NCBI RefSeq assembly: GCF_029227855.1 | Contig: NZ_CP074356.1 | Length of the DNA stretch: 64,000 bases | Strand: one strand, 5' to 3' | Source of the DNA: Escherichia coli | GTDB taxonomy: Bacteria; Pseudomonadota; Gammaproteobacteria; Enterobacterales; Enterobacteriaceae | Part shown: one piece after another, positions 1 through 64,000 of the stretch | How positions within the stretch are numbered: position 1 is the stretch's first letter | How the letters are laid out: every line of letters begins with the position of its first letter | The notes under the pieces: generated by a model | The model's input: the letters and a program-made list of their open reading frames with translations, nothing else | Told to the model about the DNA's origin: nothing | Databases searched by the model: none | Position numbers and translations under genes: made by a program

Positions 1-1
1 T

Positions 2-739
2 CGTGTGGGTATGGGGGGCTTCAGTGCTCTGCGTCAGGTGCGTGAAGGGGCGGAATATAAATACGTCACCACCGGAGATAAACAGGCCACTATTGCACTG
101 GCGACCTATGGCGAGCTGTTCAGTATCACCCGTCAGGCCATTATCAATGATGATCTGAATATGCTGACCGATGTCCCGATGAAACTGGGCCGTGCGGCGA
201 AATCCACTATTGCCGATCTGGTTTATGCCATTCTGACGTCTAACCCGAAAATCTCCACAGATAATGTAAGTCTGTTCGATAAAGCGAAACATGCAAACGT
301 ACTGGAGAGCGCTGCAATGGACGTGGCATCGCTGGATAAAGCCCGCCAGTTGATGCGCGTTCAGAAAGAGGGGGAGCGTCATCTGAATATTCGTCCTGCG
401 TTCGTACTGGTACCGACGGCGATGGAGTCTGTTGCTAACCAGGTCATTCGCTCCTCAAGTGTCAAGGGGGCTGACATTAACGCCGGTATTATTAACCCGG
501 TGAAAGATTTTGCGACCGTTATTGCAGAGCCTCGTCTTGATGATAACAGCCAGACCACCTTCTACCTGGCTGCGTCAAAAGGCTCCGATACGATTGAAGT
601 GGCTTATCTCAACGGTGTGGATACGCCATATATTGATCAGATGGAGGGCTTCAGTGTGGATGGCGTGACAACGAAAGTGCGTATTGACGCCGGTGTCGCG
701 CCAGTTGATCACCGCGGTCTGGTGAAATGTACGGCGTAA
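2..739 (+). CDS. Phage major capsid protein, 3' portion (5' end lies upstream of the window)
   Basis: Frame is open from the first base; sits immediately upstream of head-tail joining and tail genes; C-terminal sequence resembles HK97-fold capsid proteins. The ATG at 5 is probably internal. Confidence 0.65.
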   Translation, partial: RVGMGGFSALRQVREGAEYKYVTTGDKQATIALATYGELFSITRQAIINDDLNMLTDVPMKLGRAAKSTIADLVYAILTSNPKISTDNVSLFDKAKHANVLESAAMDVASLDKARQLMRVQKEGERHLNIRPAFVLVPTAMESVANQVIRSSSVKGADINAGIINPVKDFATVIAEPRLDDNSQTTFYLAASKGSDTIEVAYLNGVDTPYIDQMEGFSVDGVTTKVRIDAGVAPVDHRGLVKCTA

Positions 740-763
740 ACGTCGCAGACAACAACTCTGATG

Positions 764-782
764 GCCCGTAAGGGCTTTTTTT
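764..782 (+). terminator. Short stem-loop (GCCC-GTAA-GGGC) plus T-run just after the capsid gene; a second 7-bp stem-loop lies at 793-814
   Basis: Hairpin followed by 7 T residues directly after the capsid stop codon; weak intrinsic terminator or attenuator. Confidence 0.4.
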
Positions 783-825
783 GTACCTGAAATCAGCCCC
801 TGAACGGGGCTGTGCGGAGACAGTT

Positions 826-1149
826 ATGGCAAAGAATTTTGTAGAAGAAGGAAAAACGGTGGCGATTGTTGCCAGTGCAGCCATCAGCAGCGGAGAGCTG
901 GTGCAGGTGGGTGATGTTTTTGCGGTGGCGCTGACCGATATTCCACAGGGTGAAACAGGCGACGGCATGACCGAAGGTGTGTTTATGCTGCCTAAGCTGA
1001 AAACGGATGACATGAAAACGGGTAAGAAGGTTTATCTGAAGTCCGGAAAAGTTCAGCTGACTAACAGCGGCTCTGATCCGCTGGTCGGGGTTGTCTGGGC
1101 AGATGCCGGAACCAGTGCAGAAGAAGTGCCGGTAAAACTCAATGTCTGA
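826..1149 (+). CDS. Small phage head-associated protein
   Basis: 107-aa ORF with a GGAGA Shine-Dalgarno, between the capsid and head-tail genes; the upstream ATG at 781 falls inside a hairpin. Confidence 0.5.
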   Translation: MAKNFVEEGKTVAIVASAAISSGELVQVGDVFAVALTDIPQGETGDGMTEGVFMLPKLKTDDMKTGKKVYLKSGKVQLTNSGSDPLVGVVWADAGTSAEEVPVKLNV

Positions 1150-1417
1150 TCCCTTTTCCCGGCTGGCAGCGCGTATGGATGCGATCACGGTCAGAAAGAT
1201 GGGAAAGACAGCCTCGATTAATGATGTCGATATGACTGTGATCCCGGGAGAAACACTGGCAGAGCTGAATGCTCTGTCCGGACCTGCGGTCTCTCTGGTG
1301 GTGTTTTCTTCGGGATACCGCCCACGGCGCGGGGATCGCGTTGTTTATGACGGACAACAATGGACGGTCACACGGCATGAACGCTTTAACGGTAAGCCAA
1401 TGATCTTTATTGAGTAA
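1142..1417 (+). CDS. Phage head-tail joining/adaptor protein
   Basis: 91-aa ORF whose ATG overlaps the previous stop; position matches lambda FII-type genes. Confidence 0.5.
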   Translation: MSDPFSRLAARMDAITVRKMGKTASINDVDMTVIPGETLAELNALSGPAVSLVVFSSGYRPRRGDRVVYDGQQWTVTRHERFNGKPMIFIE

Positions 1418-1428
1418 AGAGGTGTGGG

Positions 1429-2019
1429 ATGAAGGGGCTTGAGAATGCCATCCGCAATCTGAACAGCCTTGATACCCGTATGGTGCCACAGGCCAGCGCA
1501 TGGGCGATAAACCGTGTGGCACAGAAAGCGGTCTCGGTTGCCACCCGGCAGGTTGCCGGGAATACCGTTGCGGGAGATAACCAGGTGAAAGGGATCCCCC
1601 TGAAACTGGTACGTCAGCGTGTCCGGGTGTTTAAAGCCAGTCCGTCAGGAAAAATGACGGCCAGGATCCGCGTTAACCGGGGCAATCTGCCCGCCATCAA
1701 ACTGAACACAACACGGCGGCGTGCTGGTGAAGGACTGAGAGTGGGAAAATACTTTTTCCGGGGGGCATTTGTTCAGCAACTGGCGAATGGCCGCTGGCAT
1801 GTTCTGAGGCGTCTTCCTGAAGCGCGTTTTGCAACAGGGCATGACCATCAGGGCAGGCCAAGAAAAAATCGTCTTCCTGTGGAGGTAGTGAAAATCCCGC
1901 TGTCCGGACCGCTGACACAGGCATTTGAAGATGCCCGCGACCACATCATTGCTGCGGAAATGCCGAAACAGCTGGGGTATGCACTGAAACAACAACTGAG
2001 GTTATGGCTGACCCGATGA
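1429..2019 (+). CDS. Tail completion protein (lambda gpZ-like)
   Basis: 196 aa, close to lambda Z in size and position; stop overlaps the next start in an ATGA motif. Confidence 0.7.
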   Translation: MKGLENAIRNLNSLDTRMVPQASAWAINRVAQKAVSVATRQVAGNTVAGDNQVKGIPLKLVRQRVRVFKASPSGKMTARIRVNRGNLPAIKLNTTRRRAGEGLRVGKYFFRGAFVQQLANGRWHVLRRLPEARFATGHDHQGRPRKNRLPVEVVKIPLSGPLTQAFEDARDHIIAAEMPKQLGYALKQQLRLWLTR

Positions 2020-2417
2020 ACCGACATACACAAATCCGCCAGGTCGTACTGGCACGCCTTCGGGAACAGTGTGGAGACAGCGCCACGTTTTTTGACGGGC
2101 TTCCGGCATTTATTGATGCGCAGGAACTGCCTGCCGTGGCGGTGTGGCTGAGTGATGCTCAGTACACCGGAAAAATGACGGATGAAGATGACTGGCAGGC
2201 TGTTCTGCATATTGCCGTCTTCATCCGGGCACAGGCACCGGATTCAGAGCTGGATATGTGGATGGAGAGCACCATTTTCCCGGCCCTGAATGATGTACCG
2301 GCACTTTCCGGACTCATCGACACCCTGAACCCACTCGGTTTTAACTATCAACGTGATAATGAGATGGCCACCTGGGCGATGGCGGAAATCACGTACCAGA
2401 TCACGTACACGAATTAA
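2016..2417 (+). CDS. Tail terminator protein (lambda gpU-like)
   Basis: Shares recalled lambda U motifs (ATFFDG, PAVAVWL, PDSELDMWMES, PAL) and ends ITYQITY. Confidence 0.85.
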   Translation: MNRHTQIRQVVLARLREQCGDSATFFDGLPAFIDAQELPAVAVWLSDAQYTGKMTDEDDWQAVLHIAVFIRAQAPDSELDMWMESTIFPALNDVPALSGLIDTLNPLGFNYQRDNEMATWAMAEITYQITYTN

Positions 2418-2427
2418 GGAGGTGGTA

Positions 2428-3171
2428 ATGACCACACCAAATCCACTGGCAAAGACGAAAGGTGCGGGGACGACGTTCTGGATGTATACCGGCAACGGCG
2501 ATGCGTTTGCGAACCCTTTGTCGGACACTGACTGGCTGCGTCTTGCGATGGTGAAGGATCTGCAACCTGGCGAAATGACCGCTGATGCAGAAGATGACAC
2601 TTATCTCGATGATGAAGATGCAGACTGGAAAACGACAACCCAGGGGCAGAAATCCGTTGGTGATACTTCGGCGACGCTGGCCTGGCGTCCGGGTGACAGC
2701 GGGCAGAAAAAACTGGTTCAGTTGTTCGACTCCGGTGAAGTCTGCGCGTTTCGTATCAAATATCCCAACGGCACTGTTGATGTTTTCCGTGGCTGGCTGA
2801 GCTCACTGGGTAAAACCATTGCCTCAAAAGACGTGATGACCCGCACTGTGAAAATCAGCGGTGTGGGGCGTCCGTATCTGGCAGAGGAAGGCACTGAAAC
2901 CGTGAGCGTTACCGGGCTGACAGTATCACCGGCGTCTGCCAGTGTAAAAGTGGGAGCAACCACCACGCTGACCTTTACAGTAAAACCTGACGGAGCCAGT
3001 GACAAAGCGATCAGTGTGCATTCGTCAGATCCACAGACTGCCACGGTTACCCTGAACGGACTTGTGGCCACGGTAAAAGGCGTGAAGCAGGGCAGTGTCA
3101 GCATTGTGGGCATGACCGCTGACGGGAATTTTGTGGCTGTGGCTGCGGTGACTGTCAGCGCCGCAGGTTAA
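2428..3171 (+). CDS. Major tail protein (lambda gpV-like) with C-terminal Ig-like (Big_2) domain
   Basis: ATG at 2428 follows an AAGGAGGTGG Shine-Dalgarno; 247 aa; C-terminus is a Thr/Val-rich beta domain typical of V. Confidence 0.9.
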   Translation: MTTPNPLAKTKGAGTTFWMYTGNGDAFANPLSDTDWLRLAMVKDLQPGEMTADAEDDTYLDDEDADWKTTTQGQKSVGDTSATLAWRPGDSGQKKLVQLFDSGEVCAFRIKYPNGTVDVFRGWLSSLGKTIASKDVMTRTVKISGVGRPYLAEEGTETVSVTGLTVSPASASVKVGATTTLTFTVKPDGASDKAISVHSSDPQTATVTLNGLVATVKGVKQGSVSIVGMTADGNFVAVAAVTVSAAG

Positions 3172-3191
3172 CAGGACGATACTCATCATTT

Positions 3192-3219
3192 GCCCCGGTT
3201 ATCCGGGGCTTTTTTGCAG
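3192..3219 (+). terminator. Intrinsic terminator-like hairpin between V and G
   Basis: GCCCCGG-TTAT-CCGGGGC stem followed by TTTTTT. Confidence 0.55.
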
Positions 3220-3228
3220 GTGGAGAAC

Positions 3229-3618
3229 ATGATGTTTCTGAAACAGGGCACGTTTAATTATGAAAAACAGTCCGTGGTGCTCAGTGAGCTGTCCGGGCTG
3301 CAGAGAATTGAATATCTGGCGTTTGTTCAGCAGCGAACGGCAAAGTTTGATGCCGGTGAGGGAGAACTGCCGGAGGCTGAACGACAGATTGCTTTTCTGC
3401 GGATGGGGATGGATATCAATGCCTGGCTGGTTTCCCGCTCACTGTGGAATGCGGATCAGTCTAAGGATGTAGAGACGCTTTGCGCATCCGTTATTACAAC
3501 ATGGTCGTATGATGCCCTGGGTGCGGGGGCGGAGATGGTTCTGTCGCTGAGCGGTATGGGGGCCATTGATAATGCCGGGGATGATGAGCATGAGGCGCTG
3601 ACGCCGGAAAAGTCCTGA
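3229..3618 (+). CDS. Tail assembly chaperone (lambda gpG-like)
   Basis: 129-aa ORF; GGTGGAG Shine-Dalgarno before ATG 3229; sits before the tape measure gene. Confidence 0.85.
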   Translation: MMFLKQGTFNYEKQSVVLSELSGLQRIEYLAFVQQRTAKFDAGEGELPEAERQIAFLRMGMDINAWLVSRSLWNADQSKDVETLCASVITTWSYDALGAGAEMVLSLSGMGAIDNAGDDEHEALTPEKS

Positions 3619-3956
3619 CGCGGGAAATGCAGTTTGTCATGCGGCTTGCCCGGGAGTTCCGACGGGCAGACTGGCGGCGGATGCTGTCGGAAATGTCGGC
3701 CACTGAGCTTGGTGAGTGGGGCGATTATTTCCGGATGCAGAGCTTCAGTGATGTGTGGATGGATGCGCAGTTTGCCTCGCTGAAGGCATTGATCGTGAGA
3801 ATGGTGTCCGGCAGCAGTGATGCTGCGGTGGCTGATTTCAGCCTTTTACCGGAAGAGAACGGGATACCGGAGCGAACGGACGAAGAACTGATGCATCTTG
3901 GGGAAGGTATTTCCGGAGGTGTGCGTTATGGACCAGATAGCCAACCTGGTCATTGA
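3594..3956 (+). CDS. T-frame extension of the G-T fusion chaperone (reached by -1 frameshift from G)
   Basis: The -1 frame is open from 3594 and overlaps the last 8 codons of G; candidate slip site GGAAAAG at 3606-3612. Confidence 0.65.
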   Translation, partial: GADAGKVLTREMQFVMRLAREFRRADWRRMLSEMSATELGEWGDYFRMQSFSDVWMDAQFASLKALIVRMVSGSSDAAVADFSLLPEENGIPERTDEELMHLGEGISGGVRYGPDSQPGH

Positions 3957-6900
3957 TTTGGGGATTGATGCGGCAGAGTTTAAAAATGAAATCCCCCGTA
4001 TCAAAAACCTTCTGAATGGTGCAGCCAGCGATGCAGAACGGTCTTCTGCCCGTATGCAGCGTTTTATGGAGCGTCAGACTCAGGCCGCCCGGCAGACAAC
4101 GCAGGCGGCGTCTTCGGCTGCAACAGCCGCATCCGTCCATGCGCAGACAGTGGAGAAGAACGCACAGGCTCATGAACGCATGGCCCGCGAGGTGGAGAAA
4201 ACCCGCCAGCGCATGGAGGCGCTGAGCCAGAAAATGCGCGAGGAACAGGCGCAGGCCATGGCTCTGGCGGAGGCTCAGGATAAAGCGGCTGCTGCGTTTT
4301 ATCGTCAGATTGACAGTGTGAAACAGGCCAGTGCGGGGCTGCAGGAATTACAGCGTATTCAGCAGCAGATCCGACAGGCCAGAAACAGTGGCGGGATTGG
4401 TCAGCAGGATTATCTGGCGCTGATTTCTGAGGTTACGGCGAAAACCCGTGTTCTTACACAGGCTGAGGAAGAGGCTACCCGACAGAAAGTGGCGTTTATC
4501 CGTCAGCTTAAAGAGCAGGCAACCCGCCAGAATCTTTCTTCTTCTGAGTTGCTTCGTGCTAAGGCTGCCCAGCTGGGGGTAAGCAGTGCTGCAGAAGTGT
4601 ATATCCGCAAAATGGAGCAGGCAGGAAAAGCCACGCATTCGCTGGGTCTGAAAAGTGCAGCGGCCCGTCAGGAGATAGGCGTTCTGATAGGTGAACTGGC
4701 CCGCGGAAATTTAGGTGCGCTGAGGGGATCCGGAATAACGCTGGCTAACCGTGCCGGGTGGATAGACACATTGATGTCACCGAAAGGCATGATGCTTGGC
4801 GGGGTTATTGGCGGTATTGCCGCGGCTGTCTATGGTCTGGGTAAAGCCTGGTATGACGGTCAGAAGGAGGGGGAAGAATTTAACCGCCAGCTGTCGCTGA
4901 CGGGGCATTATGCCGGAGTCACTGCCGGGCAGCTGTGGACGCTCAGTCGTGCTATTTCCGGGAATGGTATCACGCAACATGCTGCAGCCGGTGCGCTGGC
5001 TCAGGTGGTGGGTAGTGGTGCATTTCGTGGAAACGATATCGGTATGGTGGCGAGAGCTGCCGCACAGATGGAGCGATCGGTTGGCCAGTCGATCAGCGAT
5101 ACCATAAATCAGTTTAAGCGGCTGAAGGATGATCCTGTAAATGCCGCGAAGGCTCTGGACAATGAGCTGCATTTTCTTACTGCCACTCAGCTTGAGCAGA
5201 TACGTGTCCTTGGGGATCAGGGACGGTCCAGTGATGCTGCACGGATAGCCATGTCTGCACTGGCAGAGGAAACCGGTCGGCGTACTGCGGATATTGATAA
5301 TAACCTCAATGCGCTTGGTAGTACGCTGAAGTATCTGTCTGATTTGTGGAGTCGTTTCTGGGATGCGGCCATGAATATTGGTCGTGAAGACTCGCTGGAT
5401 GAACAAATTGCCGCTTTACAGGAGAAAGTGTCGCGGGCGAAAAGACTCCCCTGGACGGCATCATCTTCTCAGGTTGAATACGATCAGCAGCGTCTTAACG
5501 ATCTTCAGGAGAAAAAACGCCAGAAGGATTTGCAGGATGCAAAAGAGCAGGCAGAGCGGAATTATCAGGAGCAACAGAAACGCCGTAATGCTGAAAATGC
5601 TGCACTGAACCGGATGAATGAAACTGAAGCAGCACGGCATCAGCGTGAAATTGCGCGTATTAATGCCATGCAGTACGCCGATCAGGCTGTCAGGGATGCG
5701 GCGATACAACGTGAAAATGAACGTTACGAGAAAGCCCTGGCATCCGGTAAGAAAAAAACACGCGAAACCCGTAATGATGAGGCCACCCGGTTATTGCTGC
5801 AGTACAGTCAGCAACAGGCACAGGTGGAAGGGCAGATTGCTGCTGCAAGACAGTCAGCAGGCATTGCCACTGACAGGATGACAGAAGCGCATAAACAGCT
5901 TCTGGCTCTGCAGCAGCGCATCAGCGACCTGGACGGGAAAAAACTGACGGCAGATGAAAAGAGTGTGCTTGCCCGTAAAGATGAACTGATTCAGGCATTG
6001 ACGCTGCTGGATGTAAAACAGCAGGAGCTTCAGAAACAGACGGCACTCAACGAGCTGAAGAAAAAAACAATTCAGCTGACCAGTCAACTGGCTGAAGAAG
6101 AGCGCGCTCAGCGTCAGCAACATGACCTGGATATCGCCACGGTGGGTATGGGTGATCAGCAGCGGCAGCGATATCAGGTACAACTGAGTCTTCGCCAGAA
6201 ATACCAGCAACAGCTGGAGCAGTTGAGGCGGGATAGTGAGCGGAAAGGGACATATAACACGGATGACTACAGAAAGGCCGAGCAGGCGCTGACGGAGAGC
6301 CTGAACCGACAACTGAGTGAGAATCGCCGTTACTGGCAACAGCTTGAAATTGCTCAGGGTGACTGGAAAAACGGAGTCCTGCGTGCACTCCAGAATGTCA
6401 CTGAGAATGCGGATAACACAGCCGGGACAGTGGAACAGTTGTTCACGTCTGCGTTCAGTAGCATGAGTGACTGGCTGGCGACATTCTGTACTACAGGCAA
6501 ACTCAATTTCAAATCCTTCACCTCTTCTGTGCTGTCAGATATGTCCAGAATCATGGCTCAGATAGCTTTAATGAAAGCGGTAAAAGGCATTGCTTCCGCG
6601 CTGCCTTTTGATTTTGTAGCTAATGCTGATGGCGGTGTTTATCAGTCGGCTGATTTGAGTCGCTACAGTGGCACGGTGGTTAACCGTCCGACGTTTTTTG
6701 CTTTTGCAAAAGGCGCGGGTGTGATGGGGGAAGCTGGGCCTGAAGCCATTCTGCCACTGCGTCGTGGTGCTGACGGTAAGCTGGGGGTTGTGGCGGATAT
6801 TGGTGGTTCAGGTATGGCGATGTTTGCCCCGCAGTACAACATCGAGATCAATAACGATGGCACGAACGGGCAGATAGGTCCGGCTGCCCTGAAGGTGGTT

Positions 6901-6984
6901 TATGACCTTGGGAAAAAAGCGGCAGCGGACTTTATGCAACAGCAGGCCCGTGATGGTGGTCGGTTAAGTGGAGCATATCGGTAA
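3928..6984 (+). CDS. Tail tape measure protein (lambda gpH-like)
   Basis: 1018 aa, coiled-coil rich; N-terminus (MDQIANLVIDLGIDAA) and C-terminus (NNDGTNGQIGPAALKVVYD) match recalled lambda H; GGAGGTG Shine-Dalgarno before 3928. Confidence 0.9.
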   Translation: MDQIANLVIDLGIDAAEFKNEIPRIKNLLNGAASDAERSSARMQRFMERQTQAARQTTQAASSAATAASVHAQTVEKNAQAHERMAREVEKTRQRMEALSQKMREEQAQAMALAEAQDKAAAAFYRQIDSVKQASAGLQELQRIQQQIRQARNSGGIGQQDYLALISEVTAKTRVLTQAEEEATRQKVAFIRQLKEQATRQNLSSSELLRAKAAQLGVSSAAEVYIRKMEQAGKATHSLGLKSAAARQEIGVLIGELARGNLGALRGSGITLANRAGWIDTLMSPKGMMLGGVIGGIAAAVYGLGKAWYDGQKEGEEFNRQLSLTGHYAGVTAGQLWTLSRAISGNGITQHAAAGALAQVVGSGAFRGNDIGMVARAAAQMERSVGQSISDTINQFKRLKDDPVNAAKALDNELHFLTATQLEQIRVLGDQGRSSDAARIAMSALAEETGRRTADIDNNLNALGSTLKYLSDLWSRFWDAAMNIGREDSLDEQIAALQEKVSRAKRLPWTASSSQVEYDQQRLNDLQEKKRQKDLQDAKEQAERNYQEQQKRRNAENAALNRMNETEAARHQREIARINAMQYADQAVRDAAIQRENERYEKALASGKKKTRETRNDEATRLLLQYSQQQAQVEGQIAAARQSAGIATDRMTEAHKQLLALQQRISDLDGKKLTADEKSVLARKDELIQALTLLDVKQQELQKQTALNELKKKTIQLTSQLAEEERAQRQQHDLDIATVGMGDQQRQRYQVQLSLRQKYQQQLEQLRRDSERKGTYNTDDYRKAEQALTESLNRQLSENRRYWQQLEIAQGDWKNGVLRALQNVTENADNTAGTVEQLFTSAFSSMSDWLATFCTTGKLNFKSFTSSVLSDMSRIMAQIALMKAVKGIASALPFDFVANADGGVYQSADLSRYSGTVVNRPTFFAFAKGAGVMGEAGPEAILPLRRGADGKLGVVADIGGSGMAMFAPQYNIEINNDGTNGQIGPAALKVVYDLGKKAAADFMQQQARDGGRLSGAYR

Positions 6985-7313
6985 TGGAGACGTTTCACTG
7001 GAAAGTGCGCCCGGATATGAATGTGGTATCAGAGCCGAAAGTGGTGACAGTGAAGCTGGGCGATGGTTATGAACAGCGTCGTGCGGCGGGACTGAATAAC
7101 CAGTTGTCGACTTACAGCGTGACGATACGTGTTCGTAAATGTGAACACCCATCTTTAAAAGCCTTTCTGGAACGGCACGGTGGCGTCCGCGCATTTCAGT
7201 GGACGCCACCTTATGACTGGAAGCCGATCAGGGTGGTTTGTCGTAAATGGTCGGCAAGCGTGGGGGCGCTGTGGGTAACCATAACGGCAGATTTTGAACA
7301 GGTCGTGGCATAG
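6984..7313 (+). CDS. Minor tail protein (lambda gpM-like)
   Basis: 109 aa, same length as lambda M; start overlaps the H stop. Confidence 0.9.
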   Translation: METFHWKVRPDMNVVSEPKVVTVKLGDGYEQRRAAGLNNQLSTYSVTIRVRKCEHPSLKAFLERHGGVRAFQWTPPYDWKPIRVVCRKWSASVGALWVTITADFEQVVA

Positions 7314-7322
7314 GAGGCCCTG

Positions 7323-8021
7323 ATGCAGGATATTCCACAGGAAACACATCATGAGACGACACGCCTTACTCAGTCAGCCCAGGTGGTGCTCTGGGAAATC
7401 GATCTGACAGAGGTCGGTGGTGAACGTTATTTTTTCTGTAATGAGCAGAACGAAAAAGGTGAGCCGGTCACCTGGCAGGGGCGGCAGTATCAGGTATACC
7501 CTATTCAGGGGACGGGATTTGAACTGAACGGTAAGGGTAGTGCTGCCCGTCCGACACTGACGGTCTCTAACCTGCACGGCATGGTCACCGGGATGGTGGA
7601 AGACCTGCAGAGTCTGGTCGGCGGAACGGTGGTCAGGCGTAAGGTTTACGCCCGTTTTCTGGATGCGGTGAACTTCGTCAACGGAAACAGCGACGCCGAT
7701 CCGGAGCAGGAGGTGATCAGCCGCTGGCGCATCGAGCAGTGCAGCGAACTGAGTGCGGTCAGTGCCTCCTTTGTGCTCTCCACACCGACGGAAACGGATG
7801 GTGCTGTTTTTCCGGGGCGCATCATGCTGGCCAACACCTGCACCTGGACCTATCGCGGTGATGAGTGCGGTTATCATGGTCCGGCTGTCGCGGATGAATA
7901 TGACCAGCCGACGTCCGATATCACGAAGGATAAATGCAGCAAATGCCTGAGCGGCTGTAAGTTTCGCAATAACGTCGGCAACTTTGGCGGCTTCCTTTCC
8001 ATTAACAAACTTTCGCAGTAA
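7323..8021 (+). CDS. Minor tail protein (lambda gpL-like)
   Basis: 232 aa, same length as lambda L; Cys-rich C-terminus. Confidence 0.9.
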   Translation: MQDIPQETHHETTRLTQSAQVVLWEIDLTEVGGERYFFCNEQNEKGEPVTWQGRQYQVYPIQGTGFELNGKGSAARPTLTVSNLHGMVTGMVEDLQSLVGGTVVRRKVYARFLDAVNFVNGNSDADPEQEVISRWRIEQCSELSAVSASFVLSTPTETDGAVFPGRIMLANTCTWTYRGDECGYHGPAVADEYDQPTSDITKDKCSKCLSGCKFRNNVGNFGGFLSINKLSQ

Positions 8022-8025
8022 TCCC

Positions 8026-8769
8026 ATGACACAGACAGAATCAGCGATTCTGGCGCACGCCCGGCGATGTGCGCCAGCGGAGTCGTGCGGCTTCGTGGTG
8101 AGAACGCCGGAGGGGGAAAGATATTTTCCCTGCGTGAATATCTCCGGTGAGCCGGAGGATTATTTCCGGATGTCGCCGGAGGACTGGCTGCAGGCAGAGA
8201 TGCAGGGTGAGATTGTGGCGCTGGTCCACAGTCATCCCGGTGGTCTGCCCTGGCTGAGTGAGGCTGACCGGTGGCTGCAGGTGCAGAGTGATTTGCCGTG
8301 GTGGCTGGTCTGCCGGGGGGCGATTCACAAGTTCCGCTGTGTGCCGCATCTCACCGGGCGGCGCTTTGAGCACGGGGTGACGGACTGTTACACGCTGTTC
8401 CGGGACGCTTACCATCTGGCGGGGATTGAGATGCCGGATTTTACGCGGGAGGATGACTGGTGGCGTCACGGTCAGAATCTCTATCTGGATAATCTGGAGG
8501 CCACAGGGCTGTATCAGGTGCCGTTGTCAGCGGCGCAGCCGGGCGATGTGCTGCTGTGCTGTTTTGGTTCATCGGTGCCGAATCACGCCGCAATTTACTG
8601 CGGCGACGGCGAGCTGCTGCACCATATTCCTGAACAACTGAGCAAACGAGAGAGGTATACCGACAAATGGCAGCGACGCACACACTCCCTCTGGCGTCAC
8701 CGGGCATGGCGCGCATCTGCCTTTACGGGGATTTACAACGATTTGGTCGCCGCATCGACCTTCGTGTGA
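8026..8769 (+). CDS. Tail tip assembly protein (lambda gpK-like; MPN/JAB and NlpC/P60-type domains)
   Basis: HSHPGG motif typical of JAB/MPN; placed between L and I; 247 aa, longer than lambda K, overlapping I by about 100 nt. Confidence 0.8.
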   Translation: MTQTESAILAHARRCAPAESCGFVVRTPEGERYFPCVNISGEPEDYFRMSPEDWLQAEMQGEIVALVHSHPGGLPWLSEADRWLQVQSDLPWWLVCRGAIHKFRCVPHLTGRRFEHGVTDCYTLFRDAYHLAGIEMPDFTREDDWWRHGQNLYLDNLEATGLYQVPLSAAQPGDVLLCCFGSSVPNHAAIYCGDGELLHHIPEQLSKRERYTDKWQRRTHSLWRHRAWRASAFTGIYNDLVAASTFV

Positions 8770-9308
8770 AAACGGGGGCTGAAGCCATCCGGGCGCTGGC
8801 CACACAGCTCCCGGCGTTTCGTCAGAAACTGAGCGACGGCTGGTATCAGGTACGGATTGCCGGGCGTGATACAGGTGAAACGGAATTATCAGCCCGTCTT
8901 AATGAACCGCTGGCAAATGGTGCTGTGATCCATATCGTGCCGCGTCTGGCAGGAGCCAAAAGTGGCGGTGTGTTTCAGGCTGTGCTGGGGGCGGCTGTTA
9001 TGGCGGTTGCTATATGGATGCCGGGGGTAGGAATTATGGCGAGTAATCTGCTGTTTTCTCTCGGTGCCAGTATGACGCTTGGCGGTGTTGCACAGATGCT
9101 GGCCCCTAAACCCAAAACCCCCCGCACACAGACAACGGATAACGGCAAACAGAACACCTATTTTTCTTCACTGGATAATATGGTTGCCCAGGGCAATGTT
9201 CTGCCCGTTCTGTACGGTGAAATGCGCGTGGGATCACGTGTGGTATCTCAGGAGATCAGCACAGCAGATGAAGGTGATGGTGGTCAGGTTGTGGTGATTG
9301 GTCGCTGA
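8667..9308 (+). CDS. Tail assembly protein (lambda gpI-like)
   Basis: 213 aa; N-terminal ubiquitin-like region, hydrophobic Gly/Ala-rich middle, C-terminus ISTADEGDGGQVVVIGR. Confidence 0.85.
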   Translation: MAATHTLPLASPGMARICLYGDLQRFGRRIDLRVKTGAEAIRALATQLPAFRQKLSDGWYQVRIAGRDTGETELSARLNEPLANGAVIHIVPRLAGAKSGGVFQAVLGAAVMAVAIWMPGVGIMASNLLFSLGASMTLGGVAQMLAPKPKTPRTQTTDNGKQNTYFSSLDNMVAQGNVLPVLYGEMRVGSRVVSQEISTADEGDGGQVVVIGR

Positions 9309-9368
9309 TGAAAAACGTTTTATGTGAAACCGCCTCCGGGCGGTTTTATCGTTTATGGAGCATGACGA

Positions 9369-12300
9369 ATGGGTAAAGGCAGCAGTAAGGGGCATACCCC
9401 GCGCGAAGCGAAGGACAACCTGAAGTCCACGCAGCTGCTGAGTGTGATCGATGCCATCAGCGAAGGGCCGGTTGAAGGTCCGGTGGATGGATTAAAAAGC
9501 GTGCTGCTGAACAGTACGCCGGTGCTGGACAGTGAGGGGAATACCAATATATCCGGCGTCACGGTGGTGTTCCGGGCCGGTGAGCAGGAGCAGACTCCGC
9601 CGGAGGGATTTGAATCCTCCGGTTCCGAGACGGTGCTGGGTACGGAAGTGAAATATGACACGCCGATCACCCGCACCATCACGTCGGCAAACATCGACCG
9701 TCTGCGCTTTACCTTCGGTGTGCAGGCACTGGTGGAAACCACCTCAAAGGGGGACAGGAATCCATCGGAAGTCCGCCTGCTGGTTCAGATACAACGTAAC
9801 GGTGGCTGGGTGACGGAAAAAGACATCACCATTAAGGGTAAAACCACCTCGCAGTATCTGGCCTCAGTGGTGGTGGATAACCTGCCGCCGCGCCCGTTTA
9901 ATATCCGGATGCGCAGGATGACGCCGGACAGCACCACAGACCAGCTGCAGAACAAAACGCTCTGGTCGTCATACACCGAAATCATCGATGTGAAACAGTG
10001 CTACCCGAACACGGCACTGGTCGGCGTGCAGGTGGACTCGGAGCAGTTCGGCAGCCAGCAGGTGAGCCGTAATTATCATCTGCGAGGGCGTATTCTGCAG
10101 GTGCCGTCGAACTATAACCCGCAGACGCGGCAATACAGCGGTATCTGGGACGGGACGTTTAAACCGGCATACAGCAACAACATGGCCTGGTGTCTGTGGG
10201 ATATGCTGACCCATCCGCGCTACGGCATGGGGAAGCGTCTCGGTGCGGCGGATGTGGACAAATGGGCGCTGTATGTCATCGGCCAGAATTGCGACCAGTC
10301 GGTGCCGGATGGCTTTGGTGGCACGGAGCCGCGCATCACCTGTAATGCCTGGCTGACCACGCAGCGCAAGGCGTGGGATGTGCTCAGTGATTTCTGCTCG
10401 GCGATGCGCTGTATGCCGGTATGGAACGGGCAGACGCTGACGTTCGTGCAGGACCGGCCATCGGATAAGGTGTGGACCTATAACCGCAGTAATGTGGTGA
10501 TGCCGGATGATGGCGCGCCGTTCCGCTACAGCTTCAGCGCCCTGAAGGACCGTCATAATGCCGTTGAGGTGAACTGGATTGACCCGAATAACGGCTGGGA
10601 GACGGCGACAGAGCTTGTGGAGGACACGCAGGCCATTGCCCGTTACGGTCGTAACGTCACGAAGATGGATGCCTTTGGCTGTACCAGCCGGGGGCAGGCA
10701 CACCGCGCCGGGCTGTGGCTGATTAAAACAGAACTGCTGGAAACGCAGACCGTGGATTTCAGCGTCGGCGCAGAAGGGCTTCGCCATGTACCGGGCGATG
10801 TTATTGAAATCTGTGATGATGACTATGCCGGTATCAGCACCGGTGGTCGTGTGCTGGCGGTGAACAGCCAGACCCGGACGCTGACGCTCGACCGTGAAAT
10901 CACGCTGCCATCCTCCGGTACCACGCTGATAAGCCTGGTTGACGGAAGTGGCAATCCGGTCAGCGTGGAGGTTCAGTCCGTCACCGACGGCGTGAAGGTA
11001 AAAGTGAGCCGTGTTCCTGACGGTGTTGCTGAATACAGCGTATGGGGGCTGAAGCTGCCGACGCTGCGCCAGCGACTGTTCCGCTGCGTGAGTATCCGTG
11101 AGAACGACGACGGCACGTATGCCATCACCGCCGTGCAGCATGTGCCGGAAAAAGAGGCCATCGTGGATAACGGGGCGCACTTTGACGGCGAACAGAGTGG
11201 CACGGTGAATGGTGTCACGCCGCCAGCGGTGCAGCACCTGACCGCAGAAGTCACTGCAGACAGCGGGGAATATCAGGTGCTGGCGCGCTGGGATACGCCG
11301 AAGGTGGTGAAGGGTGTGAGCTTTATGCTTCGCCTGACCGTGGCAGCGGATGACGGCAGTGAGCGGCTGGTCAGCACGGCCCGGACGACGGAAACCACAT
11401 ACCGCTTCAGGCAGCTGGCGCTGGGAAGCTACAGGCTGACAGTCCGGGCGGCAAATGCCTGGGGGCAGCAGGGCGATCCTGCATCGGTATCGTTCCGGAT
11501 TGCCGCACCGGCAGCGCCGTCGCGGATTGAGCTGACGCCGGGCTATTTTCAGATAACCGCCACGCCCCATCTTGCCGTTTATGATCCGACGGTACAGTTT
11601 GAGTTCTGGTTCTCGGAAAAGCGGATTGCGGATATCAGGCAGGTTGAAACTACAGCCCGCTATCTTGGCACGGCGCTGTACTGGATAGCTGCCAGTATCA
11701 ATATCAAACCGGGCCATGATTATTATTTTTACATCCGCAGTGTGAACACCGTTGGCAAATCGGCATTTGTGGAGGCTGTTGGCCAGCCGAGTGATGATGC
11801 ATCCGGCTATCTGGATTTTTTCAAAGGCGAGATAGGGAAAAGCCATCTGGCTCAGGAGCTGTGGACGCAGATTGATAACGGTCAGCTTGCGCCTGACCTG
11901 GCTGAAATCAGGACGTCCATTACGGATGTCAGCAATGAAATCACGCAGACCGTCAATAAGAAACTGGAAGACCAGAGTGCGGCAATCCAGCAGATACAGA
12001 AGGTTCAGGTTGATACAAATAATAACCTGAACAGCATGTGGGCTGTGAAGCTGCAGCAGATGCAGGACGGACGCCTTTATATCGCGGGTATTGGTGCCGG
12101 TATTGAGAATACCCCTGACGGTATGCAGAGTCAGGTGCTGCTGGCGGCGGACAGGATTGCGATGATTAATCCTGCGAATGGCAACACAAAACCGATGTTT
12201 GTTGGTCAGGGCGATCAGATATTCATGAACGAAGTGTTCCTGAAATATCTGACGGCTCCCACCATTACCAGCGGCGGTAATCCTCCGGCATTTTCCCTGA

Positions 12301-12848
12301 CACCGGACGGGCGGCTGACGGCGAAAAATGCCGATATTAGCGGTAACGTGAATGCGAACTCCGGGACGCTCAACAACGTCACGATTAACGAGAACTGCCG
12401 GGTTCTGGGAAAACTGTCCGCGAACCAGATTGAAGGCGATCTCGTTAAAACAGTGGGCAAAGCTTTCCCCCGGGACTCCCGTGCACCGGAACGGTGGCCA
12501 TCAGGGACCATTACCGTCAGGGTTTATGACGATCAGCCGTTTGACCGGCAGATTGTTATTCCGGCGGTGGCATTCAGCGGCGCTAAACATGAGAGAGAGC
12601 ATACTGATATTTACTCCTCATGCCGTCTGATAGTGCGGAAAAACGGTGCTGAAATTTATAACCGTACCGCGCTGGATAATACGCTGATTTACAGTGGCGT
12701 TATTGATATGCCTGCCGGTCACGGTCACATGACGCTGGAGTTTTCGGTGTCAGCATGGCTGGTAAATGACTGGTATCCCACAGCAAGTATCAGCGATCTG
12801 CTGGTTGTGGTGATGAAGAAAGCCACCGCAGGCATCAGTATCAGCTGA
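9369..12848 (+). CDS. Host specificity / central tail fibre protein (lambda gpJ-like)
   Basis: 1159 aa; the first ~800 aa match recalled lambda J closely; the C-terminal ~300 aa differ. Confidence 0.95.
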
Positions 12849-12867
12849 ATTTTATAACCCATATACG

Positions 12868-12892
12868 GGCGCCAGAAATGGCGCCTTTTTTA
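12868..12892 (+). terminator. Intrinsic terminator after J
   Basis: GGCGCC-AGAAAT-GGCGCC hairpin followed by TTTTTTT. Confidence 0.6.
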
Positions 12893-12915
12893 TTGCAGAA
12901 AAGCGAGAGGTAATT

Positions 12916-13515
12916 ATGCGTAAAGTTTGTGCCGCCATTTTTTCCGCAGCCATTTGTCTGGCCGTATCCGGTGCGCCTGCATGGGCATCTGAACATCAGT
13001 CCACGCTGAGCGCGGGGTATCTTCATGCCTCGACGAACGTTCCCGGCAGCGATGATCTGAACGGGATTAACGTGAAATACCGTTATGAGTTTACGGACAC
13101 ACTGGGGATGGTGACGTCATTCAGCTATGCAGGAGACAAGAATCGCCAGCTTACCCGTTACAGCGATACCCGCTGGCATGAAGATTCCGTGCGTAACCGC
13201 TGGTTCAGCGTGATGGTGGGGCCGTCTGTGCGCGTGAATGAATGGTTCAGCGCGTATGCGATGGCGGGTATGGCTTACAGCCGTGTTTCGACTTTCTCCG
13301 GAGATTATATCCGCGTAACTGACAACAAGGGGAAAACGCACGATGTGCTGACCGGAAGTGATGACGGTCGCCACAGCGACACGTCTCTGGCATGGGGGGC
13401 TGGCGTGCAGTTTAACCCGACCGAATCCGTGGCCATTGATATTGCTTATGAAGGTTCCGGCAGTGGCGACTGGCGCACTGACGGTTTCATCGTTGGTGTC
13501 GGTTATAAATTCTGA
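12916..13515 (+). CDS. lom: Lom-like outer membrane beta-barrel protein (Ail/PagC/OmpX family)
   Basis: 199 aa with signal peptide, alternating aromatic beta strands and terminal Phe; sits after J as in lambda. Confidence 0.9.
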
Positions 13516-13541
13516 TTAGCCAGGTAACACAGTGTTATGAC

Positions 13542-13569
13542 AGCCCGCCGGTTCAGGCGGGCTTTTTTG
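13542..13569 (+). terminator. Intrinsic terminator after lom
   Basis: AGCCCGCC-GGTTCAG-GCGGGCT hairpin followed by TTTTTT. Confidence 0.6.
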
Positions 13570-14272
13570 TGCACAGAAAACCCCCAGCTAGGCTGGGGGT
13601 TCCGGAAAGCTTTCAGCTTTGAGCCAGTTATTAAAACCCCTTTTGATTTGTTAAAACACTTTGCGGTCTGGCAACTGCAAGTGTCAAACAAGAAATCAAA
13701 AGGGGGTCCCAATGGGGAACGAAAAGAGCTTAGCGCACACCCGATGGAACTGTAAATATCACATAGTTTTTGCGCCAAAATACCGAAGACAGGTGTTCTA
13801 CAGAGAGAAGCGTAGAGCAATAGGCAGTATTTTGAGAAAGCTGTGTGAGTGGAAAAGCGTACGGATTCTGGAAGCTGAATGCTGTGCAGATCATATCCAT
13901 ATGCTTGTGGAGATCCCGCCCAAAATGAGCGTATCCGGGTTTATGGGATATCTGAAAGGGAAAAGCAGTCTGATGCTTTACGAGCAGTTTGGTGATTTGA
14001 AATTCAAATACAGGAACAGGGAGTTCTGGTGCAGAGGGTACTACGTCGATACAGTGGGTAAGAACACGGCGAAGATACAGGATTACATAAAGCACCAGCT
14101 TGAAGAGGATAAAATGGGAGAGCAGTTATCGATTCCCTATCCGGGCAGCCCGTTTACGGGCCGTAAGTAACGAAGTTGGATGCAAATGTCAGATCGTGTG
14201 CGCCTGTTAGGGCGCGGCTGGTAAGAGAGCCTTATAGGCGCATTTGAAAAACCTCCGGCTATGCCGGAGGAT
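13568..14272 (+). mobile_element. IS200-type insertion sequence (IS200/IS605 family); boundaries approximate
   Basis: About 0.7 kb, a single Y1 transposase gene, left-end hairpin AAAACCCCCAGC-TAG-GCTGGGGGTT and a second stem-loop over the tnpA ribosome binding site. Confidence 0.65.
13712..14170 (+). CDS. tnpA: IS200-type transposase TnpA (HuH Y1 transposase)
   Basis: 152 aa with an HxH-type motif (HIHMLVEI) and the usual IS200 TnpA length. Confidence 0.85.
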   Translation: MGNEKSLAHTRWNCKYHIVFAPKYRRQVFYREKRRAIGSILRKLCEWKSVRILEAECCADHIHMLVEIPPKMSVSGFMGYLKGKSSLMLYEQFGDLKFKYRNREFWCRGYYVDTVGKNTAKIQDYIKHQLEEDKMGEQLSIPYPGSPFTGRK

Positions 14273-14290
14273 ATTTATTGTGGAGTGGAT

Positions 14291-16696
14291 ATGGCAGCAG
14301 TAAAAATCTCAGGTGTGCTGAAAGATGGTGCGGGAAAACCAATACAGAACTGCACTATTCAACTGAAGGCAAAGCGTAACAGCACCACGGTACTGGTGAA
14401 CACGGTGGCTTCTGAAAATCCGGATGAAGCCGGACGTTACAGCATGGATGTTGAGTATGGCCAGTACAGCGTCACCCTGCTGGTTGAAGGTTTTCCGCCT
14501 TCACATGCCGGGACCATTACCGTCTATGAAGGCTCCAGACCAGGTACGCTGAATGATTTTCTCGGTGCCATGACGGAAGATGATGTCATGCCGGAGGCAT
14601 TGCGTCGTTTTGAGGCAATGGTGGAAGAAGTGGCACGCAACGCCGAAGCCGCCTCTCAGAGCGCAGCGGCGGCAAAGAAATCCGAAACTGCAGCGGCATC
14701 ATCAAAGAACGCGGCGAAAACCTCAGAAACGAATGCAGCTAATAGTGCACAGGCGGCAGCGACCTCAAAGACTGCATCGGCAAACTCCGCGACAGCAGCC
14801 AAAAAATCAGAAACCAACGCGAAAAATAGCGAGACAGCCGCAAAGACGAGCGAAACCAACGCAAAGTCCAGCCAGACGGCAGCGAAAACCAGCGAAACGA
14901 ATGCCAAAGCCAGTGAAACTGCGGCAAAAAACAGCCAGGTTGCAGCAGCCCAAAGCGAGAGCGCGGCAGCCGGTTCTGCGACTTCAGCAGCTGGATCAGC
15001 AACTGCTGCGGCTAACAGCCAGAAAGCTGCGAAGACGAGTGAAACTAACGCAAAGTCCAGCCAGACGGCAGCGAAGACCAGCGAAACGAATGCCAAAGCC
15101 AGTGAAACTGCGGCGAAAAGCAGTCAGGATGCAGCGGCCCAAAGCGAGAGTGCCGCAGCCAGTTCTGCAAGCGCGGCGGCTGCTTCTGCCACTGCATCAG
15201 CCAACAGTCAAAAAGCAGCAAAAACCAGTGAAACCAACGCAAAGGCGAGCGAGACTGCGGCGGCGAACTCGGCGCAAGCATCGGCAGCAAGCCAGACAGC
15301 AGCTAAAGCAAGTGAAGACGCAGCCAGAGAGTATGCAAGCCAGGCAGCGGAGCCGTATAAATATGTCTTACAGCCACTGCCTGATGTGTGGATACCGTTT
15401 AACGATTCACTGGATATGATTACGGGCTTTTCGCCATCATATAAAAAAATTGTTATTGGCGACGATGAAATAACAATGCCTGGCGACAAGATTGTAAAGT
15501 TTAAACGCGCATCGAAAGCAACTTACATTAATAAATCTGGTGTGCTGACAGAGGCTGCCATTGACGAGCCACGATTTGAACGTGATGGCCTGCTTATTGA
15601 GGGGCAAAGAACTAACCTGCTAATCAATTCAACAAATCCGACTAAATGGAACAAGTCGTCAAATATGATCTTAAGTGCATCAGGTGTAGATGATTTCGGA
15701 TTCCAGTACGCAAAATTTACATTAAAACCAGAAATGGTAGGGCAAATTTCAGCGATTAACATAGTAACCGTTTCCGGCAGTAAAGGTTTTGATGTAACAG
15801 GCGGAGAAAAGTATGTAACCATATCATGCAGGGTGCAAAGTGGCACTCCAAATTTAAGATGCCGATTACGATTTGAAAACTATGATGGTTCTACCTACAC
15901 ATTCTTAGGTGACGCTTACTTAAATACGACAGATTTATCTATTGATAAGACGGGTGGTGCCGCTAATCGCATTACTGCAAGGGCTGTTAAAGATGAAGCA
16001 AGCAAATGGATCTTTTTTGAGGCGACAATTAAGGCACTTGATACAGAAAATATGATAGGTGGAATGGTTCAGTATGCCCCGGCAAAAGGAGTGGGCACTG
16101 GCGCGGATGATTATATTTATATTGCGACCCCTCAAGTTGAAGGTGGGGCGTGCGCTTCATCGTTTATTATAACAGGCGCATCCCCTGTAACACGCGCCAG
16201 CGATATTGTAACGGTCCCCATTTCTCTAAATTGGTGCAATCCCGCTATTAGTTCATTAGCAGAAGTTAATACCAATTGGGATGAATCGCCAAACAAAGAA
16301 GGTAGCGCACGTATTCTTAATATTTCCACTACGGGAGATACAACTGAAATTGCAGATGAAAGTTATATGTATTTGGGGTATACATCTTTGGGAGCACGCG
16401 CAATCATTACAAATGGTAAAGGCACTAAAATAGAATATAAAAGCGTTATAGAACGACCAGAGAGAAAAAGCATTATCGGCTTTAGATTCACAGAAAGTCG
16501 AGAATTGTGTGTTGTGGTTAACGGTAATATTGGTGCTAAGGTGGTTTCTCCTTATAAAAAACACAAATATACAGGAGGCTTCATTAATATTGGTGGTCAA
16601 TCATCATCCGGCAACCGTCACCTATTTGGACACGTTCGAAATCTGCGTATTTGGCACAAGGCATTGACTGATGCTCAGATGGGGGAGTCAATCTAA
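14291..16696 (+). CDS. stf: Side tail fibre protein: lambda Stf-like N-terminus, Ala/Ser/Thr-rich repeats, divergent C-terminus with LamG/concanavalin-like domain
   Basis: The first ~130 aa match recalled lambda Stf (MAVKISGVLKDG..QNCTIQLKAKRNSTT); the C-terminal region is AT-rich and ends in a LamG-type motif (NLRIWHKALTDAQM). Confidence 0.9.
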   Translation: MAAVKISGVLKDGAGKPIQNCTIQLKAKRNSTTVLVNTVASENPDEAGRYSMDVEYGQYSVTLLVEGFPPSHAGTITVYEGSRPGTLNDFLGAMTEDDVMPEALRRFEAMVEEVARNAEAASQSAAAAKKSETAAASSKNAAKTSETNAANSAQAAATSKTASANSATAAKKSETNAKNSETAAKTSETNAKSSQTAAKTSETNAKASETAAKNSQVAAAQSESAAAGSATSAAGSATAAANSQKAAKTSETNAKSSQTAAKTSETNAKASETAAKSSQDAAAQSESAAASSASAAAASATASANSQKAAKTSETNAKASETAAANSAQASAASQTAAKASEDAAREYASQAAEPYKYVLQPLPDVWIPFNDSLDMITGFSPSYKKIVIGDDEITMPGDKIVKFKRASKATYINKSGVLTEAAIDEPRFERDGLLIEGQRTNLLINSTNPTKWNKSSNMILSASGVDDFGFQYAKFTLKPEMVGQISAINIVTVSGSKGFDVTGGEKYVTISCRVQSGTPNLRCRLRFENYDGSTYTFLGDAYLNTTDLSIDKTGGAANRITARAVKDEASKWIFFEATIKALDTENMIGGMVQYAPAKGVGTGADDYIYIATPQVEGGACASSFIITGASPVTRASDIVTVPISLNWCNPAISSLAEVNTNWDESPNKEGSARILNISTTGDTTEIADESYMYLGYTSLGARAIITNGKGTKIEYKSVIERPERKSIIGFRFTESRELCVVVNGNIGAKVVSPYKKHKYTGGFINIGGQSSSGNRHLFGHVRNLRIWHKALTDAQMGESI
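14837..15214 (+). repeat. In-frame tandem duplication, 2 x 189 bp (63 aa each), inside stf
   Basis: Two near-identical 63-aa units (AAKTSETNAKSSQTAAKTSETNAKASETAAK...ANSQK) within a wider 9-aa periodic region. Confidence 0.8.
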
Positions 16697-16977
16697 TGAA
16701 AGATTTAACACTCAAATTTGCCGACAGGGCCGATTTTTCGGCCTTTATGGGAAGTATTGGCTATTATAATGACGAGTCGATGCAGGATGATATTCTGATT
16801 GATGTGATAGGTAACGTGTACAAAGAAACCGGAGAGCTGACTGAAGATGGCGAACCGGTATGTGTTAAGGAAGATGGATATTTTGTAAACGTGCGCATCA
16901 TTAAGGATACGCAAATATCGTCATTATTCGATGAATACGCGGTTGCTGTTGAGCATCAACTTCGTGGCTGGATGTGA
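16696..16977 (+). CDS. Hypothetical small acidic protein, translationally coupled to stf
   Basis: 93-aa ORF whose ATG overlaps the stf stop (TAATG); AT-rich; no family recognised. Confidence 0.5.
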   Translation: MKDLTLKFADRADFSAFMGSIGYYNDESMQDDILIDVIGNVYKETGELTEDGEPVCVKEDGYFVNVRIIKDTQISSLFDEYAVAVEHQLRGWM

Positions 16978-16986
16978 GGTAGAGAA

Positions 16987-17691
16987 ATGGCTACATCAAC
17001 AGTAATTCCGGGAGACATCACCACGCTGAAGGGAGATGTTAGTAAAGCAAAGGAAGATATTTCCTCTATTAACGGAAAAGTATCAACGCTTCAGACTGAT
17101 ATGGCCAGTGCAAAGCAGGATATCAGCACCAGATACACAAAAACTGAAGTTGATAATAAGCTGAAAAACAAAGTGGAAGTGAACGATCTGGAAAGTGGTC
17201 GTTATGGCGGAGATTTTTACCCGCTGACTGGCCGTGAAGCGTTTTATTTATGGGGATTGGGCACAACTACAGCGGCGGCAAATCTTTATCTTAATCCTGA
17301 CCCTGCAATTTCGTCTGTGCTGCGGTCAACATCGTCTATCCGCTATAAACATTCAGTAGAGACGATAGATTCAGAGCACGCCGATCTCATTTTCAGGATG
17401 CGCCCTGTGTGGTACAGGTCGCAATGCGAAAATGACAGGCGTGACTGGGGATTCTATGGATTGATTGCCGAGGAAGTTGGAGAAATTGCCCCTCAGTTTG
17501 TTCACTGGCGACCAGCCAACGAAGATGATGCACCGGAAACCATTTCCAGCAATGGCCTTGTTGCCGAAGGTGTAATGTACGAACGTCTGGTTGTTCCACT
17601 GATTCACCATATCCAGAAGCTGACTGAAAGAGTTGATGAACTTGAGTCAGAATTAAAGTTGTTATCCGTTTCCCGAAGCGATATCGGATAA
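16987..17691 (+). CDS. Short fibre-like protein: N-terminal coiled coil plus C-terminal intramolecular-chaperone (Peptidase S74-like) domain
   Basis: 234 aa; heptad-like N-terminus; C-terminal region has S-x-x-R-x-K (SSIRYKH), RPVWYR and GLIAEEV motifs resembling endosialidase chaperone domains. Confidence 0.55.
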   Translation: MATSTVIPGDITTLKGDVSKAKEDISSINGKVSTLQTDMASAKQDISTRYTKTEVDNKLKNKVEVNDLESGRYGGDFYPLTGREAFYLWGLGTTTAAANLYLNPDPAISSVLRSTSSIRYKHSVETIDSEHADLIFRMRPVWYRSQCENDRRDWGFYGLIAEEVGEIAPQFVHWRPANEDDAPETISSNGLVAEGVMYERLVVPLIHHIQKLTERVDELESELKLLSVSRSDIG

Positions 17692-17701
17692 AGGAGGCGT
17701 A

Positions 17702-17995
17702 ATGGATATAACACCTTTCCTTCATGCACTTTGTGCTGTGGCTGCGCAGGTACTGGTTGGTCTTTTTACCGGAAACTGGGCTTACGGGGCGATAGCTGGT
17801 TGTACGTTCTTCATTGCGCGTGAACATACCCAGGCAGAATATCGCTGGATTGAAATGTTCGGGCATGGCAAGCGTATGAATATGCCGTGGTGGGGCGGTT
17901 TTGATCCGCGTGCGTGGGATGTGGCAAGCCTGATGGATTTTGCTGTGCCGGTGGTGGCGTGTCTGCTGGTCTGGCTGTTGGTTAATCGTGGGTGA
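17702..17995 (+). CDS. Hypothetical small membrane protein (2-3 predicted TM segments)
   Basis: 97-aa ORF with hydrophobic stretches; GGAGG Shine-Dalgarno upstream. Confidence 0.45.
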   Translation: MDITPFLHALCAVAAQVLVGLFTGNWAYGAIAGCTFFIAREHTQAEYRWIEMFGHGKRMNMPWWGGFDPRAWDVASLMDFAVPVVACLLVWLLVNRG

Positions 17996-18005
17996 AAAAA
18001 GGTGA

Positions 18006-18125
18006 GCTGTATATGCAACGGAGGAAGAAACCTCGTTGCGGGAAGCCTTGAAGAAGTATCGGGTGTTGCTGAACCGTGTTGATACGTCAACTGCACAGGA
18101 TATTGAATGGCCAGCACTGCCGTAG
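18006..18125 (+). pseudogene. tfa: Tail fibre assembly (Tfa) gene remnant: only the conserved C-terminal ~39 codons
   Basis: Translation [29 protein letters not shown] matches the conserved Tfa C-terminus; the frame closes at a stop just upstream at 18003-18005. Confidence 0.55.
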
Positions 18126-18222
18126 GGTAAAACATATAAATTCTATAATTAGATGTATCTTTCCATTTACGGCAAGGAAGGGGGCTTGGAAGACGTAAGG
18201 CATCTCACACCGAGATTATTTT

Positions 18223-18813
18223 TTATATGTCAGGTGTCTGAAGTTTTGCTTTGGCTCTTAAAATGGTTTGCCGCGAGGTTTTGAATTCCCGGGCAATGGC
18301 ACTTATACTTACACCTGACTTAATCCGTTCGAATACCACCTGTTTCTGTTCTTCATTTAACACAGGTGGTCGACCAAAACGTTTCCCTGCGCCCCGGGCT
18401 CTTACTATCCCGGAATGAGTGCGTTCAAGTAAAAGGTCTCGTTCAAATTCAGCGACTGCTGAAATTACTTGCATCATCATTTTTCCTGTTGGACTGGTCA
18501 GGTCAATGCCCCCCAATGCTAAGCAATGCACTCTGATACCTGTTTCGGTCAGTTGTTCCACTGTTTTCCTGATATCCATTGCATTACAACCAAGGCGATC
18601 CAGTTTTGTCACAATCAATTGATCACCACATTTCAGGCGAGCAAGCAACCGGTTAAAACCAGGACGCTCACTGGTTGCTGCTGAGCCGCTAATGTGTTCT
18701 TCGATTATTTGCTGAGGTTTGATTTTAAAACCTGCACTTTCGATTTCCCGGCGTTGATTTTCGGTGGTCTGATCCAGCGTTGATATCCGACAGTAAGCAA
18801 AAATTCGAGACAT
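18223..18813 (-). CDS. pinQ: Serine recombinase / DNA invertase (PinQ/PinR-like)
   Basis: 196 aa; N-terminal catalytic region (YCRISTLDQ) and C-terminal helix-turn-helix; convergent with the tfa remnant, next to ydfK. Confidence 0.85.
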
Positions 18814-19129
18814 AGTGAGACTCTATACGAAATTGGTGTTCATATCATAATGCATCTCAGAAAATAATTTTGATTATTTTTTTGCATGTTTGTATGTACA
18901 CGTTCGAAAATAAACGAATGCGTATGCAACCCCGTAATTTTGGTGAGACCCAAAATCGATTTTGTGAAAAATGGCTTTAACTCGGTTTGTTTTTCGAGTT
19001 CCGGGCGGACTCAAGGAAGAAGAATAGTGTTGCGTGTTATTTTAACCAGATTTCAAGTTGTTTGGTCGTGGAAAAGTGGAGCAAAATGTTGTTAAAGTGG
19101 AAAAATGATAAAAAAGTAAGTTTATTATA

Positions 19130-19363
19130 TTACATTTTACCATTTAAATTTTGGTTGTCTTTAAGAACTGATATCGCTGTTTGTAATAATTCTTTGTTAT
19201 CCAGCCATGATTTGTTCTTTATGTTTCCTTCAATGTAATCAAGCAATGTTCTGGTATTGATAGGTCTTCCCTGTTTTGCTACTTCCACTACAGCATCCCC
19301 TAGGATAATTCTGACTTCAGGAAGCTGCGCAGGGAACCACTTTAGGGTGTCTTTTGATTTCAT
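19130..19363 (-). CDS. ydfK: Small prophage protein YdfK/YnaE-like
   Basis: 77 aa from the internal Met (MKSKDTLKWF...), matching the recalled YdfK length and its position next to pin. Confidence 0.55.
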   Translation of the reverse strand: MKSKDTLKWFPAQLPEVRIILGDAVVEVAKQGRPINTRTLLDYIEGNIKNKSWLDNKELLQTAISVLKDNQNLNGKM

Positions 19364-20147
19364 GAATATATTCCTTAAAATATTATTGATTTTCATTGCG
19401 ATATTGTATGTCTGATTCAGGATATGTTGACTTATACATCGGTTTTGTCTGGGTTATTGGATATGCCAATCCCTAATTTTATTAGAGCATGACTAAAAAT
19501 GCTGAATATGATAAGGAGCGAAGTGATTATCAGTATGCTGTTCATATAGCCTCGAATTAGTAATGTGTTATATATGATATAGTTGACAATTTTTATCCTG
19601 GGTGTTCTTAAAGTTCGTAGATAAACATTGTCGTTTCAGGTATACAGGAATGCTAACAGATGGCGGCAAAAATCAGGCGGTTTATGGCGCAAGCTGAAGT
19701 GGCAACTGCAAACTATCTTATGCAGAGACTCTACACGGATTGGGTTTAAAAGTATACATAGATAACAGTTTTTATCTGAAGAAGAAAAATATCAAGGTGA
19801 TATAGCCTATATGCCTTTGATGCGGAGGAATGAATGTGATGGGAGTGATGTATCTGAATAGTTGAAAAACCGCAGACACGCCTTATGCAAGAACGTGCTG
19901 CGGTTGGCTGGTAAATTTTTCGATAGTGCGAGTATTGAATGATTTCCAGCCGTTATTGATTTTACGCGTAACTCCATGAAAAAACTACTTATCTGTTGAG
20001 GAGTTTTTTGGGGCATATATGGGACAGAAATAGGCCCCAGATAGACACTGAGATCGAACTTAGGATGCTTTTTAAAAAATGCAACTATCTGAAAAAACCT
20101 AGAAAACGCCAAGGAAACCACAGGATGGGAAAAAACACCTGTGAATT

Positions 20148-21431
20148 ATGGATTTCCAGTTATATTCGCTCGGCGCAGCGTTAGTGTTTCATGAAATATT
20201 TTTTCCTGAATCATCAACGGCAATGGCGTTAATTCTGGCAATGGGAACCTACGGTGCAGGTTATGTGGCGCGTATTGTCGGAGCATTTATTTTCGGCAAA
20301 ATGGGCGACAGAATCGGGCGTAAAAAAGTGCTCTTTATTACCATCACCATGATGGGGATCTGTACCACCTTAATTGGTGTGCTGCCGACCTATGCACAAA
20401 TTGGTGTGTTTGCGCCAATTTTGCTGGTGACGCTGCGTATTATTCAGGGGCTGGGGGCAGGCGCGGAAATTTCCGGTGCCGGCACGATGCTGGCGGAATA
20501 TGCACCAAAAGGTAAGCGCGGAATTATCTCCTCATTTGTTGCTATGGGGACTAACTGCGGAACCTTGAGCGCAACGGCAATCTGGGCCTTTATGTTCTTC
20601 ATTCTCAGTAAAGAGGAACTGCTGGCGTGGGGATGGCGTATACCGTTCCTGGCGAGCGTTGTCGTGATGGTCTTTGCTATCTGGTTGCGTATGAATCTGA
20701 AAGAAAGCCCGGTCTTTGAGAAGGTTAACGACAGCAACCAACCGACAGCAAAACCTGCACCTGCTGGTAGCATGTTCCAGAGCAAATCCTTCTGGCTGGC
20801 AACAGGGCTGCGTTTTGGTCAGGCTGGTAACTCCGGTTTAATTCAGACTTTCCTTGCAGGCTATTTAGTGCAGACGTTATTGTTTAACAAAGCAATTCCA
20901 ACAGATGCATTGATGATCAGTTCGATTCTCGGCTTTATGACCATTCCGTTCCTTGGTTGGTTATCCGATAAAATTGGTCGCCGGATCCCGTATATTATTA
21001 TGAATACCTCTGCGATTGTGCTGGCGTGGCCAATGCTTTCTATCATCGTAGATAAAAGCTATGCCCCGAGCACCATTATGGTTGCACTGATTGTGATTCA
21101 TAACTGTGCGGTGCTGGGATTATTTGCTCTGGAAAACATTACCATGGCAGAAATGTTCGGCTGTAAAAACCGCTTTACCCGGATGGCTATTTCTAAAGAA
21201 ATTGGTGGTCTTATCGCTTCCGGTTTTGGTCCTATCCTGGCGGGTATTTTCTGCACCATGACGGAATCCTGGTATCCGATCGCCATTATGATCATGGCAT
21301 ATTCAGTGATTGGTTTAATCTCTGCGCTGAAAATGCCAGAAGTGAAAGACCGTGATTTAAGTGCGCTGGAAGACGCTGCGGAAGATCAACCGCGTGTTGT
21401 CAGAGCTGCGCAACCTTCCAGAAGTCTTTAA
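20148..21431 (+). CDS. ydfJ: MFS metabolite:H+ symporter YdfJ, N-terminally truncated at the prophage junction
   Basis: Frame opens right after a TGA at 20142-20144 and starts within the first transmembrane region, so about 20-30 N-terminal residues are missing. Confidence 0.8.
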   Translation: MDFQLYSLGAALVFHEIFFPESSTAMALILAMGTYGAGYVARIVGAFIFGKMGDRIGRKKVLFITITMMGICTTLIGVLPTYAQIGVFAPILLVTLRIIQGLGAGAEISGAGTMLAEYAPKGKRGIISSFVAMGTNCGTLSATAIWAFMFFILSKEELLAWGWRIPFLASVVVMVFAIWLRMNLKESPVFEKVNDSNQPTAKPAPAGSMFQSKSFWLATGLRFGQAGNSGLIQTFLAGYLVQTLLFNKAIPTDALMISSILGFMTIPFLGWLSDKIGRRIPYIIMNTSAIVLAWPMLSIIVDKSYAPSTIMVALIVIHNCAVLGLFALENITMAEMFGCKNRFTRMAISKEIGGLIASGFGPILAGIFCTMTESWYPIAIMIMAYSVIGLISALKMPEVKDRDLSALEDAAEDQPRVVRAAQPSRSL

Positions 21432-21519
21432 ATCCTCAATCCCTTCTCTTACCGGAGAGGGGATTTTTATTCATATAACAAAACATGTAGCTTGCCATAT
21501 TTATGTTTAAGGAATTGTT

Positions 21520-22980
21520 ATGGGAAATAATTTGTTATCAGCAAAAGCGACACTCCCTGTTTATGATCGTAATAACCTGGCCCCAAGAATTGTTCATTTA
21601 GGCTTTGGTGCATTTCACCGTGCGCATCAGGGCGTGTATGCCGATATTCTTGCTACAAAACATTTCAGTGATTGGGGATATTATGAGGTCAACTTAATCG
21701 GCGGCGAACAGCAAATTGCCGATTTACAACAGCAAGATAATCTTTATACCGTTGCGGAAATGTCGGCCGATGCGTGGACGGCTCGCGTCGTTGGCGTCGT
21801 TAAAAAAGCCTTGCACATACAAATAGATGGCTTAGAAACCGTGCTGGCTGCGATGTGTGAACCGCAAATCGCGATTGTCTCTCTGACAATCACCGAAAAA
21901 GGGTATTTCCACTCTCCGGCGACCGGACAGTTAATGCTCGATCACCCGATGGTCGTTGCCGACGTACAAAATCCCCACCAGCCGAAAACTGCAACAGGGG
22001 TGATTGTCGAGGCGCTGGCTCGCCGTAAAGCGGCAGGACTTCCCGCATTTACCGTCATGTCATGTGACAACATGCCAGAAAACGGTCATGTTATGCGTGA
22101 CGTTGTCACTTCCTACGCGCAAGCTGTTGATGTAAAACTGGCACAATGGATCGAAGAAAACGTGACTTTCCCATCAACAATGGTGGACCGTATTGTGCCC
22201 GCAGTGACAGAGGATACGCTGGCGAAAATCGAACAACTTACCGGTGTGCGCGATCCTGCTGGCGTTGCCTGTGAACCTTTCCGCCAGTGGGTAATAGAAG
22301 ATAACTTTGTTGCCGGACGTCCGGAATGGGAAAAAGCGGGAGCCGAACTGGTTAGTGATGTGCTGCCTTATGAAGAGATGAAGTTGCGCATGCTCAACGG
22401 CAGTCATTCATTCCTGGCGTATCTGGGGTATCTTGCCGGATATCAGCACATTAATGACTGTATGGAAGATGAACATTATCGTCATGCAGCGTATGCCTTG
22501 ATGTTGCAGGAACAAGCGCCGACGTTGAAAGTGCAGGGCGTTGATTTGCAAGATTACGCTAACCGATTAATTGAACGCTATAGCAACCCGGCGCTACGTC
22601 ATCGAACCTGGCAGATTGCGATGGATGGCAGCCAGAAATTGCCACAGCGGATGTTGGATTCTGTTCGCTGGCATCTGGCGCATGACAGCAAGTTCGATCT
22701 GCTGGCGCTGGGCGTCGCAGGTTGGATGCGTTATGTCGGTGGTGTTGATGAACAGGGAAATCCGATAGAAATCAGTGACCCACTGTTACCTGTTATTCAG
22801 AAGGCTGTACAAAGTAGTGCCGAAGGGAAAGCGCGCGTCCAGTCATTGCTGGCGATTAAGGCGATCTTTGGTGATGATTTGCCAGACAATAGCTTGTTTA
22901 CTGCAAAAGTGACGGAAGCGTACTTGTCTTTATTAGCGCATGGTGCGAAAGCGACCGTGGCGAAATATTCCGTGAAGTAA
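21520..22980 (+). CDS. ydfI: Mannitol dehydrogenase-family oxidoreductase YdfI
   Basis: 486 aa with an N-terminal Rossmann fold ([14 protein letters not shown]). Confidence 0.9.
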
Positions 22981-23010
22981 AAAAGCAATGCCGCCATCGG
23001 CGGCATTCAC
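22981..23010. terminator. Bidirectional terminator hairpin between ydfI and ydfZ
   Basis: AATGCCGCC-ATC-GGCGGCATT palindrome flanked by A- and T-rich runs. Confidence 0.6.
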
Positions 23011-23014
23011 ACGC

Positions 23015-23218
23015 TTAGTTCATGCCGAGACGAATCAGGTCCAGAGGTGCCAGTTTCTCTTCACAACCTTCAACAACTACGGTTTTTCCGCGGCGGATTT
23101 GCTCAGCGGTCAGACCTTCAGTATCAATCGACAGGATCTTGCCAGTGTGACCGGTGCCGCTAACCATAACACGGCTGCCAGTGGTGATTGCGTTACGGTT
23201 ACGATCGTAGGTCGTCAT
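23015..23218 (-). CDS. ydfZ: Selenium-binding protein YdfZ
   Basis: 67-aa ORF matching recalled YdfZ ([28 protein letters not shown]). Confidence 0.85.
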
Positions 23219-23394
23219 AGGTGTTTTCTCCTTTCTGATTTACAGTCGAAGCCCACGTAACGGGCGCAATATAAATACTCCTGTCGAGTGAAATATTTTT
23301 TGTTTTTGATCAAGCTCACATCTTTTTTGATGCATGCATGAGCCATAAGGCGGGGGGAAAGACTCTCACCCCGGATGGGATGAGAGGAAATGAA

Positions 23395-24081
23395 TTACTC
23401 TTCGCTAAACCAGTCGCTGTTTTCCTGGCGGATCTGGCGCACGGATTCGCTGATTTCCTGCAAATGTTGCGTCATTGCACGTTCTACCGCATCGCCATCA
23501 CGTTTTTGCAGGGCAGAGAAAATATCAAGATGCTGGCGTAACAGCATTTCTGGTGGAGAAACGTGGTCGAAACTCATATAGCGCACGCGATCAACGGTCG
23601 CTTTCAGGTTCTCAATGGTATCCCACGCCAGTTGACAGTCGGCAATCTGGGTCAGGAGTTGATGGAAGTTGTCATCAAGTTCAAAAAAATCATCCAGTTG
23701 CTTGCGCTCAATGGCAATGCGTTGCTGGTGAAGATTTTGTTCCAGTTGGTAGCACTGGCTTTCGGTAATCATGCTCGCCGCCCGACGCGCCACCGCGCAC
23801 TCAATGGCCTGACGGATAAAACTGCCGTTGCGCACCTGGGCCATGGAAATTTTGTTGACGTAGCTGCCACGCTGCGGACGAATTTGAATCAGGCCGTTTT
23901 CCGCCAGTTTAATAAAGGCTTCACGAACCGGCTGGCGTGACACATTGAAACGAACAGAAACTTCTTTTTCCGACAACGGTGTGCCTGGTGCAATCAGGCA
24001 ATGGACAATGTCGCGACGAAGAATACGATAAATCTGCTGATTGACAGGCTGTGTGGGATTAAGTTGCGTTTCGACGGTCAT
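23395..24081 (-). CDS. ydfH: GntR/FadR-family transcriptional regulator YdfH (RspR)
   Basis: 228 aa with an N-terminal GntR helix-turn-helix and FCD-type C-terminal domain. Confidence 0.9.
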
Positions 24082-24169
24082 TCGTTCTTGCTTGTGAGTG
24101 AGTTAACTGCATGAGTCTACCACTTTTTTGTGACAAGCAATAACCCGGCAGTTACGCCGGGTATAAAAA

Positions 24170-24916
24170 TTACTGACGGTGGACATTCAGTCCGGCATAG
24201 CTTTGGGTAACCGGCATCATTTCCAGGGTATTGATATTGACGTGAGCAGGCAGCGTTGACACCCACCAGACGGCTTCGCTGACATCTTCTGGCGTCAATG
24301 CAACGGTATTTTGATAGGTTTTTTCCGCTTTACCGTCATCGCCTTTAAAGCGGACATTGGAAAACTCGGTGCCACCCACCAGACCCGGCTCGATGTCGGT
24401 GACGCGCACCGCCGTACCATGCAGGTCCGTACGCAGATTCAGGCTAAACTGACGAACAAACGCTTTCGTCGCACCGTAAACGTTACCACCGGCATACGGC
24501 CAGCTGCCTGCCGTTGAGCCAATGTTAATAATATGACCATGATTACGTTCAACCATACCCGGTAAGACGGCGCGCGTCATATATACCAGGCCTTTGTTGT
24601 TGGTATCAATCATCGTTTCCCAGTCTTCAACGCTGGCTTTATGCGCAGGCTCCATGCCCAACGCCAGGCCGGCATTATTTACCAGGATATCAATATTGCA
24701 CCACTCGGCAGGAAGCGATGCCAGCATCTCTTCAATAGCGGCGCGGTTGCGAACGTCCAGTTGGGCGATATAAAGATTATCTCCCAGTTCGTCTTTTAAC
24801 TCCTGCAACCGCTCCTGGCGACGGCCAGTGGCGATAACTTTATGCCCTTGTTGAATAAAACGACGAGTAATGCATTCACCAAAACCTGCCGTTGCTCCAG
24901 TTACTAAAACGATCAT
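24170..24916 (-). CDS. ydfG: NADP-dependent 3-hydroxy acid dehydrogenase YdfG (SDR family)
   Basis: 248 aa from MIVLVTGATAGFGE (TGxxxGxG motif); Shine-Dalgarno upstream of ATG 24916. Confidence 0.9.
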   Translation of the reverse strand: MIVLVTGATAGFGECITRRFIQQGHKVIATGRRQERLQELKDELGDNLYIAQLDVRNRAAIEEMLASLPAEWCNIDILVNNAGLALGMEPAHKASVEDWETMIDTNNKGLVYMTRAVLPGMVERNHGHIINIGSTAGSWPYAGGNVYGATKAFVRQFSLNLRTDLHGTAVRVTDIEPGLVGGTEFSNVRFKGDDGKAEKTYQNTVALTPEDVSEAVWWVSTLPAHVNINTLEMMPVTQSYAGLNVHRQ

Positions 24917-25052
24917 CTCACTGTTCCTCAACGCTTTTGTGTGTCAATAACATAGCACGTGATGCTTAAGAGCGGGTAATACTGGTTTGCAAGATTGCAC
25001 TCCGTTATCAGTAAGCCTACGCTATGGAACACCTCGCGTTCAGGAGAAGAAA

Positions 25053-27098
25053 ATGACAACAATGAATCCTTTCCTTGTGCAAAGCACACTGCCGTATCTG
25101 GCTCCCCATTTTGATCAAATTTCCAATCATCACTATCGCCCGGCATTCGATGAGGGAATGCTGCAAAAGCGGGCAGAAATTACTGCCATCGCGCTTAACC
25201 CGCAAACGCCTGATTTCAACAATACTATTCTGGCACTGGAACAAAGCGGAGAATTACTTACCCGCGTTACCAGCGTCTTTTTTGCGATGACTGCGGCGCA
25301 TACCAATGATGAATTACAGCGTCTTGATGAACAGTTTTCCGCTGAACTGGCGGAACTGGCTAATGATATCTATCTGAACGGTGAATTATTCGCGCGGGTA
25401 GATGCTGTCTGGCAGCGCCGAGAATCCCTGGGGCTTGATAGTGAATCCATCCGCCTGGTGGAGGTGATTCATCAACGTTTTGTCCTTGCCGGAGCCAAAC
25501 TTGCGCAAGCTGATAAAGCAAAATTAAAAGTACTGAATACAGAAGCTGCGACCCTGACCAGCCAGTTTAACCAGCGGTTACTGGCAGCAAATAAATCCGG
25601 CGGTCTGGTTGTGAACGATATCGCGCAGCTGGCAGGAATAAGTGAGCAAGAGATTGCGCTGGCGGCAGAGGCGGCTCGCGAGAAAGGTCTGGATAACAAA
25701 TGGCTGATTCCGCTGCTGAATACCACCCAACAACCGGCGCTTGCCGAAATGCGCGATCGCGCGACGCGTGAAAAACTGTTTATTGCGGGCTGGACGCGAG
25801 CGGAAAAAAATGATGCCAATGATACCCGCGCTATCATTCAACGTCTGGTGGAGATCCGTGCACAACAGGCAACATTACTTGGTTTTCCTCATTATGCCGC
25901 ATGGAAAATCGCCGATCAGATGGCAAAAACACCTGAAGCAGCACTCAACTTTATGCGGGAAATTGTTCCAGCGGCGCGTCAACGTGCGAGCGATGAATTA
26001 GCCTCCATACAGGCGGTTATTGATAAGCAGCAGGGCGGGTTTAGCGCGCAGCCGTGGGACTGGGCATTTTATGCCGAGCAGGTAAGACGTGAGAAATTCG
26101 ATCTCGATGAATCGCAGCTCAAGCCATATTTTGAATTAAACACGGTGTTGAATGAAGGTGTATTCTGGACCGCGAATCAGCTCTTCGGTATTAAGTTTGT
26201 CGAACGTTTTGATATTCCTGTCTACCATCCTGACGTTCGTGTGTGGGAAATTTTTGATCATAATGGCGTGGGGCTGGCGTTATTTTACGGTGATTTCTTC
26301 GCCCGTGATTCAAAAAGCGGCGGTGCATGGATGGGCAATTTTGTTGAGCAATCAACGCTTAATGAAACGCACCCGGTAATTTATAACGTCTGCAATTATC
26401 AGCAACCCGCCGCTGGGGAGCCTGCGTTGTTACTCTGGGATGATGTCATAACCTTATTCCATGAATTTGGTCATACGCTGCACGGCCTTTTTGCCCGCCA
26501 GCGTTATGCCACGCTTTCCGGCACCAACACGCCGCGTGATTTTGTCGAATTTCCGTCGCAAATCAACGAACACTGGGCAACGCATCCGCAGGTATTCGCT
26601 CGCTACGCCCGGCATTATCAGAGCGGGGCAGCAATGCCTGAAGAGCTGCAACAGAAAATGCGTAATGCCAGCCTGTTCAACAAAGGGTATGAGATGAGCG
26701 AACTGCTTAGCGCCGCACTTCTCGATATGCGTTGGCATTGCCTGGAAGAAAACGAAGCAATGCAGGATGTCGATGATTTTGAATTGCGGGCGCTGGTGGC
26801 GGAAAATATGGATCTTCCTGCTATACCGCCACGCTATCGCAGCAGTTATTTCGCCCATATTTTTGGTGGCGGATATGCCGCAGGTTATTACGCTTATCTG
26901 TGGACGCAAATGTTGGCCGATGATGGTTACCAGTGGTTTGTTGAGCAGGGCGGATTAACGCGTGAAAATGGGCGGCGTTTTCGCGAGGCGATTCTTTCCA
27001 GAGGTAACAGCGAAGATCTGGAACGCCTGTATCGACAATGGCGCGGTAAGGCACCTCAGATTATGCCGATGCTGCAACATCGTGGCTTGAACGTATAA
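25053..27098 (+). CDS. dcp: Dipeptidyl carboxypeptidase II (M3 family zinc peptidase)
   Basis: 681 aa starting MTTMNPF; HEFGH zinc-binding motif; AGGAGAA Shine-Dalgarno. Confidence 0.9.
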   Translation: MTTMNPFLVQSTLPYLAPHFDQISNHHYRPAFDEGMLQKRAEITAIALNPQTPDFNNTILALEQSGELLTRVTSVFFAMTAAHTNDELQRLDEQFSAELAELANDIYLNGELFARVDAVWQRRESLGLDSESIRLVEVIHQRFVLAGAKLAQADKAKLKVLNTEAATLTSQFNQRLLAANKSGGLVVNDIAQLAGISEQEIALAAEAAREKGLDNKWLIPLLNTTQQPALAEMRDRATREKLFIAGWTRAEKNDANDTRAIIQRLVEIRAQQATLLGFPHYAAWKIADQMAKTPEAALNFMREIVPAARQRASDELASIQAVIDKQQGGFSAQPWDWAFYAEQVRREKFDLDESQLKPYFELNTVLNEGVFWTANQLFGIKFVERFDIPVYHPDVRVWEIFDHNGVGLALFYGDFFARDSKSGGAWMGNFVEQSTLNETHPVIYNVCNYQQPAAGEPALLLWDDVITLFHEFGHTLHGLFARQRYATLSGTNTPRDFVEFPSQINEHWATHPQVFARYARHYQSGAAMPEELQQKMRNASLFNKGYEMSELLSAALLDMRWHCLEENEAMQDVDDFELRALVAENMDLPAIPPRYRSSYFAHIFGGGYAAGYYAYLWTQMLADDGYQWFVEQGGLTRENGRRFREAILSRGNSEDLERLYRQWRGKAPQIMPMLQHRGLNV

Positions 27099-27107
27099 AC
27101 ACCACCA

Positions 27108-27140
27108 ATGGCTGGCCTGGAGAAATCGCCAGGCCAGCCT
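27108..27140 (+). terminator. Hairpin terminator after dcp
   Basis: GGCTGGCCTGG-AGAAATCG-CCAGGCCAGCC stem-loop. Confidence 0.5.
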
Positions 27141-27461
27141 GGTTATAGCAGTAATTGCAGCAGCTGGGCGAGGGCAAACTTCACCGCTAATGCGAATGCC
27201 GTTTCGCAGTCGCCAGCAAAATTACTTTTTTTGTATACCCTTCCGTTATAATAATTTTCAAATTTATAAATCTGATTGTTCTGAAATATGTTTAAGTCTC
27301 TTTAATCTTCTTCTTACTTTAGTGAGTAAAATTCTCTGAATATTTGACAGCTAGTTGCCTGATTTTAAATGCCTTATAACAATTGCAGTATTCTTATTTG
27401 TCAATTATAAAAATAGCAACCAGACTTAATAAGTCAAACCAAACGCAATTAAGGAGTCAGT

Positions 27462-27854
27462 ATGAAATTTCAGGCCATTGTATTAGCAAGTTTTCTTGTC
27501 ATGCCTTATGCGTTGGCAGATGACCAGGGCGGATTAAAACAGGATGCAGCGCCACCGCCGCCTCATGCAATAGAAGATGGCTATCGCGGAACCGATGATG
27601 CAAAAAAAATGACCGTTGATTTCGCAAAAACCATGCATGATGGCGCTTCGGTTTCACTACGCGGTAATTTGATTTCTCACAAAGGAGAGGACCGTTACGT
27701 TTTTCGCGATAAGAGCGGTGAAATTAATGTTGTTATTCCTGCGGCAGTCTTTGATGGGCGAGAAGTTCAGCCGGACCAGATGATCAACATTAGCGGTAGT
27801 CTGGATAAGAAAAGCGCTCCGGCCGTCGTTCGGGTCACTCATTTGCAGAAATAA
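27462..27854 (+). CDS. ydeI: Periplasmic OB-fold protein YdeI (YgiW/BOF family)
   Basis: 130 aa with signal peptide. Confidence 0.85.
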
Positions 27855-28108
27855 AAATAAATTAGCCTGATGGCCTGAACTACTGGGCCATTAGGTTATT
27901 GGGTTATGCTATTTGTCATCCTTTTAATTGCGATAATGCAGGCTTAATTTACAGAATTAAACACTTTTTTATCCGCTGATTTTGTTTTAAATCACAATGT
28001 TATCTCAGAGATGACTCATAACTTCGGATTTCTATGAAAATATTGACGTAATTTTGCTTTTCTCTCGTTAGAATAGCGCGCACAAGGAACTGTGAAAAAG
28101 GAGTGGCA

Positions 28109-28999
28109 ATGATCAAGAAGACAACGGAAATTGATGCCATCTTGTTAAATCTCAATAAGGCTATCGATGCCCACTACCAGTGGCTGGTAAGTATGTTTCA
28201 CAGCGTAGTCGCGAGAGATGCCAGTAAGCCAGAAATAACGGATAACCATTCTTATGGACTGTGCCAGTTTGGTCGGTGGATTGATCATCTGGGACCACTC
28301 GATAACGATGAATTACCTTATGTTCGGCTAATGGATTCTGCCCATCAACATATGCATAACTGTGGTCGGGAATTAATGCTGGCTATTGTTGAAAATCACT
28401 GGCAGGACGCGCATTTCGACGCCTTTCAGGAAGGGTTGCTTTCTTTTACTGCGGCATTAACCGATTACAAAATTTATTTGCTGACTATCCGTAGCAATAT
28501 GGATGTTTTGACGGGATTGCCGGGTCGTCGGGTTCTTGATGAATCCTTTGATCATCAGTTACGCAACGCTGAGCCTCTGAATCTTTATTTAATGTTGTTG
28601 GATATTGACCGATTTAAATTGGTTAATGATACCTACGGGCATTTAAACGGCGATGTAGTATTACGCACCCTGGCAACTTACTTAGCCAGTTGGACGCGCG
28701 ATTACGAAACGGTTTATCGCTACGGTGGCGAAGAATTTATCATTATTGTCAAAGCGGCTAATGATGAAGAAGCATGTCGTGCAGGTATCAGAATTTGCCA
28801 GTTAGTCGATAACCATGCCATCACACATTCTGAAGGGCATATCAACATTACCGTGACAGCAGGTGTCAGTCGCGCATTTCCTGAAGAGCCTCTGGATGTG
28901 GTCATTGGAAGAGCGGACCGGGCAATGTATGAGGGTAAGCAAACCGGAAGAAATCGCTGTATGTTTATTGACGAACAAAACGTGATTAACCGAGTTTAA
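28109..28999 (+). CDS. dgcZ: Zinc-sensing diguanylate cyclase DgcZ (YdeH)
   Basis: 296 aa from MIKKTTEIDAILLNL; GGEEF motif (YRYGGEEFIIIV). Confidence 0.9.
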   Translation: MIKKTTEIDAILLNLNKAIDAHYQWLVSMFHSVVARDASKPEITDNHSYGLCQFGRWIDHLGPLDNDELPYVRLMDSAHQHMHNCGRELMLAIVENHWQDAHFDAFQEGLLSFTAALTDYKIYLLTIRSNMDVLTGLPGRRVLDESFDHQLRNAEPLNLYLMLLDIDRFKLVNDTYGHLNGDVVLRTLATYLASWTRDYETVYRYGGEEFIIIVKAANDEEACRAGIRICQLVDNHAITHSEGHINITVTAGVSRAFPEEPLDVVIGRADRAMYEGKQTGRNRCMFIDEQNVINRV

Positions 29000-29039
29000 G
29001 CTCCGTTTAACATTCATTGAGAAAACTGATGCTACTGTG

Positions 29040-29147
29040 TCAACGATCCGTTATCAGTGCAGGAAAATGCCTGTTAGCGTAAAAGCAAAACACAAATCTA
29101 TCCATGCAAGCATTCACCGCCGGTTTACTGGCGGTTTTTTTTTGCCG
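29040..29147 (+). ncRNA. mgrR: Candidate MgrR-type small RNA; 5' end uncertain
   Basis: Strong intrinsic terminator (CACCGCCGG-TTTACT-GGCGG plus 9 T) about 120 nt after the dgcZ stop, in the dgcZ-mgtS gap where mgrR is expected. Confidence 0.3.
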
Positions 29148-29217
29148 TCATAAAAATCAGGCCCCTTGTACACAACTGTAACAAGGGGCCGGTTAGGTGA
29201 GGGATTATCTCCGTTCA

Positions 29218-29313
29218 TTAGTCATCCCATTTGTGGCTGAAATACGCGGCCAGAAAACCAGAAAATAAAATTATTCCCAGTACGGCCATAAAAACATTCA
29301 TATTACCCAGCAT
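29218..29313 (-). CDS. mgtS: Small membrane protein MgtS (YneM), 31 aa
   Basis: Hand translation gives MLGNMNVFMAVLGIILFSGFLAAYFSHKWDD with a GGAGG Shine-Dalgarno upstream and a hairpin terminator downstream; not in the supplied ORF track. Confidence 0.8.
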   Translation of the reverse strand: MLGNMNVFMAVLGIILFSGFLAAYFSHKWDD

Positions 29314-29439
29314 TATTTGCCTCCGTTTATGGTGTGGTGTGTTTCCTCGCTTACCTTAATTTTCATCTCAATGAGAAAGATATTAGCAGAGATAACCTAA
29401 ACGAAGGCTGAATTAAATTTTTATTGTGTTCGACTTAAA

Positions 29440-30627
29440 TCAACAAAGCGCGGGCTGCCCCCACGGTCTTGCACGAATTCCTTTTAACATCAGCACCCAC
29501 GCAGCAATAATCACCAACGTTAAGATGATAAACAGCGAGGAAGGCGGCAGGTTGGTTAGCACTACGCCACTCACTAATGGGTTAATCGCGGCACCAAGCC
29601 AGCCTAAAGACTGGGCGGAAAAATAGCTGGCTTTCATTCCTGGCGGCGCAATATGGTCAATCAACATATACTCGCCCGGCGCATAAATGATTTCACCGAC
29701 AGTAAATACCGCAGCTGACATACCCCACAATAGCAGGCTGTTGCCGGAAAAAATAAAACCAACCAGACCGATGACGAAACAGAGGGTGCCTGCTGTCATC
29801 AGCGCGCGGATGTTAGCCGGGTTAAGGCGGCGGCCCACGGAATATTGCAACGTAACTACCATGGCAGCATTCACCGGAAGAACAACCGCAACCACCTTTT
29901 CGGCAAAATCCCCATCAGCAATCACCATCACATATTGTGAAATGCATGAAGCAAATGCGCCGCTAACAAAGGAAGCCAGAAAACCAGAGCAGGTAAACCA
30001 CAACAGTGCTTTATCTTGTAATAAAACTTTCGGCGACCAGGCACTGCCTGTTTCCGTGGCGATGATTTTCTCGCTGCGCTTTACCCAAATTTGAATGAAA
30101 AGCATGGGAAACGCGGAACAGATAGCAGCCAGCCAAAAGGGCAGATTGATGCTCTGCATCACCAACAGCGTGCCGAGCGGCGGACCGATGGTCCAGCCAA
30201 TGTTGAGCATGGTGTAGTTGATTGAGAAGATTTTCGTTTTGCTGGTGGAGGAAAGATTGTCGGCAAACCAGGCTTTCAACACGGTAGCAAAAACGGAATA
30301 GGCGCAGTTAATAAGGGCAAAAAAGAGCACCACCAGCGTCACGTTATTCACTAAAGGAATGGCAATAAAACCGCTGGCGAAGGCGGTAATTGCCAGTAAC
30401 ATATAGCGTTTCTTGTCGAACTTATCCGCCAGGATACCAAAACCGAGACTAAAAACGACGCCAATAGTGAGCGCAATTGTCATCGCATAACCGATTAGAT
30501 CGACACTCAGGTTGTACTGGCGACTCAAGTAAATGGTCATAAACGGCAGCGTAGCGCCGCGTCCGATGGTTAATAACAACGACGAGGCAAGAAGGGCGCT
30601 GGTAGAGCGTCGGAGGGATAAGTTCAT
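29440..30627 (-). CDS. ydeE: MFS transporter YdeE
   Basis: 395-aa, 12-TM major facilitator protein in the expected position. Confidence 0.9.
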   Translation of the reverse strand: MNLSLRRSTSALLASSLLLTIGRGATLPFMTIYLSRQYNLSVDLIGYAMTIALTIGVVFSLGFGILADKFDKKRYMLLAITAFASGFIAIPLVNNVTLVVLFFALINCAYSVFATVLKAWFADNLSSTSKTKIFSINYTMLNIGWTIGPPLGTLLVMQSINLPFWLAAICSAFPMLFIQIWVKRSEKIIATETGSAWSPKVLLQDKALLWFTCSGFLASFVSGAFASCISQYVMVIADGDFAEKVVAVVLPVNAAMVVTLQYSVGRRLNPANIRALMTAGTLCFVIGLVGFIFSGNSLLLWGMSAAVFTVGEIIYAPGEYMLIDHIAPPGMKASYFSAQSLGWLGAAINPLVSGVVLTNLPPSSLFIILTLVIIAAWVLMLKGIRARPWGQPALC

Positions 30628-30821
30628 TTGTCTGTCCGGCAGTGCGTTTCGTTATGTTTTGTTTTAGAGATGTAAAGAAATAGCATGGCAAAAATCCGAA
30701 GTATAGCGACTTATTTGCGCATTAATGCCGTCGTAATCGGCGACTAACGAATCAACTGTTAAAGAAAAGTAAATTCAGCTAAGTTGATTGCTTACAAAAG
30801 ATGAAATTCAGAGGCGGTAGA

Positions 30822-31721
30822 ATGTCGCGAAAAGATGGGGTGTTGGCGCTACTGGTAGTGGTCGTATGGGGGCTGAATTTTGTGGTCATCAAAGTGGGGC
30901 TTCATAACATGCCACCGCTGATGCTGGCCGGTTTGCGCTTTATGCTGGTCGCTTTTCCGGCTATCTTTTTTGTCGCACGACCGAAAGTACCGCTGAATTT
31001 GCTGCTGGGGTATGGATTAACCATCAGTTTTGCGCAGTTTGCTTTTCTTTTTTGTGCCATTAACTTCGGTATGCCTGCTGGACTGGCTTCGCTGGTGTTA
31101 CAGGCACAGGCGTTTTTTACTATCGTACTTGGCGCATTTACTTTCGGTGAGCGGCTGCATGGCAAACAATTGGCGGGGATTGCCTTAGCGATTTTTGGCG
31201 TACTGGTGTTAATCGAAGATAGTCTGAACGGTCAGCATGTGGCGATGCTCGGCTTTATGTTGACCCTGGCGGCAGCATTTAGTTGGGCGTGTGGCAACAT
31301 CTTCAATAAAAAGATCATGTCGCACTCAACGCGCCCGGCGGTGATGTCGCTGGTAATCTGGAGCGCATTAATCCCAATCATTCCCTTCTTTGTTGCCTCG
31401 CTGATTCTCGATGGTTCCGCAACCATGATTCACAGTCTGGTCACTATCGATATGACCACCATCTTGTCTCTGATGTATCTGGCGTTTGTGGCGACAATTG
31501 TTGGTTATGGGATCTGGGGGACGTTACTGGGACGCTATGAAACCTGGCGGGTTGCACCGTTATCGTTACTGGTGCCCGTAGTAGGACTGGCAAGTGCGGC
31601 ACTATTGTTGGATGAACGCTTAACGGGTCTACAATTTTTCGGTGCGGTGCTCATTATGACCGGGCTGTATATCAATGTATTTGGCTTGCGGTGGCGTAAA
31701 GCGGTAAAGGTTAGAGGCTAA
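30822..31721 (+). CDS. eamA: Cysteine/O-acetylserine exporter EamA (YdeD)
   Basis: 299 aa from MSRKDGVLALLVV; drug/metabolite transporter family. Confidence 0.9.
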   Translation: MSRKDGVLALLVVVVWGLNFVVIKVGLHNMPPLMLAGLRFMLVAFPAIFFVARPKVPLNLLLGYGLTISFAQFAFLFCAINFGMPAGLASLVLQAQAFFTIVLGAFTFGERLHGKQLAGIALAIFGVLVLIEDSLNGQHVAMLGFMLTLAAAFSWACGNIFNKKIMSHSTRPAVMSLVIWSALIPIIPFFVASLILDGSATMIHSLVTIDMTTILSLMYLAFVATIVGYGIWGTLLGRYETWRVAPLSLLVPVVGLASAALLLDERLTGLQFFGAVLIMTGLYINVFGLRWRKAVKVRG

Positions 31722-31725
31722 ACCA

Positions 31726-31765
31726 TACGCACAGAATGTGATGCCAGCACTCTGTGCGTATGCTT
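31726..31765. terminator. Bidirectional terminator between eamA and the GntR regulator
   Basis: Perfect 12-bp stem (CATACGCACAGA...TCTGTGCGTATG) with a flanking T-run. Confidence 0.65.
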
Positions 31766-32464
31766 TTATCGCGGGAAAAAGTACTTTACCTGGAACTCGA
31801 AAATATTGCTGTAAAGTAACGAATAATCCAGCGGAATAGAGTTACTGTCCACAGCCTGGGTCTGAATTTTAAGTATGGGATCCCGTGGGCTGATCCGTAA
31901 AATACTGGCGATTTCTGGGGTAGGAAAAGTAGGGGAGAAAGTTTCAAAGGTGCCAATGATTTTGATCCCGCATTCGTTCTCAATATACGAAAATTTGGAT
32001 TTTTGCATATGTGCTACGGTTAAATCAGGAAAACGTGCCACTGACATCCACGTTTCTTCTAATTGTGCTGCATTATCCTCAATGAATCGCAGTCTCTTTA
32101 TGTAATAAACCTGCTCACCAGTCACTAAATTCAGCTCAGTCGCAATAGGGGGAGAAGCATCCTGCACTTCAAATTTCATAATCTGACTTCCTGCCTCCTT
32201 GCCGCTTTTATGCGCAATTTCACTGAAGCTGTTCATGTGATCAATGTGTGCAACAAAATTCTTTTTTTGAATATATGTTCCTGAACCATGCTTTCTATGA
32301 ATAATTCCTTCGCCTTCCAGCAAGGATAATGCCTTACGCAGGGTATTACGCGAAACATTATAACGAACAGCGAGTTCAGCTTCTGACGGCAACAAATCAC
32401 CAACATGCCATGAATAGCCATTGATCTCGGATTTAAGTAAGCGGGCAATCTTTTGAAAAATCAC
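31766..32464 (-). CDS. GntR-family regulator (HutC subfamily, UTRA effector domain)
   Basis: 232 aa; N-terminal winged helix-turn-helix (LPSEAELAVRYNVSRNTLRKAL); divergent from the PTS genes; AT-rich. Confidence 0.85.
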   Translation of the reverse strand: MIFQKIARLLKSEINGYSWHVGDLLPSEAELAVRYNVSRNTLRKALSLLEGEGIIHRKHGSGTYIQKKNFVAHIDHMNSFSEIAHKSGKEAGSQIMKFEVQDASPPIATELNLVTGEQVYYIKRLRFIEDNAAQLEETWMSVARFPDLTVAHMQKSKFSYIENECGIKIIGTFETFSPTFPTPEIASILRISPRDPILKIQTQAVDSNSIPLDYSLLYSNIFEFQVKYFFPR

Positions 32465-32662
32465 TTTTGCACCTTTTAAGAGCCATTGAAAACAAGGAGT
32501 TGAGTCCTGATTGGTTTATCGTATGGCCGAGTCGTTTAATTATTACCCTGATGTTGAACAACTTTATTGCTGTATTACTGTGATCAATGTACCAGGACGT
32601 ATAGCTACTGCGGGATATGATATTTACACAATGTAATCTGTTATATACCAGTAAGGGAAAAT

Positions 32663-32974
32663 ATGAAAAAGATATTGTTAGTTTGCGCTGCGGGCATGTC
32701 AACCAGTATGCTGGTTAAACGTATGATTGATCATGCTAACGCTATTTCACTTGAAGTTAATATTTCCGCATTGGCGATTGCAGAGGCTAAAGGGAAAATT
32801 AAAAATAACGAAGTTGACGTTGTTTTACTTGGCCCGCAAGTTCGCTTTCAGAAACCAGAGATTGAAGCTGTTGCACAGGGGAAAATGCCTGTAGCTGTTA
32901 TCGAGATGAAAGACTATGGCACCATGAACGGACAGGCAGTTCTTGAATTTGCGATGAAACTACTGCAAGAGTAA
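32663..32974 (+). CDS. PTS lactose/cellobiose-family EIIB
   Basis: 103 aa; N-terminal MKKILLVCAAGMSTS with phospho-accepting Cys. Confidence 0.85.
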   Translation: MKKILLVCAAGMSTSMLVKRMIDHANAISLEVNISALAIAEAKGKIKNNEVDVVLLGPQVRFQKPEIEAVAQGKMPVAVIEMKDYGTMNGQAVLEFAMKLLQE

Positions 32975-33088
32975 GAATCTAATATTATTAAACTATTACC
33001 TGAACTAACTTTTCACACATCATAAAATGGATATGGCATACATGCTTTATTGGGATGTATAAATATCCAGAACAACAGGTATAAAAAA

Positions 33089-34411
33089 ATGGGATTAATG
33101 ACCTCATTCGAACGTGGAATGGAACGTTTTCTTGTTCCAGTTGCTATCAAGTTAAACTCACAAAAACATGTTGCAGCGGTGAGAGATGGATTCGTTTTTA
33201 CGTTTCCAATTATCATGGCAAGCTCATTAATTATATTAATAAACTTTGCCATATTATCGCCAGACGGCTTTATTGCCGGACTGCTGCATCTGAACAGCGT
33301 TTTTCCCAACCTTGAAAAAGCACAAGCTATTTTTACTCCGGTAATGAATGGCTCTGTAAATATCATGTCAATTATGATTGCTTTCCTGGTCGCCAGAAAT
33401 ATGGCGATTAGCTATGAGCAAGATGATCTTTTATGCGGATTAACGGCAATAGGAGCATTTTTTATTGTTTATACGCCATATCAGATGATAGATGGGCAAG
33501 CATTCCTGACGACCAAATATCTCGGCGCACAGGGGTTGTTTGTTGCTGTTATCGTTGCATTAATCACCAGTGAAATATTTTGTCGCTTAGCTCGAAACCC
33601 AAAAATCACCATAACGATGCCGGCAGCTGTACCTCCTGCGGTATCGCGTTCATTTAAAGTTTTATTGCCAATATTTTTTGTCATGGTGTTCTTTTCCGCA
33701 CTTAATTATTGCCTGACACTGATATCCCCGGCAGGATTAAACGATCTCATTTACACATTAATCCAGACGCCGCTCAAACATATGGGAACGAATATCTTTG
33801 CGGTAATTATCCTGGGGGCTGTGGGTAATTTCCTGTGGGTGCTGGGGATCCACGGACCTAATACCACCTCGGCAATTCGAGAAACTGTTTTTTCTGAGGC
33901 TAATCTGGAGAATCTCTCCTGGGCCGCTCAACACGGCACTACCTGGGGCGCGCCATATCCGATTACCTGGACTTCTATTAATGATGCATTCGCCAACTGC
34001 GGCGGTTCAGGTATGACGTTGGGGTTATTGTTGGCTATTTTTATCGCGTCTAAGCGTGCGGAATACCGTGATCTGGCAAAAATGTCGTTTATCCCCGGTA
34101 TTTTCAATATCAATGAACCGATAATGTTCGGCCTTCCTATTGTACTTAACCCCATCATGATGGTGCCGTTTATTCTGGTTCCCATTGTTAACTGTGCCAT
34201 TGGTTACTTCTTTGTTTCGATGGAAATTATTCCACCGGTTGCTTATGCCGTGCCCTGGACTACGCCCGGACCTTTAATTGCTTTCCTCGGAACCGGGGGA
34301 AACTGGCTGGCGTTACTGGTGGGTTTTTTATGTTTAGGTGTGGCGACAATGATCTATTTACCTTTTGTTATTGCCGCCAACAAGGTCAATAACTTAACAA
34401 CTAACGGATAA
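33089..34411 (+). CDS. PTS lactose/cellobiose-family EIIC permease
   Basis: About 440-aa polytopic membrane protein; start chosen at an internal Met and could shift by a few codons. Confidence 0.8.
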   Translation: MGLMTSFERGMERFLVPVAIKLNSQKHVAAVRDGFVFTFPIIMASSLIILINFAILSPDGFIAGLLHLNSVFPNLEKAQAIFTPVMNGSVNIMSIMIAFLVARNMAISYEQDDLLCGLTAIGAFFIVYTPYQMIDGQAFLTTKYLGAQGLFVAVIVALITSEIFCRLARNPKITITMPAAVPPAVSRSFKVLLPIFFVMVFFSALNYCLTLISPAGLNDLIYTLIQTPLKHMGTNIFAVIILGAVGNFLWVLGIHGPNTTSAIRETVFSEANLENLSWAAQHGTTWGAPYPITWTSINDAFANCGGSGMTLGLLLAIFIASKRAEYRDLAKMSFIPGIFNINEPIMFGLPIVLNPIMMVPFILVPIVNCAIGYFFVSMEIIPPVAYAVPWTTPGPLIAFLGTGGNWLALLVGFLCLGVATMIYLPFVIAANKVNNLTTNG

Positions 34412-34438
34412 TCCCATTTACACAGGAAGGAGATGTTG

Positions 34439-34750
34439 ATGTTTGCAGATGAAGAACTTGTTATGGAGTTACTGATCAACGCGGGACAGGCACGTTCTGA
34501 TGCGATGGAAGCCATACGTTGTGCCGGGCAAAAAGACTGGCAGGGCGCAACTCAGCTAATGGCCAGTTCGGAATTAGCCTGTCTTCAGGCACATAAAATT
34601 CAGACCGCGTTAATTAGTCAGGATGAAGGTTGTGGCAAAATAGTAGTTAATTTAATTCTGGTTCATGCACAGGATCATTTGATGAATGCAATATTATGCC
34701 AGGATTTAGCCAGGGAAATTATTTCATTAAGAAAAGAGCTCCATGCCTGA
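34439..34750 (+). CDS. PTS lactose/cellobiose-family EIIA
   Basis: About 103 aa, helical; GGAAGGAG Shine-Dalgarno before ATG 34439. Confidence 0.85.
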   Translation: MFADEELVMELLINAGQARSDAMEAIRCAGQKDWQGATQLMASSELACLQAHKIQTALISQDEGCGKIVVNLILVHAQDHLMNAILCQDLAREIISLRKELHA

Positions 34751-34802
34751 TTTTTTCCTCCAGTGCGATAGCTGGAGGAAATTATTACACTCTTAAGGAT
34801 AA

Positions 34803-36473
<1,671 letters not shown>

Positions 36474-36479
36474 TGGTAA

Positions 36480-37943
<1,464 letters not shown>

Positions 37944-37960
37944 GACTTCAGGAAGATATT

Positions 37961-37990
37961 ACGGAGATATCAGGCTCTGTGATCAGAGCC
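37961..37990. terminator. Bidirectional terminator between the glucosidase gene and marB
   Basis: Perfect CAGGCTCTG-TGAT-CAGAGCCTG hairpin. Confidence 0.6.
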
Positions 37991-37999
37991 TGACAATAA

Positions 38000-38218
38000 C
38001 TACATAGCGTGTTGATTATAATAGGGCACGCCGAGCGCATCCGACTTATCACTGCCAGTACCCATGTGATTTAAATCAAACGGTGGTTGTTCCTGCGATG
38101 GGGGAACAACCACGACATTGGCACAGGAAGTAACAACCGGCTGCGTGGTTTGTTCCGCAATGCCCTGCGTGGAAAAGAGAATAAACGCAGCTGCTATTGC
38201 GGATAAAAGTGGTTTCAT
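38000..38218 (-). CDS. marB: Periplasmic protein MarB
   Basis: 72 aa, matches recalled MarB (MKPL.SAIAAA..LFS.QG.AEQTTQPVVTSCANVVVVPP). Confidence 0.85.
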   Translation of the reverse strand: MKPLLSAIAAAFILFSTQGIAEQTTQPVVTSCANVVVVPPSQEQPPFDLNHMGTGSDKSDALGVPYYNQHAM

Positions 38219-38249
38219 GATTGCCTCAGTGACGTTGTCACGTTATCAA

Positions 38250-38633
38250 CTAGCTGTTGTAATGATTTAATGGATGTAAAAAGCGCGATTCGCCCTGCAT
38301 ATTGGTCATCCGGTATTTATGTGGCGGAACATCAAAGTAATTTTTGAAGGTTCGGGTCAGAGTTTGTTGCGACTCGAAGCCATATCGTTCTGCCAGATAG
38401 AGTATCGGCTCGTTACTTTCCTTCAGCTTTTGCGCGATTTCCGTCATCTTACGGCTGCGGATGTATTGGCCTAATGAATGACCGGTTTCTTTTTTAAACA
38501 TCCGTTGCAGGTGCCATTTAGAGTAACCCGAACGCTCTGACACTTTCTCCAGTGACAGTGGCGATTCCAGGTTGTCCTCGATCCAGTCCAAAATGCTATG
38601 AATGGTAATAGCGTCAGTATTGCGTCTGGACAT
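38250..38633 (-). CDS. marA: AraC-family activator MarA
   Basis: 127 aa from [21 protein letters not shown]; two helix-turn-helix motifs. Confidence 0.9.
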
Positions 38634-38653
38634 CGTCATACCTCTTTTTTTGT

Positions 38654-39088
38654 TTACGGCAGGACTTTCTTAAGCAAATGCTCAAGTGTTGCCACTTCGT
38701 CCGCCGTCAGGTTTTTTGTTAATTCTTGATGCAGGTCCTGGCCAACTAATTGATGGCATTGTTCACATATTGCCGCGCCGCTGGTGGTAAGTTTTACCAG
38801 TACGCCGCGCTTGTCATTCGGGTTCGGCAACCTTTCCACCCAGCCTTTACAGACCAGGCGATCCAGCATACGGGTCAGCGCCCCCAGGTCGACCGATAAC
38901 ACTTTTTTCAGTTCAACCGGAGTAATACACGCCGCGCAGCGAATAGAGCAGAGCACCTTAAACTGTGCCGCGGTAATATCCAGCGGAGACAGATACTCGT
39001 TAAGCAGGCGATCTTTCTTCTGATTAACCATATGGATTAAGCGACCCAATGGAATAATTTCATTGAACAGATCGCTGGTACTTTTCAC
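38654..39088 (-). CDS. marR: Multiple antibiotic resistance repressor MarR
   Basis: 144 aa winged-helix repressor directly upstream of marA. Confidence 0.9.
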
Positions 39089-39299
39089 ATTAGTTGCCCT
39101 GGCAAGTAATTAGTTGCAGGGGATAATATTGCCCAGGCAAGTATAAGTCAAATGAATGAATTGACCGATGCCACGTTTTGCTAAATCGGTTCAAATTTTG
39201 GTCAGTGCGATGCAAGGCTAGCTAAAGAGTGACACTTTATCGTTGTTTACCCCTTATACTTTTCGCTGATAACCCAGATACACAGGATAACAACCACCA
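39089..39299. promoter_or_regulatory. marO divergent promoter/operator region with two MarR-type palindromes
   Basis: TTGCCCTGGCAA at 39094-39105 and TTGCCCAGGCAA at 39129-39140, about 35 bp apart, just upstream of the marR start. Confidence 0.7.
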
Positions 39300-39965
39300 A
39301 TGTTAGATTTATTTAAAGCAATTGGCCTGGGGCTGGTGGTGTTACTACCGTTAGCTAACCCATTAACAACTGTCGCGTTATTTCTTGGCCTGGCAGGCAA
39401 CATGAACAGTGCCGAACGTAATCGTCAGTCGTTGATGGCCTCGGTGTACGTCTTTGCCATCATGATGGTGGCGTATTACGCCGGGCAACTGGTGATGGAT
39501 ACATTTGGCATTTCGATTCCCGGTCTGCGAATTGCAGGCGGCTTAATCGTCGCGTTTATCGGTTTTCGGATGCTCTTTCCGCAACAGAAAGCAATTGATT
39601 CACCGGAAGCGAAAAGCAAGTCGGAAGAGCTGGAAGATGAACCCAGCGCCAATATTGCTTTTGTACCACTGGCAATGCCAAGTACCGCCGGTCCGGGAAC
39701 CATAGCGATGATTATTAGCTCGGCGTCCACAGTGCGTCAGAGTTCAACCTTTGCTGATTGGGTACTGATGGTTGCGCCGCCGCTGATCTTTTTCCTGGTG
39801 GCGGTTATTTTGTGGGGAAGTCTACGCAGCTCTGGCGCAATTATGCGGCTGGTGGGTAAGGGGGGCATTGAAGCGATCTCCCGTCTGATGGGATTCCTGC
39901 TGGTATGTATGGGGGTGCAGTTTATTATTAACGGCATCCTGGAAATCATTAAAACGTACCACTAA
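39300..39965 (+). CDS. marC: Inner membrane protein MarC (UPF0056 family)
   Basis: 221-aa polytopic membrane protein divergent from marRAB. Confidence 0.9.
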
Positions 39966-39989
39966 AAAAGGCCCGAATGGGCCTTTCAA

Positions 39990-41180
39990 CTATTGCGTCT
40001 GTTCTTCGAGTGTCACTGGCCAGCGGCGAAATATAATGATTGACCATATTAACGCGGCAAAAGCAGGCACCGCGCCCACATAACCAATCATCGACATTGA
40101 CCAGTGCAGACTCACCTGATTACCTACCAACGCACCCGCCCCGATTCCAATATTAAATATCCCGGAGAATAGCGCCATCGCGACGTCGGTGGCATCTGGT
40201 GCCAGCGCCAGCACTTTAACCTGCATACCAAGCCCGATGATCATCATCGCGATCCCCCAGAAAATACTTAGCACCCCGAGGTGTATTTCACTGTTCGCCG
40301 CAGGTAGCAGCAGTGCGAGGCACACCAGCAACAACGCAATCGCCGTACTCACCAACGCAGACGCATACTGATTACCCAGTTTACCGAAAATCACGCTGCC
40401 AATAATGCCCGCACCACCGAGTAATAACAGTAATGCCGTGGCAAAGTTGGCGCTGAATCCCGCAATGTTTTGCACAAAAGGCTCGATATAGCTGTATGCC
40501 GTGTAATGGGCGGTGACAACCACCACAGTTAACAAATAAATGCTCATTAATGCCGGGCGGCGGAACAATAGCGGGAGGCTTTTCAATGAACCGGAATGCT
40601 CACTGGGCAGCAAGGGAAGTAACTTAATCAGGCACAAAAGGGTAATAAACGCCCCGATACCAATCGCGAAGAAGGTCATTCGCCAGCCAAAATACTGCCC
40701 CACAATGCGCCCGAGAGGTAAACCTAATACCATCGCCAGTGCAGTACCGGTGGCAATTAAACTCAATGCCTGTGCTCGCTTCCCGGCCGGAGCCATACGG
40801 ATCGCCAGAGACGCCGTAATCGACCAGAAAATCGCATGTGCAAAAGCCACACCAATGCGACTGATCACCAGAACGGTAAAACTCCACGATAAAAACGACA
40901 GTACGTGGCTGGCAATAAACACCACAAACAGGCAGATCAGTAATTTGCGCCGTTCAACCTGGCTGGTCATTAACATAAAAGGCAATGACATTAGCGCTAC
41001 TACCCATGCGTAAATGGTCAACATAATGCCGACCTGAGCGGTTTGCATGTGAAAACTTTGCGCAATGTCAGAGAGCAGGCCAACTGGGACAAATTCGGTG
41101 GTGTTGAAGATGAAGGCGGCGACTGCCAGCGTAACGACCCGTAGCCACGCCACTTTGCGGGAAACAGTGTTTGTTGTCAT
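39990..41180 (-). CDS. sotB: MFS sugar efflux transporter SotB (YdeA)
   Basis: 396 aa, 12 TM segments. Confidence 0.9.
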
Positions 41181-41329
41181 AACAGATTATCGGGTGAGTT
41201 GCGAAAAAGTGATGAAATGATCTTAAAACGGTTAATGATGTGAATACAATGCATTTGTGATCTGGATCGCGTTTTCCGTTTCTCTGACGCTGATTCTTTC
41301 ACGCGTCAGAGAGTCGGTCACATCACGGT

Positions 41330-42445
41330 TTAATAACGTTCAGGGAGGTCTGGCGTTTTGGAGGTTGCGGGTATAGGTGGTCTGACAGGGGAGCGAGGCC
41401 TGTTTTTCACCAGGTCTTCATGAGTAACTTTTGGCGGCGTTTCATTTTTTACAAAAAGTTTGAGGGTCTTGCACGCCATATGTTTGATAATTTTATCATC
41501 ACTTAATGATGCTGGCATCAACACGTCAATCAAATCACTTTCATTGGGATTCATAAATTGGTGATAGTGCAATAACATATTGGCGAAAAATAAAAATAAG
41601 TCCTGAAAATGTGGAAAATCTTGTTCTGCTAAAATGGATAAAAAGCAGATGCAGACTTCGGGTAGTACATGTTTGTTAGAACCTAGTGAATCCATCAGAC
41701 TTTGCAATAAATCCTCTTTTAATTCGCTGTCCGTTATGTCGAGAATAGCGGTGAGCAAGTTAGGTTCTTTATTCCCGAACCATCTGTGAACCTCAGAGTT
41801 ATTCCATAATCGGGGGAGTATGACAAAATTACCGCGAGAGATAAAATTCAGGACAAGCAAATCAAACTGGCGTAAGTAATCTGCAGCGGTATGGTGATCC
41901 GGATGCAGGGGTTCAATATGTGGCGTATGCGCTCTTTTGATAGGAACGCCAGGGTTGATCATTGGAAATTGTTCAATAAAATCATTCAGAAACAGAAAGA
42001 GTACACGCTCGACGCCGGTCTGAAATACGCGCCCCATAGTGACAGGCTTTGGGTTGGGAGCGCAAAAAATATTAATTTCCCCATCATGGCGGAAATTATC
42101 TAAATAAATAGGGCTTAAATTTATTACTACCTGAAATTCAATATTTTCTTTGTGTCTTCCATTCCTGGCAGGATAAGTGAGTTTAAATTGAACTTTTTCA
42201 TTGTATAGCGTGTCGTTACCCCGGAAAGAGGTTCTCTGAATATATGATAAGTTATCAAGGTTATTAAATATCTTTTTTGTGGCTGAGCTGATGTTTAAAG
42301 ACGTACGCCACTCTTCATCACATATTATTGTACTTAGCGCATCAATAAAATCCTTTAAAACTTCTTTTACCTGAGGTGCAATATTACGAACGGGAAAATC
42401 ATCAGGAAGAGATATGTAATTGCTGATGCTTACTGGCGTAACCAT
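41330..42445 (-). CDS. yneK: Uncharacterised protein YneK
   Basis: 371-aa AT-rich ORF between sotB and yneJ. Confidence 0.75.
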   Translation of the reverse strand: MVTPVSISNYISLPDDFPVRNIAPQVKEVLKDFIDALSTIICDEEWRTSLNISSATKKIFNNLDNLSYIQRTSFRGNDTLYNEKVQFKLTYPARNGRHKENIEFQVVINLSPIYLDNFRHDGEINIFCAPNPKPVTMGRVFQTGVERVLFLFLNDFIEQFPMINPGVPIKRAHTPHIEPLHPDHHTAADYLRQFDLLVLNFISRGNFVILPRLWNNSEVHRWFGNKEPNLLTAILDITDSELKEDLLQSLMDSLGSNKHVLPEVCICFLSILAEQDFPHFQDLFLFFANMLLHYHQFMNPNESDLIDVLMPASLSDDKIIKHMACKTLKLFVKNETPPKVTHEDLVKNRPRSPVRPPIPATSKTPDLPERY

Positions 42446-42528
42446 ATTTGCCCCATATAGTCATAAGTCATCGGAGCATCACTATATAGAGCATATTAGC
42501 CGCAAGAACTATCAAAAATAGCTCATTG

Positions 42529-43404
42529 CTAACTCTGTTTTGCCGAGTCAGACACATCCAGTAGTTGAATAAATGCCTCAAGCGGACGCGTTTTTGCACC
42601 GCGACGCCAGACCAGCCATGTTGTTAACCAACGCCATTGCTCAGCTAACGGCCACGCCTCAACCTGGTGATGCCCCGGCATACTTTCCAGCATAGAGCGT
42701 GGAATAAGCGCAATGCCTGCTCCTGCGACCACACAGGCCAACATCCCGTGATACGACTCCATCTCGTGAATAGTTCCCGGAGCGGCACCGTCAGCATGAA
42801 ACCAGCTCTCGAAGTGGCGACGATACGAACAATTGGCGCGGAAGGCATAAATGTTACTGCCATTAACCTGACTGGCGCGGGTTACTGGCGCATGTCCTTG
42901 TGGCGTGACGATCATCAGCTCCTCGCGGTACACCGGTATCCCGTCAATGGCAGTATGGTTAATGGGCCCATCAATAAACGCTGCATTCAGTTTTCCCTCC
43001 AGCACACCTTCCAGCATAGTGCCGGAAGGGCCGGTGGAAAGTGAAAACTGAATTTTGGGATAACGACGGTTAAATTCCGCCAGCGTGGCCGGAATGCGCA
43101 CTGCAGCGGTGCTTTCCAGCGAACCAAGAGAAAATAAACCTTGCGGCTCATCGCCAGCGACAACGCTCCGCGCTTCATCCACTAACGCGAGAATTTGTTG
43201 GCTATAGCGTAAAAAGTTATGCCCGGCAGGCGAGAGACGTAAACGCTGATTCTCGCGAATAAACAGATCAACCCCCAGTTCTGTTTCCAGCTGGCGTAGA
43301 CGGGTAGTGAGATTCGACGGCACGCGATGCACTTTTGCTGCAGCCTGGGTAATGCTGCCAGCTTCGGCAACCGCGTTGAACATCTCCAGTTGGGTCAGAT
43401 CCAT
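42529..43404 (-). CDS. yneJ: LysR-family transcriptional regulator YneJ
   Basis: 291 aa; N-terminal helix-turn-helix ([40 protein letters not shown]); divergent from sad. Confidence 0.9.
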
Positions 43405-43504
43405 AATATTCTCGATTCGTGAATAAGTGGCTTAATATTATTCATTTTAAAGCAAGAGTAAATCTGCGTATCTTTTTACCATAACTCATAAAGGAGATAC
43501 CCCG

Positions 43505-44893
43505 ATGACCATTACTCCGGCAACTCATGCAATTTCGATAAATCCTGCCACCGGTGAACAACTTTCTGTGCTGCCGTGGGCTGGCGCTGATGATATCGAA
43601 AACGCACTTCAGCTGGCGGCAGCAGGCTTTCGCGACTGGCGCGAGACAAATATAGATTATCGTGCTGAAAAACTGCGCGATATCGGTAAGGCTCTGCGTG
43701 TCCGTAGCGAAGAAATGGCGCAAATGATCACCCGTGAAATGGGCAAACCAATCAACCAGGCGCGCGCTGAAGTGGCGAAATCGGCGAATTTGTGTGACTG
43801 GTATGCAGAACATGGTCCGGCAATGCTGAAGGCGGAACCTACGCTGGTGGAAAATCAGCAGGCAGTTATTGAGTATCGACCGTTGGGGACAATTCTGGCG
43901 ATTATGCCGTGGAATTTTCCGTTATGGCAGGTGATGCGTGGCGCGGTTCCCATCATTCTTGCAGGTAACGGCTACTTACTTAAACATGCGCCGAATGTGA
44001 TGGGCTGTGCACAGCTCATTGCCCAGGTGTTTAAAGATGCGGGTATCCCACAAGGCGTATATGGCTGGCTGAATGCCGACAACGACGGCGTCAGTCAGAT
44101 GATTAAAGACTCGCGCATTGCTGCTGTCACGGTGACCGGAAGTGTTCGTGCGGGAGCGGCTATTGGCGCACAGGCTGGAGCGGCACTGAAAAAATGCGTA
44201 CTGGAACTGGGCGGTTCGGATCCATTTATTGTGCTTAACGATGCCGATCTGGAACTGGCGGTTAAAGCGGCGGTAGCCGGACGTTATCAGAATACCGGAC
44301 AGGTTTGTGCAGCGGCAAAACGCTTTATCATCGAAGAGGGAATTGCTTCGGCATTTACCGAACGTTTTGTGGCAGCTGCGGCAGCCTTGAAAATGGGCGA
44401 TCCCCGTGACGAAGAGAACACTCTCGGACCAATGGCTCGTTTTGATTTACGTGATGAGCTGCATCATCAGGTGGAGAAAACCCTGGCGCAGGGTGCGCGT
44501 TTGTTACTGGGCGGGGAAAAGATGGCTGGGGCAGGTAACTACTATCCGCCAACGGTTCTGGCGAATGTTACCCCAGAAATGACCGCGTTTCGGGAAGAAA
44601 TGTTTGGCCCCGTTGCGGCAATCACCATTGCGAAAGATGCAGAACATGCACTGGAACTGGCTAATGATAGCGAGTTCGGCCTTTCAGCGACCATTTTTAC
44701 CACTGACGAAACACAGGCCGGACAGATGGCGGCACGTCTGGAATGCGGTGGGGTGTTTATCAATGGTTATTGCGCCAGCGACGCGCGAGTGGCCTTTGGT
44801 GGCGTGAAAAAGAGTGGCTTTGGTCGTGAGCTTTCCCATTTCGGCTTACACGAATTCTGTAATATCCAGACGGTGTGGAAAGACCGGATCTGA
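43505..44893 (+). CDS. sad: NAD(P)-dependent succinate-semialdehyde dehydrogenase Sad (YneI)
   Basis: 462 aa; aldehyde dehydrogenase motifs (ELGGSDP, catalytic Cys in GQVCAAAKR). Confidence 0.9.
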
Positions 44894-44956
44894 CGCTACA
44901 TATTCAGCTCTGATATACTCGCAGGTCTTTTCAGACCTGCGGTCCAGGAGTAGAAA

Positions 44957-45883
44957 GTGGCAGTCGCCATGGATAATGCAATTTTAGAAAACATCTTGCG
45001 GCAAGTGCGGCCGCTCATTGGTCAGGGTAAAGTCGCGAATTATATTCCGGCGCTGGCTACAGTAGACGGTTCCCGATTGGGTATTGCTATCTGTACCGTT
45101 GACGGACAGCTTTTTCAGGCCGGAGACGCGCAAGAACGTTTTTCCATTCAGTCTATTTCCAAAGTGCTGAGTCTCGTTGTCGCCATGCGTCATTATTCCG
45201 AAGAGGAAATCTGGCAACGCGTCGGCAAAGATCCGTCTGGATCACCGTTCAATTCTTTAGTGCAACTGGAAATGGAGCAGGGTATTCCGCGTAATCCGTT
45301 TATTAATGCCGGTGCGCTGGTGGTCTGCGATATGTTGCAAGGGCGATTAAGCGCTCCCCGGCAACGTATGCTGGAAGTCGTGCGCGGCTTAAGCGGTGTG
45401 TCTGATATTTCATACGATACGGTGGTAGCGCGTTCCGAATTTGAACATTCCGCGCGAAATGCGGCTATCGCCTGGCTGATGAAGTCGTTTGGCAATTTCC
45501 ATCATGATGTGACAACCGTTCTGCAAAACTACTTTCATTACTGCGCTCTGAAAATGAGCTGTGTAGAGCTGGCCCGGACGTTTGTCTTTCTGGCTAATCA
45601 GGGGAAAGCTATTCATATTGATGAACCTGTGGTGACGCCAATGCAGGCGCGGCAAATTAATGCGCTGATGGCGACCAGTGGTATGTACCAGAACGCGGGG
45701 GAGTTTGCCTGGCGGGTGGGACTACCGGCGAAATCTGGCGTTGGTGGCGGTATTGTGGCGATTGTTCCGCATGAAATGGCCATCGCAGTCTGGAGTCCGG
45801 AACTGGATGATGCTGGTAACTCGCTTGCGGGCATTGCTGTCCTTGAACAATTGACGAAACAACTAGGGCGTTCGGTTTATTAA
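44957..45883 (+). CDS. glsB: Glutaminase 2 GlsB (YneH)
   Basis: 308 aa, GTG start; serine-dependent glutaminase family. Confidence 0.9.
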
Positions 45884-46242
45884 TGCAGTCTCTCGATCCA
45901 CTCTTCGCGCGTTTATCCCGTTCAAAATTTCGCTCTCGGTTTCGTTTGGGCATGAAAGAGCGTCAGTATTGTCTGGAGAAAGGCGCGCCAGTCATCGAAC
46001 AACATGCGGCGGATTTTGTCGCTAAACGTCTTGCTCCGGCATTACCGGCTAACGACGGTAAGCAAACCCCCATGCGCGGGCATCCGGTGTTTATCGCTCA
46101 GCACGCCACTGCAACCTGTTGTCGCGGTTGTCTGGCTAAGTGGCATAACATTCCGCAGGGTGTTTCGTTAAGCGAGGAACAACAACGTTATATCGTGGCG
46201 GTAATCTATCACTGGTTGATTATACAGATGAATCAGCCATGA
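45883..46242 (+). CDS. yneG: DUF4186-family protein YneG
   Basis: 119 aa; start overlaps the glsB stop. Confidence 0.8.
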   Translation: MQSLDPLFARLSRSKFRSRFRLGMKERQYCLEKGAPVIEQHAADFVAKRLAPALPANDGKQTPMRGHPVFIAQHATATCCRGCLAKWHNIPQGVSLSEEQQRYIVAVIYHWLIIQMNQP

Positions 46243-46380
46243 TAATTGCGGAAAACGATAAAATAGCATTCCCAGGATATCTTTATTTGCCGCCGCTGTC
46301 AGCGAACATGCTATCCTTTATAAGAATTTACTTATTACGTTGAGATAATTGCCACCCGCAATTGTATGGACAGATAATTA

Positions 46381-47799
46381 ATGCATGTACAGCCCATTTC
46401 AACTTTCCGTTTGTTCCAGGAAGGTCATCTGCTACGTAATAGCATCGCTATTTTTGCGCTAACCACGCTGTTCTATTTTATTGGTGCAGAGTTACGGCTG
46501 GTTCACGAACTTTCTCTTTTCTGGCCGCTGAATGGCGTAATGGCGGGGGTGTTTGCCCGCTATGTCTGGCTTAATCGACTGCATTACTATGCGATCAGTT
46601 ATGTGGCAATGCTGGTTTATGATGCCATAACCACCGAATGGGGGCTGGTTTCACTGGCTATCAATTTCTCCAATATGATGTTTATTGTTACCGTCGCCTT
46701 ACTGGTCGCGCGGGATAAGCGTCTGGGGAAAAATAAGTACGAGCCAGTAAGTGCCTTACGGCTATTTAATTACTGTCTGATTGCCGCATTATTATGCGCT
46801 ATTGTCGGGGCGATTGGTTCGGTCAGTATTGATAGTCTGGATTTCTGGCCTTTGCTTGCCGACTGGTTCAGTGAGCAATTCTCAACGGGCGTGTTGATAG
46901 TGCCTTGTATGCTGACGTTGGCAATTCCTGGAGTGCTGCCGCGCTTTAAAGCAGAACAGATGATGCCCGCTATCGCGCTTATTGTGTCGGTTATTGCCTC
47001 GGTAGTCATTGGCGGAGCGGGGAGTCTGGCGTTCCCGCTGCCTGCATTAATCTGGTGTGCAGTGCGCTATACGCCGCAGGTAACATGTCTGTTGACCTTT
47101 GTCACCGGTGCGGTGGAAATCGTACTGGTGGCAAATTCGGTGATTGATATCTCGGTCGGTTCGCCATTCTCCATTCCAGAAATGTTCTCCGCACGTCTCG
47201 GTATTGCCACGATGGCGATATGCCCAATTATGGTTTCTTTTAGCGTGGCAGCGATCAATTCGCTAATGAAGCAAGTTGCGCTGCGAGCCGACTTTGATTT
47301 TCTGACTCAGGTTTACTCACGGTCCGGTCTTTATGAGGCGCTGAAAAGTCCATCGCTGAAACAGACACAACATCTGACTGTCATGCTGCTTGATATCGAC
47401 TATTTCAAAAGTATTAACGATAACTATGGACATGAATGTGGCGATAAAGTGTTAAGCGTGTTTGCAAGGCATATTCAGAAGATTGTCGGTGATAAGGGGC
47501 TGGTGGCACGAATGGGCGGCGAAGAATTTGCTGTTGCAGTGCCGTCGGTGAATCCTGTCGATGGTCTGCTAATGGCGGAAAAAATCCGTAAAGGCGTTGA
47601 ACTGCAACCGTTCACCTGGCAACAAAAAACGCTTTATCTCACGGTAAGTATTGGCGTCGGTAGTGGTCGCGCATCGTACCGAACGCTGACCGATGACTTT
47701 AATAAATTGATGGTCGAAGCCGATACGTGTCTGTATCGCTCGAAGAAAGATGGGCGCAACCGTACCAGCACTATGTGTTACGGTGAGGAAGTTGTCTGA
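46381..47799 (+). CDS. dgcF: Membrane-anchored diguanylate cyclase DgcF (YneF)
   Basis: 472 aa; N-terminal polytopic membrane domain plus C-terminal GGDEF domain (ARMGGEEFAV). Confidence 0.85.
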   Translation: MHVQPISTFRLFQEGHLLRNSIAIFALTTLFYFIGAELRLVHELSLFWPLNGVMAGVFARYVWLNRLHYYAISYVAMLVYDAITTEWGLVSLAINFSNMMFIVTVALLVARDKRLGKNKYEPVSALRLFNYCLIAALLCAIVGAIGSVSIDSLDFWPLLADWFSEQFSTGVLIVPCMLTLAIPGVLPRFKAEQMMPAIALIVSVIASVVIGGAGSLAFPLPALIWCAVRYTPQVTCLLTFVTGAVEIVLVANSVIDISVGSPFSIPEMFSARLGIATMAICPIMVSFSVAAINSLMKQVALRADFDFLTQVYSRSGLYEALKSPSLKQTQHLTVMLLDIDYFKSINDNYGHECGDKVLSVFARHIQKIVGDKGLVARMGGEEFAVAVPSVNPVDGLLMAEKIRKGVELQPFTWQQKTLYLTVSIGVGSGRASYRTLTDDFNKLMVEADTCLYRSKKDGRNRTSTMCYGEEVV

Positions 47800-48025
47800 C
47801 ATCTTTATTCATTCAGAGCGATTTAAATGCAATGTGTTCTACCACTTTATGATCCAAGAAAAGGCGTTTTTCCTCGATTAAACCATGATCCGCGCCACAC
47901 TTTTCTCATAAAACTGCTCATTAATCATCAGGAGTTGATCAAAACAGGGGTTCGGCGTATTAAAGTTTGCTAACCTGTCGTACCAATTCAAACAGGTTGT
48001 ATGACTAATCAGAAGGGAACCCATT

Positions 48026-49477
48026 GTGAAAACACTAAATCGTCGCGATTTTCCCGGTGCACAGTATCCAGAACGTATCATTCAGTTTGGTGAAGGTAAC
48101 TTCCTGCGCGCCTTTGTTGACTGGCAAATCGATCTCCTGAATGAGCACACCGATCTGAATTCTGGCGTGGTCGTTGTTCGTCCGATTGAAACTTCATTCC
48201 CGCCGTCACTGAGCACGCAGGATGGTCTGTATACCACCATTATCCGTGGCCTGAATGAGAAGGGTGAAGCGGTCAGCGACGCGCGTCTGATTCGCTCGGT
48301 TAATCGTGAAATCAGCGTCTACAGTGAATACGATGAATTCCTGAAACTGGCGCATAACCCGGAAATGCGCTTTGTTTTCTCTAACACCACCGAAGCGGGT
48401 ATCAGCTACCATGCGGGCGATAAATTCGATGACGCGCCAGCGGTAAGTTATCCGGCAAAACTGACCCGTCTGCTGTTCGAACGTTTTAGCCATTTCAACG
48501 GTGCGCTGGATAAAGGTTGGATCATCATCCCGTGTGAGTTGATCGACTACAATGGCGACGCGTTGCGTGAACTGGTGCTGCGCTATGCGCAAGAGTGGGC
48601 ACTACCAGAAGCATTTATTCAATGGCTGGATCAGGCTAACAGCTTCTGTTCTACGCTGGTGGACCGTATCGTTACCGGCTATCCGCGTGATGAAGTGGCT
48701 AAACTGGAAGAAGAACTGGGTTATCACGATGGTTTCCTCGACACCGCTGAACACTTTTACCTGTTTGTGATTCAGGGGCCGAAATCCTTAGCGACTGAGC
48801 TGTGCCTGGACAAATATCCACTCAACGTGCTGATTGTTGACGATATTAAACCGTACAAAGAACGCAAAGTGGCAATCCTCAACGGTGCGCACACCGCGCT
48901 GGTGCCGGTGGCGTTCCAGGCAGGGCTGGATACCGTAGGTGAAGCGATGAACGATGCTGAAATTTGCGCATTCGTTGAAAAAGCCATCTACGAAGAAATT
49001 ATTCCGGTACTGGATTTGCCACGCGATGAACTGGAATCTTTCGCTAGTGCAGTCACCGGACGTTTCCGTAACCCGTACATCAAACATCAGTTGCTGTCTA
49101 TCGCCCTCAACGGTATGACCAAGTTCCGCACCCGCATCCTGCCGCAACTGCTGGCAGGGCAGAAGGCAAACGGCACACTTCCGGCGCGCCTGACTTTCGC
49201 ATTAGCGGCATTGATTGCGTTTTATCGCGGTGAGCGTAATGGAGAAACATATCCGGTACAGGACGATGCACACTGGCTGGAACGTTATCAGCAACTCTGG
49301 AGCCAGCATCGTGACCGTGTTATCGGCACCCAGGAACTGGTAGCGATTGTTTTGGCAGAAAAAGACCACTGGGAGCAGGACCTGACGCAAGTGCCTGGTC
49401 TGGTCGAGCAGGTGGCTAATGACCTGGATGCGATTCTCGAAAAAGGAATGCGCGAAGCTGTACGTCCGTTGTGCTAA
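48026..49477 (+). CDS. uxaB: Altronate (tagaturonate) oxidoreductase UxaB
   Basis: 483 aa, GTG start; mannitol dehydrogenase family. Confidence 0.9.
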
Positions 49478-49481
49478 TACT

Positions 49482-49511
49482 CTGAACCCGGTTTCGACCG
49501 GGTTTCTTATT
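49482..49511 (+). terminator. Intrinsic terminator after uxaB
   Basis: AACCCGGT-TTCG-ACCGGGTT hairpin followed by a T-run. Confidence 0.6.
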
Positions 49512-49673
49512 TTACTATATTAGTTACAACATCCTATGTGCCTTTATCATTAACGGGTGCCATATGCCACACCTGTAAATGTTGTAAACTTGTAGGTAAT
49601 TTGTACGTAGCGTCTTGAGAATGTGATCGTAATCACGTTTAATAGGGCGACTTTTCCACGCCTGAAGATAACC

Positions 49674-50588
49674 ATGATTGTTCGTCCACAACAACACTGG
49701 CTGCGCCGTATTTTTGTCTGGCACGGCTCAGTATTATCCAAGATATCCTCGCGCTTACTACTCAATTTTCTCTTTTCTATCGCTGTTATTTTCATGCTGC
49801 CCTGGTACACGCATTTGGGCATCAAATTCACCCTCGCACCGTTCAGCATTCTCGGTGTTGCCATCGCCATTTTTCTTGGTTTTCGTAATAATGCCGGGTA
49901 CGCCCGTTACGTTGAAGCGCGAAAACTTTGGGGGCAGTTGATGATTGCCTCACGGTCGTTACTGCGAGAGGTAAAAACGACATTGCCGGATTCGGCAAGT
50001 GTAAGGGAGTTTGCCCGGCTGCAAATTGCCTTCGCCCATTGTTTACGCATGACATTACGCAAACAGCCACAGGCGGAAGTGCTGGCACATTATCTCAAGA
50101 CTGAAGATCTTCAGCGTGTACTGGCTTCGAACTCTCCAGCTAACCGTATCTTGTTAATAATGGGAGAATGGTTGGCGGTTCAGCGCCGCAATGGACAACT
50201 TTCAGATATCCTGTTTATTAGCCTCAACGATCGGCTTAACGATATTTCAGCGGTTCTGGCAGGCTGCGAGCGCATTGCCTATACGCCAATTCCCTTTGCC
50301 TACACCCTGATTTTGCATCGTACCGTTTATCTGTTTTGTATCATGCTGCCGTTCGCGCTGGTCGTGGACCTGCATTACATGACGCCTTTTATCTCTGTGC
50401 TGATTTCCTACACTTTTATTTCGCTGGATTGTCTGGCGGAAGAACTGGAAGATCCGTTCGGTACTGAAAACAATGATTTACCGCTGGATGCCATCTGCAA
50501 CGCTATTGAAATTGACCTGTTACAGATGAACGATGAAACAGAAATTCCAGCAAAAATTCTTCCCGATCGTCATTACCAGCTGACGTAA
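49674..50588 (+). CDS. yneE: Bestrophin-family membrane protein YneE
   Basis: 304 aa from MIVRPQQHWLRRIF. Confidence 0.85.
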   Translation: MIVRPQQHWLRRIFVWHGSVLSKISSRLLLNFLFSIAVIFMLPWYTHLGIKFTLAPFSILGVAIAIFLGFRNNAGYARYVEARKLWGQLMIASRSLLREVKTTLPDSASVREFARLQIAFAHCLRMTLRKQPQAEVLAHYLKTEDLQRVLASNSPANRILLIMGEWLAVQRRNGQLSDILFISLNDRLNDISAVLAGCERIAYTPIPFAYTLILHRTVYLFCIMLPFALVVDLHYMTPFISVLISYTFISLDCLAEELEDPFGTENNDLPLDAICNAIEIDLLQMNDETEIPAKILPDRHYQLT

Positions 50589-50591
50589 TAT

Positions 50592-51350
50592 TTACTCCGT
50601 ACGCCGGGCAACAATAAACAGACGCGGAAATGCCAGCAGTATCTCTCCGTTCTCTTGCAGTGGATACTGCTCTTCCAGCATCTGATGGTAGCGCGTAAGA
50701 AAATGCTGCTGTTCGCTCTCGGTCAGATCCTGTAACCACGGACGTAATCCAGTGGCGGCCACCCAATCGATAATCGCCTGGTGCGACGGCATCTGGTGAT
50801 AGTAGGTGGTTCGCCAGATATCGACCTCACATCCGGCTTCGCTCAGAATATCGTAGTAAGCATGAACGCCAGCCAGCGGCTCACGCCCGCGATCCGGATA
50901 ATTTTGTTCCCAGGCGACTTCGCGCATGAGCACATGGGTTGGCTCTAGCCAGTTATCTGGCATCTGTACTGCCAACACACCATGCGAATTAAGTAAAGAA
51001 ACCAGATGAGGGAACAATTCGTAGTGGTCGGGCAGCCATTGCAGTGAGGCATTAGCGAAAATCAGATCCAGTGCCTGTTCCGGTTGCCAGTTGCGGATGT
51101 CTGCTTCCACGAACTGGCAGTCTGGCAAAGCACTGCGCGCTTCAGCAATCATCGCCGGAGACGAGTCGATGCCTGTTATCCTGGCCGCAGGCCAACGTTG
51201 ATGCAGCAGGGCGGTGCTGTTACCTGGGCCACAGCCAAGATCGGCAACGTATTTGATATTCTCCAGCGGCACTCTGGCAAGCAGCTCCACCGCCGGACGC
51301 GATCGTTCAGCGGCAAAGTGCAGATATAAAGAGGGGTTCCAGTCAGACAT
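50592..51350 (-). CDS. tam: Trans-aconitate 2-methyltransferase Tam
   Basis: 252 aa; SAM-binding motif [10 protein letters not shown]. Confidence 0.9.
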
Positions 51351-51405
51351 TTTTTACTCCCGTCAGCGCGTTACCCCAATTGTAGATAAAATTGATAAAT
51401 TCGCC

Positions 51406-51696
51406 TCACGGCATCAACCCATTGAACAGACGTTTTTTACGCGGCCCGGTCATTAAAGATTCCAGTTTCGCGACACAGGTTTTGTAGTGGGGCGTGGTTT
51501 TATGGAATGCCACTGCGTCTTCATCTTTATAGGCTTCGTAGATATAAAAGCGCGAATTCACTTCCGGGTCCTGTAAGACATCGAAGCGCAAATTGCCTTC
51601 TTCCTGTACAGAGCCCAGGTGGTTCTGGCGAAAAACTTCGATAAACTCGTCAACCTTGTCTTCATGAACGTTAATTTCAACCAGTGTGACGTGCAT
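51406..51696 (-). CDS. lsrG: Autoinducer-2 processing protein LsrG
   Basis: 96 aa, antibiotic-biosynthesis-monooxygenase fold, last gene of the lsr operon. Confidence 0.9.
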
Positions 51697-51719
51697 AATT
51701 CTTCTCCTTAAATCCGCAG

Positions 51720-52595
51720 TTACTGTTTTTCACTCAGATAGAGTTCATATGCCCGATCAGCCGTTTCGTTATGGTGAACCACCGCCTGTACGGCTTTCAT
51801 CATCGCCACCGGATGGTCAGACTGGAAAATATTACGCCCCATATCCACACCAGAAGCGCCCTGATCGATAGCCTGCCAGCACATTTCCAGCGCCTCGCGC
51901 TCCGGTAGTTTTTTACCGCCAGCAATAACAATGGGTACCGGACATCCGGCAACAATCCGTTCAAAACCTTTTTCGACATAATAAGTTTTGATAATCTGCG
52001 CCCCCATTTCAGCGGCGATTCGAGTCGCGAGCGAGAAATAACGCTGATCGCGCACCATATCTTTGCCCACGCCAGTCACGGCCATGGTCGGCATTCCCAC
52101 TTTCATTCCGGCATCGACCAGCTGAATAATATTTTTGATCGACTGATGTTCATATTCGCTGCCGATATAAACCTGCGCCGCCACCGCGCAACTGTTCAGG
52201 CGCACGGCATCATCCATCGATAACGCCACGGCTTCATTACTTAATTCCGCCAGAATAGAGTTCGCACCAGACGCCCGCAGTACCACCGGCTTATTGGTCG
52301 CCGGGGGGACTACGCTGCGCAAAATGCCGCGCGTACACATTAATACATCGGCATGTTCAAACAGCGGGGCGATATTTATATCAATGCGTTCAAGTCCGGT
52401 AGTCGGCCCCTGAAAATAACCATGATCAAAGGCCAGCATCACGGTTTTACCCGTTTTCGGATTAAATATCCGCGATAAGCGTGACTGCATTCCCCAATCC
52501 AGTGCACCGCAACCTTTCAGGGTAAAAGGGATATTTTGTTGCGGTTGATCGGTACGAAAATCTTTACCATCTTTAATATCGTCTAAATCTGCCAT
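51720..52595 (-). CDS. lsrF: Phospho-AI-2 thiolase/aldolase LsrF
   Basis: 291 aa, DeoC/FbaB aldolase family. Confidence 0.9.
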
Positions 52596-52621
52596 AACGT
52601 ACTCCGGTTAAGTAATGCACA

Positions 52622-53644
52622 TCAGAAATCGTATTTGCCGATATTCTCTTTGTTGAATATCACGCGCTCCGGTAACAGTACGATGCCATTACCATCCGCT
52701 TCGTAGTCATAGCCCTGAACGCTGTTTGGCGAGACTTCCACCTGACCTACGCCCTGAATATCCAGCTTGTCGCCCGTTTTCATTGATCCTTTTTTCAATA
52801 ATTCATCCACGACATAAACTGAAATTTTGCCTTGCTGAACCACATCCCACAGGCCAAATTCTTTCACCGTGCCGCGTTCCACATATGGACGCATCACGTT
52901 TGGCGTACTGAATCCGACAATCGCAACTTTTTCATTTTTCAGGTTTTCTGCGGCTTGTGCGGCAGCGGGCAGGGCATTGGCATCGGGGGCGATAATGGCG
53001 TCGAGATCGCTATACGCTTTTAATATTCCTTCTGCGGTTTGTAACGATTTAGTGGCATCGTTATAGCCAAACTGCGTAGTGACAATTTCCCAGCCTGGAT
53101 GCTCTTTGGCGATTTTCGCTTTCGCCTCTTTCACCCACTGGTTTTGGTCCGTAACGGTGGGGCTTGAGTAGAAAAACGCGACTTTGGCTTTGTCTTTATT
53201 CACCTGACGCGCCGCCATATCCACCAACATACCTCCCAACTGGGCGGGCGTTCCCTGATTAATGTAGTAAGAGCGGCACTCCGGTTTAGTATCAGAGTCC
53301 CAGGTCAGCACTCTCACACCACGTTGCATGGCGCGTTTCAGTGCCGGACACAAGCCATCAGGCGAAACCGCAGAAACGATAATGGCGTTATAGCCCTGAT
53401 TGACGAAGTTATTAATCAACTGTACCTGACCAGAAACACTGGGTTCTGTCGGCCCGTCGTAGGTCACATCAACGCCCAGCTCTTTACCCGCTTGTTGTGC
53501 GCCGTTGCCACCGCTGGTAAAAAATCCCACGCCAACCAGTTTGGGAATAAATGCAATACGCTCTGCGGCCTGCACATTCATAGAGATTGCGGCAATGCCA
53601 AGCGCGCTAAGTAAGGCGATTTTCTTAAAGCGATGAAGTGTCAT
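52622..53644 (-). CDS. lsrB: AI-2 periplasmic binding protein LsrB
   Basis: 340 aa with signal peptide. Confidence 0.9.
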
Positions 53645-53655
53645 GAAGATATCCT

Positions 53656-54648
53656 TTATGGCAATGGGTTATTGGCCCGACGCGCCAGCCACTCTTTAAT
53701 TTGCTGGCGATGCAGGCTAACGGAACGACCTACGACAACGACGATAAGTAGCGCACCGGAAAGGGCGCTGGACACCTGATTTGGCACTCCTGCCATTTGC
53801 AAACCTTGTTGCAAATATCCCACTAATAAAACCGCAATGGCGGTGCCGATAATGGAACCGGAACCACCATAAATATTGGCACCGCCAAGCACCACGGCGG
53901 TGATGGCGGGCATCAGAAACGACGCACCGAGATCGGAACGTGCTGAACCAAAATACGATACCAGCAGCACAGCGGCGACTGCAGACGCCAGCCCCGTCAT
54001 GGCATAGAGCGCACAAAAGGTGCGGTTAACTGGAATCGCGCTATAAAGCGCCACGCGCGGGCTTTGCCCAATCAAAAACACGTTACGTCCGGCATGGGTT
54101 TTATGCAGCCAGAGCCAGAAAACGAGGAGACATATCAGAAAGATAATCAGCGGAACGGGGAGTCCCAGCACATCCAGGTTAGCGAAATCTGTAAACGCCA
54201 TCGGGAATCCACCAATACCTTCGTACCCCGTCGCTCCGGCCATCCCGGAAAGCAGCAGGGCACTTCCGGCAAACAGATACAGCGTGCCAAGCGTAATCAC
54301 CAGCGGGTTAACTTTGGTATAGATAATTAATCCGGCGTTGATCAGCCCGCACAATGCGCCGAGCAGTAAGGTCAGGAGAATCGCCAGCGGCATCGGCACA
54401 CCACTTTGAAACAGTACGCCCAATGCAATGGCGCAGAGGCCGATAGTCGAACCAAACGAAATATCGATCCCGCCACTGACAATCACCATCGTCAGCGGTA
54501 GGGCGACAATGCCAATGCAGATAAAGTCACTGGTGCTGAACAGCAACATATTGAGATCTAACATCCGCGGGTTAATTGCACCAAATGCGACAATCTCAAT
54601 AACGAGCAGTGCGGCAAGAGCCAGTTCCCAACCGTAGCGAATACGCAT
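53656..54648 (-). CDS. lsrD: AI-2 ABC transporter permease LsrD
   Basis: 330-aa polytopic permease. Confidence 0.9.
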
Positions 54649-55676
54649 TATGCGGCCTCCCGTTTTTTACCTGACGAAGCGGGTTTAACGGATGGCGGTG
54701 GCATCATAAAGCGGGCATATTTTTGCCGCCGCAGATTACGTTCCAGCGCACAACGCAGGCGTCCATCAAACACCAGCACCGCCAGCAGAACCAGGCCCGC
54801 GATAAAATCATTCCACCATGCCGGAATGCGCAACAGCACCAGTACACTATCGATCTGCGTCAGGAACCATGCGCCGAGTACCGCACCGATGATCGCGCCG
54901 GAACCGCCGATCAAACTAATGCCGCCCAGCACGCAGGCTGCAATTGCTTTCATCTCCAGCCCGGTACCGGTCTGGTTGGGGATAAAACCAATCTGCGAAG
55001 CAAACACAATCCCCGCCAGTGCCGCCATGCAGCCGTTCAACGAAAATGCCACAATGCGAATGGCTTCCGTACGAACGCCCAGTTGACGAGCGCCCTGTAA
55101 ATTATCGCCCGTGGCATAAAAACTGCGTCCAAACGCCGTCTTCGCCAGCAGCCAGGCCATAAATGCCACCAGAATTATCGTCAACCAACCAATCGCGGAA
55201 ACGCCAAACAGCAGCGGGGCGGAGAGTTGTTTCAGTTCGGCGGGTAATCCCTCAATCCATTTACCGCCAGTCCACAGCAACATGATGCCTCTGTACAACC
55301 CTAACGTGCCAAGGGTGGCAACAATGGCAGGGATCTTTAGCCACGCGACCAGGACACCGTTGAAAAATCCCGCGAGCAAACCAAGCAGTAAAGTCGCGAC
55401 ACAAGCAACAGGTAGTGAATACCCCGCGTTCAGTAACATCCCCAACAGCACCGCGCACATTCCGGTAATCGAACCCACTGAAACATCAATATTGCGCGTA
55501 AGCATTACCAGCGTCGCGCCCATTGCCAGCAGGATCAGGATTTGCGCGCTGCTATATACCATGGTCAGCGTTTGCACACTTAAATACTGGCGGTCGAGAA
55601 AACCGGGTAATACAAACAGCAGCACCACCGCCAGCAGTGCCGTGATTTCACGGTTGTTCTGAATAAATTTCAGCAT
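54648..55676 (-). CDS. lsrC: AI-2 ABC transporter permease LsrC
   Basis: 342-aa permease overlapping the lsrD start. Confidence 0.9.

Positions 55677-64000: not shown

Follow-up and report, generated by a model that had tools for sequence, protein, structure and literature searches.

In an Escherichia coli prophage, within the 64,000-nucleotide stretch of DNA analysed here (the window), the 3′ half of the side-tail-fibre gene stf, ORF93 and ORF234 probably make up a mobile two-part side-tail-fibre module, from which ORF97, the last gene of the series, stands apart. An earlier note on this DNA had read the three small ORFs as a single unit of moron, exclusion or defence cargo. For ORF93 and ORF234 this failed, as both belong to a fibre module common to many well-studied virulent coliphages and are therefore not cargo, while ORF97 stays a candidate by position and distribution. 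ORF97, a very conserved small membrane protein, is truly uncharacterised and the one gene worth experiment; the remaining module is ordinary and already present in well-studied coliphages.

Table 1. Coordinates (positions in the window) of the fibre locus and its neighbours.
Feature	Position	Strand	Remarks
stf, side tail fibre	14261–16696	+	811-aa ORF; RefSeq start at 14291
stf C-terminal module	15392–16696	+	residues 378–811, 40.8% GC
ORF93	16696–16977	+	93 aa
ORF234	16987–17691	+	234 aa
ORF234, predicted mature part	16987–17331	+	residues 1–115: putative docking motif, coiled coil, small distal tip
ORF234, putative C-terminal intramolecular chaperone	17332–17691	+	Peptidase_S74, residues 116–234
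ORF97	17702–17995	+	97 aa
tfa 3′ remnant	18009–18125	+	39 codons
pinQ-type serine invertase	18223–18813	−	context only, outside the module

The three co-oriented ORFs were recovered exactly as the earlier note had described them, in the place where lambda-type phages carry tfa, and an identical prophage carries these three CDSs in its RefSeq annotation (Table 1). Together with stf they form a tightly packed and coupled operon structure: the stop codon of stf and the start codon of ORF93 overlap (TAATG), ORF93 being translated by coupling to stf, and the ORF93–ORF234 and ORF234–ORF97 gaps measure 9 and 10 nt, with a ribosome-binding site in each. Neither promoter-like nor terminator-like sites were seen between the module genes, nor a promoter-like site upstream of ORF97. 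All three are real genes under purifying selection, with median pairwise dN/dS values against other alleles of 0.23 for ORF93 (36 alleles), 0.10 for ORF234 (24 alleles) and 0.13 for ORF97 (65 alleles). The label 'AT-rich' cassette had to be dropped. GC content was 41.8% in ORF93, 45.5% in ORF234 and 53.1% in ORF97, against 49.0% in the window, and clear AT-richness is confined to ORF93 and the stf 3′ half. The low-GC tract begins within stf, at about codon 378 (GC drops at about 15400), so the exchanged unit starts upstream of 16696; the residue-378 boundary is its true 5′ end. Its right-hand scar is the tfa 3′ remnant that had been recognized earlier, an open frame ending in …EWPALP and a stop codon, which RefSeq annotates as 'tail fiber assembly protein, incomplete, missing N-terminus'. 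The pin invertase beyond it (named pinQ by RefSeq, with serine-recombinase matches) is now an orphan: a search for gix/pix-like sites between 14000 and 19000 found none, and no crossover sites or inverted alternative fibre segment were found. The ancestral 3′ end of stf and the greater part of tfa would have given way to a mobile module, with this scar and the orphan invertase as what remains.

Stf begins with an N-terminal anchor of lambda type, continues in a shaft of Ala-rich repeats and ends in a receptor-binding module; it matches phrog_1419 ('tail protein', E 0) over residues 12–811. Residues 123–811 align with bas32_0022 (Gp22), the proximal lateral fibre of phage IrisVonRoten (45% identity, E 4e-180), residues 445–646 match NF048003 GTA_spike_fiber (E 1.9e-16), the fibre matches Rcc01080 (PDB 6tb9, E 4.9e-5), and the extreme C-terminus gives a weak Laminin_G_3 match (i-E 0.0026). 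No S74 domain appeared among the PHROG, NCBIfam and Pfam matches. Stf would have retained the lambda-type anchor and shaft and acquired a new end, a lectin-like module akin to the RcGTA head-spike fibre, whose tip is a putative ConA/galectin-like domain. Judging from these similarities, the module most likely binds surface polysaccharide. Among prophage alleles, StfC identity ranges from 35% to 100%.

ORF93 is acidic (pI 4.2; 19 D+E versus 8 K+R), as previously noted. The profile and structure searches proposed in the earlier note led from ORF234 to fibre proteins and from ORF93 and ORF97 to PHROG families without assigned function (phrog_1361, E 3e-44, and phrog_1443, E 3.5e-59, respectively). 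The statement that the 93- and 97-aa proteins belong to no family thus stood for Pfam, NCBIfam (Tfa families included for ORF93) and PADLOC but not for PHROG. The fold of ORF93, a small alpha+beta protein, matches no known fold. It shares 38% identity with IrisVonRoten Gp23 (E 3e-25), and the suggested survey of genes downstream of stf in related prophages showed an ORF93-family gene directly after a StfC-family fibre in 79 of 79 intact E. coli prophage loci, which supports a link to the fibre. ORF93 is the dedicated and obligate partner of the stf C-terminal module, presumably as an assembly factor or accessory subunit. It is most likely the fibre's assembly partner in place of Tfa, acting as a folding or trimerisation factor, and less likely a stoichiometric adaptor that stays on the fibre. 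Because the phage 21 and ev243 types have it without any second fibre, ORF93 cannot be an adaptor only, which leaves the chaperone role by elimination.

ORF234 shows clear homology to tail-fibre proteins in its PHROG, Pfam and PDB matches and, as far as sequence tells, is a short distal fibre with a putative LtfB-like docking N-terminus, a coiled coil and a Peptidase_S74 chaperone. Its N-terminal motif (MATSTVIPGDITTLK) follows the pattern M-[AV]-T-x-T-x-I-P-x-D-I-x-x-L-K, present in nine of nine second fibres compared and common to those of Tritos, tunus, PeterMerian, JenP2, KarlBarth, phC11 and IrisVonRoten (Gp24); virulent Drexlerviridae carry full-length homologues of 48–54% identity. The coiled coil (matches include P22 gp26, PDB 4lin) and chaperone domain that the earlier note had proposed were both borne out, residues 116–172 matching Pfam PF13884 (Peptidase_S74, E 2.2e-5). 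Within this part, which is 94–100% conserved among prophages, S116-S-I-R119-Y-K121 fits the S-x-x-R-x-K dyad pattern, and the S74 region matches residues 952–1068 of PDB 8hqz chain d, a 1076-aa 'L-shaped tail fiber assembly' protein (whole-sequence E 1.2e-7). From the homology and motifs we infer that the conserved N-terminal peptide would dock on the proximal fibre complex, and that the coiled coil would trimerise, helped by the C-terminal chaperone. The latter may then cut itself off at Ser116 (Ser116/Lys121 dyad), leaving a trimeric 115-residue tip. The outcome would be a two-part or branched fibre, comparable with LtfA/LtfB of DT57C and Gp22/Gp24 of IrisVonRoten. BASEL gives the PeterMerian equivalent of ORF234 a competing annotation, 'putative lateral tail fiber chaperone'.

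In the cultured temperate phages PhiR49_1 and Tritos the genes again run stf, ORF93, fibre, ORF97, and 2G7b, HannyBb and IdasGreatGrand match over this stretch; in phage 21, Lambda_4C10 and ev243, stf is followed by a 92-aa protein and then a 97-aa protein. The virulent phages KarlBarth, phC11, tunus, JenP2, PeterMerian and IrisVonRoten likewise combine a lateral fibre with an ORF93 homologue and a second fibre. The fibre set spans virulent T1-like, T5-like, Dhillonvirus and Nonagvirus phages, with the ORF93 and ORF234 homologues always directly after the lateral fibre gene. The earlier note had held that clear homology of all three genes to fibre assembly components, with conserved synteny in characterised phages, would speak against its reading; ORF93 and ORF234 show most of this.

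ORF97 is hydrophobic (GRAVY +0.52) with three predicted helices, in keeping with the membrane protein described earlier. It is predicted to be a three-helix inner-membrane protein and is not predicted to be a virion component. Foldseek with its AF2 model (pLDDT 97.8) found its own family and no other fold match, and Pfam has no family for any of 82 members, one of them giving a holin score of E 3.6e-3. The family ('Ybl63') comprises 583 homologues (437 representatives at 50% identity), in which E41, W72 and P83 are invariant and each of H8, R40, Q44, A45 and E46 is kept in 95% or more of the sequences, yielding a conserved RE..QAE motif. ORF97 is present in 1870 of 5426 complete E. coli genomes (about a third) and is 93–100% identical across E. 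coli prophage loci while StfC varies over the range given above; identity between E. coli and Comamonas or Aeromonas is about 55–64%.

In temperate phages across Proteobacteria, ORF97 lies at the end of tail-fibre or tailspike modules. In a P22-like phage the homologue sits between the tailspike gene and int, in the P2-like phage phiHAP-1 it follows tfa, and in Comamonas, Pantoea, Chelativorans, Silvania and Desulfovibrio it comes behind fibre or spike genes; the upstream gene is a StfC-family fibre in 79 of 80 E. coli loci and also in Comamonas, Pantoea and Chelativorans. ORF97 adjoins the fibre module in five of five temperate and none of seven virulent phages (Fisher p 0.0013), the virulent comparison being a profile search of the fetched stretch around the fibre genes only. 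Partial copies occur in virulent phages, some homologues are chromosomal copies outside prophages, and in some phages the homologue adjoins holin, endolysin or spanin genes. ORF97 would lie outside the fibre, as a co-transcribed membrane protein of the temperate module versions that is not found beside virulent ones. It is plausibly the sole remaining candidate for an accessory or exclusion function, by position and distribution and without homology.

That all three genes are non-structural cargo (moron, exclusion or anti-phage defence) in a hotspot between the fibre genes and the prophage end is highly improbable. Morons are known from this position, ORF93 and ORF97 lack an assigned function in databases, and ORF97 sits in the conversion-gene slot of one P22-like and one P2-like phage; however, PHROG, Pfam and PDB matches mark ORF234 as a tail-fibre protein, translation of ORF93 is coupled to that of stf, no protein matched the PADLOC defence-system models, and the ORF93 and ORF234 homologues keep their place directly after the lateral fibre gene in strictly virulent phages, which have no cargo for lysogeny. 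For these two genes the cargo reading is largely refuted. We also regard it as unlikely that ORF234, instead of being a fibre, is a chaperone acting in trans, whose S74 domain would serve the trimerisation of Stf, with ORF93 as a structural cap or adaptor. The BASEL label, a mature part of just 115 residues, an S74 part conserved while StfC varies, and a Stf with neither an S74 domain nor Tfa would all suit such a role, but the same N-terminal motif occurs on long second fibres (574–586 aa) in the same gene position, and Stf of this type is assembled in the phage 21 and ev243 types, which have no ORF234-like gene. To our knowledge, the S74 chaperones described so far (endosialidase, T5 pb1) act within their own chain and are then cleaved off, which also counts against action in trans.

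For ORF97, our best and tentative guess is that it serves exclusion or conversion at the level of the envelope, through a host target that is conserved; its own conservation counts against this, as known exclusion proteins tend to evolve rapidly. A role in lysis, as holin, antiholin or lysis-timing regulator, is rather doubtful. ORF97 is a small membrane protein within a late operon, in Comamonas, Acidovorax and Pantoea prophages its homologue immediately precedes holin, endolysin or spanin genes, and that of Aeromonas phage 62AhydR11PP has an SLT-like gene and genes for membrane proteins around it and is encoded on the other strand from the fibre gene. Yet lambdoid, P22-like and P2-like phages carry it well away from the lysis cassette, the Comamonas, Acidovorax and Pantoea prophages already have separate holin candidates, the single Pfam holin score mentioned above is no match, and a conserved polar motif with invariant residues is atypical for holins. 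Similarly doubtful is a tie to this fibre type, for example by masking or altering the polysaccharide bound by the lectin-like Stf and so protecting lysogens or released progeny. The recurrent StfC-family fibre upstream and the temperate-only distribution fit this, but ORF97 shows no co-variation with the Stf receptor-binding domain, also follows unrelated types (P22-like tailspike, P2-like fibre and Tfa, others), has chromosomal copies outside prophages and, at 97 residues, is too small for known glycan-modifying enzymes.

Among known systems, Cor, T5 Llp, HK97 gp15 and the proteins of the P22 gtrABC and P2 Z/fun slots resemble ORF97 in position, small size, membrane location and temperate restriction only, no sequence or fold similarity to them being found; its cross-genus conservation is far above that of all these proteins. 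With lambda-type Stf and Tfa (Pin/Gin-type invertible segments), the locus shares the Stf anchor and shaft, the chromosomal position, and the retained tfa 3′ remnant and pin-family invertase, but it lacks a functional Tfa. The C-terminus of ORF234 resembles the endosialidase/T5 pb1 chaperone (Peptidase_S74, PF13884), which acts in its own chain and is then cleaved off (PMC4728585), in the Pfam match, the Ser…Lys dyad and its place at the end of a coiled-coil fibre; it differs in the motif (SSIRYK versus the usual SDxRxK) and in an unusually short predicted mature fibre. Stf residues about 415–656 are homologous to the RcGTA head spike fibre Rcc01080, a lectin-like, capsule-binding protein whose short N-terminal peptide attaches it to a small partner protein (PMC7296036, PMC10218006). 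In the L-shaped fibres of DT57C and DT571/2, LtfB is joined to the virion via LtfA (PMC4728585, PMC10713586), so that there too a second fibre is borne on the proximal fibre through its own N-terminus, and Peptidase_S74 chaperone domains are present in both systems. The evidence for attachment in DT57C is genetic, with weak cryo-EM density besides; LtfA, unlike Stf, carries an S74 domain itself, and no ORF93-like gene is described (PMC4728585, PMC10713586). The DT571/2 ltfAB record matches the phC11 second-fibre query over residues 27–66 only, the first 26 residues (docking motif) lying outside the match. In IrisVonRoten (Bas32, Tequintavirus), gene order and families are the same as here (bas32_0022/0023/0024; Gp22-Gp23-Gp24). 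This phage is virulent and its stretch lacks ORF97, the anchor is of T5-Ltf type instead of lambda-Stf type, and the distal fibre is a T-shaped protein of 574 aa with two receptor-binding domains, compared with the predicted 115-residue mature stub here. A proximal fibre with a lectin/galectin-like C-terminus is followed by a 92-aa protein, given no role in the BASEL 2025 paper (PMC11990801), and by a distal fibre with the same N-terminal motif and a C-terminal intramolecular chaperone; this distal fibre, Gp24, has been modelled as attached to Gp22, whose C-terminus holds a galectin-like domain (PMC11990801).

Of the three genes that the earlier note described as an AT-rich cassette in place of tfa and took for possible cargo, at most one can be cargo: ORF93 and ORF234 go with a fibre module, a two-part structure of a known kind that they probably form together with the C-terminus of the side tail fibre Stf, while ORF93 and ORF97 are real, conserved families. 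Defence cargo, one of the possibilities raised by the position, finds no support, none of the three ORFs matching PADLOC-DB models at E ≤ 1. All were re-found at the positions first reported for them, in a lambdoid prophage that occupies the E. coli Qin site. A prophage identical over this stretch is present in many complete genomes, where NCBI names ORF93 and ORF97 'hypothetical protein' and ORF234 'tail fiber domain-containing protein'. The stf stop codon overlaps the ORF93 start (TAATG); ORF93 and ORF234 are 9 nt apart, ORF234 and ORF97 10 nt, with a ribosome-binding site for either gap. Consensus scans detected no promoter-like site on the coding strand in 16000–18280, nor upstream of ORF97, and no terminator-like site between the genes. 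Because of this close packing and the lack of such sites, stf and the three ORFs are read as a single late transcription unit. All three small genes are maintained as proteins, given their low median pairwise dN/dS against other alleles (ORF93, 0.23; ORF234, 0.10; ORF97, 0.13).

Coordinates of features in the window and in the loci fetched for comparison (L-numbers).
Feature	Record	Position	Strand	Remark
J	window	9369–12848		followed by lom, then IS200-family tnpA
Hairpins	window	13637–13705 and 14252–14270		flank the IS200/IS605 transposase gene
IS200/IS605-family transposase gene	window	13661–14170	+	NF033573, E 3e-43; between lom and stf
stf	window	14261–16696	+	5′ of ORF93, ORF234 and ORF97
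stf shaft repeats	window	14700–15260		
ORF93	window	16696–16977	+	93 aa
ORF234	window	16987–17691	+	234 aa
ORF97	window	17702–17995	+	97 aa
tfa 3′ remnant	window	18009–18125	+	directly follows ORF97 in the gene order
pinQ	window	18223–18813	−	orphan invertase
ydfK	window			between pinQ and ydfJ
ydfJ, truncated	window	20148–21431		RefSeq: 'incomplete, missing N-terminus'
ydfI	window			follows ydfJ
IS66-type element	Lambda_4C10 (L003)	3139–5555		three 'mobile element' genes
SLT-like gene	62AhydR11PP (L007)	2499–2996		
SLT-like gene	Comamonas (L008/L120)	6970–7521		
ORF97-like ORF	HC6 (L144)	3501–3659		unannotated, ~53 codons

The description 'AT-rich' holds for ORF93 (41.8% GC) and for stf from about codon 378 (40.8%) but not for ORF97, which at 53.1% lies above the window mean of 49.0%; ORF234 has 45.5%. 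Since the low-GC tract sets in inside stf near codon 378 and extends over ORF93, the exchanged unit starts within stf, upstream of the start drawn in the earlier note. All that is left of tfa is a remnant of 39 codons, as first counted. No gix/pix-like crossover site was found near the fibre genes (14000–19000; five pattern matches window-wide against 3.8 expected), and neither an inverted alternative fibre segment nor a convincing inverted repeat was detected around pinQ in the same interval. The tfa remnant and an invertase lacking crossover sites point to an ancestral Stf/Tfa segment, possibly invertible, which recombination spanning from inside stf to inside tfa would have overwritten.

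Other features of the locus were also recorded. The 5′ end of ydfJ was lost to the prophage insertion, which confirms the Qin-type attachment site. The IS200/IS605 transposase gene is missing from the reference prophage of strain CFSAN061763, an identical match to the window across the fibre region, in which 64 nt separate lom from stf; the insertion might alter read-through into stf. The stf shaft contains 21-nt-periodic repeats rich in Ala, Ser, Thr and Glu, including a 189-nt duplication at 83% identity, and probably varies in length.

Judged by its sequence, Stf is a proximal fibre of the type found in the Tequintavirus IrisVonRoten (Bas32), with residues 123–811 sharing 45% identity with bas32_0022 (E 4e-180). 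In its C-terminal module (StfC, residues 378–811), NCBIfam detects the 'GTA head spike fiber' domain (E 1.9e-16), and among PDB sequences the module matches the RcGTA fibre Rcc01080 (6tb9, E 4.9e-5), a protein that binds capsule polysaccharide (PMC10218006); the extreme C-terminus weakly matches the ConA-like Laminin_G_3 domain. Among 80 E. coli prophage loci StfC identity ranges from 35 to 100%, a spread in keeping with a receptor-binding domain. Stf proteins of this type have no S74 domain and no Tfa.

Homologues of ORF93, an acidic protein (pI 4.2) as first described, were detected by tblastn in 181 phage records, and every annotated record among the matches listed had a tail or tail-fibre gene under the match. 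Carriers include phage 21, lambda-like gut phages and the virulent Dhillonvirus, Warwickvirus, Nonagvirus and Tequintavirus, with a partial match in rV5-like phages. ORF93 shares 38% identity with bas32_0023, the small gene between Gp22 and Gp24 of IrisVonRoten, which the BASEL paper does not discuss (PMC11990801). A StfC-family fibre was followed by an ORF93-family gene in 79 of the 80 prophage loci, the exception being disrupted by IS1, so that linkage in intact loci is 79/79; where tblastn gave no match, the family is represented by a divergent protein of 89 aa (MRDITLRF...RTWA). This allele class occurs in 984 of 5,426 complete E. coli genomes. As ORF93 is found both with and without a second fibre (a fibre gene 3′ of the ORF93 homologue), it is tied primarily to Stf. 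No match was obtained in Pfam (even at E ≤ 10) or NCBIfam, nor with the family profile against PDB sequences, and the only PHROG matches were to families 1361 and 18574, both of unknown function. ORF93 is thus not a Tfa member by sequence (Pfam, NCBIfam, PHROG 'tail fiber assembly'), but it is Tfa-like by position, lying directly 3′ of, and being co-inherited with, the receptor-binding C-terminus of the fibre. A 188-aa neighbour in Comamonas was considered as a relative on the sole support of phrog_18574; direct comparison by hhalign was negative (probability 0.4%), and the link is held unproven. In the cultured lambda-like phage Lambda_4C10, isolated as a plaque former, an IS66-type element lies between stf and the homologues of ORF93 and ORF97 and so breaks the stf–ORF93 coupling.

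ORF234 combines a short tail fibre with a chaperone predicted to cleave itself off. Its PHROG matches are the last 240 of the 1385 positions of the fibre-like phrog_3299 and a dozen 'tail fiber' families. Residues 116–172 match Peptidase_S74 (PF13884, E 2.2e-5, model positions 1–57 of 58), and S116-S-I-R119-Y-K121 fits the S-x-x-R-x-K pattern of the Ser/Lys dyad, which reads SSSRYK in the second fibres of tunus and PeterMerian and SDARVK / SDSRLK in those of phC11 and IrisVonRoten. Cleavage at Ser116 would leave a mature protein of 115 residues comprising an N-terminal peptide, a coiled coil and a small tip. This coiled coil matches trimeric coiled coils, e.g. that of P22 gp26, and the mature part has full-length homologues (48–54% identity) in the virulent Drexlerviridae tunus, swan01, SECphi27 and PeterMerian. 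The N-terminal motif M-[AV]-T-x-T-x-I-P-x-D-I-x-x-L-K occurs in all nine second fibres compared, from temperate and virulent phages alike (ORF234, PhiR49_1, Tritos (346 aa), tunus, PeterMerian, JenP2, KarlBarth, phC11 (586 aa) and IrisVonRoten Gp24 (574 aa)), each of them encoded 3′ of an ORF93 homologue, and identifies ORF234 as a distal fibre with predicted docking.

If the fibre module is accepted, ORF234 is likely to be its docked distal fibre, a role that accords with the shared N-terminus. A chaperone acting in trans we consider very unlikely. The S74 assignment is supported by the best PDB sequence match of ORF234, to residues 952–1068 of 8hqz_d, a 1076-aa chain named 'L-shaped tail fiber assembly' of which these residues are the chaperone end. 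For ORF93, a folding or trimerisation factor or a retained small subunit is the most economical role, since the Stf it accompanies lacks both S74 and Tfa. Within the module we lean towards a chaperone, on the strength of linkage rather than homology; an adaptor retained on the fibre, to which the same linkage applies, has a lesser though real chance of being correct.

The ORF97 family comprises 583 close and 437 more distant representatives, none of which has a Pfam family; its sole name is 'Ybl63', which we found mentioned in no paper. ORF97 itself had no match in Pfam, NCBIfam or PADLOC, nor did its profile against PDB sequences. The AF2 model (pLDDT 97.8) has helices at 4–23, 26–53 and 74–96, and Foldseek searches of AFDB50 with it returned only the own family, a few matches bearing automatic DUF names. 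Three residues (E41, W72 and P83) do not vary among 82 diverse members, and five others (H8, R40, Q44, A45 and E46) are kept in ≥ 95%; such conservation is unusual for a 97-residue membrane protein and hints at a specific site on one face of the membrane. Of 5426 complete E. coli genomes, 1870 carry the gene (median two copies per carrier), and its conservation extends to Comamonas and Sphingomonas.

Homologues of ORF97 lie 3′ of stf or of the second fibre in lambdoid phages, between tailspike and int in the P22-like Gally, between tfa and the sheath gene in the P2-like phiHAP-1, 3′ of StfC-family fibres in Comamonas, Pantoea and Chelativorans, and 3′ of other fibre or spike types in Silvania, Comamonas sp. 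and Desulfovibrio. Several prophages of Pantoea and of beta-proteobacteria have lysis genes (holin, endolysin or spanin) next in order, and in Aeromonas phage 62AhydR11PP the homologue sits amid an SLT-like gene and membrane-protein genes. This SLT-like gene belongs to an unannotated family (motif GLQES; phrog_3108, 'unknown function') that recurs near the ORF97 homologue of an unrelated phage in Comamonas; its neighbours are membrane proteins in both and, in Comamonas, an Rz-like spanin too, and the family probably represents endolysins that have escaped recognition. Chromosomal copies occur in Aeromonas spp. (L009, L106–L109, L113), in Sphingomonas and in an unclassified Pseudomonadota MAG (L138 and L140, directly 3′ of ligA); those of A. 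rivipollensis (L009) and Sphingomonas lie outside prophages, the former between pirin and RIO1 genes, near two LpxL-like genes. Such copies hint at a cellular function borrowed by phages. The ORF in Escherichia phage HC6, directly 3′ of the gene for an 859-aa protein and with no integrase within the fetched stretch, matches ORF97 residues 41–93 (43% identity), a match that recurs in ST1UNAM, ZCEC08 and HC8A; this ORF represents either a truncated member of the family or the scar of a recombination event. In two IMG/VR E. coli prophages (L039 and L080) a further gene whose N-terminal domain is of the side-tail-fibre type lies ~540–1580 nt 3′ of the ORF97 homologue; these prophages may encode a tandem pair of Stf-type fibres.

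Among the fetched fibre loci with an ORF93 module, a profile search detected ORF97 in 5/5 temperate versus 0/7 virulent carriers (Fisher p 0.0013), and a scan of viral contigs for relatives returned near-identical E. coli prophages only. This temperate-only distribution and the conversion-slot position lend indirect support to a non-structural, lysogeny-linked envelope function, i.e. exclusion or conversion, which we propose tentatively. Control of lysis timing, to which adjacency to lysis genes in some distant prophages would point, is unlikely: no lysis gene adjoins ORF97 in the window, and the family yields no Pfam holin match except in one of 82 members (E 3.6e-3). Masking of the receptor of the neighbouring fibre, which overlaps with exclusion or conversion and agrees with the position of ORF97, is similarly improbable; ORF97 remains 93–100% identical where the adjacent receptor-binding domain varies widely, and hence is not tuned to fibre specificity. 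A broader joint reading, which we hold to be doubtful, would make ORF97 a new, very widespread phage-borne inner-membrane family whose conserved target lies in the envelope and which serves either in exclusion or conversion, as a generic factor, or as a tiny membrane enzyme. ORF93 would then be a fibre assembly factor of a new class, having taken the place of Tfa for lectin-tipped fibres. On this reading, the three-helix ORF97 would carry its near-invariant cluster of His8, Arg40-Glu41 and Gln44-Ala45-Glu46 at one membrane face and would travel at the end of receptor-binding modules in the sipho-, podo- and myoviruses of four proteobacterial classes (alpha, beta, gamma and delta).

The trio of stf, small-protein and short-fibre genes should be annotated as one receptor-binding module and not as hypothetical cargo. 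This has consequences for host-range prediction in prophages and for fibre swaps in engineered lambda-type particles, where ORF93 rather than Tfa is probably required by a chimeric Stf of this type; one preprint on lambda-vector fibre engineering makes no mention of chaperone or accessory genes. ORF93 and ORF97 add two compact families with confidently predicted folds, of which ORF97 stands out for its abundance and breadth. It is the one of the three genes that merits experiment, and can be tested cheaply in trans against a phage panel.

The Cor cassette, in which exclusion proteins adjoin receptor-binding genes (PMC13164509), is a precedent for the position of ORF97 only. In the T5-like DT57C, genetics and cryo-EM indicate that LtfA holds LtfB on the virion (PMC4728585, PMC10713586), and ORF234 shares the LtfB-like arrangement, its gene lying downstream of a proximal fibre gene within one operon. 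In the IrisVonRoten model of the BASEL authors, Gp24 is attached to the proximal fibre Gp22, with a galectin-like domain at the Gp22 end (PMC11990801); Gp22, Gp23 and Gp24 of this phage are the counterparts of Stf, ORF93 and ORF234.

Follow-up and report, generated by a model that had tools for sequence, protein, structure and literature searches.

A 234-residue phage protein with a C-terminal intramolecular chaperone as the probable short second subunit of the side tail fibre of an Escherichia coli prophage

Introduction

Side tail fibres determine which surface sugars of Escherichia coli can be used by lambda-, T1- and T5-like phages, and they are swapped in host-range engineering. Both the maturation of fibres by an intramolecular chaperone (IMC) and the construction of fibres from two components, or as branched fibres, are established.

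In phage T5, the protein pb1 is cut at Thr1263|Ser1264 (T|SGIEYK), with Lys1269 as the base; the mutation S1264A blocks the cleavage, and the uncleaved form fails in receptor competition (PMC4690869). The segment templated by known IMCs is the one that lies directly N-terminal of them (PMC4690869). A two-component arrangement is found in the phages DT57C and DT571/2, where a second IMC fibre, LtfB, is encoded downstream of the first, LtfA, and joins the virion only through it (PMC4728585; PMC10713586). In the case of IrisVonRoten (Bas32), a T5-like phage, AlphaFold-Multimer models by the BASEL authors show the protein Gp24 attached to the proximal fibre Gp22 (bioRxiv 10.1101/2024.09.12.612763).

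Here we describe a 234-aa protein that is encoded directly downstream of a side tail fibre gene in an E. coli prophage and ends in an IMC. An earlier note on this DNA, made from the sequence alone, had offered two alternatives for it: a mini-fibre that matures by autoproteolysis, or a detached chaperone acting in trans. We argue that the protein is probably an allele, the smallest of the common ones, of the second and exchangeable subunit of a side tail fibre built from two components, in other words an IMC-matured mini-fibre carried on the side tail fibre protein Stf.

The gene and its surroundings

The window, that is, the whole stretch of 64,000 nucleotides that was analysed, is part of the E. 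coli chromosome, and the gene belongs to a lambda-like prophage inserted at the Qin site, ydfJ. The genes around it stand in the following order.

9369-12848: J, the first gene in this order
12916-13515: lom, after J
13661-14170: an IS200-type transposase gene, after lom
14261..16696, plus strand: the side tail fibre protein Stf, 811 aa, with a PF08400 N-terminal domain
16696..16977, plus strand: a 93-aa accessory protein (phrog_1361), whose start overlaps the Stf stop codon
16976..16979, plus strand: the Shine-Dalgarno sequence GAGG, 7 nt upstream of the ATG of the 234-aa gene, read directly from the sequence
16987..17691, plus strand: the gene of the 234-aa protein, intact, ATG-started, 234 codons, stop codon included in the coordinates
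17702..17995, plus strand: a 97-aa predicted membrane protein (phrog_1443), which closes the cassette in lambda-like phages
about 18015-18125: a tfa remnant (pseudogene), downstream of the 97-aa gene
after the tfa remnant, in this order: pinQ, ydfK, a truncated ydfJ and ydfI

The open reading frame is present where the earlier note had placed it, with the sequence quoted there, and its product is named in RefSeq as WP_000235980.1, “tail fiber domain-containing protein”. The genes for Stf and for the 93-aa, 234-aa and 97-aa proteins are tightly coupled: a stop-start overlap is followed by gaps of about 10 nt, each of them with a Shine-Dalgarno sequence, and the GAGG in front of the 234-aa gene shares the two last bases of the TGA stop codon of the 93-aa gene (16975-16977). 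A scan of positions 13500-18900 found no internal promoter or terminator in the cassette, the counts being no higher than the shuffle expectation. The protein had been called stand-alone, which is correct for the polypeptide, but its gene is the third in a tightly coupled side-tail-fibre operon and it bears the anchor of IrisVonRoten Gp24. NCBIfam and PADLOC gave zero matches for the 234-, 93- and 97-aa proteins; the 97-aa membrane protein is probably not part of the fibre.

The C-terminal chaperone and its cleavage site

17332..17688, plus strand: Peptidase_S74/IMC domain, residues 116-234, with a long terminal helix (198-232)
17332..17349, plus strand: predicted catalytic motif S116-S-I-R-Y-K121, with Ser116 at position 1 of the Pfam S74 model

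An S74-type chaperone at the C-terminus had been recognised by eye, with a profile search proposed as the check, and this identification was borne out. PF13884 (Peptidase_S74) matches residues 116-172, corresponding to positions 1-57 of the 58 in the model, with a significant i-Evalue of 2.2e-5. When the PDB sequences were searched with phmmer, the best match was chain 8hqz_d, the 1076-aa LtfA of phage DT57C, through its C-terminal IMC (E 1.2e-7); the ICA domain of MyRF (7dc3) was matched at E 0.023. An AlphaFold2 model of the monomer, based on a 103-sequence alignment, has a mean pLDDT of 80 and exceeds 90 over most of residues 121-230. Compared with the PDB by Foldseek, this model has as its best matches the same MyRF ICA domain (7dc3; E 4e-5, prob 1.0), the IMC of GA-1 gp12 (3gud; prob 0.97) and the IMC of the endosialidase endoNF (3gw6). 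By its profile, position, catalytic dyad and fold, an alpha/beta lobe followed by the long terminal helix, the domain is a member of the Peptidase_S74/IMC family.

In an exhaustive HMMER search, E ≤ 1e-3 was reached by 3583 cluster representatives, of which 1614 passed E ≤ 1e-10. The IMC match is C-terminal in nearly all of the 205 homologues that we collected out of these clusters, with a median of 4 residues after the match, and in the 234-aa protein the IMC is likewise the extreme C-terminus (116-234 of 234). An S74 chaperone on so short a protein had looked like an exception to the earlier reader; it is not one, as 63 of the 205 homologues, fragments included, have a length of 280 aa or less.

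The Ser and Lys of the motif, S116 and K121, show no variation across 24 close and 103 diverse homologues. With respect to the canonical SDxRxK, the D is replaced (S117) and the R is kept (R119). The motif SSIRYK is thus present in place of SDxRxK, as had been pointed out, but it marks neither an inactive nor an unusual site: a very large IMC subfamily has the consensus R-S-T-S-S-x-R-Y-K, and T5 pb1, which has neither the canonical D nor the R, cleaves. We also considered whether SSIRYK makes the protease inactive, and rejected this reading because the Ser/Lys dyad is invariant and the SGIEYK site of T5 pb1 is cut. By analogy with T5 pb1, we predict that the scissile bond is Thr115|Ser116 and that Lys121 serves as the base.

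Anchor, shaft and tip

16987..17031, plus strand: N-terminal anchor, residues 1-15 (MATSTVIPGDITTLK), conserved in the proteins encoded at this position of the cassette (slot 3, see below)
17011..17127, plus strand: coiled-coil shaft, residues 9-47, a helix with pLDDT 89-95 in the AlphaFold2 monomer
17194..17331, plus strand: tip, residues 70-115 (SGRYGGDFYPLTGREAFYLWGLGTTTAAANLYLNPDPAISSVLRST), conserved and aromatic-rich

The hydrophobic residues of the shaft keep an unbroken 3-4 spacing (I11, L14, V18, A21, I25, I28, V32, L35, M39, A42 and I46), which corresponds to five heptads, and short helices continue from this helix up to residue 69. The earlier figure of about 110 residues of coiled coil is too high, because the confident helix spans residues 9-47 and the tip begins at residue 70; some 40-60 residues is the realistic length. 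A YTKTEVDNKLK motif occupies residues 49-60, and it is repeated also in the shaft of DT57C LtfA. Among the aligned close homologues, which are 221-269 aa long, the shaft is longer or shorter by complete repeats: some have additional ones, while in P0003 exactly 7 residues are missing.

What had been described as a Gly-rich segment after the coiled coil applies to the start of the next region, but this stretch belongs to a conserved tip of about 45 residues (70-115), in which two parts can be distinguished. Residues 93-115 form the strands that precede the cleavage site, and they are conserved throughout the subfamily (T93, T94, N99 and R113 to T115). Residues 70-92, about 23 per chain, are rich in aromatic residues and particular to this type of tip, whose aromatics are Y73, F77, Y78, F86, Y87 and W89. 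Confidence in the modelled tip is low, with pLDDT below 50 both in the monomer (residues 71-85) and in a linked-trimer model, which was made of three copies joined by 70-residue Gly/Ser linkers with a 10-row alignment and has a mean pLDDT of 51.5.

The 234-aa protein is not the only carrier of this end. Fibres of 539-1243 aa (P0065-P0072) terminate in a sequence corresponding to its last 185-200 residues, at 49-61% identity, and the module shared with these long fibres consists of the shaft motif, the tip and the IMC. The alignment of the protein with the final 238 columns of phrog_3299, a fibre family of 1385 columns, likewise speaks for a fibre. Assemblies also contain rearranged and fused variants, one of which (P0047) combines a Lom N-terminus with an IMC.

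Conservation and selection

The 234-aa allele is found in 739 of 5426 complete E. coli genomes, in nearly all of them at 95% identity or more, and virulent T1-like phages of the Drexlerviridae keep it at 55-60% protein identity. Comparison with three close alleles gives dN/dS values of 0.16-0.23 for the whole gene, 0.08-0.25 for the tip and 0.09-0.21 for the IMC, and residues 1-115, the part left after the predicted cleavage, are under purifying selection. The 234-aa open reading frame is a functional gene under purifying selection.

These values bear on the view that the gene is a decaying remnant, namely what a deletion has left of a long fibre gene, with no current function. Such an origin would suit the alignment of nearly the full length of the protein (residues 1-227) with the C-terminal end of a long fibre family (positions 1147-1384 of the 1385 columns of phrog_3299), and it would suit a locus with an IS200-type transposase and a tfa pseudogene nearby, as well as the existence of rearranged variants such as P0047. 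However, we regard decay as very improbable. A dN/dS of about 0.2, a frame that is intact and at least 95% identical in more than 700 genomes, and retention in virulent T1-like phages with compact genomes are not expected of a gene without function; in addition, the gene has its own conserved N-terminus and ribosome-binding site, and the length changes among homologues keep the heptad register. A gene fragment or pseudogene was accordingly rejected on the grounds of selection, conservation and the gene's own N-terminus.

An exchangeable position behind the side tail fibre gene

The cassette has the order Stf, 93-aa protein, a position that we call slot 3, and 97-aa membrane protein. The order Stf, protein of about 92 aa and slot 3 is also found in about nine other phages of five groups. 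The carriers are PhiR49_1, PhiR46_1, 2G7b, IdasGreatGrand and PhiR55_1 (lambda-like), PeterMerian (Drexlerviridae, T1-like), JenP2 (Nonagvirus), LM40P1 (Dhillonvirus), and IrisVonRoten and the Salmonella phage FGS017 (T5-like). Homologues of the 93-aa protein occur in 181 phage records. The protein always comes after this type of Stf, whether a slot-3 gene is present or absent; a search of the PDB sequences with this protein returned only chance-level matches.

The slot-3 proteins are between 221 and 581 aa long. The anchor follows the consensus M-[AV]-T-x-T-[VIN]-I-P-x-D-I-[TK]-x-L-K; it stands at the start of proteins of 231, 234, 293, 346, 348, 574 and 581 aa, and it is common to the slot-3 proteins of all five phage groups, whatever distal part follows. 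The distal domains are unrelated to each other, and the IMCs fall into two subtypes (SSIRYK and SDRDLK). In the 346- and 348-aa alleles, for example, a middle domain of about 190 residues is followed by a canonical S74 domain of the SDRDLK type (Pfam E 2e-13); the 346-aa allele is present in 429 complete E. coli genomes. The alleles of the T5-like phages are the “T-shaped” fibres with two domains known from Gp24 of IrisVonRoten. In the slot-3 protein of the Dhillonvirus LM40P1, no IMC is detectable despite the common anchor.

Alleles of slot 3 appear to be exchanged within otherwise nearly constant surroundings. Prophages that carry either the 234-aa or the 346-aa allele have 93-aa proteins that are 94% identical and 97-aa proteins that are 93-98% identical, and in prophages with either the SSIRYK- or the SDRDLK-type IMC the Stf shaft (residues 31-360) is 93-100% identical to that of the Stf described here. 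The position can also be empty: phage 21 and ev243 have the Stf, 92-aa and 97-aa genes without any slot-3 gene between them, and an rV5-like phage has a Stf-type fibre end and a 93-aa homologue but no slot 3. By gene order and anchor, the 234-aa protein is a member of the slot-3 class. From these comparisons, slot 3 may be described as a classic modular position for receptor-binding proteins, where one universal adaptor at the N-terminus is combined with distal parts that can be exchanged and that each bring their own folding aid. In terms of sequence, the 234-aa allele is the minimal form, since hardly anything separates its adaptor from a fibre-end module.

The same observations allow us to weigh the second of the earlier alternatives, a trans-acting assembly chaperone. 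According to this explanation, the 234-aa protein is not part of the virion; its S74 domain or its coiled coil helps the Stf trimer to fold, and it is then discarded. The explanation is attractive in that Stf has neither an IMC of its own nor an intact Tfa gene, only the tfa remnant being left, and in that the part remaining after cleavage is tiny. In the BASEL annotation, moreover, the T1-like homologue appears as “putative lateral tail fiber chaperone”, a type of annotation that homologues receive because, as with Tfa, a small gene 3' of a fibre gene encodes them. Nevertheless, we consider a trans-acting chaperone quite unlikely, because the IMC subtype tracks the protein's own upstream tip and varies independently of Stf and the 93-aa protein, an IMC is lacking in one of the slot-3 proteins that share the anchor, and slot 3 is optional, as phage 21 and ev243 make do with Stf and the 93-aa gene. 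Furthermore, the same tip and IMC work in cis at the ends of long fibres, purifying selection acts on the part before the cleavage site, no Tfa-type family is found among the Pfam, PHROG and NCBIfam matches of the protein, and known IMCs template the segment directly N-terminal of themselves (PMC4690869). The autoproteolytic mini-fibre of the earlier note, on the other hand, fits the dyad, the long-fibre ends, the heptads and the selection.

The partner fibre and a candidate docking site

15341..15610, plus strand: hyperconserved junction of Stf, residues 361-450, including a sub-segment (about 383-415) that is a candidate docking site for the anchor

Stf consists of the PF08400 N-terminal domain, an Ala-rich shaft, the hyperconserved junction and a variable, lectin-like C-terminal domain (451-780) that is related to the RcGTA head-spike fibre. 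The junction has 76-89% identity even to fibres of T1-like, T5-like and Nonagvirus phages, whereas residues 451-780 have only 30-60% identity even among lambda-like phages with near-identical shafts; the last 30 residues are conserved again. Within the junction, a segment at about 383-415 (DMITGFSPSYK...EITMPGDKIVKFKRAS) is retained, at about 70-90% identity, in nine fibres that have a slot-3 partner. This segment is divergent in phage 21 and ev243, and 19 of its residues are deleted in the rV5-like fibre. The correlation gives a weak hint that the segment may be the docking site of the anchor, the comparison being one with three slot-3-less fibres from two lineages, a small sample that is not phylogenetically independent.

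Another explanation is that the 234-aa protein binds no receptor at all. It could be a structural cap, a “blank” allele whose mature stub fills or stabilises the docking site on Stf, while the variable domain of Stf binds all receptors. The tip is minimal, and it is conserved where the Stf domain is hypervariable; the large distal domains of other slot-3 alleles are absent from this one. Against this view, the same short tip forms the distal extremity of fibres of 539-1243 aa, and its richness in aromatic residues resembles, in our judgement, many sugar-binding surfaces. Phages can also dispense with slot 3 entirely, so that a pure filler is not obviously needed. We hold the structural cap to be unlikely.

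A related idea carries a comparably low probability, slightly below that of the cap. The coiled-coil stub, trimerised by the IMC, could dock on the Stf junction as a clamp that locks or orients the lectin-like heads, without being a receptor-binding fibre. If this were true, an intramolecular chaperone would act on a different polypeptide via the product that it folds. In a weaker variant of this idea, the 234-aa protein would be the smallest natural IMC-matured adhesin, with a sugar site formed from about 23 aromatic-rich residues per chain.

How the mini-fibre may be made

We return to the reading that we think likely, in which the 234-aa protein is an IMC-matured mini-fibre carried on Stf. 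Three chains would associate via their C-terminal IMCs (116-234). The IMC would serve as the template for a small tip with beta structure (about 70-115) and would allow the coiled coil of five heptads (11-47) to close. In the correctly folded trimer, the Thr115|Ser116 bond would then be cut by Ser116 with the help of Lys121, and the chaperone would depart. About 115 residues of each chain would remain as the mature stub, kept on the virion by its N-terminal 15 residues. This anchor would dock most likely on the Stf junction (about 361-450), possibly together with the 93-aa protein. As a result, each side fibre would gain a short extra branch or tip beside the variable lectin-like domain of Stf.

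Among these steps, attachment to Stf is proposed because of the gene order, the common anchor and the published models of a distant allele, Gp24; Gp22 of IrisVonRoten is 45% identical to Stf over residues 123-811. Trimerisation and self-cleavage are what we infer from the IMC family, and binding of a receptor by the tip of about 45 residues is a possible function. In the literature that we searched, we found no experiment or virion proteomics on any allele of about 230 aa. The proteome of SH6 that is available in the literature contains a different T1 fibre.

Comparison with known systems

The main gain is one of annotation. A widespread gene, called “hypothetical” or “chaperone”, can be assigned to a plug-in fibre position that has a 15-residue adaptor and is found in five phage groups, and the 234-aa protein would be annotated as a fibre subunit rather than as a chaperone. 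It may also be of practical interest as a very compact natural scaffold (anchor, coiled coil and IMC) that might take grafts of other binding domains. The protein opens no new kind of biology; the tail-fibre-domain annotation was already known, and an anchor-bearing distal fibre had been described for a longer allele, Gp24.

The small genes for lambda Tfa, Mu gpU and T4 gp38 likewise lie downstream of a fibre gene. Their products, however, act in trans on the fibre tip, have no protease dyad and, by the Pfam, PHROG and NCBIfam matches, show no sequence similarity to the 234-aa protein, which does not belong with these Tfa-type chaperones. The IMC domains of endoNF from K1F (3gw6), of gp12 from GA-1/phi29 (3gud) and of MyRF (ICA, 7dc3) share the fold, as found by Foldseek, and the Pfam family. 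These domains mature large tailspikes or a transcription factor, and they carry the motif S-D-x-R-x-K, as against S-S-x-R-Y-K here.

T5 pb1 resembles the 234-aa protein in its C-terminal IMC, in the Ser and Lys placed five residues apart, in the Thr on the N-terminal side of the scissile bond (T|SGIEYK in pb1, T|SSIRYK here) and in the YTKTEVD-type shaft repeats that both possess. The cleavage of pb1 has been shown experimentally and is needed for receptor binding (PMC4690869), whereas that of the 234-aa protein is a prediction. Moreover, pb1 is a single chain of 1396 aa that is attached directly to the tail and has a bullet-shaped receptor-binding domain of about 290 residues; the mature part of the 234-aa protein would have about 115 residues, and its proposed carrier is another fibre.

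In DT57C, LtfB adds a second specificity via LtfA, which is the same principle as that proposed for the 234-aa protein. The two systems differ in their parts: the N-terminus of LtfB (about 45 residues) resembles gp15 of phiEco32 and, going by the description in the paper, docks on a region of the LtfA/gp14 type and is set apart from the MATxTVIP anchor; the LtfA/LtfB locus, as the paper describes it, has no 93-aa gene in between; and LtfA ends in an IMC, while Stf does not.

A further related system is the lateral fibre locus of IrisVonRoten, which shows the same order of a proximal fibre (Gp22), a 92-aa protein and Gp24 (bioRxiv 10.1101/2024.09.12.612763). The 92-aa protein is 38% identical to our 93-aa protein, and Gp24 has the same anchor at its start (MVTKTVIPTDITKLK) and at its end an IMC that is only 27% identical to that of the 234-aa protein. 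The differences lie in the host phage and in the distal part. IrisVonRoten is a T5-like phage, whereas the 234-aa gene resides in a temperate lambda-like phage; and Gp24 is a “T-shaped” distal fibre of 574 aa with two large receptor-binding domains, whereas the 234-aa protein puts only a coiled coil and a tip of about 45 residues between the same anchor and its chaperone.

The flanks of the side-fibre cassette

The side-fibre gene stf lies downstream of lom in this prophage, and an open reading frame of the IS200/IS605 type, with GC-rich hairpins on either side, is located between the two genes.

13542-13563 and 14252-14270: GC-rich hairpins flanking the transposase ORF
13661-14170 (+): IS200/IS605-type transposase ORF, 169 aa, between lom and stf
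~18015-18125 (+): remnant of the C-terminal part of a tail fibre assembly gene (tfa), adjoining pinQ
18223-18813 (-): pinQ invertase gene, beside the tfa remnant

Because stf directly follows lom, with no transposase ORF, in the otherwise identical prophage of strain CFSAN061763, the ORF is a strain-specific insertion within the tail-fibre operon, and it could exert a polar effect on stf and the cassette. At the other end, the tfa remnant and pinQ look like what is left of an earlier invertible stf/tfa module, one displaced by the current cassette.

The Stf shaft and the candidate docking segment

The shaft (residues ~120-355) of Stf (14261-16696) is a long stretch of imperfect repeats rich in Ala, Ser, Thr, Glu, and Lys (SETNAKASETAAK...), and these repeats give rise to spurious long ORFs in alternative frames and on the complementary strand, such as those at 14580-15419 (+) and 14656-15096 (-). 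Within residues 361-450 (window 15341-15610), the candidate docking segment EITMPGDKIVKFK resembles TVIPGDITTLK in the N-terminal anchor of the third-position (slot-3) protein (16987-17031). Both have a hydrophobic-Pro-Gly-Asp pattern, followed by alternating hydrophobic residues. Judged from the sequences, this likeness might reflect strand-to-strand pairing of similar motifs, or else coincidence.

Rearranged homologues

Three homologues from public assemblies are rearranged or shortened: the N-terminus of Lom is joined to the half containing the intramolecular chaperone (IMC) in P0047, residues 1-67 of the slot-3 protein are joined to Ail/Lom-family domains in P0061, and P0064 is a 116-aa product whose last residue is the predicted cleavage residue itself. 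Deletions, contig ends, or frameshifts probably account for these versions.

Cassettes in related phages

The last cassette gene in lambda-like phages encodes a predicted membrane protein.

17702-17995 (+): 97-aa predicted membrane protein, phrog_1443
3001-3585 of the phage 21 locus (classic lambdoid): Stf, 92-aa, and 97-aa cassette, slot-3 gene absent
3001-3582 of the ev243 locus: Stf, 92-aa, and 97-aa cassette, slot-3 gene absent
3270-4151 of the Dhillonvirus LM40P1 locus: 293-aa slot-3 protein with the common N-terminal anchor

A PADLOC search with the 97-aa protein gave no match. It is 95-97% identical to the versions in phage 21 and ev243, the former having a signal sequence and two transmembrane segments according to the phage 21 annotators. 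The gene closes lambda-like cassettes both with and without a slot-3 gene, and it is missing from the T1-like and T5-like versions. Phage 21 and ev243 are natural “minus” controls for any mini-fibre experiment. In the LM40P1 slot-3 protein, no S74 domain was detectable; therefore, distal domains that need no IMC for folding can be mounted on the adaptor.

Follow-up and report, generated by a model that had tools for sequence, protein, structure and literature searches.

The tail-fibre region of a lambdoid prophage of Escherichia coli, integrated in ydfJ (the Qin site of K-12), ends in a piece of tfa that is not a working gene, and this raises the question of how the rest of tfa came to be replaced and why its 3′ end is still in place. 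The answer could lie in decay of a resident gene, in inversion by the neighbouring serine DNA invertase or in exchange of a fibre module. The prophage was analysed within a single 64-kb stretch of DNA, called the window here, and was compared with other prophage and phage loci (numbered L001 to L017).

Identity and extent of the tfa remnant

The remnant lies at 18003–18125 of the window on the + strand and consists of about 120 bases from the 3′ end of tfa, the gene for the tail-fibre assembly protein (chaperone). Translation of 17997–18125 (+) gives stops at 18003–18005 and 18123–18125, and remnant residues 4–39 align with positions 95–130 of the 131 positions of the Pfam family PF02413 (Caudo_TAP) at 51.7 bits (E 1.2e-13; gathering cut-off 22.1 bits). 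When K-12 TfaQ (191 aa) was used in a tblastn search, residues 156–191 matched window 18015–18122 at 91.7% identity (E 9e-16) and residues 1–155 had no match in any of the six frames of the 64-kb window, the next best match having E > 2. As TfaQ 1–155 is absent from every frame, there is no frameshifted full-length tfa in the window, and a displaced copy was likewise ruled out since residues 156–191 alone were returned. The sequence-only reading of this locus had named a translation unlike Tfa and a hidden frameshifted tfa as the findings that would count against it; the translation proved to be that of Tfa (PF02413, E 1.2e-13) and tblastn gave the single match to residues 156–191.

Where the homology begins depends on how the DNA is aligned. 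Without gaps, K-12 tfaQ and tfaR match from 18014 onwards (96.8–98%) and the alignment to tfaQ of strain 537-20 (L005) begins at 18015, which had been read as a breakpoint at 18014/15 preceded by a 14-nt ‘filler’. That reading was superseded when other tfa 3′ ends (L010, L011) were included and gapped local alignment was used, as DNA homology then runs back to 18003/4 and a 1-nt deletion at 18014/15 becomes visible (window TGAGCTGTATAT-GCAACGG versus TGAGCTGGAAATCGCAACGG in the tfa remnants of L010 and L011; intact tfa alleles read GATCTGGAAATCGCAACGG in this region). The alignment with K-12 tfaQ and tfaR that had been proposed as a check puts the breakpoint at 18014 without gaps, and the gapped alignment with the further alleles moves it to 18003/4. 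The surviving part is tfa nt 453/4–576 including the stop codon, about 40 of 191 codons, so that the loss amounts to about 79% (about four fifths) of the gene. At the protein level 36 codons are securely homologous, the first ~4 of those retained being frameshifted, and the first three residues of the translation (‘AVY’) are not Tfa residues but an out-of-frame reading of a former (D/E)-L-E-I. The earlier statement that the last ~39 codons of tfa remain in frame up to the stop at 18003–18005 therefore holds for the stops and the peptide and fails for the count (36 secure codons, with ‘AVY’ out of frame), while the statement that the N-terminal two thirds are gone is right about the loss, in that tblastn found no TfaQ 1–155, and understates the fraction, which is ~79%.

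Tfa proteins consist of a variable N-terminal fibre-binding domain and a conserved C-terminal helical domain (PMC9608196), and TfaQ 126–191 aligns with residues 112–174 of Mu U (PDB 5YVQ). The remnant comes from the conserved C-terminal helical region that is common to the Tfa family (PF02413; lambda Tfa, P2 G, Mu U), and it keeps only part of this helical (oligomerization) domain. It differs from family members in covering only 36 of the 131 profile positions, without the two-domain architecture, and in that no intact ORF follows a cognate stf; an unrelated 97-aa ORF precedes it and the distal domain of Stf is non-canonical. In the near-identical strain CFSAN061763, RefSeq/PGAP annotates the equivalent of 18015–18125 (CA897_RS11795) as ‘tail fiber assembly protein; incomplete; missing N-terminus’. 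This is the same sequence (100% identical over 17600–18900) and the feature itself is no different there, although that strain is without the window's IS200 copy between lom and stf. The remnant is a known, annotated pseudogene fragment with equivalents in many genomes, and an ordinary case of textbook tail-fibre mosaicism.

Organization of the prophage end

The head and tail genes are on the + strand upstream of J (9369–12848, +), which is followed by lom (12916–13515, +). Between the lom terminator and stf lies an IS200 copy (13572–14273) with a Y1_Tnp transposase ORF at 13709–14170 (E 3.9e-38) and an Rfam STnc490 match at 13579–13702; it is missing from CFSAN061763, which is otherwise 99.5–100% identical. 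The annotated start of stf maps to 14291 and the gene extends to 16696 (+), the start of the mechanically called 811-aa ORF (14261) falling within the inserted segment 13572–14273. The conserved 5′ part of stf (14291–15346, +) encodes the N-terminal domain (PF08400 phage_tail_N, E 5.6e-67) and an Ala/Ser-rich shaft of 7-aa repeats. In the shaft, 21-nt repeats (7-aa, KTSETNA-like) at 14706–15262 form two super-repeats of 189 nt, which share 83% identity.

A cassette begins with the distal, receptor-binding part of stf (15347–16696, +), which is non-canonical; this part matches phrog_1419 (‘tail protein’) over its full length and, weakly, the head spike fibre of RcGTA (6tb9, E 5.8e-5). Next in the cassette are a 93-aa ORF (16696–16977, +; phrog_1361, E 2.7e-44, no Pfam family), a 234-aa short fibre (16987–17691, +) with a C-terminal intramolecular chaperone domain of the S74 type (PF13884 Peptidase_S74, E 4.7e-6) and, as the last cassette gene, a 97-aa hydrophobic, membrane-like ORF (17702–17995, +; phrog_1443, E 3.5e-59). 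Residues 109–222 of the 234-aa fibre match the C-terminal end of the L-shaped tail fibre of phage T5 (8hqz, E 1.2e-7). The 93-aa ORF accompanies the cassette in L003, L004, L007, L008, L009 and phages L015–L017. The 234-aa fibre is an optional or variable member of the cassette, being absent from L003, L004 and L008 and longer in L007 and L016.

To the right of the remnant (18003–18125) is a 97-bp spacer (18126–18222), part of a resident Qin/Rac-type right arm, with one mismatch (18199) to K-12 Qin, Rac, L005, L010 and L013. The spacer is followed by a pinQ/pinR-type serine DNA invertase gene (18223–18813, −; 196 aa; PF00239 Resolvase, E 2.5e-36; HTH_7, E 3.8e-11), ydfK (19130–19396, −) and the truncated host gene ydfJ (from 20148, +), and in the PGAP annotation of CFSAN061763 ynfT lies between ydfK and ydfJ. 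The invertase protein of that strain is WP_000086527.1, which is PinR in a K-12 record though the PGAP label is pinQ. Outside the prophage, in the host chromosome, 29011–29224 (+) is a full-length Rfam match to the Hfq-binding sRNA STnc560 (281 bits).

Replacement of the distal fibre module

A prophage at the same ydfJ site in strain 537-20 (L005) has the order J, lom, a 985-aa stf, an intact 191-codon tfaQ, pinQ, ydfK, ynfT and ydfJ′, and its comparison with the window gives two arms of homology. On the left, where the homology takes in J, lom and the 5′ part of stf, 9002–13571 is 94.4% identical and 14274–14643 is 81% identical (81–84% when Rac is also compared); on the right, 18015–22000 is 98.3% identical through pinQ, ydfK and ydfJ′. 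Between the arms, at 14644–18014, there is no DNA homology to this same-site prophage. Residues 3–352 of the window's Stf are 58–60% identical to the canonical Stf of L005, K-12 StfR and L014, and beyond residue ~352 there is no similarity to the distal parts of these three proteins; this boundary (window ~15347) lies shortly past the shaft repeats. From the end of Stf similarity at ~352 together with the homology gap, the exchanged block can be placed at ~15347–18002. A foreign distal fibre domain and three ORFs (93, 234 and 97 aa) have thus replaced the distal part of a canonical Stf together with codons 1–151 of tfa, and the earlier view that unrelated sequence stands where the N-terminal part of tfa should be is borne out by the gap across 14644–18014. 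High-identity arms around a non-homologous centre are the pattern that module replacement would leave. As the left arm is only ~81% identical to L005, the window and L005 are not the actual parental pair.

The DNA of K-12 tfaQ and tfaR and of 537-20 tfaQ is 97–99% identical to the window over the final 36 codons with their stop, the spacer of 97 bp and the pin gene that converges on them, and the chromosomal context (pin, ydfK, ynfT, ydfJ′) is the same. These three genes are, however, complete (191 codons) and follow a canonical stf, whereas the window is without codons 1–151, the first ~4 codons that it does retain are frameshifted and two conserved residues are substituted. Such close agreement on the right, where K-12 Qin and Rac match the window at 98% from the remnant as far as ydfJ′, with pinQ and ydfK in between, is also what one would see if the resident tfa had simply lost its 5′ four fifths by a local deletion in situ, with no exchange of modules; degradation is, besides, frequent among prophages at the ydfJ site, and even in K-12 Qin stf is truncated. 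What lies to the left, nevertheless, is not a deleted stf–tfa: the ORFs in these ~2.7 kb are different, intact and typical of phages, and they match PHROGs over their full length. The same junction is found at other chromosomal sites and in isolated phages, and the cassette also occurs without any tfa remnant. Decay in place is extremely improbable and in effect excluded because the cassette ORFs are intact and foreign and the same join is found elsewhere.

Origin and distribution of the junction

The cassette occurs without a tfa remnant in L007 (next to thrS) and L008 (next to zinT); the sequence that they have in common with the window ends at 17999 in L007 and at 17980 in L008. As the homology to L007 ends at 17999 and tfa begins at 18003/4, the illegitimate join between cassette and tfa falls within 18000–18003. 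This junction (junction 1) is identical, including the 1-nt deletion, in the window, L001, L003, L004, L009, L015, L016 and L017, eight sequences that represent at least four chromosomal contexts and three isolated phages. The contexts include a prophage in the ompW/trp region (L003), sitD-flanked prophages (L004) and the Rac-like remnant of BL21 (L009); the phages are HannyBb (PP925841), PhiR49_1 (PV340568, L015) and Lambda_4C10 (LR595861, L017). HannyBb is 99.2% identical to the window over 17701–18900 and has the same arrangement of 97-aa ORF, remnant and invertase. Of 5426 complete E. coli genomes, 1746 contain a query spanning the junction (17850–18070, counted at a coverage of 80% or more), at a median of two and at most seven places each, but only 460 genomes have it joined to the pin-type right side. 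Since the join and its 1-nt deletion are identical wherever the cassette carries the remnant, the join arose once; it is an old illegitimate event on a widespread cassette and not an event in this genome.

A second type of scar (junction 2; L011–L013), independent of junction 1, consists of an S74-peptidase fibre gene followed by tfa from nt ~437. It lies at 3950–4130 in L011, 3025–3156 in L012 and 3025–3150 in L013, the S74-peptidase gene being a ‘pyocin knob’ tail-fibre gene, and it is common in E. coli. Its remnant begins ~16 nt further upstream in tfa than that of the window. In L011 and L013 junction 2 is at the same ydfJ site, with or without pin. Among the loci sampled there was no intact tfa with the remnant's GAGCTG variant, the intact alleles reading GATCTG; of the donor candidates, L012 and L013 proved to carry junction 2 and L014 an intact tfa with GATCTG. 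GAGCTG is shared by the window's remnant and the junction-2 remnants, and as the sampled intact alleles read GATCTG junction 1 might have formed inside a locus that was already scarred by junction 2.

The invertase gene next to the remnant

A pin-type gene lies 97 bp from the remnant and converges on it, and site-specific recombination by its product, as in the invertible segments of Mu (G), P1 (C) and e14 (P), would be one way to make such a junction, the more so as ancient stf exchanges have been attributed to invertases in the literature (PMC3945230). The window resembles these systems in having a pin-family serine invertase beside tail-fibre and tfa sequences. It is unlike Mu G/gin, P1 C/cin and e14 P/pin in that there are no crossover sites and no inverted second copy, and in that pin converges on tfa instead of reading away from the segment. 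The 26-bp hix/gix/cix-type consensus pattern TTNTCNNAAACCNNGGTTTNNGANAA had no match in the 64 kb with up to three mismatches. No second, inverted stf′ or tfa′ copy was found in the window, the only tfa-like match being that on the + strand, and the inverted repeats in 13000–20500 are only 16–19-nt pairs with 82–94% complementarity, estimated to be at about chance level. In known invertible systems the crossover sites are in stf and upstream of the invertase gene, not at the 3′ end of tfa. Junction 1 is, moreover, present in loci without pin (L003, L004, L009, L015 and L017). An origin by Pin is rejected on the want of a hix/gix-like site and the chance-level inverted repeats, and can be given practically no credence. 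The invertase itself appears to be an orphan, because no crossover-site-like sequence or invertible segment was found nearby.

Crossovers within the remnant

The remnant was next aligned in 16 sequences, picked from ranked match lists, over 17990–18140. The 3′ half (from ~18081) falls into discrete types, which track the downstream DNA and not the type of junction. The pin-type 3′ end is identical in sequences with junction 1 (window, L001, HannyBb), junction 2 (L013) and intact tfa (537-20, K-12 tfaQ and tfaR). An IS1-truncated copy (L010) shares only the last ~28 bp before the stop with the pin type and has seven differences in 18081–18097. Junction 2 (L011, L012) and intact tfa (L014) share a type ending in ...NTTTAPDIEWPVAPIG*. 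The junction-1 loci L003 and PhiR49_1 have a third type, which is similar there to the second tfa remnant that these loci carry further downstream. The right sides found with junction 1 are pin-type, MTase-type, sit-truncated and BL21-truncated, and at least two 3′-end types occur with each of junction 1, junction 2 and intact tfa. As each left state occurs with at least two right states and vice versa, this alignment of 16 sequences requires repeated crossovers inside the remnant, within the ~80 bp from the junction to 18081. The proposal that modules are exchanged at the conserved 3′ end of tfa is supported by both the replacement pattern against L005 and the mosaic across the 16 sequences.

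Phage lambda acquires Rac and Qin DNA by homologous recombination across stf–tfa (De Paepe et al. 2014, PMC3945230), and in one third of the Rac recombinants the crossover was in the 95% homology region of tfa (PMC3945230). By analogy, the mosaic of the remnant would be the natural counterpart of this lambda × Rac/Qin experiment. The two are alike in the genes, the prophage ends and the kind of event involved and in having crossovers in the conserved part of tfa. They differ in that both partners in PMC3945230 had a full stf–tfa, whereas the right arm here is ~120 bp of tfa with the downstream DNA and the material exchanged is a non-homologous fibre cassette.

Coding capacity of the remnant

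The remnant has an in-frame TGA at 18003–18005, no ATG and the frame-breaking 1-nt deletion at 18014/15. It also carries two derived substitutions, 18040 T>G (Leu>Arg), in the window lineage and common to HannyBb, and 18049 G>T (Trp>Leu), which among the aligned sequences is found only in the window and CFSAN061763; the substituted Leu and Trp are both conserved between TfaQ and Mu U. In L004 and Lambda_4C10 (L017) the Trp is replaced by Arg and everything past 18071 is lost. The 3′ truncation differs by locus, being at 18071 by sitD and at ~18120 in BL21, where the stop region is lost. Identity to L003 is 91.8% for the remnant versus 94.4% for the 97-aa ORF, and the corresponding values for L004 are 92.8% versus 96.2%, so the remnant is no better conserved than the ORF that adjoins it. 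As it keeps only 36 of 131 profile positions and has neither a start codon nor the N-terminal domain that binds the fibre, it cannot act as a chaperone, and it is predicted to be non-functional and not to be expressed as one.

Expression in another form would require either a 29-aa peptide initiated at TTG 18036 or recoding from the 97-aa ORF, with the C-terminal (oligomerization) function of Tfa kept. A GGAGG at 18020–18024 does lie 11 nt 5′ of the in-frame TTG, the stop of the 97-aa ORF is followed by an A7 run and there are short families with this terminal motif in PHROGs (phrog_2341, phrog_3792). The GGAGG, however, consists of Thr-Glu-Glu coding bases that are also found inside intact tfa, and fusion to the 97-aa ORF requires readthrough of TGA 17993–17995 and then a frame shift past TGA 18003–18005. 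A peptide of this kind would also have the conserved Trp and Leu replaced, a 3′ end that is cut differently at other loci and no N-terminal fibre-binding domain, and we regard its expression as most unlikely. The A7 run itself (TGAAAAAAAGG), which comes directly after the stop of the 97-aa ORF (17993–18002 with the stop), is like an A-AAA-AAG slippery heptamer; recoding there seems unlikely because the run is past the stop and the other frames close quickly.

The remnant as a possible cis-acting element or linker

If the remnant is not expressed, selection might still maintain it for a role in cis (as terminator, RNA element or dedicated recombination linker), in which case it would not be a passive scar. 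Viable phages and a third of E. coli genomes still carry it, the two independent junction types retain nearly the same extent of tfa (from nt ~437 and nt ~453), and in L003 and L015 two remnants flank one cargo gene. Yet it is less conserved than the adjoining ORF and is freely truncated, and persistence is equally expected of a neutral remnant that is repeatedly overwritten via intact copies of tfa in the genome; the 3′ end of tfa is carried by 5102 of 5426 complete E. coli genomes. Selection on such an element therefore seems distinctly unlikely. A terminator or structured RNA in the remnant or spacer was rejected, as there was no terminator-like site and no Rfam family in either and RNA folding of remnant and spacer gave nothing unusual (z −0.5, −0.7 and +0.3).

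Rather doubtful, in our estimate, is the more specific proposal that the remnant is a maintained ‘linker’, a common docking sequence of E. coli lambdoid phages at which fibre cassettes are swapped on the left and cargo (sitABCD, methyltransferase, omptin, pin) is acquired and stacked on the right. If true, this would explain both the similar tfa extent of the two junctions and the duplicated remnants around PhiR49_1-type cargo. We do not favour it, given that the remnant is conserved no better than the neighbouring ORF and is open to truncation. In the papers searched we found nothing specific to tfa remnants and nothing on ‘exchangeable effector loci’ with a tail fibre.

Two arrangements of cargo were seen beyond the remnant. 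In PhiR49_1 (L015, 5800–7020) and L003 (5026–6194) two direct tfa 3′ remnants flank a gene on the opposite strand for a YbcY-like SAM methyltransferase; PhiR49_1 has more cargo, including an omptin gene, beyond the two remnants, and in L003 the sequence just past the stop of each remnant is also similar. This arrangement suggests that cargo may be stacked by unequal exchange between tfa ends. In Lambda_4C10 (L017, 4383–7848) and L004 (5082–8547) the sitABCD iron/manganese transporter operon abuts the remnant, which is cut at the equivalent of 18071, and as Lambda_4C10 is the genome of an isolated lambda-like phage sitABCD is phage cargo there.

Discussion

We think it very likely that the tail-fibre cassette of this lambdoid prophage at ydfJ is a replacement with the tfa remnant as its right edge, and that it was joined to tfa once and then spread by homologous recombination. 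A single illegitimate join would have linked tfa nt ~453 to the end of a fibre cassette that does not depend on Tfa, and the cassette would then have moved among lambdoid phages and prophages by homologous recombination of the RecA or Red type, with the conserved 5′ part of stf as the left arm and the tfa 3′ remnant with the downstream DNA (here into pinQ) as the right arm. Tfa would be dispensable if the new fibre tips do not use it, and it could presumably be lost because the 234-aa fibre has its own S74 chaperone and the Stf tip belongs to another fold family. The side fibres of the cassette would accordingly assemble without Tfa. HannyBb, an isolated phage with the 97-aa ORF–remnant–invertase arrangement, was counted for the dispensability of Tfa, though lambda-type phages are viable without any side fibres.

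Taken alone the remnant matters little, being a correctly spotted fragment that standard annotation had already flagged and an illustration of the mosaic evolution that has long been known in the tail-fibre regions of phages. Its modest value is as a precise landmark. A very common alternative cassette, found in a third of complete E. coli genomes as well as in isolated temperate phages, has its right boundary here, and the variable cargo region at the end of the prophage begins here too, so that the remnant may be of use in calling prophage boundaries, in typing host-range cassettes and in designing tail-fibre swaps in lambda-like vectors.

Follow-up and report, generated by a model that had tools for sequence, protein, structure and literature searches.

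The locus studied here is a gap of 751 bp in the window, that is, the whole analyzed stretch of 64,000 nucleotides from Escherichia coli contig NZ_CP074356.1, whose positions are used throughout. The gap is bounded on one side by ydfK (19130-19363, minus strand) and on the other by a truncated ydfJ (20148-21431, plus strand) lacking its N-terminus. The RefSeq annotations of E. coli CFSAN061763 and K-12 MG1655 describe the locus as an end of the Qin prophage with ydfK, ynfT, and truncated ydfJ, and both place ynfT, a gene of the YnaM/YnfT family, inside the gap. A preliminary description had recognized an AT-rich stretch of about 0.75 kb at a prophage-host junction between the two flanking genes, and we confirmed this: the GC content of the gap is 37.8% (284/751), whereas the window as a whole has 49% and the interior of ydfJ about 50%; the AT-richness of the gap is therefore real. 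A megablast search of complete E. coli genomes found a copy with 100% identity in strain CFSAN061763, and 2,022 genomes covered at least 80% of the gap. A lambdoid prophage of the Qin type has been inserted in ydfJ, and the gap forms its right end; the locus is ordinary and for the most part annotated already. Its features are summarized in Table 1.

Table 1. Features of the gap between ydfK and truncated ydfJ, and IS009 matches in related phage loci
Feature	Position	Strand	Details
Predicted Fur-box cluster	~19370-19396	minus	AT-rich, AATGAAAATCAATAATATTTT; follows the promoter candidate at 19403-19430
Sigma-70-like promoter candidate just upstream of ydfK	19403-19430	minus	TCAACA, 16-nt spacer, TACAAT
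ynfT (37 aa, small hydrophobic protein, YnaM/YnfT family)	19432-19545	minus	RefSeq; preceded by GAGG Shine-Dalgarno
ynfT 5' leader	19546-19744	minus	RNA 3' ends at ~19691, 19679, and 19644
Small hairpin, then C-rich tract	19720-19736	minus	In ynfT leader
Sigma-70-like promoter candidate for ynfT leader	19751-19780	minus	TTCAGA, 18-nt spacer, TATACT
GGAGGA motif and 11-codon ORF (MNVMGVMYLNS*)	19824-19865	plus	Motif 19824-19829, ORF 19830-19865; judged not to be a gene
Intrinsic terminator	19861-19905	minus	Hairpin 19868-19905, then UUUUU (19869-19865)
Conserved dinI 3'UTR block	19906-19965	minus	Kept after dinI in IMG/VR prophage contigs and phage 2H10
Stem-loop SL1	19906-19951	minus	GGCUGGAAAU...AUUUACCAGCC; directly abuts terminator
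Degenerate last ~7 codons of dinI-like gene, with spacer	19966-19995	minus	Alignment with phage 2H10
Phage-specific att arm, where lambda has its P arm	19990-20141	.	Identity to attP regions of intact phages
Candidate protein-binding repeat	20006-20026		TTTTGGGGCATATATGGGACA; recurs in opposite arm of Tritos attP
Candidate protein-binding repeat	20082-20096		CAACTATCTGAAAAA; recurs in opposite arm of Tritos attP
att core of attR (P-O-B')	20142-20156	.	TGAATTATGGATTTC; four-way alignment
IS009 matches (Rfam)	L005 1071-1269; L018 1475-1673; L025 2811-3009		Related phage loci
IS009 matches (Rfam)	L026 10214-10412; L019 4461-4659		Related phage loci

The preliminary description had taken the stretch to be noncoding, with no credible open reading frame (ORF). 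This had to be corrected because the stretch contains ynfT, the product of which scored 63.9 bits on the NCBIfam model NF041477 (cutoff, 35) and 96.2 bits on the Pfam model PF23676 (cutoff, 27). VanOrsdel et al. (2018; PMC6001520) detected YnaM of the Rac prophage and YnfQ of the Qin prophage by immunoblotting of chromosomal SPA-tag fusions; YnfQ is the former name of the Qin protein (K-12 positions 1632890-1633003), and its sequence is identical to that of YnaM and of the ORF in the window. Both proteins were also positive in a tetracycline ribosome-profiling screen (PMC6001520), and Weaver et al. (bioRxiv 10.1101/511675) reported that YnaM was more abundant than most of the small proteins newly detected. 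These data show that the small protein is made. The other ORFs of the gap, of 104, 62, and 45 amino acids, gave zero matches in the family-model search; furthermore, the region holds no intact ORF for a DinI-like protein, and no ORF in it fits a DinI family.

RNA ends have been recorded in the leader of ynfT. The K-12 Term-seq data list 3' ends of the class "orphan" at 1632744(+) and 1632791(+) in Qin and at 1434552(-) and 1434540(-) in Rac (PMC7815308), and these map to the three leader positions given in Table 1. The scores of the Rac ends are 45,000 to 76,000, whereas those of K-12 Qin are about 40 times lower (PMC7815308). We observed that the Qin leader of K-12 differs from that of Rac by a few single-nucleotide polymorphisms and that the window has the Rac-type sequence; the abundant orphan 3' end lies about 50 to 65 nt into the ynaM/ynfT leader. 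These ends may be premature or processed, arising by attenuation, Rho, or processing, and the abundant leader RNA could result from attenuation or represent a small RNA. No entry was retrieved from the Rho-region table at the leader-end coordinates, the predicted fold of the leader was no better than those of shuffled sequences (z = -0.28), and the cspA thermoregulator model of Rfam had no match in 18800-20600 at an E value of 10 or below.

Two sigma-70-like promoter candidates accompany these genes. The one preceding the ynfT leader matches the consensus at 9 of 12 positions, the copies in K-12 Qin, Rac, and phage 2H10 have the same two hexamers, and the leader RNA 3' ends lie downstream of it on the same strand. 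The other lies just upstream of ydfK. In the consensus scan, promoter calls in the AT-rich gap occurred at chance frequency (5 found, 5.0 expected), and we infer that these two candidates may be used. Behind the second candidate lies the predicted Fur-box cluster: an information-theory scan has reported a 17.1-bit Fur cluster centered at +8 of the old ydfK start, which is identical in ynaE (PMC2189734).

At the opposite edge of the gap, we located the attachment site by alignment of attB, attP, attL, and attR. The core common to all four is TGAATT(T)ATG(G/C)ATTTC, which can also be written as TGAATTATG(G/C)ATTTC, and homology switches there. The intact ydfJ of strain JEB8 provides attB (...gcgct TGAATTTATGGATTTC cagtt...), and phage Tritos provides attP (...cacctg TGAATTATGCATTTC aagag...). 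Strain CFSAN061763 has attL, consisting of the core followed by the phage arm (...gcgct TGAATTTATGGATTTC aagag...), and the window has attR, in which the phage arm, the core, and host DNA follow one another (...cacctg TGAATTATGGATTTC cagtt...). In agreement with this, megablast homology to uninterrupted ydfJ genes, such as that of JEB8, begins at 20142, and the annotated start codon of truncated ydfJ (20148) falls within the core. The preliminary description had anticipated an att core within the stretch and had proposed alignment with an uninterrupted ydfJ as a means of locating it; the core is indeed present, at the right edge, and since the four-way alignment places it there, the junction is fully explained.

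The att arm adjoining the core has counterparts in the attP regions of four intact phages (Tritos, HannyBb, PhiR42_1, and mEp460_ev081), with identities of 98 to 99.7%. In these four phages, the similarity covers 19760-20147 at 98 to 99.7% identity (99 to 99.7% in Tritos and HannyBb), after which phage DNA follows; the arm is absent from the Rac copy. Judged by sequence, the two repeats in the arm may be protein-binding sites of the arm-type Int or IHF kind. The prophage to which positions 1-20156 of the window belong corresponds to CFSAN061763 2389340-2435778, has a length of about 46 kb, and carries intact int, xis, exo, dicB, and dicC genes. Where examined, it is a close match to the isolated phages Tritos and HannyBb, and it may be inducible. 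Besides, at attL of CFSAN061763 (locus L094, ~5266-5376), phage DNA is joined to codons 1 to 31 of ydfJ, yielding MTIEKHERSTKDLVKAAVSGWLGTALEFMDFKSHAC, which is identical to YnfP, a small protein of K-12 validated by SPA tagging (PMC6001520). This product is a chimeric host-phage small protein made by prophage integration.

Between the att arm and the ynfT leader lies a stem-loop, which the preliminary description had noted at 19867-19904. It exists with a shift of 1 nt and consists of a 12-bp outer stem with one bulge and a 3-bp inner stem, but it acts on the minus strand and not in the plus-strand orientation assumed there. As minus-strand RNA, it is predicted to fold with -20.7 kcal/mol (z = -3.1), and UUUUUC directly follows the stem on this strand only, the plus strand having an A-run at 19865-19869. 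In K-12, Term-seq (Adams et al. 2021; PMC7815308, supplementary file 1) lists curated 3' ends at 1632571(+), twice, and at 1632574(+), once; they cover all three growth conditions and belong to the class "orphan," and the listed sequence stops on the U-run (...GTGTGTCTGCGGTTTTTC). The plus strand of K-12 corresponds to the minus strand of the window, so that these ends correspond to positions 19864 and 19861. The measurements concern the K-12 copy, which belongs to another strain; it shares 98% identity with the window and differs in the stem by two wobble-compatible changes. The scores of these ends are low (2,150 to 7,362). From the junction to the hairpin, the Term-seq data list no further 3' end (PMC7815308). 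Because the K-12 ends fall on the U-run and on the ynfT strand, the hairpin is a working intrinsic terminator for minus-strand transcription from the junction side, as its in vivo 3' ends in the 98%-identical K-12 copy demonstrate. The function on this strand accords with the adjacent U-run and with the position of the hairpin after dinI or int, described below. The variants of the hairpin show only G-C to G-U, bulge, or loop changes, so that there is no real covariation evidence; the hairpin and leader variants, at 92 to 100% identity, are too alike to inform a covariation analysis. With almost no compensatory variation, the structural support is thus thermodynamic and experimental rather than evolutionary.

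The preliminary description had read the same stem-loop on the plus strand and had suggested that the stretch could encode a small RNA or a leader peptide; in its plus-strand form, this would be a CssrB-type small RNA ending at the stem-loop, a leader peptide from the tiny ORF behind the GGAGGA motif, or both. A covariance-model scan of 18800-20600 against Rfam at permissive thresholds brought no family to its threshold, and the only match was a subthreshold one to CssrB, the chromosome-encoded Shigella sRNA B (RF02799; 19765-19902, plus strand, E = 0.002), which scored 28.7 bits (gathering score, 76). Only the hairpin aligns, and model positions 1-145, the body of the RNA, are absent; identification as CssrB was rejected. 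The window and CssrB do share the terminal hairpin together with the sequence next to it, GGTTGG.TG.TA.TTTTT, but CssrB lies opposite the strand that terminates in the window. A true CssrB with hairpin and 3' flank in this orientation does occur in a Shigella-like ipaH island from IMG/VR (locus L045, 3028-3207, minus strand), where a full match of 230 bits lies between SAM-methyltransferase and ipaH-like genes and a sok (CssrC) match is found further along (12930-13105). The 3' hairpin of that CssrB belongs to the same hairpin family but has the opposite orientation, and the body of the RNA is different.

The remaining evidence also speaks against a plus-strand product. In plus-strand RNA, the stem is followed by GGCUGGUAAAUUUUU without an adjacent U-run, and the fold of the entire 81-nt segment reaches a z value of only -1.9. 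The T-run that the preliminary description saw shortly after the stem lies at 19917-19921, 12 nt away, and is part of a second, minus-strand hairpin. None of the Term-seq 3' ends retrieved for the interval is on the plus strand (PMC7815308), and a plus-strand terminator was therefore rejected. No promoter-like site was seen upstream on that strand. As for the tiny ORF, both it and its GGAGGA motif are present, but several points argue against coding: the Shine-Dalgarno spacing is 0 nt, the strand has no listed 3' end, and phage 2H10 has GGAAGA with three nonsynonymous changes against one synonymous change, so that the ORF appears to drift freely with no sign of purifying selection. Consequently, although RNA does arise from this region, as attested by the Term-seq 3' ends of the K-12 copy, both those in the ynfT leader and those of the hairpin, we consider a plus-strand CssrB-type small RNA or a GGAGGA leader peptide very improbable.

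The origin of the terminator became apparent from a pattern scan of IMG/VR, which gave 61 contexts of this hairpin family. In about 30 of them, a match to dinI-like coding sequence ends 70 nt upstream of the hairpin on the terminator strand, with a conserved 3'UTR block of 60 nt in between; in other contexts, different accessory genes end just upstream of the hairpin, and a convergent tail-fiber assembly gene follows. The window retains the 60-nt block and, upstream of it, degenerate codons: GATAAGTAGTTTTTTCATGGAGTTACGCG aligns to GACGAGTGGTTTGTTCACTAATTAACACG of phage 2H10, GAT AAG TAG TTT TTT CAT in the window corresponding to GAC GAG TGG TTT GTT CAC TAA (...DEWFVH*) in the phage. Thus, the segment from 19906 to about 19995 represents the scar of a lost dinI-like gene. 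Within the block, SL1 and the terminator together fold with -34.3 kcal/mol (z = -6.07), and 0 of 200 shuffled sequences folded as well.

The stability of this two-hairpin structure raises the question of whether SL1 and the terminator could constitute an independent minus-strand small RNA of about 90 to 100 nt with TAAAAT (19959-19964) as its -10 element. The block indeed opens with this good hexamer, the 3' end at the K-12 Qin terminator is an orphan end recorded in all three conditions, and the Rac hairpin, which has no SL1 block, has no such end listed (PMC7815308). On the other hand, the Qin and dinI contexts offer neither an acceptable -35 element nor a TG extension upstream, and a simple consensus scan found no sigma-70-like promoter in 19850-21500. 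The Term-seq scores are also low. Moreover, the block is a dinI 3'UTR wherever the context can be interpreted, and the copies adjacent to insertion sequences are insertions, which weakens the idea of a small RNA starting at TAAAAT. We therefore regard an independent small RNA as unlikely and the dinI 3'UTR as the better description of the block; the RNA ending at the K-12 Qin hairpin could come from read-in transcription antisense to ydfJ or from the arm, or from a weak TAAAAT promoter.

Two related loci carry an insertion sequence. At L045 (~1880-1975) and L057, the TAAAAT with which the dinI 3'UTR block begins is immediately preceded by an inserted element of the IS3 family, which creates a hybrid promoter-like site (TTGAAT, 18-nt spacer, TAAAAT) that faces SL1 and the terminator. 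Besides, Rfam IS009 matches of 220 to 230 bits lie near the hairpin in the related phage loci listed in Table 1. In 2H10 (L005), the match falls within the annotated tail-fiber assembly gene, the counterpart of which in the window is a partial tfa at ~18000-18200.

The hairpin has a further neighbor before integration. In Tritos and HannyBb, int lies on the terminator strand with its stop codon 293 nt upstream of the hairpin and attP in between, whereas in CFSAN061763 int and xis adjoin rspB at attL, at a distance of about 46 kb. Rac shows the order intR, att, TTTTGCCCC repeats, and then the same hairpin; its integrase and arm differ from those of the Qin type, intR has the same orientation relative to the hairpin as int in Tritos and HannyBb, and the homology between Rac and the window begins at the hairpin. 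From the hairpin to ynfT, the window and the Rac ynaM copy differ at 4 positions in 400 nt. The hairpin is the boundary at which int-att cassettes of the Qin and Rac types join the ynfT-ydfK module, which makes it a handy landmark for mosaic joints in prophages.

Such an arrangement resembles that of the sib retroregulator of lambda, and the hairpin could by analogy act in the same manner, separated from int in the prophage: anti-terminated read-through from an early operon would form an RNase III site, and int mRNA would be degraded from its 3' end. Reading of int across attP into the hairpin, the distance from the int stop (293 nt in Tritos and about 230 nt in lambda), the similar geometry (stems of 11 to 12 bp and loops of 13 nt), and the same layout in Rac despite a different int are consistent with this view. 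However, in fold predictions the lambda tI stem, used as a control, gains six pairs through the U-tract in read-through RNA, whereas the equivalent fold of the window gains none, and the lambda att/sib region has no sequence similarity to the window beyond chance matches of 8 to 9 nt. The element is therefore tI-like in position and not a member of the sib family. Furthermore, the gene preceding the hairpin in most other phages is not int but dinI or another accessory gene, and the position behind int in the Qin and Rac types looks secondary. A sib-type function of the hairpin is, in our opinion, improbable.

Taken together, the gap is very probably the attR-side end of a Qin/Tritos-type prophage with a minus-strand anatomy of att site, dinI scar, terminator, leader, ynfT, and a promoter-like site with predicted Fur boxes. 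Proceeding inwards from the host junction, the 15-bp core and a phage arm of about 150 bp are followed by the remains of a lost dinI-like accessory gene, namely, its last codons and its structured 3'UTR with SL1. The terminator of that gene (19868-19905 with U5) stops minus-strand transcription from the junction side. A promoter-like site and a leader of about 200 nt with putative premature transcript ends come next, leading to ynfT with its validated 37-amino-acid product, and ydfK, a cold-shock gene, is preceded by a second promoter-like site with predicted Fur boxes. Once the phage is excised and circular, int and xis lie directly upstream across attP, and the hairpin is the first terminator behind int, where lambda has tI; in the lysogen, it would shield the ynfT-ydfK module from read-in transcription. 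We infer that the hairpin may have such an insulating or int-terminating role.

With this interpretation, att site, gene scar, terminator, and small-protein gene together fully account for an AT-rich junction that had seemed empty. Besides, two orphan 3' ends of the K-12 Term-seq data obtain a structural explanation, one at the dinI-derived terminator of the Qin end and the other in the ynfT/ynaM leader. The importance beyond a tidy annotation is little. A broader role, in which the SL1-terminator RNA, the ynfT/ynaM leader RNA, or both are regulatory in lambdoid prophages and the hairpin doubles as a tI/sib-like control of int, is unlikely; such regulation might take the form of a 3'UTR-derived or orphan small RNA or of a premature-termination switch on the cold-shock ynfT-ydfK module.

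One of the closest known systems is the ydfJ'-ynfT-ydfK end of K-12 Qin (b1543, b4748, and b1544), with 98% identity and the same genes and junction. The K-12 annotation sets the Qin boundary 9 bp inside the start of ydfJ, which is within the att core found in the window, and the K-12 hairpin has two G-U wobble changes. The two prophages nevertheless differ in extent, as K-12 Qin is a remnant of about 20 kb, whereas that of CFSAN061763 is a full-length Tritos-like element of about 46 kb with intact int and xis. The ynaM-ynaE end of Rac shares the small protein and the leader 3' ends with the Qin end, but it has another att arm, with the TTTTGCCCC repeats, is integrated at ttcA, and has no SL1/dinI block. 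In phage 2H10, gp27 exemplifies a dinI-like 3' end whose last codons, 60-nt 3'UTR block, and hairpin are homologous to those of the window; the window, in contrast, has no dinI gene, and the joint with an int-attP module lies about 90 nt before the hairpin. Finally, in lambda the order is int, attP, and tI/sib, and the hairpin described here is likewise the first terminator downstream of int on the int strand. As in lambda, it adjoins an att arm, and in the prophage it has been moved to the end opposite int.

Follow-up and report, generated by a model that had tools for sequence, protein, structure and literature searches.

The open reading frame at 20148–21431 (+ strand) of the window, by which we mean the whole 64-kb stretch of Escherichia coli DNA analysed here, comprises 427 codons and a stop and corresponds to residues 29–455 of YdfJ, an MHS-family MFS transporter of 455 aa in its intact form. 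Its start ATG is the internal Met29 codon of the intact gene, and we refer to it as ydfJ', the 3' remnant of ydfJ. The remnant matches the Pfam models MFS_1 (E=2.6e-37) and Sugar_tr. Against TIGR00883, the NCBIfam MHS subfamily model, it reaches 453.5 bits (462.9 bits for the intact protein) and exceeds the cut-off of 443.45, so that by sequence score it belongs to the MHS family (TIGR00883 / TC 2.A.1.6). PGAP labels every inspected copy of the split ydfJ a pseudogene ("incomplete; missing N-terminus"), and the same junction is found in thousands of genomes; the remnant is therefore not a chance feature.

At its start the frame reads CTG TGA ATT ATG GAT, with TGA at 20142–20144, ATT at 20145–20147 and the ATG at 20148–20150. 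The preliminary description had placed the ATG directly after a stop codon; the stop does lie close upstream, but one sense codon (ATT) stands between TGA and ATG. The in-frame TGA (+ strand), two codons 5' of the ATG, is derived from the phage and ends the frame. It is one of five in-frame stops within 150 nt 5' of the ATG, the other four lying further upstream, and there is consequently no longer fusion frame.

The DNA upstream of the junction belongs to a lambdoid prophage. A pinQ-type serine recombinase (invertase) gene (18223–18813), ydfK, encoding the cold-shock protein YdfK (19130–19363), and ynfT, a YnaM/YnfT small protein gene by the annotation of near-identical loci (19432–19545), all lie on the strand opposite to ydfJ' and read away from it, and tail-fibre and tail genes are found further left of pinQ. 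The AT-rich interval of ~600 bp that follows ynfT (19546–20147) carries no annotated gene, and a minus-strand ORF within it (19807–20121, 104 aa, GTG start) has no Pfam match. Neither an annotated gene nor an ORF recognised by Pfam lies in its right-hand part, the AT-rich prophage end by attR (19870–20141, GC 36–40%). This stretch recurs even where the adjacent prophage genes are different, which fits an attP arm, and the last ~270 bp of the phage end are presumably that arm, with Int and IHF sites. An Rfam search over 17500–22000 returned two matches only, both below threshold: IS009 at 17993–18091 (+; 63.7 bits against a gathering threshold of 117), near the boundary between the tail-fibre-assembly gene and pinQ, and the Shigella sRNA CssrB at 19765–19902 (+; 28.7 bits, threshold 76), within the gene-free end of the phage upstream of ydfJ'.

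Five strains, CFSAN061763 among them, carry prophages that are 99.9% identical to window positions 1–20200. An IS200-like element of ~702 bp (13572–14273), whose ORF at 13661–14170 (+) matches Pfam Y1_Tnp (E=5e-38), lies between a lom-like gene (12916–13515) and a tail-fibre gene (14261–16696). It is absent from the CFSAN061763 prophage, which aligns in two pieces with a 9-bp overlap where the element is inserted. The 811-aa tail-fibre gene also contains a direct repeat of ~249 bp (14825–15073 and 15014–15262; 83% identity, offset 189 bp).

To the right of the remnant, a strong terminator-like hairpin with a 12-bp stem and a T-run (21438–21465, +) comes directly after the ydfJ stop codon. It is followed by ydfI (21520–22980, +), a mannitol-dehydrogenase-family oxidoreductase gene and the downstream chromosomal member of the rspA–rspB–ydfJ–ydfI cluster. 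A sigma-70-type hexamer pair, ATGCCA-17-TTTAAG (21333–21361, +), which was proposed for ydfI (PMC3946193), falls inside the 3' end of ydfJ'. Given this proposed promoter and the hairpin after ydfJ, ydfI may be transcribed independently of the split.

Both prophage-free strains and related species carry the uninterrupted allele. In the prophage-free strain GN06156 (sampled locus L001, 3924–5291), ydfJ has 1,368 nt and encodes 455 aa, and rspA, rspB, ydfJ and ydfI are contiguous, in the same order as in seven further strains. Compared with the GN06156 protein, the remnant lacks exactly 28 residues, which falls within the loss of 20–30 residues suggested earlier. Orthologues from prophage-free strains that start at the same Met had been named as the observation that would speak against a truncation; the start found in such strains lies 28 residues upstream. 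Orthologues in Citrobacter, Enterobacter, Lelliottia and Leclercia likewise have 455–460 aa and start ~28 residues upstream of Met29. Residues 8–28 (R.T.DLVKAAVSGWLGTALEF), which the remnant lacks, are nearly invariant across these full-length orthologues, and remote homologues (30–60% identity) align from query residue ~7–20. In an alignment of 100 MHS homologues, G23, E27, D30 and Y34 were each conserved in at least 90%. The products of rspA, rspB and ydfI have been linked to L-gulonate/D-mannonate catabolism; if this link holds, YdfJ is likely the uptake carrier of the cluster, with L-gulonate or related hexonates as candidate substrates.

When the intact locus was compared with the window by BLAST, the alignment ran only from 20142 rightwards, with prophage DNA upstream, as expected if ydfJ is 5'-truncated by the prophage. 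With the same query, rspB, the 57-bp rspB–ydfJ spacer and ydfJ codons 1–28 were not found in the 64-kb window, which agrees with the earlier proposal that the native promoter has been displaced. In the closest genomes the missing 5' part lies ~46.4 kb away, beside int and xis, both of which are intact in these relatives. The two ydfJ parts of CFSAN061763 are separated by 46,421 bp (attL to attR), and its attL fragment, a 36-aa frame in which MTIEK...EFMDF is fused to KSHAC and a stop, adjoins the intact integrase and excisionase genes; int and xis also lie next to the 5' ydfJ fragment in JNEC-KY178. The left edge of the window already lies within the prophage, whose own int end is outside, and attL is seen in the near-identical relatives only. 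Phage genes thus flank the junction, and at the opposite end an integrase gene lies by the other ydfJ fragment.

Aligning attB (from GN06156), attL (from CFSAN061763) and attR (from the window) defined an exact att core, TTATGGATTTC, at 20146–20156, as part of an extended imperfect core, TGAATT(T)ATGGATTTC, at 20142–20156. The resemblance to the uninterrupted allele stops at this short core, which is repeated at both prophage ends. The exact core includes the Met29 ATG (20148–20150), and for this reason the remnant still begins with an ATG. In thousands of genomes the two pieces of the split gene overlap by 16–19 bp, in agreement with the att of 18–19 bp that was defined experimentally for ydfJ prophages according to the S7 Fig legend of PMC8112680. 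In the same source the attP of a ydfJ prophage was defined by PCR, which shows that excision occurs.

We modelled the intact protein with AlphaFold. A shallow alignment of 15 sequences gave an unusable model (pLDDT 44) and was replaced by a run with 100 sequences, which gave a pLDDT of 93.5 and a pTM of 0.91. The modelled fold is canonical for the MFS and resembles XylE, GLUT3 and other MFS structures, with TM-scores up to 0.75 (XylE, 0.75); among PDB sequences, phmmer detected no relative at E≤1e-5. Helix 1 is predicted to comprise residues 10–45 (pLDDT ~95). Met29 lies within it, so the remnant begins, as had been proposed, inside the first transmembrane helix. In the model of the 455-aa form the cut after residue 28 falls in the middle of TM1, and 19 of the 36 predicted helix-1 residues are lost, G23 and E27 among them; the remnant also lacks the cytoplasmic N-terminus. 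Of the TM1 motif G-x3-E-x2-D-F-x3-Y, only D30, F31 and Y34 are left, and the conserved TM1 motif of the MHS family is therefore incomplete. Judged by the model, the complete 12-helix MFS fold with a full-length TM1 is likewise not encoded. In profile terms the loss amounts to MFS_1 positions 2–32 and ~25 positions of the ShiA model.

No convincing signal for expression was found upstream of the remnant. A scan for consensus promoters over 19300–21600, a crude one, gave three sites, compared with 5.0±2.6 in shuffled sequences. The sole promoter-like site on the + strand (19354–19381) lies inside ydfK, ~770 bp upstream of ydfJ'. No Shine–Dalgarno motif of the AGGA/GGAG type occurs in positions −25 to −1 of the ATG at 20148. 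Genomic SELEX in K-12 listed an RNA polymerase entry between ydfI and ydfK ("ydfI<>ydfK"; PMC3946193), which we considered as a promoter facing ydfJ' and rejected: both of its hexamer pairs map inside ydfJ', one at 21333–21361 (+), serving ydfI, and the other at ~20523–20550 (−). As these pairs lie in the body of ydfJ', the entry is silent on a promoter upstream of 20148.

We compared window positions 19400–21600 by megablast with 5,426 complete E. coli genomes. Matches fell into three classes, starting at query positions 1, 471/485 and 743, that is, at window positions 19400, 19870/19884 and 20142; the prophage-free GN06156 belongs to the last of these. The ynfT–attR–ydfJ' arrangement is shared by 1996 genomes. 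A 301-bp query centred on attB found the site intact in 2009 of the 5,426 (~37%); most remaining genomes are split at the same point, and the site is occupied in ~62% of complete genomes.

Allele comparisons were based on a small, non-random sample of 12 split and eight intact ydfJ alleles. The full 427-codon frame is uninterrupted in all 12 split alleles, which segregate 45 synonymous and six non-synonymous changes. Split and intact alleles are interspersed. The window allele differs from the intact RIVM_C037884 allele at 3 of 1284 nt and from other split alleles at 24–30 nt, and another split allele is a single nucleotide away from the intact O104:H4 allele. This interspersion, with split–intact distances of 1–3 nt, implies that the split state has arisen or reversed many times recently; integration and excision appear to be frequent and, on an evolutionary scale, recent, and this recency accounts for the absence of damage in the remnant ORF. 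We considered the 45:6 ratio as a sign of selection on the remnant and rejected it, because split alleles lie 1–3 nt from intact ones; the deep synonymous divergence would have built up while the genes were intact.

Singleton amino acid changes fell at orthologue-invariant sites, with invariance judged across 14 orthologues, in five of six cases in split alleles (S157L, G190E, M237I, G381S and R430H) and in none of five in intact ones (Fisher p=0.015). Protein variants drawn from the 90% clusters, used as a second sample, gave 6/11 in split against 8/23 in intact alleles and was not significant alone (p=0.46). Pooled, the counts were 11/17 and 8/28 (p=0.029; the samples are small, non-random and possibly overlapping). 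In the pooled data the split fraction is compatible with the 74% expected under neutrality, and the intact one falls far below it (p=6e-7). As supportive evidence, these comparisons suggest that constraint is relaxed at the tips while ydfJ is split.

Some of the split copies show additional lesions. In strain 12689 (L009, 2121–2201 and beyond), the ydfI gene downstream of the split ydfJ is also a pseudogene, with an internal stop, and in two other strains (H11 and H17) an IS3-family element lies within ydfJ'. We read these lesions as an indication that the cluster has decayed further in certain lysogens.

The reading that we consider very probably correct is that ydfJ is split by the prophage, that the remnant is probably silent and non-functional, and that ydfJ can be regained by precise excision. 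By site-specific recombination, a lambdoid prophage that belongs, like Qin and the PPydfJ prophages, to the ydfJ-integrating type entered the 5' part of the gene. The crossover core TTATGGATTTC carries the Met29 ATG, and the phage arm contributes the in-frame TGA just upstream; the retained ATG together with the phage TGA accounts for the clean-looking 427-codon ORF. Codons 1–28, the rspB–ydfJ intergenic region and rspA–rspB thereby came to lie beyond the window, at the opposite prophage end with int and xis. Left without half of TM1 and with neither a promoter nor a ribosome-binding site that could be recognised, the remnant is most likely silent and non-functional while the prophage is resident. 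Since the recombination is conservative, precise excision would rebuild the intact 455-codon gene. The sequence evidence leans towards a remnant that is most likely neither expressed nor functional. We infer that excision would restore the gene in this strain too, whose integrase end lies beyond the window.

A complete native gene starting at this Met, with the 455-aa form an annotation extension, deserves practically no credence. The ATG soon after a stop and the long, clean ORF are what such a gene would show; yet residues 8–28 hardly vary between genera, the alignments of remote homologues and family profiles reach into residues 7–28, and similarity to prophage-free strains breaks off precisely at the att core, beyond which lies phage DNA. 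It is also quite unlikely that the 427-aa product is made from an outward promoter or by read-through from the phage arm and works as a transporter or leak, with residues 29–45 inserting in the membrane. The unbroken ORF in 12/12 split alleles and the score above the TIGR00883 cut-off would fit such a product, and so would observations from K-12. There, a Keio ΔydfJ strain showed altered growth in an azithromycin screen (PMC9405208), and TCDB, as quoted in PMC10971958, lists K+ as a YdfJ substrate. In the K-12 literature ydfJ is also among the differentially expressed genes of the Qin region after DicC induction. The expression signal, the azithromycin phenotype and the K+ listing leave room for some transcription and activity of the K-12 remnant. 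However, yhdW, the other "resistant" match of the azithromycin screen, is a K-12 pseudogene as well, and this shared status suggests a cassette artefact or noise. Also against an active product are the lack of a promoter-like site above chance and of a Shine–Dalgarno motif, the divergent orientation of the adjacent phage genes, the loss of more than half of helix 1 with G23 and E27, and the PGAP pseudogene call. Moreover, the rare substitutions in split alleles strike invariant residues at a neutral rate, and recent integration accounts for the integrity of the ORF.

The split might instead act as a reversible switch of the kind called active lysogeny, in which regulated, non-lytic excision restores ydfJ, and with it the rspAB–ydfJ unit, when substrate is available. 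We regard this as unlikely. Recombination at an 11-bp core within the ORF is conservative and excision restores the gene, the closest relatives retain an intact int and xis, about 62% of sites are occupied with split and intact alleles 1–3 nt apart, and attP formation was shown for a ydfJ prophage in PMC8112680; each of these would suit a switch. Nothing in these data indicates that excision is regulated or non-lytic, however, and ordinary lysogenisation and curing explain the interspersion of alleles equally well. Many occupants are cryptic remnants, such as the 20-kb Qin of K-12, the integrases of some strains are inactivated by IS elements (PMC8112680), and the internal stop in ydfI of one split strain speaks for decay rather than switching. 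Taking these two possibilities together, we doubt that the locus represents either a reversible switch of sugar-acid uptake and catabolism by rspAB–ydfJ(–ydfI) or an active, TM1-truncated 427-aa protein, for instance in a K+ pathway. We therefore retain a prophage-split gene with a probably silent remnant as the preferred reading.

Prophage-split genes that are restored by excision include Listeria comK with φ10403S, and Bacillus subtilis sigK with skin and spsM with SPβ. As at ydfJ, an ORF in those systems harbours a temperate element and is reassembled when conservative site-specific recombination excises it; there, however, excision is regulated by development or host signals and function has been demonstrated. 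The split of ydfJ is itself already known: for Qin in K-12, both the 28-codon truncation and the loss of the promoter have been published (PMC6379469). The K-12 remnant shares with ours the junction, the Met29 ATG and the phage TGAATT, all identical, the missing 28 codons and promoter, and the pinQ–ydfK–ynfT right end, with 98.3% identity over window positions 18014–24600. What differs here is the occupant, which is full-size (~46.4 kb in the 99.9%-identical relatives, with complete tail genes) rather than a 20-kb remnant like Qin, and the IS200-like insertion at 13572–14273. The ydfJ allele differs from that of K-12 at 26 nucleotides, all synonymous. PPydfJ prophages of STEC (O157:H7, O26:H11 and O177:H25) use the same locus and att sequence as the prophage here (PMC8112680). 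They often bring nleC/nleG loci for T3SS effectors, together with secondary attB sites for further phages; the visible part here ends in pinQ–ydfK–ynfT. Rac at ttcA in K-12 (PMC6379469) is likewise a lambdoid prophage at the 5' end of a host gene, but there the phage gives a replacement N-terminus and a full-length variant is encoded; at ydfJ it supplies a stop codon and no replacement.

The main value of these results lies in correct annotation, to which the population data are modest, confirmatory additions. The 427-aa "YdfJ" of older databases, the orphan transporter of K-12 knockout and metabolomics screens, is a prophage-truncated fragment. Phenotypes assigned to it call for caution, and functional work on YdfJ would be better done with the 455-aa allele of a prophage-free strain. 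The locus also illustrates that a prophage hotspot can leave a host gene interrupted in the majority of strains with no visible decay, with constraint apparently relaxed only at the tips.

The collection of alleles contained further variants of the site. FDAARGOS_1261 (L020, 1447–1457) has an intact allele in which a synonymous core variant, TTATGGACTTC, replaces TTATGGATTTC. The allele group to which it belongs (L017–L020, including O25b:H4) is intact in all four samples. Finally, a 431-aa protein variant (P0283, EGO6535358.1) carries a foreign N-terminus, MQEECRQK, joined at Leu33 of YdfJ, a junction of a different type in which the upstream DNA does provide an in-frame start.

Follow-up and report, generated by a model that had tools for sequence, protein, structure and literature searches.

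The CinA/PncC protein family (PF02464) includes YgaD/PncC as well as YdeJ, the product of the gene that is lost in the DNA described here. PncC has NMN deamidase activity, whereas YdeJ is a CinA-domain paralogue without this activity (PMC3855486). In Salmonella, the promoter of ydeJ is sensitive to supercoiling, the DNA of a ydeJ mutant is more negatively supercoiled, and the protein has been renamed RdsA (PMC7387798). The structure of YdeJ is available as PDB 5KOL, in which it is labelled ‘uncharacterized protein’, and structures of relatives have also been solved. We know of no phenotype caused by the loss of ydeJ in E. coli, and a literature search revealed no paper in which a deletion of this gene is discussed.

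The function assigned to YdeJ in databases deserves a separate remark. Both PGAP and NCBIfam NF002972 call it ‘2-oxo-tetronate isomerase’, although the protein is of the CinA/PncC-domain type (PF02464). The E. coli 2-oxo-tetronate isomerase of the literature is OtnI (b2739), which is separate from ydeJ, and no evidence behind the use of this name for YdeJ was found. The name looks questionable.

In E. coli K-12 MG1655, the genes are arranged in the order dcp-ydeJ-ydeI-dgcZ (b1538-b1535), with ydeJ on the opposite strand. The gene is 519 bp long and encodes 172 amino acids with a CinA domain (PF02464, E 9e-48), which is also recognized as a PncC domain by TIGR00199. The preliminary description of the window (the whole 64-kb stretch of E. 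coli DNA that was analyzed) had given the K-12 map as having a CinA-family gene of about this size between dcp and ydeI, and this is correct: dcp and ydeI are not adjacent in MG1655, as ydeJ intervenes. The window resembles the MG1655 locus in its flanking genes, their order and orientation, a hairpin downstream of dcp and the YdeI protein. It differs in that MG1655 carries the full 519-bp ydeJ, of which the window keeps 81 bp of the 3′ end.

The two genes that border the affected interval are intact. Peptidyl-dipeptidase Dcp (681 aa) is encoded at 25053..27098 on the plus strand, according to the PGAP coordinates of strain JNEC-KY178 mapped onto the window, and differs from Dcp of strain LR-24 at 12 of the 681 residues. 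The BOF (OB-fold) periplasmic stress protein YdeI (130 aa) is encoded at 27462..27854, likewise on the plus strand. With the dcp stop codon ending at 27098 and the ydeI ATG starting at 27462, the gap spans 27099..27461, and its reported length of 363 bp is thereby borne out. When YdeJ was compared with all 64 kb by tblastn, as had been proposed earlier, the only significant hit was a C-terminal fragment at 27223..27176 (residues 147-162, E 0.001), so that no further ORF resembling YdeJ emerged. The list of open reading frames likewise contains none between dcp and ydeI that has about 170 codons and matches PF02464 or NCBIfam NF002972. The absence of ydeJ as a gene from the window is therefore confirmed. 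The claim that it is missing needs one amendment, namely that an 81-bp piece of it persists, so that the deletion is partial and not clean.

The breakpoints were placed by affine-gap global alignment of the window with LR-24, which has a full ydeJ (LR-24 locus 6643..7161) and the same gene order as K-12. This alignment, which covered the interval singled out for comparison in the preliminary description, showed collinear flanks and one gap. Window positions 20500..27222 and 27222..31711 correspond to LR-24 locus 1..6722 and 7197..11688, respectively, with 98% identity, and 475 bp of the ydeJ+ allele (LR-24 locus 6722..7196) have no counterpart in the window. The deletion junction lies at 27221..27222, with a microhomology of 1 bp (T). 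The missing segment comprises codons 1 to about 146 of ydeJ together with 35 bp upstream of its start, and these 35 bp include a −10-like TATAAT on the ydeJ strand.

What remains of ydeJ are 81 bp at 27143..27223 on the minus strand, made up of the stop codon and the 26 codons before it, with neither a start codon nor a promoter. The remnant reads NFAGDCETAFALAVKFALAQLLQLLL followed by a stop, compared with HFAGDCETVLALAVRFALAQLLQLLL followed by a stop in K-12, and 22 of its 26 residues match K-12 YdeJ in frame. In the RefSeq/PGAP annotation of JNEC-KY178, ZH063 and GN06156 it is listed as a pseudogene, ‘incomplete; missing N-terminus’. As neither a start codon nor a −10 element is left and about 85% of the CinA domain has been deleted, YdeJ would be completely inactivated, and the window almost certainly carries a ydeJ null allele. 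It retains nothing of the catalytic domain.

The junction itself points to how the segment was lost. At 27221|27222 we found no IS remnant, inverted repeats, target-site duplication, or foreign or repeated sequence, and the event looks like a simple illegitimate recombination that was neither IS- nor repeat-mediated. Such a recombination would have taken out, in a single step, everything from the promoter-proximal 35 bp to about codon 146 of ydeJ. The locus has been affected by a mobile element in at least one other strain, EC1, where an IS1-associated deletion extends from within dcp to ydeE (window 26778..29347), and a similar origin could be imagined here, for example through an IS that was later excised or through recombination between repeats. 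Given that none of the corresponding traces are present at 27221|27222, that the microhomology amounts to 1 bp only and that both sides are collinear with the ydeJ+ allele, we regard this origin as quite improbable.

The distribution of the alleles was determined among 5426 complete E. coli genomes, to which all counts given here refer. A region of 1.5 kb around the interval matched 5418 of them, with JNEC-KY178 as the best match (99.9%); over 13.5 kb, the window and JNEC-KY178 are 99.95% identical. Full-length ydeJ was found in 3607 genomes at a coverage of at least 80%, and the exact junction of the window, searched with an 86-bp query at a coverage of at least 80%, in 1776. The two classes sum to 5383 of the 5426 genomes, and practically none of the ydeJ+ genomes is hit by the junction query. 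The ydeJ+ class contains K-12, W, O157:H7 and O111 strains, and the junction is carried by UTI89, ZH063, genomes of the IAI39 and SMS-3-5 types and ST131, among others. In IAI39- and SMS-3-5-type genomes, JNEC-KY178 and GN06156, both the junction and the 81-bp remnant are identical to those of the window, and there is no substantive difference between these alleles. Among the genomes nearest to the window, with 99% identity across 11.2 kb, are O102:H6 and ‘405’ strains, which we take to be phylogroup D clones. In one further strain, TK3889, ydeJ is present in a frameshifted form.

With these counts, the chance that an error of assembly or sequencing in one genome produced the gap is practically nil: we found no point in favor of it, the identical junction occurs in 1776 independently assembled complete genomes, and the remnant is consistently annotated by PGAP.

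A gene that is missing from a third of the genomes could in principle also have been gained by the remainder, such that its absence would be ancestral and ydeJ would have entered the space between dcp and ydeI on the K-12 lineage. Two outgroups were recovered through a protein search followed by look-up of their contigs. The order ydfG-dcp-ydeJ-ydeI-dgcZ is kept both in E. fergusonii and in a divergent lineage of Escherichia (GCA_020783085.1), and YdeJ orthologues are found across the Enterobacteriaceae, including Salmonella, Citrobacter and Klebsiella. The presence of dcp-ydeJ-ydeI in two outgroups indicates that ydeJ is ancestral at this position, and the in-frame 26-codon 3′ remnant at the site, which would suffice by itself, shows together with this synteny that ydeJ was lost here and not inserted in K-12. 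Apart from the fraction of genomes without the gene, nothing speaks for ancestral absence, and we consider it extremely improbable in view of the remnant, the same position of ydeJ in the two outgroups and the wide occurrence of its orthologues. The remnant can thus be classified as a pseudogene on three grounds: collinear flanks with a single gap, in-frame similarity and an intact gene in both outgroups.

Another candidate outgroup, Escherichia sp. MOD1-EC7003, provided the single locus that was retrieved when genome contigs were scanned with a degenerate DNA pattern derived from the C-terminus of Dcp. Independent deletions have cost this genome ydeI and ydeE as well as the greater part of ydeJ and of dgcZ, and owing to this larger deletion of its own it could not be used to polarize substitutions.

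Not all junction carriers have the same sequence to the right of the deletion. The 86 bp rightward of the junction are present as in the window in 759 carriers, and the remaining carriers, about 1017 genomes, are without the stretch immediately to the right. ZH063 illustrates how this can arise. It shares the ydeJ junction and remnant with the window, but has a second, nested deletion of 503 bp that corresponds to window positions 27263/5..27765/7 (with an ambiguity of 2 bp; junction at ZH063 locus 4763..4766). This deletion takes the upstream region of ydeI and about 100 of its codons, leaving a 90-bp remnant; ydeI is destroyed in ZH063, unlike in the window, where it is intact. The nested-deletion junction of ZH063 recurs with 100% identity in an O25b:H4-ST131 record, and UTI89 also matches the junctions of ZH063. 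No more than 1123 genomes match the nested junction, and this figure is slightly inflated by joined pieces. The approximately 1017 carriers probably share the nested deletion of ZH063, the one such genome that was read. Since the first junction in ZH063 is identical to that of the window, the ydeJ deletion must be older than the nested one.

Taken together, the data are almost certainly explained by one old 475-bp deletion in an ancestor of much of E. coli, from which the window inherited its allele; recombination between phylogroups may have added to the spread by descent. The loss would have been tolerated because YdeJ is a non-essential CinA-domain paralogue. It has no NMN deamidase activity, and a modest change of DNA supercoiling in Salmonella is the only phenotype reported for it.

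Whether the loss was not just tolerated but favored is a different question. The gene is not a dead one where it is retained: between E. coli and GCA_020783085.1, ydeJ has a dN/dS of 0.08, which indicates purifying selection and thus a functional gene, with a dN above that of the neighboring genes. One could accordingly propose that the loss of ydeJ, and of ydeI as well in ZH063-type genomes, was adaptive and selected in those lineages to which many extra-intestinal pathogens belong. Large named lineages, such as those of UTI89 and ST131, are fixed for the allele, the nested deletion struck the locus a second time, other lineages acquired deletions of their own there, and the phenotype of the Salmonella mutant is measurable (PMC7387798). 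Yet however many genomes have inherited it, the event amounts to one observation, repeated deletions are equally expected in a dispensable region, and ydeJ is retained by two thirds of the species. We therefore find an adaptive loss unlikely. Slightly less likely still is the more specific proposal that a stepwise decay of the locus, first of YdeJ/RdsA and then, in ZH063-type genomes, of YdeI, accompanied by the separate larger deletions in EC1 and MOD1-EC7003, was driven by selection rather than drift and was pathoadaptive in the phylogroups responsible for most extra-intestinal infections. The inheritance of one old deletion remains the preferred reading, and the allele is old, common and already annotated as a pseudogene, which makes it a case of ordinary strain variation. 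Any pangenome comparison would reveal it, and no new biology is involved.

The deletion left the dcp side of the interval in place. A GC-rich hairpin with an 11-bp stem is located at 27110..27139, between the convergent stop codons of dcp and ydeJ. The 66 nt that hold it fold with −30.6 kcal/mol on the plus strand and −30.9 kcal/mol on the minus strand (z-scores of −5.4 and −4.3, respectively), and the hairpin is kept in ydeJ+ as well as in deleted alleles, including K-12, where the same hairpin occurs. The terminator that had been described behind dcp is thus present as a structure, but it was not called in a consensus terminator scan, because no T-run follows the hairpin on the plus strand. 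It presumably still terminates transcription of dcp. No RNA family was found when 27000..27500 was searched against Rfam.

On the other side, YdeI is 100% identical to its K-12 counterpart. It matches PF04076 over residues 30-130 (E 4.9e-41), and a signal-like segment, judged by eye only, is present at its N-terminus. The spacer upstream of the gene (27224..27461) has a GC content of 27%, in agreement with the AT-rich character attributed to it before; the promoter that was placed there fared less well, as a consensus scan of the plus strand gave no convincing sigma-70 promoter for ydeI. The ydeI-proximal part of the upstream region (27282..27461, plus strand), which is AT-rich, is 93-98% identical to that of the ydeJ+ strain LR-24. 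As these 180 bp proximal to the ydeI start are conserved, expression of ydeI would be largely unaffected by the ydeJ deletion.

Some change in the regulation of ydeI may nevertheless have occurred. The regulator RcdA is reported to bind the spacer between ydeI and ydeJ and to activate ydeI, the coordinates of the site not being given (PMC3535384). No exact match to the RcdA box TTGTnnACA was found in the spacer of either K-12 or the window, and each contains one site with a single mismatch. The sole near-match in the K-12 spacer (TTGTCCACG) falls within the 35 bp that were deleted, and it is for this reason that an altered regulation is possible.

Between the junction and the conserved part lies the distal portion of the former ydeJ-ydeI spacer (27222..27281), which was once upstream of the ydeJ start and has been orphaned by the deletion. 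Over these 60 bp, the identity to ydeJ+ alleles is no higher than 80%, compared with about 97% nearby, and 11-12 differences consistently set the four ydeJ+ sequences that were aligned apart from both deletion alleles, those of the window and ZH063. With GCA_020783085.1 as the outgroup, 7-8 changes fall on the deletion branch and 4 on the ydeJ+ branch, whereas the outgroup has about 9 that are unique to it; the spacer of E. fergusonii was barely alignable. An import of foreign DNA or a mutagenic repair of the break was considered as the source of this patch and rejected, as the changes are spread over all three branches. The alignments suggest that 27222..27281 is mainly a spacer that evolves fast in every lineage. 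Constraint was perhaps relaxed further after the ydeJ promoter was lost, which would explain the divergence in part only.

Several other features of the window and its relatives were noted. Positions 1 to about 20100 are occupied by the late region of a lambdoid prophage (head, tail and tail-fibre genes) with pinQ, ydfK and ynfT, inserted in ydfJ, which is annotated in a sister genome as a pseudogene without its N-terminus. To the left of about 9000, this prophage and its counterpart in JNEC-KY178 are not the same: their identity is 93-97%, the coordinates are shifted, and 1..7300 has no match there. Two Rfam families were detected on the plus strand: STnc490 (145 bits, 13579..13702) within the prophage beside a lom-like gene, and STnc560 (281 bits, 29011..29224), presumably the homologue of MgrR, just downstream of dgcZ. 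Further to the right, a 6.3-kb accessory island is present between eamA and marB (31712..37997). It encodes a GntR regulator, PTS IIB/IIC/IIA components of the lactose/cellobiose type, a carbohydrate porin and a 6-phospho-beta-glucosidase, and is missing from LR-24, ZH063 and EC1. Conversely, LR-24 has a RelE/ParE toxin and an HTH antitoxin between marR and marC (LR-24 locus 12948..13733), a pair that is lacking at the corresponding place in the window (39219..39281).

The partial deletion of ydeJ places the window in one of the E. coli lineages that do not belong to the K-12-like group and marks ydeJ as a dispensable, variably present gene. The sequence of the junction is a clean lineage marker that divides the complete E. 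coli genomes roughly 2:1. About a fifth of the strains are in addition without the stretch upstream of ydeI, and in ZH063, the one such genome that was read, ydeI is destroyed. For anyone extending the supercoiling result for Salmonella YdeJ/RdsA to E. coli, a third of the strains would be natural null mutants.

Follow-up and report, generated by a model that had tools for sequence, protein, structure and literature searches.

Does the stretch of DNA between positions 29,000 and 29,439 hold genes that a list of open reading frames (ORFs) fails to show and, if so, are they new? An earlier note on the 64,000 nucleotides of Escherichia coli contig NZ_CP074356.1 (assembly GCF_029227855.1) that were analyzed here, hereafter the window, had claimed from the letters alone that an unannotated 31-codon gene for the MgtS/YneM peptide lies on the minus strand, and that the small RNA MgrR is a candidate on the plus strand. 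We consider it close to certain that this stretch is the known mgrR / mgtS-mgtT low-magnesium locus of E. coli, situated between dgcZ and ydeE and composed of two convergent transcription units, both activated by PhoQ–PhoP. The identities of mgrR, mgtS, and mgtT are already known, the three genes having been annotated and experimentally characterized in K-12, and the allelic differences from that strain are trivial.

The K-12 MG1655 annotation, which includes mgtS (b4599), mgtT (b4775), and the noncoding RNA mgrR (b4698), was carried across to the window by an ungapped alignment with only six differences in 486 columns, and the feature coordinates given below were obtained in this way. The 601 bases around the locus have a match in 5416 of the 5426 complete E. 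coli genomes, the RefSeq annotation of the matching genomes lists dgcZ, mgtT, mgtS, and ydeE, and an NCBIfam HMM search identified the flanking ORFs of the window as DgcZ and YdeE. The minus-strand gene said to be missing from the ORF track is indeed present at 29218–29313, with DNA identical to K-12 b4599, although the word unannotated is accurate only for the track that accompanied the earlier note, since mgtS and mgtT are in RefSeq and mgrR is also annotated in K-12. Likewise, the plus-strand terminator attributed to MgrR does belong to it, as supported by both the K-12 mapping and the Rfam family STnc560, and the alignment to K-12 mgrR that had been suggested as a check returned 97/98 identity rather than no match. 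The second small frame on the minus strand, mgtT, was absent from that first account.

The mgtS gene (yneM; 29218–29313, minus strand) encodes a 31-amino acid inner-membrane protein, MLGNMNVFMAVLGIILFSGFLAAYFSHKWDD, and its DNA is 100% identical to that of K-12. The claim that this ORF is the MgtS/YneM peptide is confirmed by that identity and by the NCBIfam equivalog model NF033842, which matched residues 1–31 of 31 with 80.6 bits (cutoff 35, E = 5.8e-23). The peptide is predicted to have one hydrophobic membrane-spanning stretch and ends in a C-terminal SHKWDD motif; orthologs have 25–31 of the 31 residues in common, and the variability at codon positions 1, 2, and 3 across genera (0.056, 0.020, and 0.243, respectively) is a strong coding signature. 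The Shine–Dalgarno sequence had been described as good, and a GGAGG is found at 29324–29320 on the minus strand, 6 nt before the ATG, with its GGAG conserved in the ortholog alignments. The intrinsic terminator of mgtS (29150–29190, minus strand), also anticipated by the earlier note, consists of a hairpin at 29190–29160 followed by the U-rich tract UGAUUUUUAU at 29159–29150. The hairpin has 13 pairs in both the minimum free energy and the centroid folds, and it was found by folding, having been missed by a terminator scan because of a bulge in the stem. All 34 distinct orthologous loci keep GGCCCCTTG...CAAGGGGCC and the T-run after it, while the upper stem and loop vary.

Transcription of mgtS probably starts near 29372 on the minus strand (29371–29373), 7–9 nt downstream of a conserved −10 hexamer, which would give a leader of about 58–60 nt; the start of mgrR, by comparison, was taken from the K-12 annotation. 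This position agrees with the use of the mgtS 5′ UTR as a 58-nt spacer (bioRxiv 10.1101/2021.06.30.450655). Within the leader there is a conserved element, AAGGTAAGCGAGG, at 29345–29357 (minus strand), some 30 nt before the real Shine–Dalgarno sequence, and its GAGG (29348–29345) does not vary among 34 distinct enterobacterial loci. Also in the leader, AAGGTAAG is kept in most genera, with the exception of Salmonella. No conserved start codon follows the leader GAGG in the 34-locus alignments. A pairing of this GAGG with the CCUC located after the mgtS stop codon, seen in the centroid fold, was rejected because the candidate partner varies without compensation (CCCTC, CCTGA, CCCCC, and CCCCA) while the GAGG itself does not, and the fold of the whole mgtS mRNA is no better than those of shuffled sequences (z = −1.0). 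A 17-codon ATG frame in the E. coli leader (29366–29313, minus strand), which terminates at the TAATG that also holds the mgtS start, was also discarded: its ATG is absent in Escherichia albertii and Citrobacter, it begins only some 6 nt from the inferred 5′ end, and it is probably not translated.

Immediately downstream of mgtS, the mgtT frame (b4775; 29114–29218, minus strand) has 34 codons, 33 of the 34 residues being identical to those of K-12, and the final A of the mgtS stop codon is also the first base of its ATG (TAATG). Reading on across the mgtS terminator hairpin, the frame closes at a point 29 nt within mgrR, on the strand opposite the MgrR terminator. In the literature, mgtT belongs to a PhoQP-dependent operon with mgtS, and the MgtT protein is not membrane-bound (PMC11429745); a tagged MgtT was detected, at a lower level than MgtS (Weaver et al.). 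Most mgtS transcripts would be expected to end at the hairpin at 29190–29160, and full-length MgtT would come only from those reading through it into the antisense of the mgrR terminator.

On one reading, which applies to mgtT only and which we hold to be true or false with about equal probability, MgtT has no function, being a by-product of ribosomes that restart at TAATG, with a sequence set by RNA elements. Several observations are in line with this. Two RNA elements fix nearly every codon of mgtT, namely the mgtS hairpin, spelled by the codons NRPLVTVVYKGP, and the MgrR terminator, whose reverse complement is spelled by KKKPPVNRR. Across genera the frame varies in length from 7 to 83 amino acids, reaching about 34 only in Escherichia, its C-terminus is not conserved, and its variability at codon positions 1, 2, and 3 (0.08–0.15, 0.18–0.24, and 0.23–0.28) is a weak coding signature compared with that of mgtS. 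Neither deletion nor overexpression of mgtT had an effect (PMC11429745), no NCBIfam model matched the protein, and conservation of MgtT as a protein in related genera was not found across 33 distinct loci, a result that leaves its membership within E. coli unaffected. The absence of a phenotype refers, however, to few conditions, the tagged protein is detectable, and the overlapping stop and start codons (T[AG]ATG) are invariant in 33/33 distinct loci, with a nearly invariant second codon, which indicates some constraint on the start. Given the weak codon signature and the variable length, therefore, the body of MgtT looks unconstrained and its start does not.

An invariant start on an unconstrained frame may also be read in another way, namely that mgtT conserves the translation event rather than its product, and that this event couples the translation of MgtS to the level or the termination of MgrR. 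Ribosomes restarting at TAATG would reach the hairpin that terminates mgtS and might prevent it from acting, with transcription and translation then carried on into the strand antisense to the mgrR terminator. We regard such a coupling as improbable; if true, it would amount to a previously undescribed cross-talk between the two arms of the locus, and the invariant GAGG of the mgtS leader could then be a second, unrecognized control point.

The opposite arm is occupied by mgrR (29045–29142, plus strand), a 98-nt Hfq-dependent sRNA 97/98 identical to K-12 b4698 and assigned to Rfam RF01407 (STnc560). The RF01407 model matched the window in full length at 29011–29224 on the plus strand, with 281.1 bits against a gathering score of 55 (E = 2.9e-64). 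The span of 29040–29147 proposed by the earlier note was therefore that of the right gene with slightly wide ends, as the K-12 annotation maps to 29045–29142. The same is true of its terminator, which had been placed at 29120–29147 and is present a few bases away, with a stem of eight pairs at 29116–29135 followed by nine T at 29136–29144. In a scan of the 600-bp region, the MgrR terminator was one of two terminator-like sites, against 0.6 expected.

The 98 nucleotides are predicted to fold with −25.9 kcal/mol (z = −2.9; none of 200 shuffles as good) into a 5′ stem-loop (29049–29079), an open middle, and the terminator, the same two-hairpin shape obtained by enzymatic probing of MgrR (PMC6239178). 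According to the same study, the open middle holds an A-rich (ARN)5 stretch and the U55–A68 pairing region; in the window these correspond, respectively, to about 29080–29096 and to 29099–29112, both being the same as in K-12. The seed region is unpaired at 17 of 20 positions in the predicted fold. The sequence also has the putative Hfq-binding modules of a class II sRNA, i.e., a terminator with a U tail and an internal A-rich stretch. Orthologs were collected with an exact scan for the 20-nt seed in species-representative genomes, which returned 67 loci from about 15 enterobacterial genera, in all of which loci the seed is invariant. In the alignment of 25 representatives, the seed and the terminator are invariant and the 5′ third has diverged. 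RNAalifold applied to these 25 orthologs supported the terminator helix only, with one AU/GC compensatory pair, and its silence on the 5′ hairpin is due to too many indels in the 5′ region of the alignment. When folded singly, 25/25 orthologs form a 5′ hairpin of their own and leave the seed mostly unpaired, an agreement of shape that is not covariation evidence.

STnc560 is the Salmonella name for MgrR, an equivalence that rests on the K-12 mapping and on Table 2 of Sittka et al. (2008), as a literature search for papers mentioning STnc560 together with MgrR found none. In Salmonella, STnc560 was described as an RNA of ~90 nt, 29-fold enriched by Hfq, and convergent to STnc570, a ~190-nt "yneM ORF" transcript of the same ydeI/ydeE intergenic region (Sittka et al. 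2008). The Rfam model is longer than the RNA, as it begins inside the promoter and extends through the mgtS terminator. Because it aligns end to end over 29011–29224, including the second hairpin, one could propose that the functional plus-strand RNA is this whole 214-nt unit, running past the first terminator to the second hairpin. We find this very hard to believe. Position 29011 falls within the PhoP box, before the conserved −10 hexamer is reached, so that a transcript from the mgrR promoter cannot have its 5′ end there. Moreover, the size in the Salmonella Northern is ~90 nt and the K-12 annotation has 98 nt, the first terminator is strong (eight pairs, then nine T), and the second hairpin is followed by a U tract only when read on the minus strand, where it serves mgtS. 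Most likely, the boundaries of the Rfam model are not transcript ends and reflect how the family seed was cut, and we retain the 98-nt MgrR as the product of the plus strand.

A last reading, that the 31-codon ORF and the adjacent hairpins are chance features of an intergenic region without genes, starts from the low weight of a 31-codon ORF taken by itself, the same 2.5-kb stretch being overlapped by 42 ORFs of 20 or more amino acids, and from the 0.6 terminator-like sites that chance alone would place in 600 bp. It was rejected as having practically no chance of being correct, given the identity or near-identity of the region to experimentally characterized K-12 genes, the scores of the STnc560 and NF033842 models far over their thresholds, the strong third-codon-position variation of mgtS across genera, and the occurrence of the locus in 5416/5426 E. 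coli genomes.

As to the control of the two units, the earlier note could discern no clean PhoP boxes by eye. That impression was correct in that the boxes match the consensus weakly; nevertheless, putative boxes exist, 12 nt from each −10 element and conserved across genera, and they escape the eye because each has one near-consensus and one degenerate half-site. PhoP recognizes the half-site (T/G)GTTTA, and in the promoters of architecture I a box in direct orientation lies 12 nt upstream of the −10 and acts in place of a −35 hexamer, as in mgtA, phoP, and slyB (Zwir et al. 2012; PMC3335776). In mgrR, the box CGTTTA-ACATT-CATTGA (29004–29020, plus strand) is direct and lies 12 nt upstream of the −10 hexamer TACTGT (29033–29038), which forms an extended −10 (29030–29038) with the TG at 29030–29031 and is itself 7 nt upstream of the annotated 5′ end at 29045. 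In mgtS, the box AATTCA-GCCTT-CGTTTA (29398–29414, minus strand) is likewise direct and 12 nt upstream of the hexamer TAATAT (29380–29385, minus strand). Judged by their sequence, both promoters appear to be of class II architecture I, with a direct PhoP box exactly 12 nt from the −10 and no −35, and both yneM and mgrR have been described as directly activated by PhoP (PMC3536696).

Matched to (T/G)GTTTA-N5-(T/G)GTTTA, each box has one half-site with 5/6 and another with 3/6 positions, a level at which a consensus scan alone is not significant: scanning the window for the plain consensus with up to three mismatches was uninformative, with 173 matches against about 153 expected. A generic sigma-70 promoter scan of 28900–29500 found nothing, which is expected of activator-dependent promoters without a −35 hexamer. 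Conservation across genera, by contrast with the scans, supports both half-sites of each box. Among 29 sequences upstream of MgrR, from about 14 genera, the pattern yGTTTA-N5-yrTTgA, a 12-nt spacing, and TG-n-TAnnnT are common to otherwise scrambled flanks; little or no variation is seen in the GTTTA or in the TT of the second half-site, and the −10 element conserves its TG, its TA, and its last T. For mgtS, the 23 upstream sequences have in common rrTTmA-N5-yGTTTA, 12 nt, and TAnnAT, the TA..AT of the hexamer being conserved across them. The mgrR pattern occurs in 64/65 distinct MgrR upstream regions and the mgtS pattern in 31/33 distinct mgtS upstream regions, in about 15 enterobacterial genera overall, with 65 occurrences of the former in 1.1 Mb of fetched DNA, counts that express specificity and not an independent test, since the patterns were derived from the same alignments on which they were counted. 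The 12-nt rule itself has independent backing in the work of Zwir et al. (2012). The architecture is essentially absent from that 1.1-Mb background, and each pattern appears once when both strands of the window are searched, at the expected place (the mgtS pattern starting at 29412). One helical turn before the main mgrR box there is an extra PhoP-type half-site, AGTTTA (28993–28998, plus strand). Together with the first half-site of the box, it forms AGTTTA-N5-CGTTTA (28993–29009), the best consensus match in the region, with two mismatches to KGTTTA-N5-KGTTTA; its role is uncertain, as Escherichia alone retains it, with partial retention in Citrobacter, Salmonella, and Kosakonia.

The ortholog set also yielded observations on the distribution of the locus. 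In the DNA fetched for Enterobacter, Lelliottia, Leclercia, Silvania, and Huaxiibacter, MgrR is found with the same seed, terminator, and PhoP-box promoter but with no mgtS nearby, an arrangement seen in more than 12 loci, and the convergent mgrR–mgtS pairing is therefore not universal. In Enterobacteriaceae bacterium RIT691, two MgrR seeds lie 1.6 kb apart on the same strand (1438–1457 and 3032–3051 of the fetched DNA), one copy adjoining mgtS and the other not, which suggests a duplicated MgrR-like sRNA. The mgrR–mgtS pair was also seen on two contigs assigned to non-enterobacteria: a metagenome-assembled genome labeled Caldithrix sp., with MgtS and MgtT identical to those of E. coli K-12, and Chryseobacterium sp. 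18061, which matches the type of Citrobacter sp. 18056, from the same project. Both are probably cases of contamination or mis-binning in public assemblies.

The Rfam scan of the whole window at the gathering threshold gave two matches. One is the STnc560 match already discussed; the other, RF01405 (STnc490), at 13579–13702 on the plus strand (144.6 bits), is unrelated to mgrR–mgtS. This segment is within an IS200C-family element, beside an Ail/Lom-family prophage gene, and the STnc490 RNA of Salmonella runs antisense to the beginning of the IS200 transposase gene. Genomes carry a median of three copies of the element, and only 153 genomes share its exact junction.

From the functions described in the literature, the working of the locus can be envisaged as follows. 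In low Mg2+, phosphorylated PhoP would activate both convergent promoters. MgrR would bind Hfq and pair through U55–A68 with the eptB and ygdQ mRNAs, repressing both, and this repression would change the modification of lipopolysaccharide. MgtS, at the inner membrane, would raise the levels of the Mg2+ importer MgtA, and MgtT would be made from the same mRNA as MgtS, with no known phenotype. The sequence-level prerequisites for this PhoP–MgrR–MgtS mechanism all appear to be present in the window, expression and PhoP dependence being taken from the literature.

The value of these results as a discovery is small, and their worth lies in quality control, as a 31-codon gene and an sRNA had been rightly recognized from the letters alone. 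The follow-up contributed the exact coordinates, the overlapping gene mgtT, and the positions of the PhoP boxes together with the reason for their unclean look. It also separates what is constrained across the Enterobacteriaceae, i.e., the MgrR seed, both terminators, both promoters, the stop–start overlap, and the leader GAGG, from what is not, i.e., the sequence of the MgrR 5′ hairpin and the body of MgtT.

Compared with K-12, the mgtS gene of the window presents no difference at all: the coding DNA is identical, and the Shine–Dalgarno sequence, the leader, and the terminator hairpin are the same. In mgrR, the seed, the A-rich stretch, and the terminator stem are shared with K-12, as are the neighbors (dgcZ upstream and mgtT/mgtS convergent) and the promoter sequence from 28982 to 29044, whereas the RNA itself carries one substitution, T4C, located 5′ of the first hairpin. 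In addition, the base just after the run of eight U is T (29143) where K-12 has C, so that nine U are found here against eight; we do not expect a functional consequence from either T4C or the longer U run. In mgtT, the 34-codon frame, the TAATG overlap with mgtS, and the 29-nt antisense overlap with mgrR are the same as in K-12, the difference being E26K. Both E26K in MgtT and the extension of the MgrR U run from eight to nine result from one base, the C to T change at 29143 from K-12 to the window, a single site common to two overlapping genes.

With respect to the PhoP promoters of architecture I, the likeness is that mgrR and mgtS each have a single putative direct box, 12 nt upstream of the −10, that would replace the −35. 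They depart from it in having only one near-consensus half-site per box, this being the half farther from the −10 in mgrR and the nearer one in mgtS, and the mgrR promoter of E. coli differs further by its third, in-phase half-site, which allows another box to be drawn, 23 nt before the −10.
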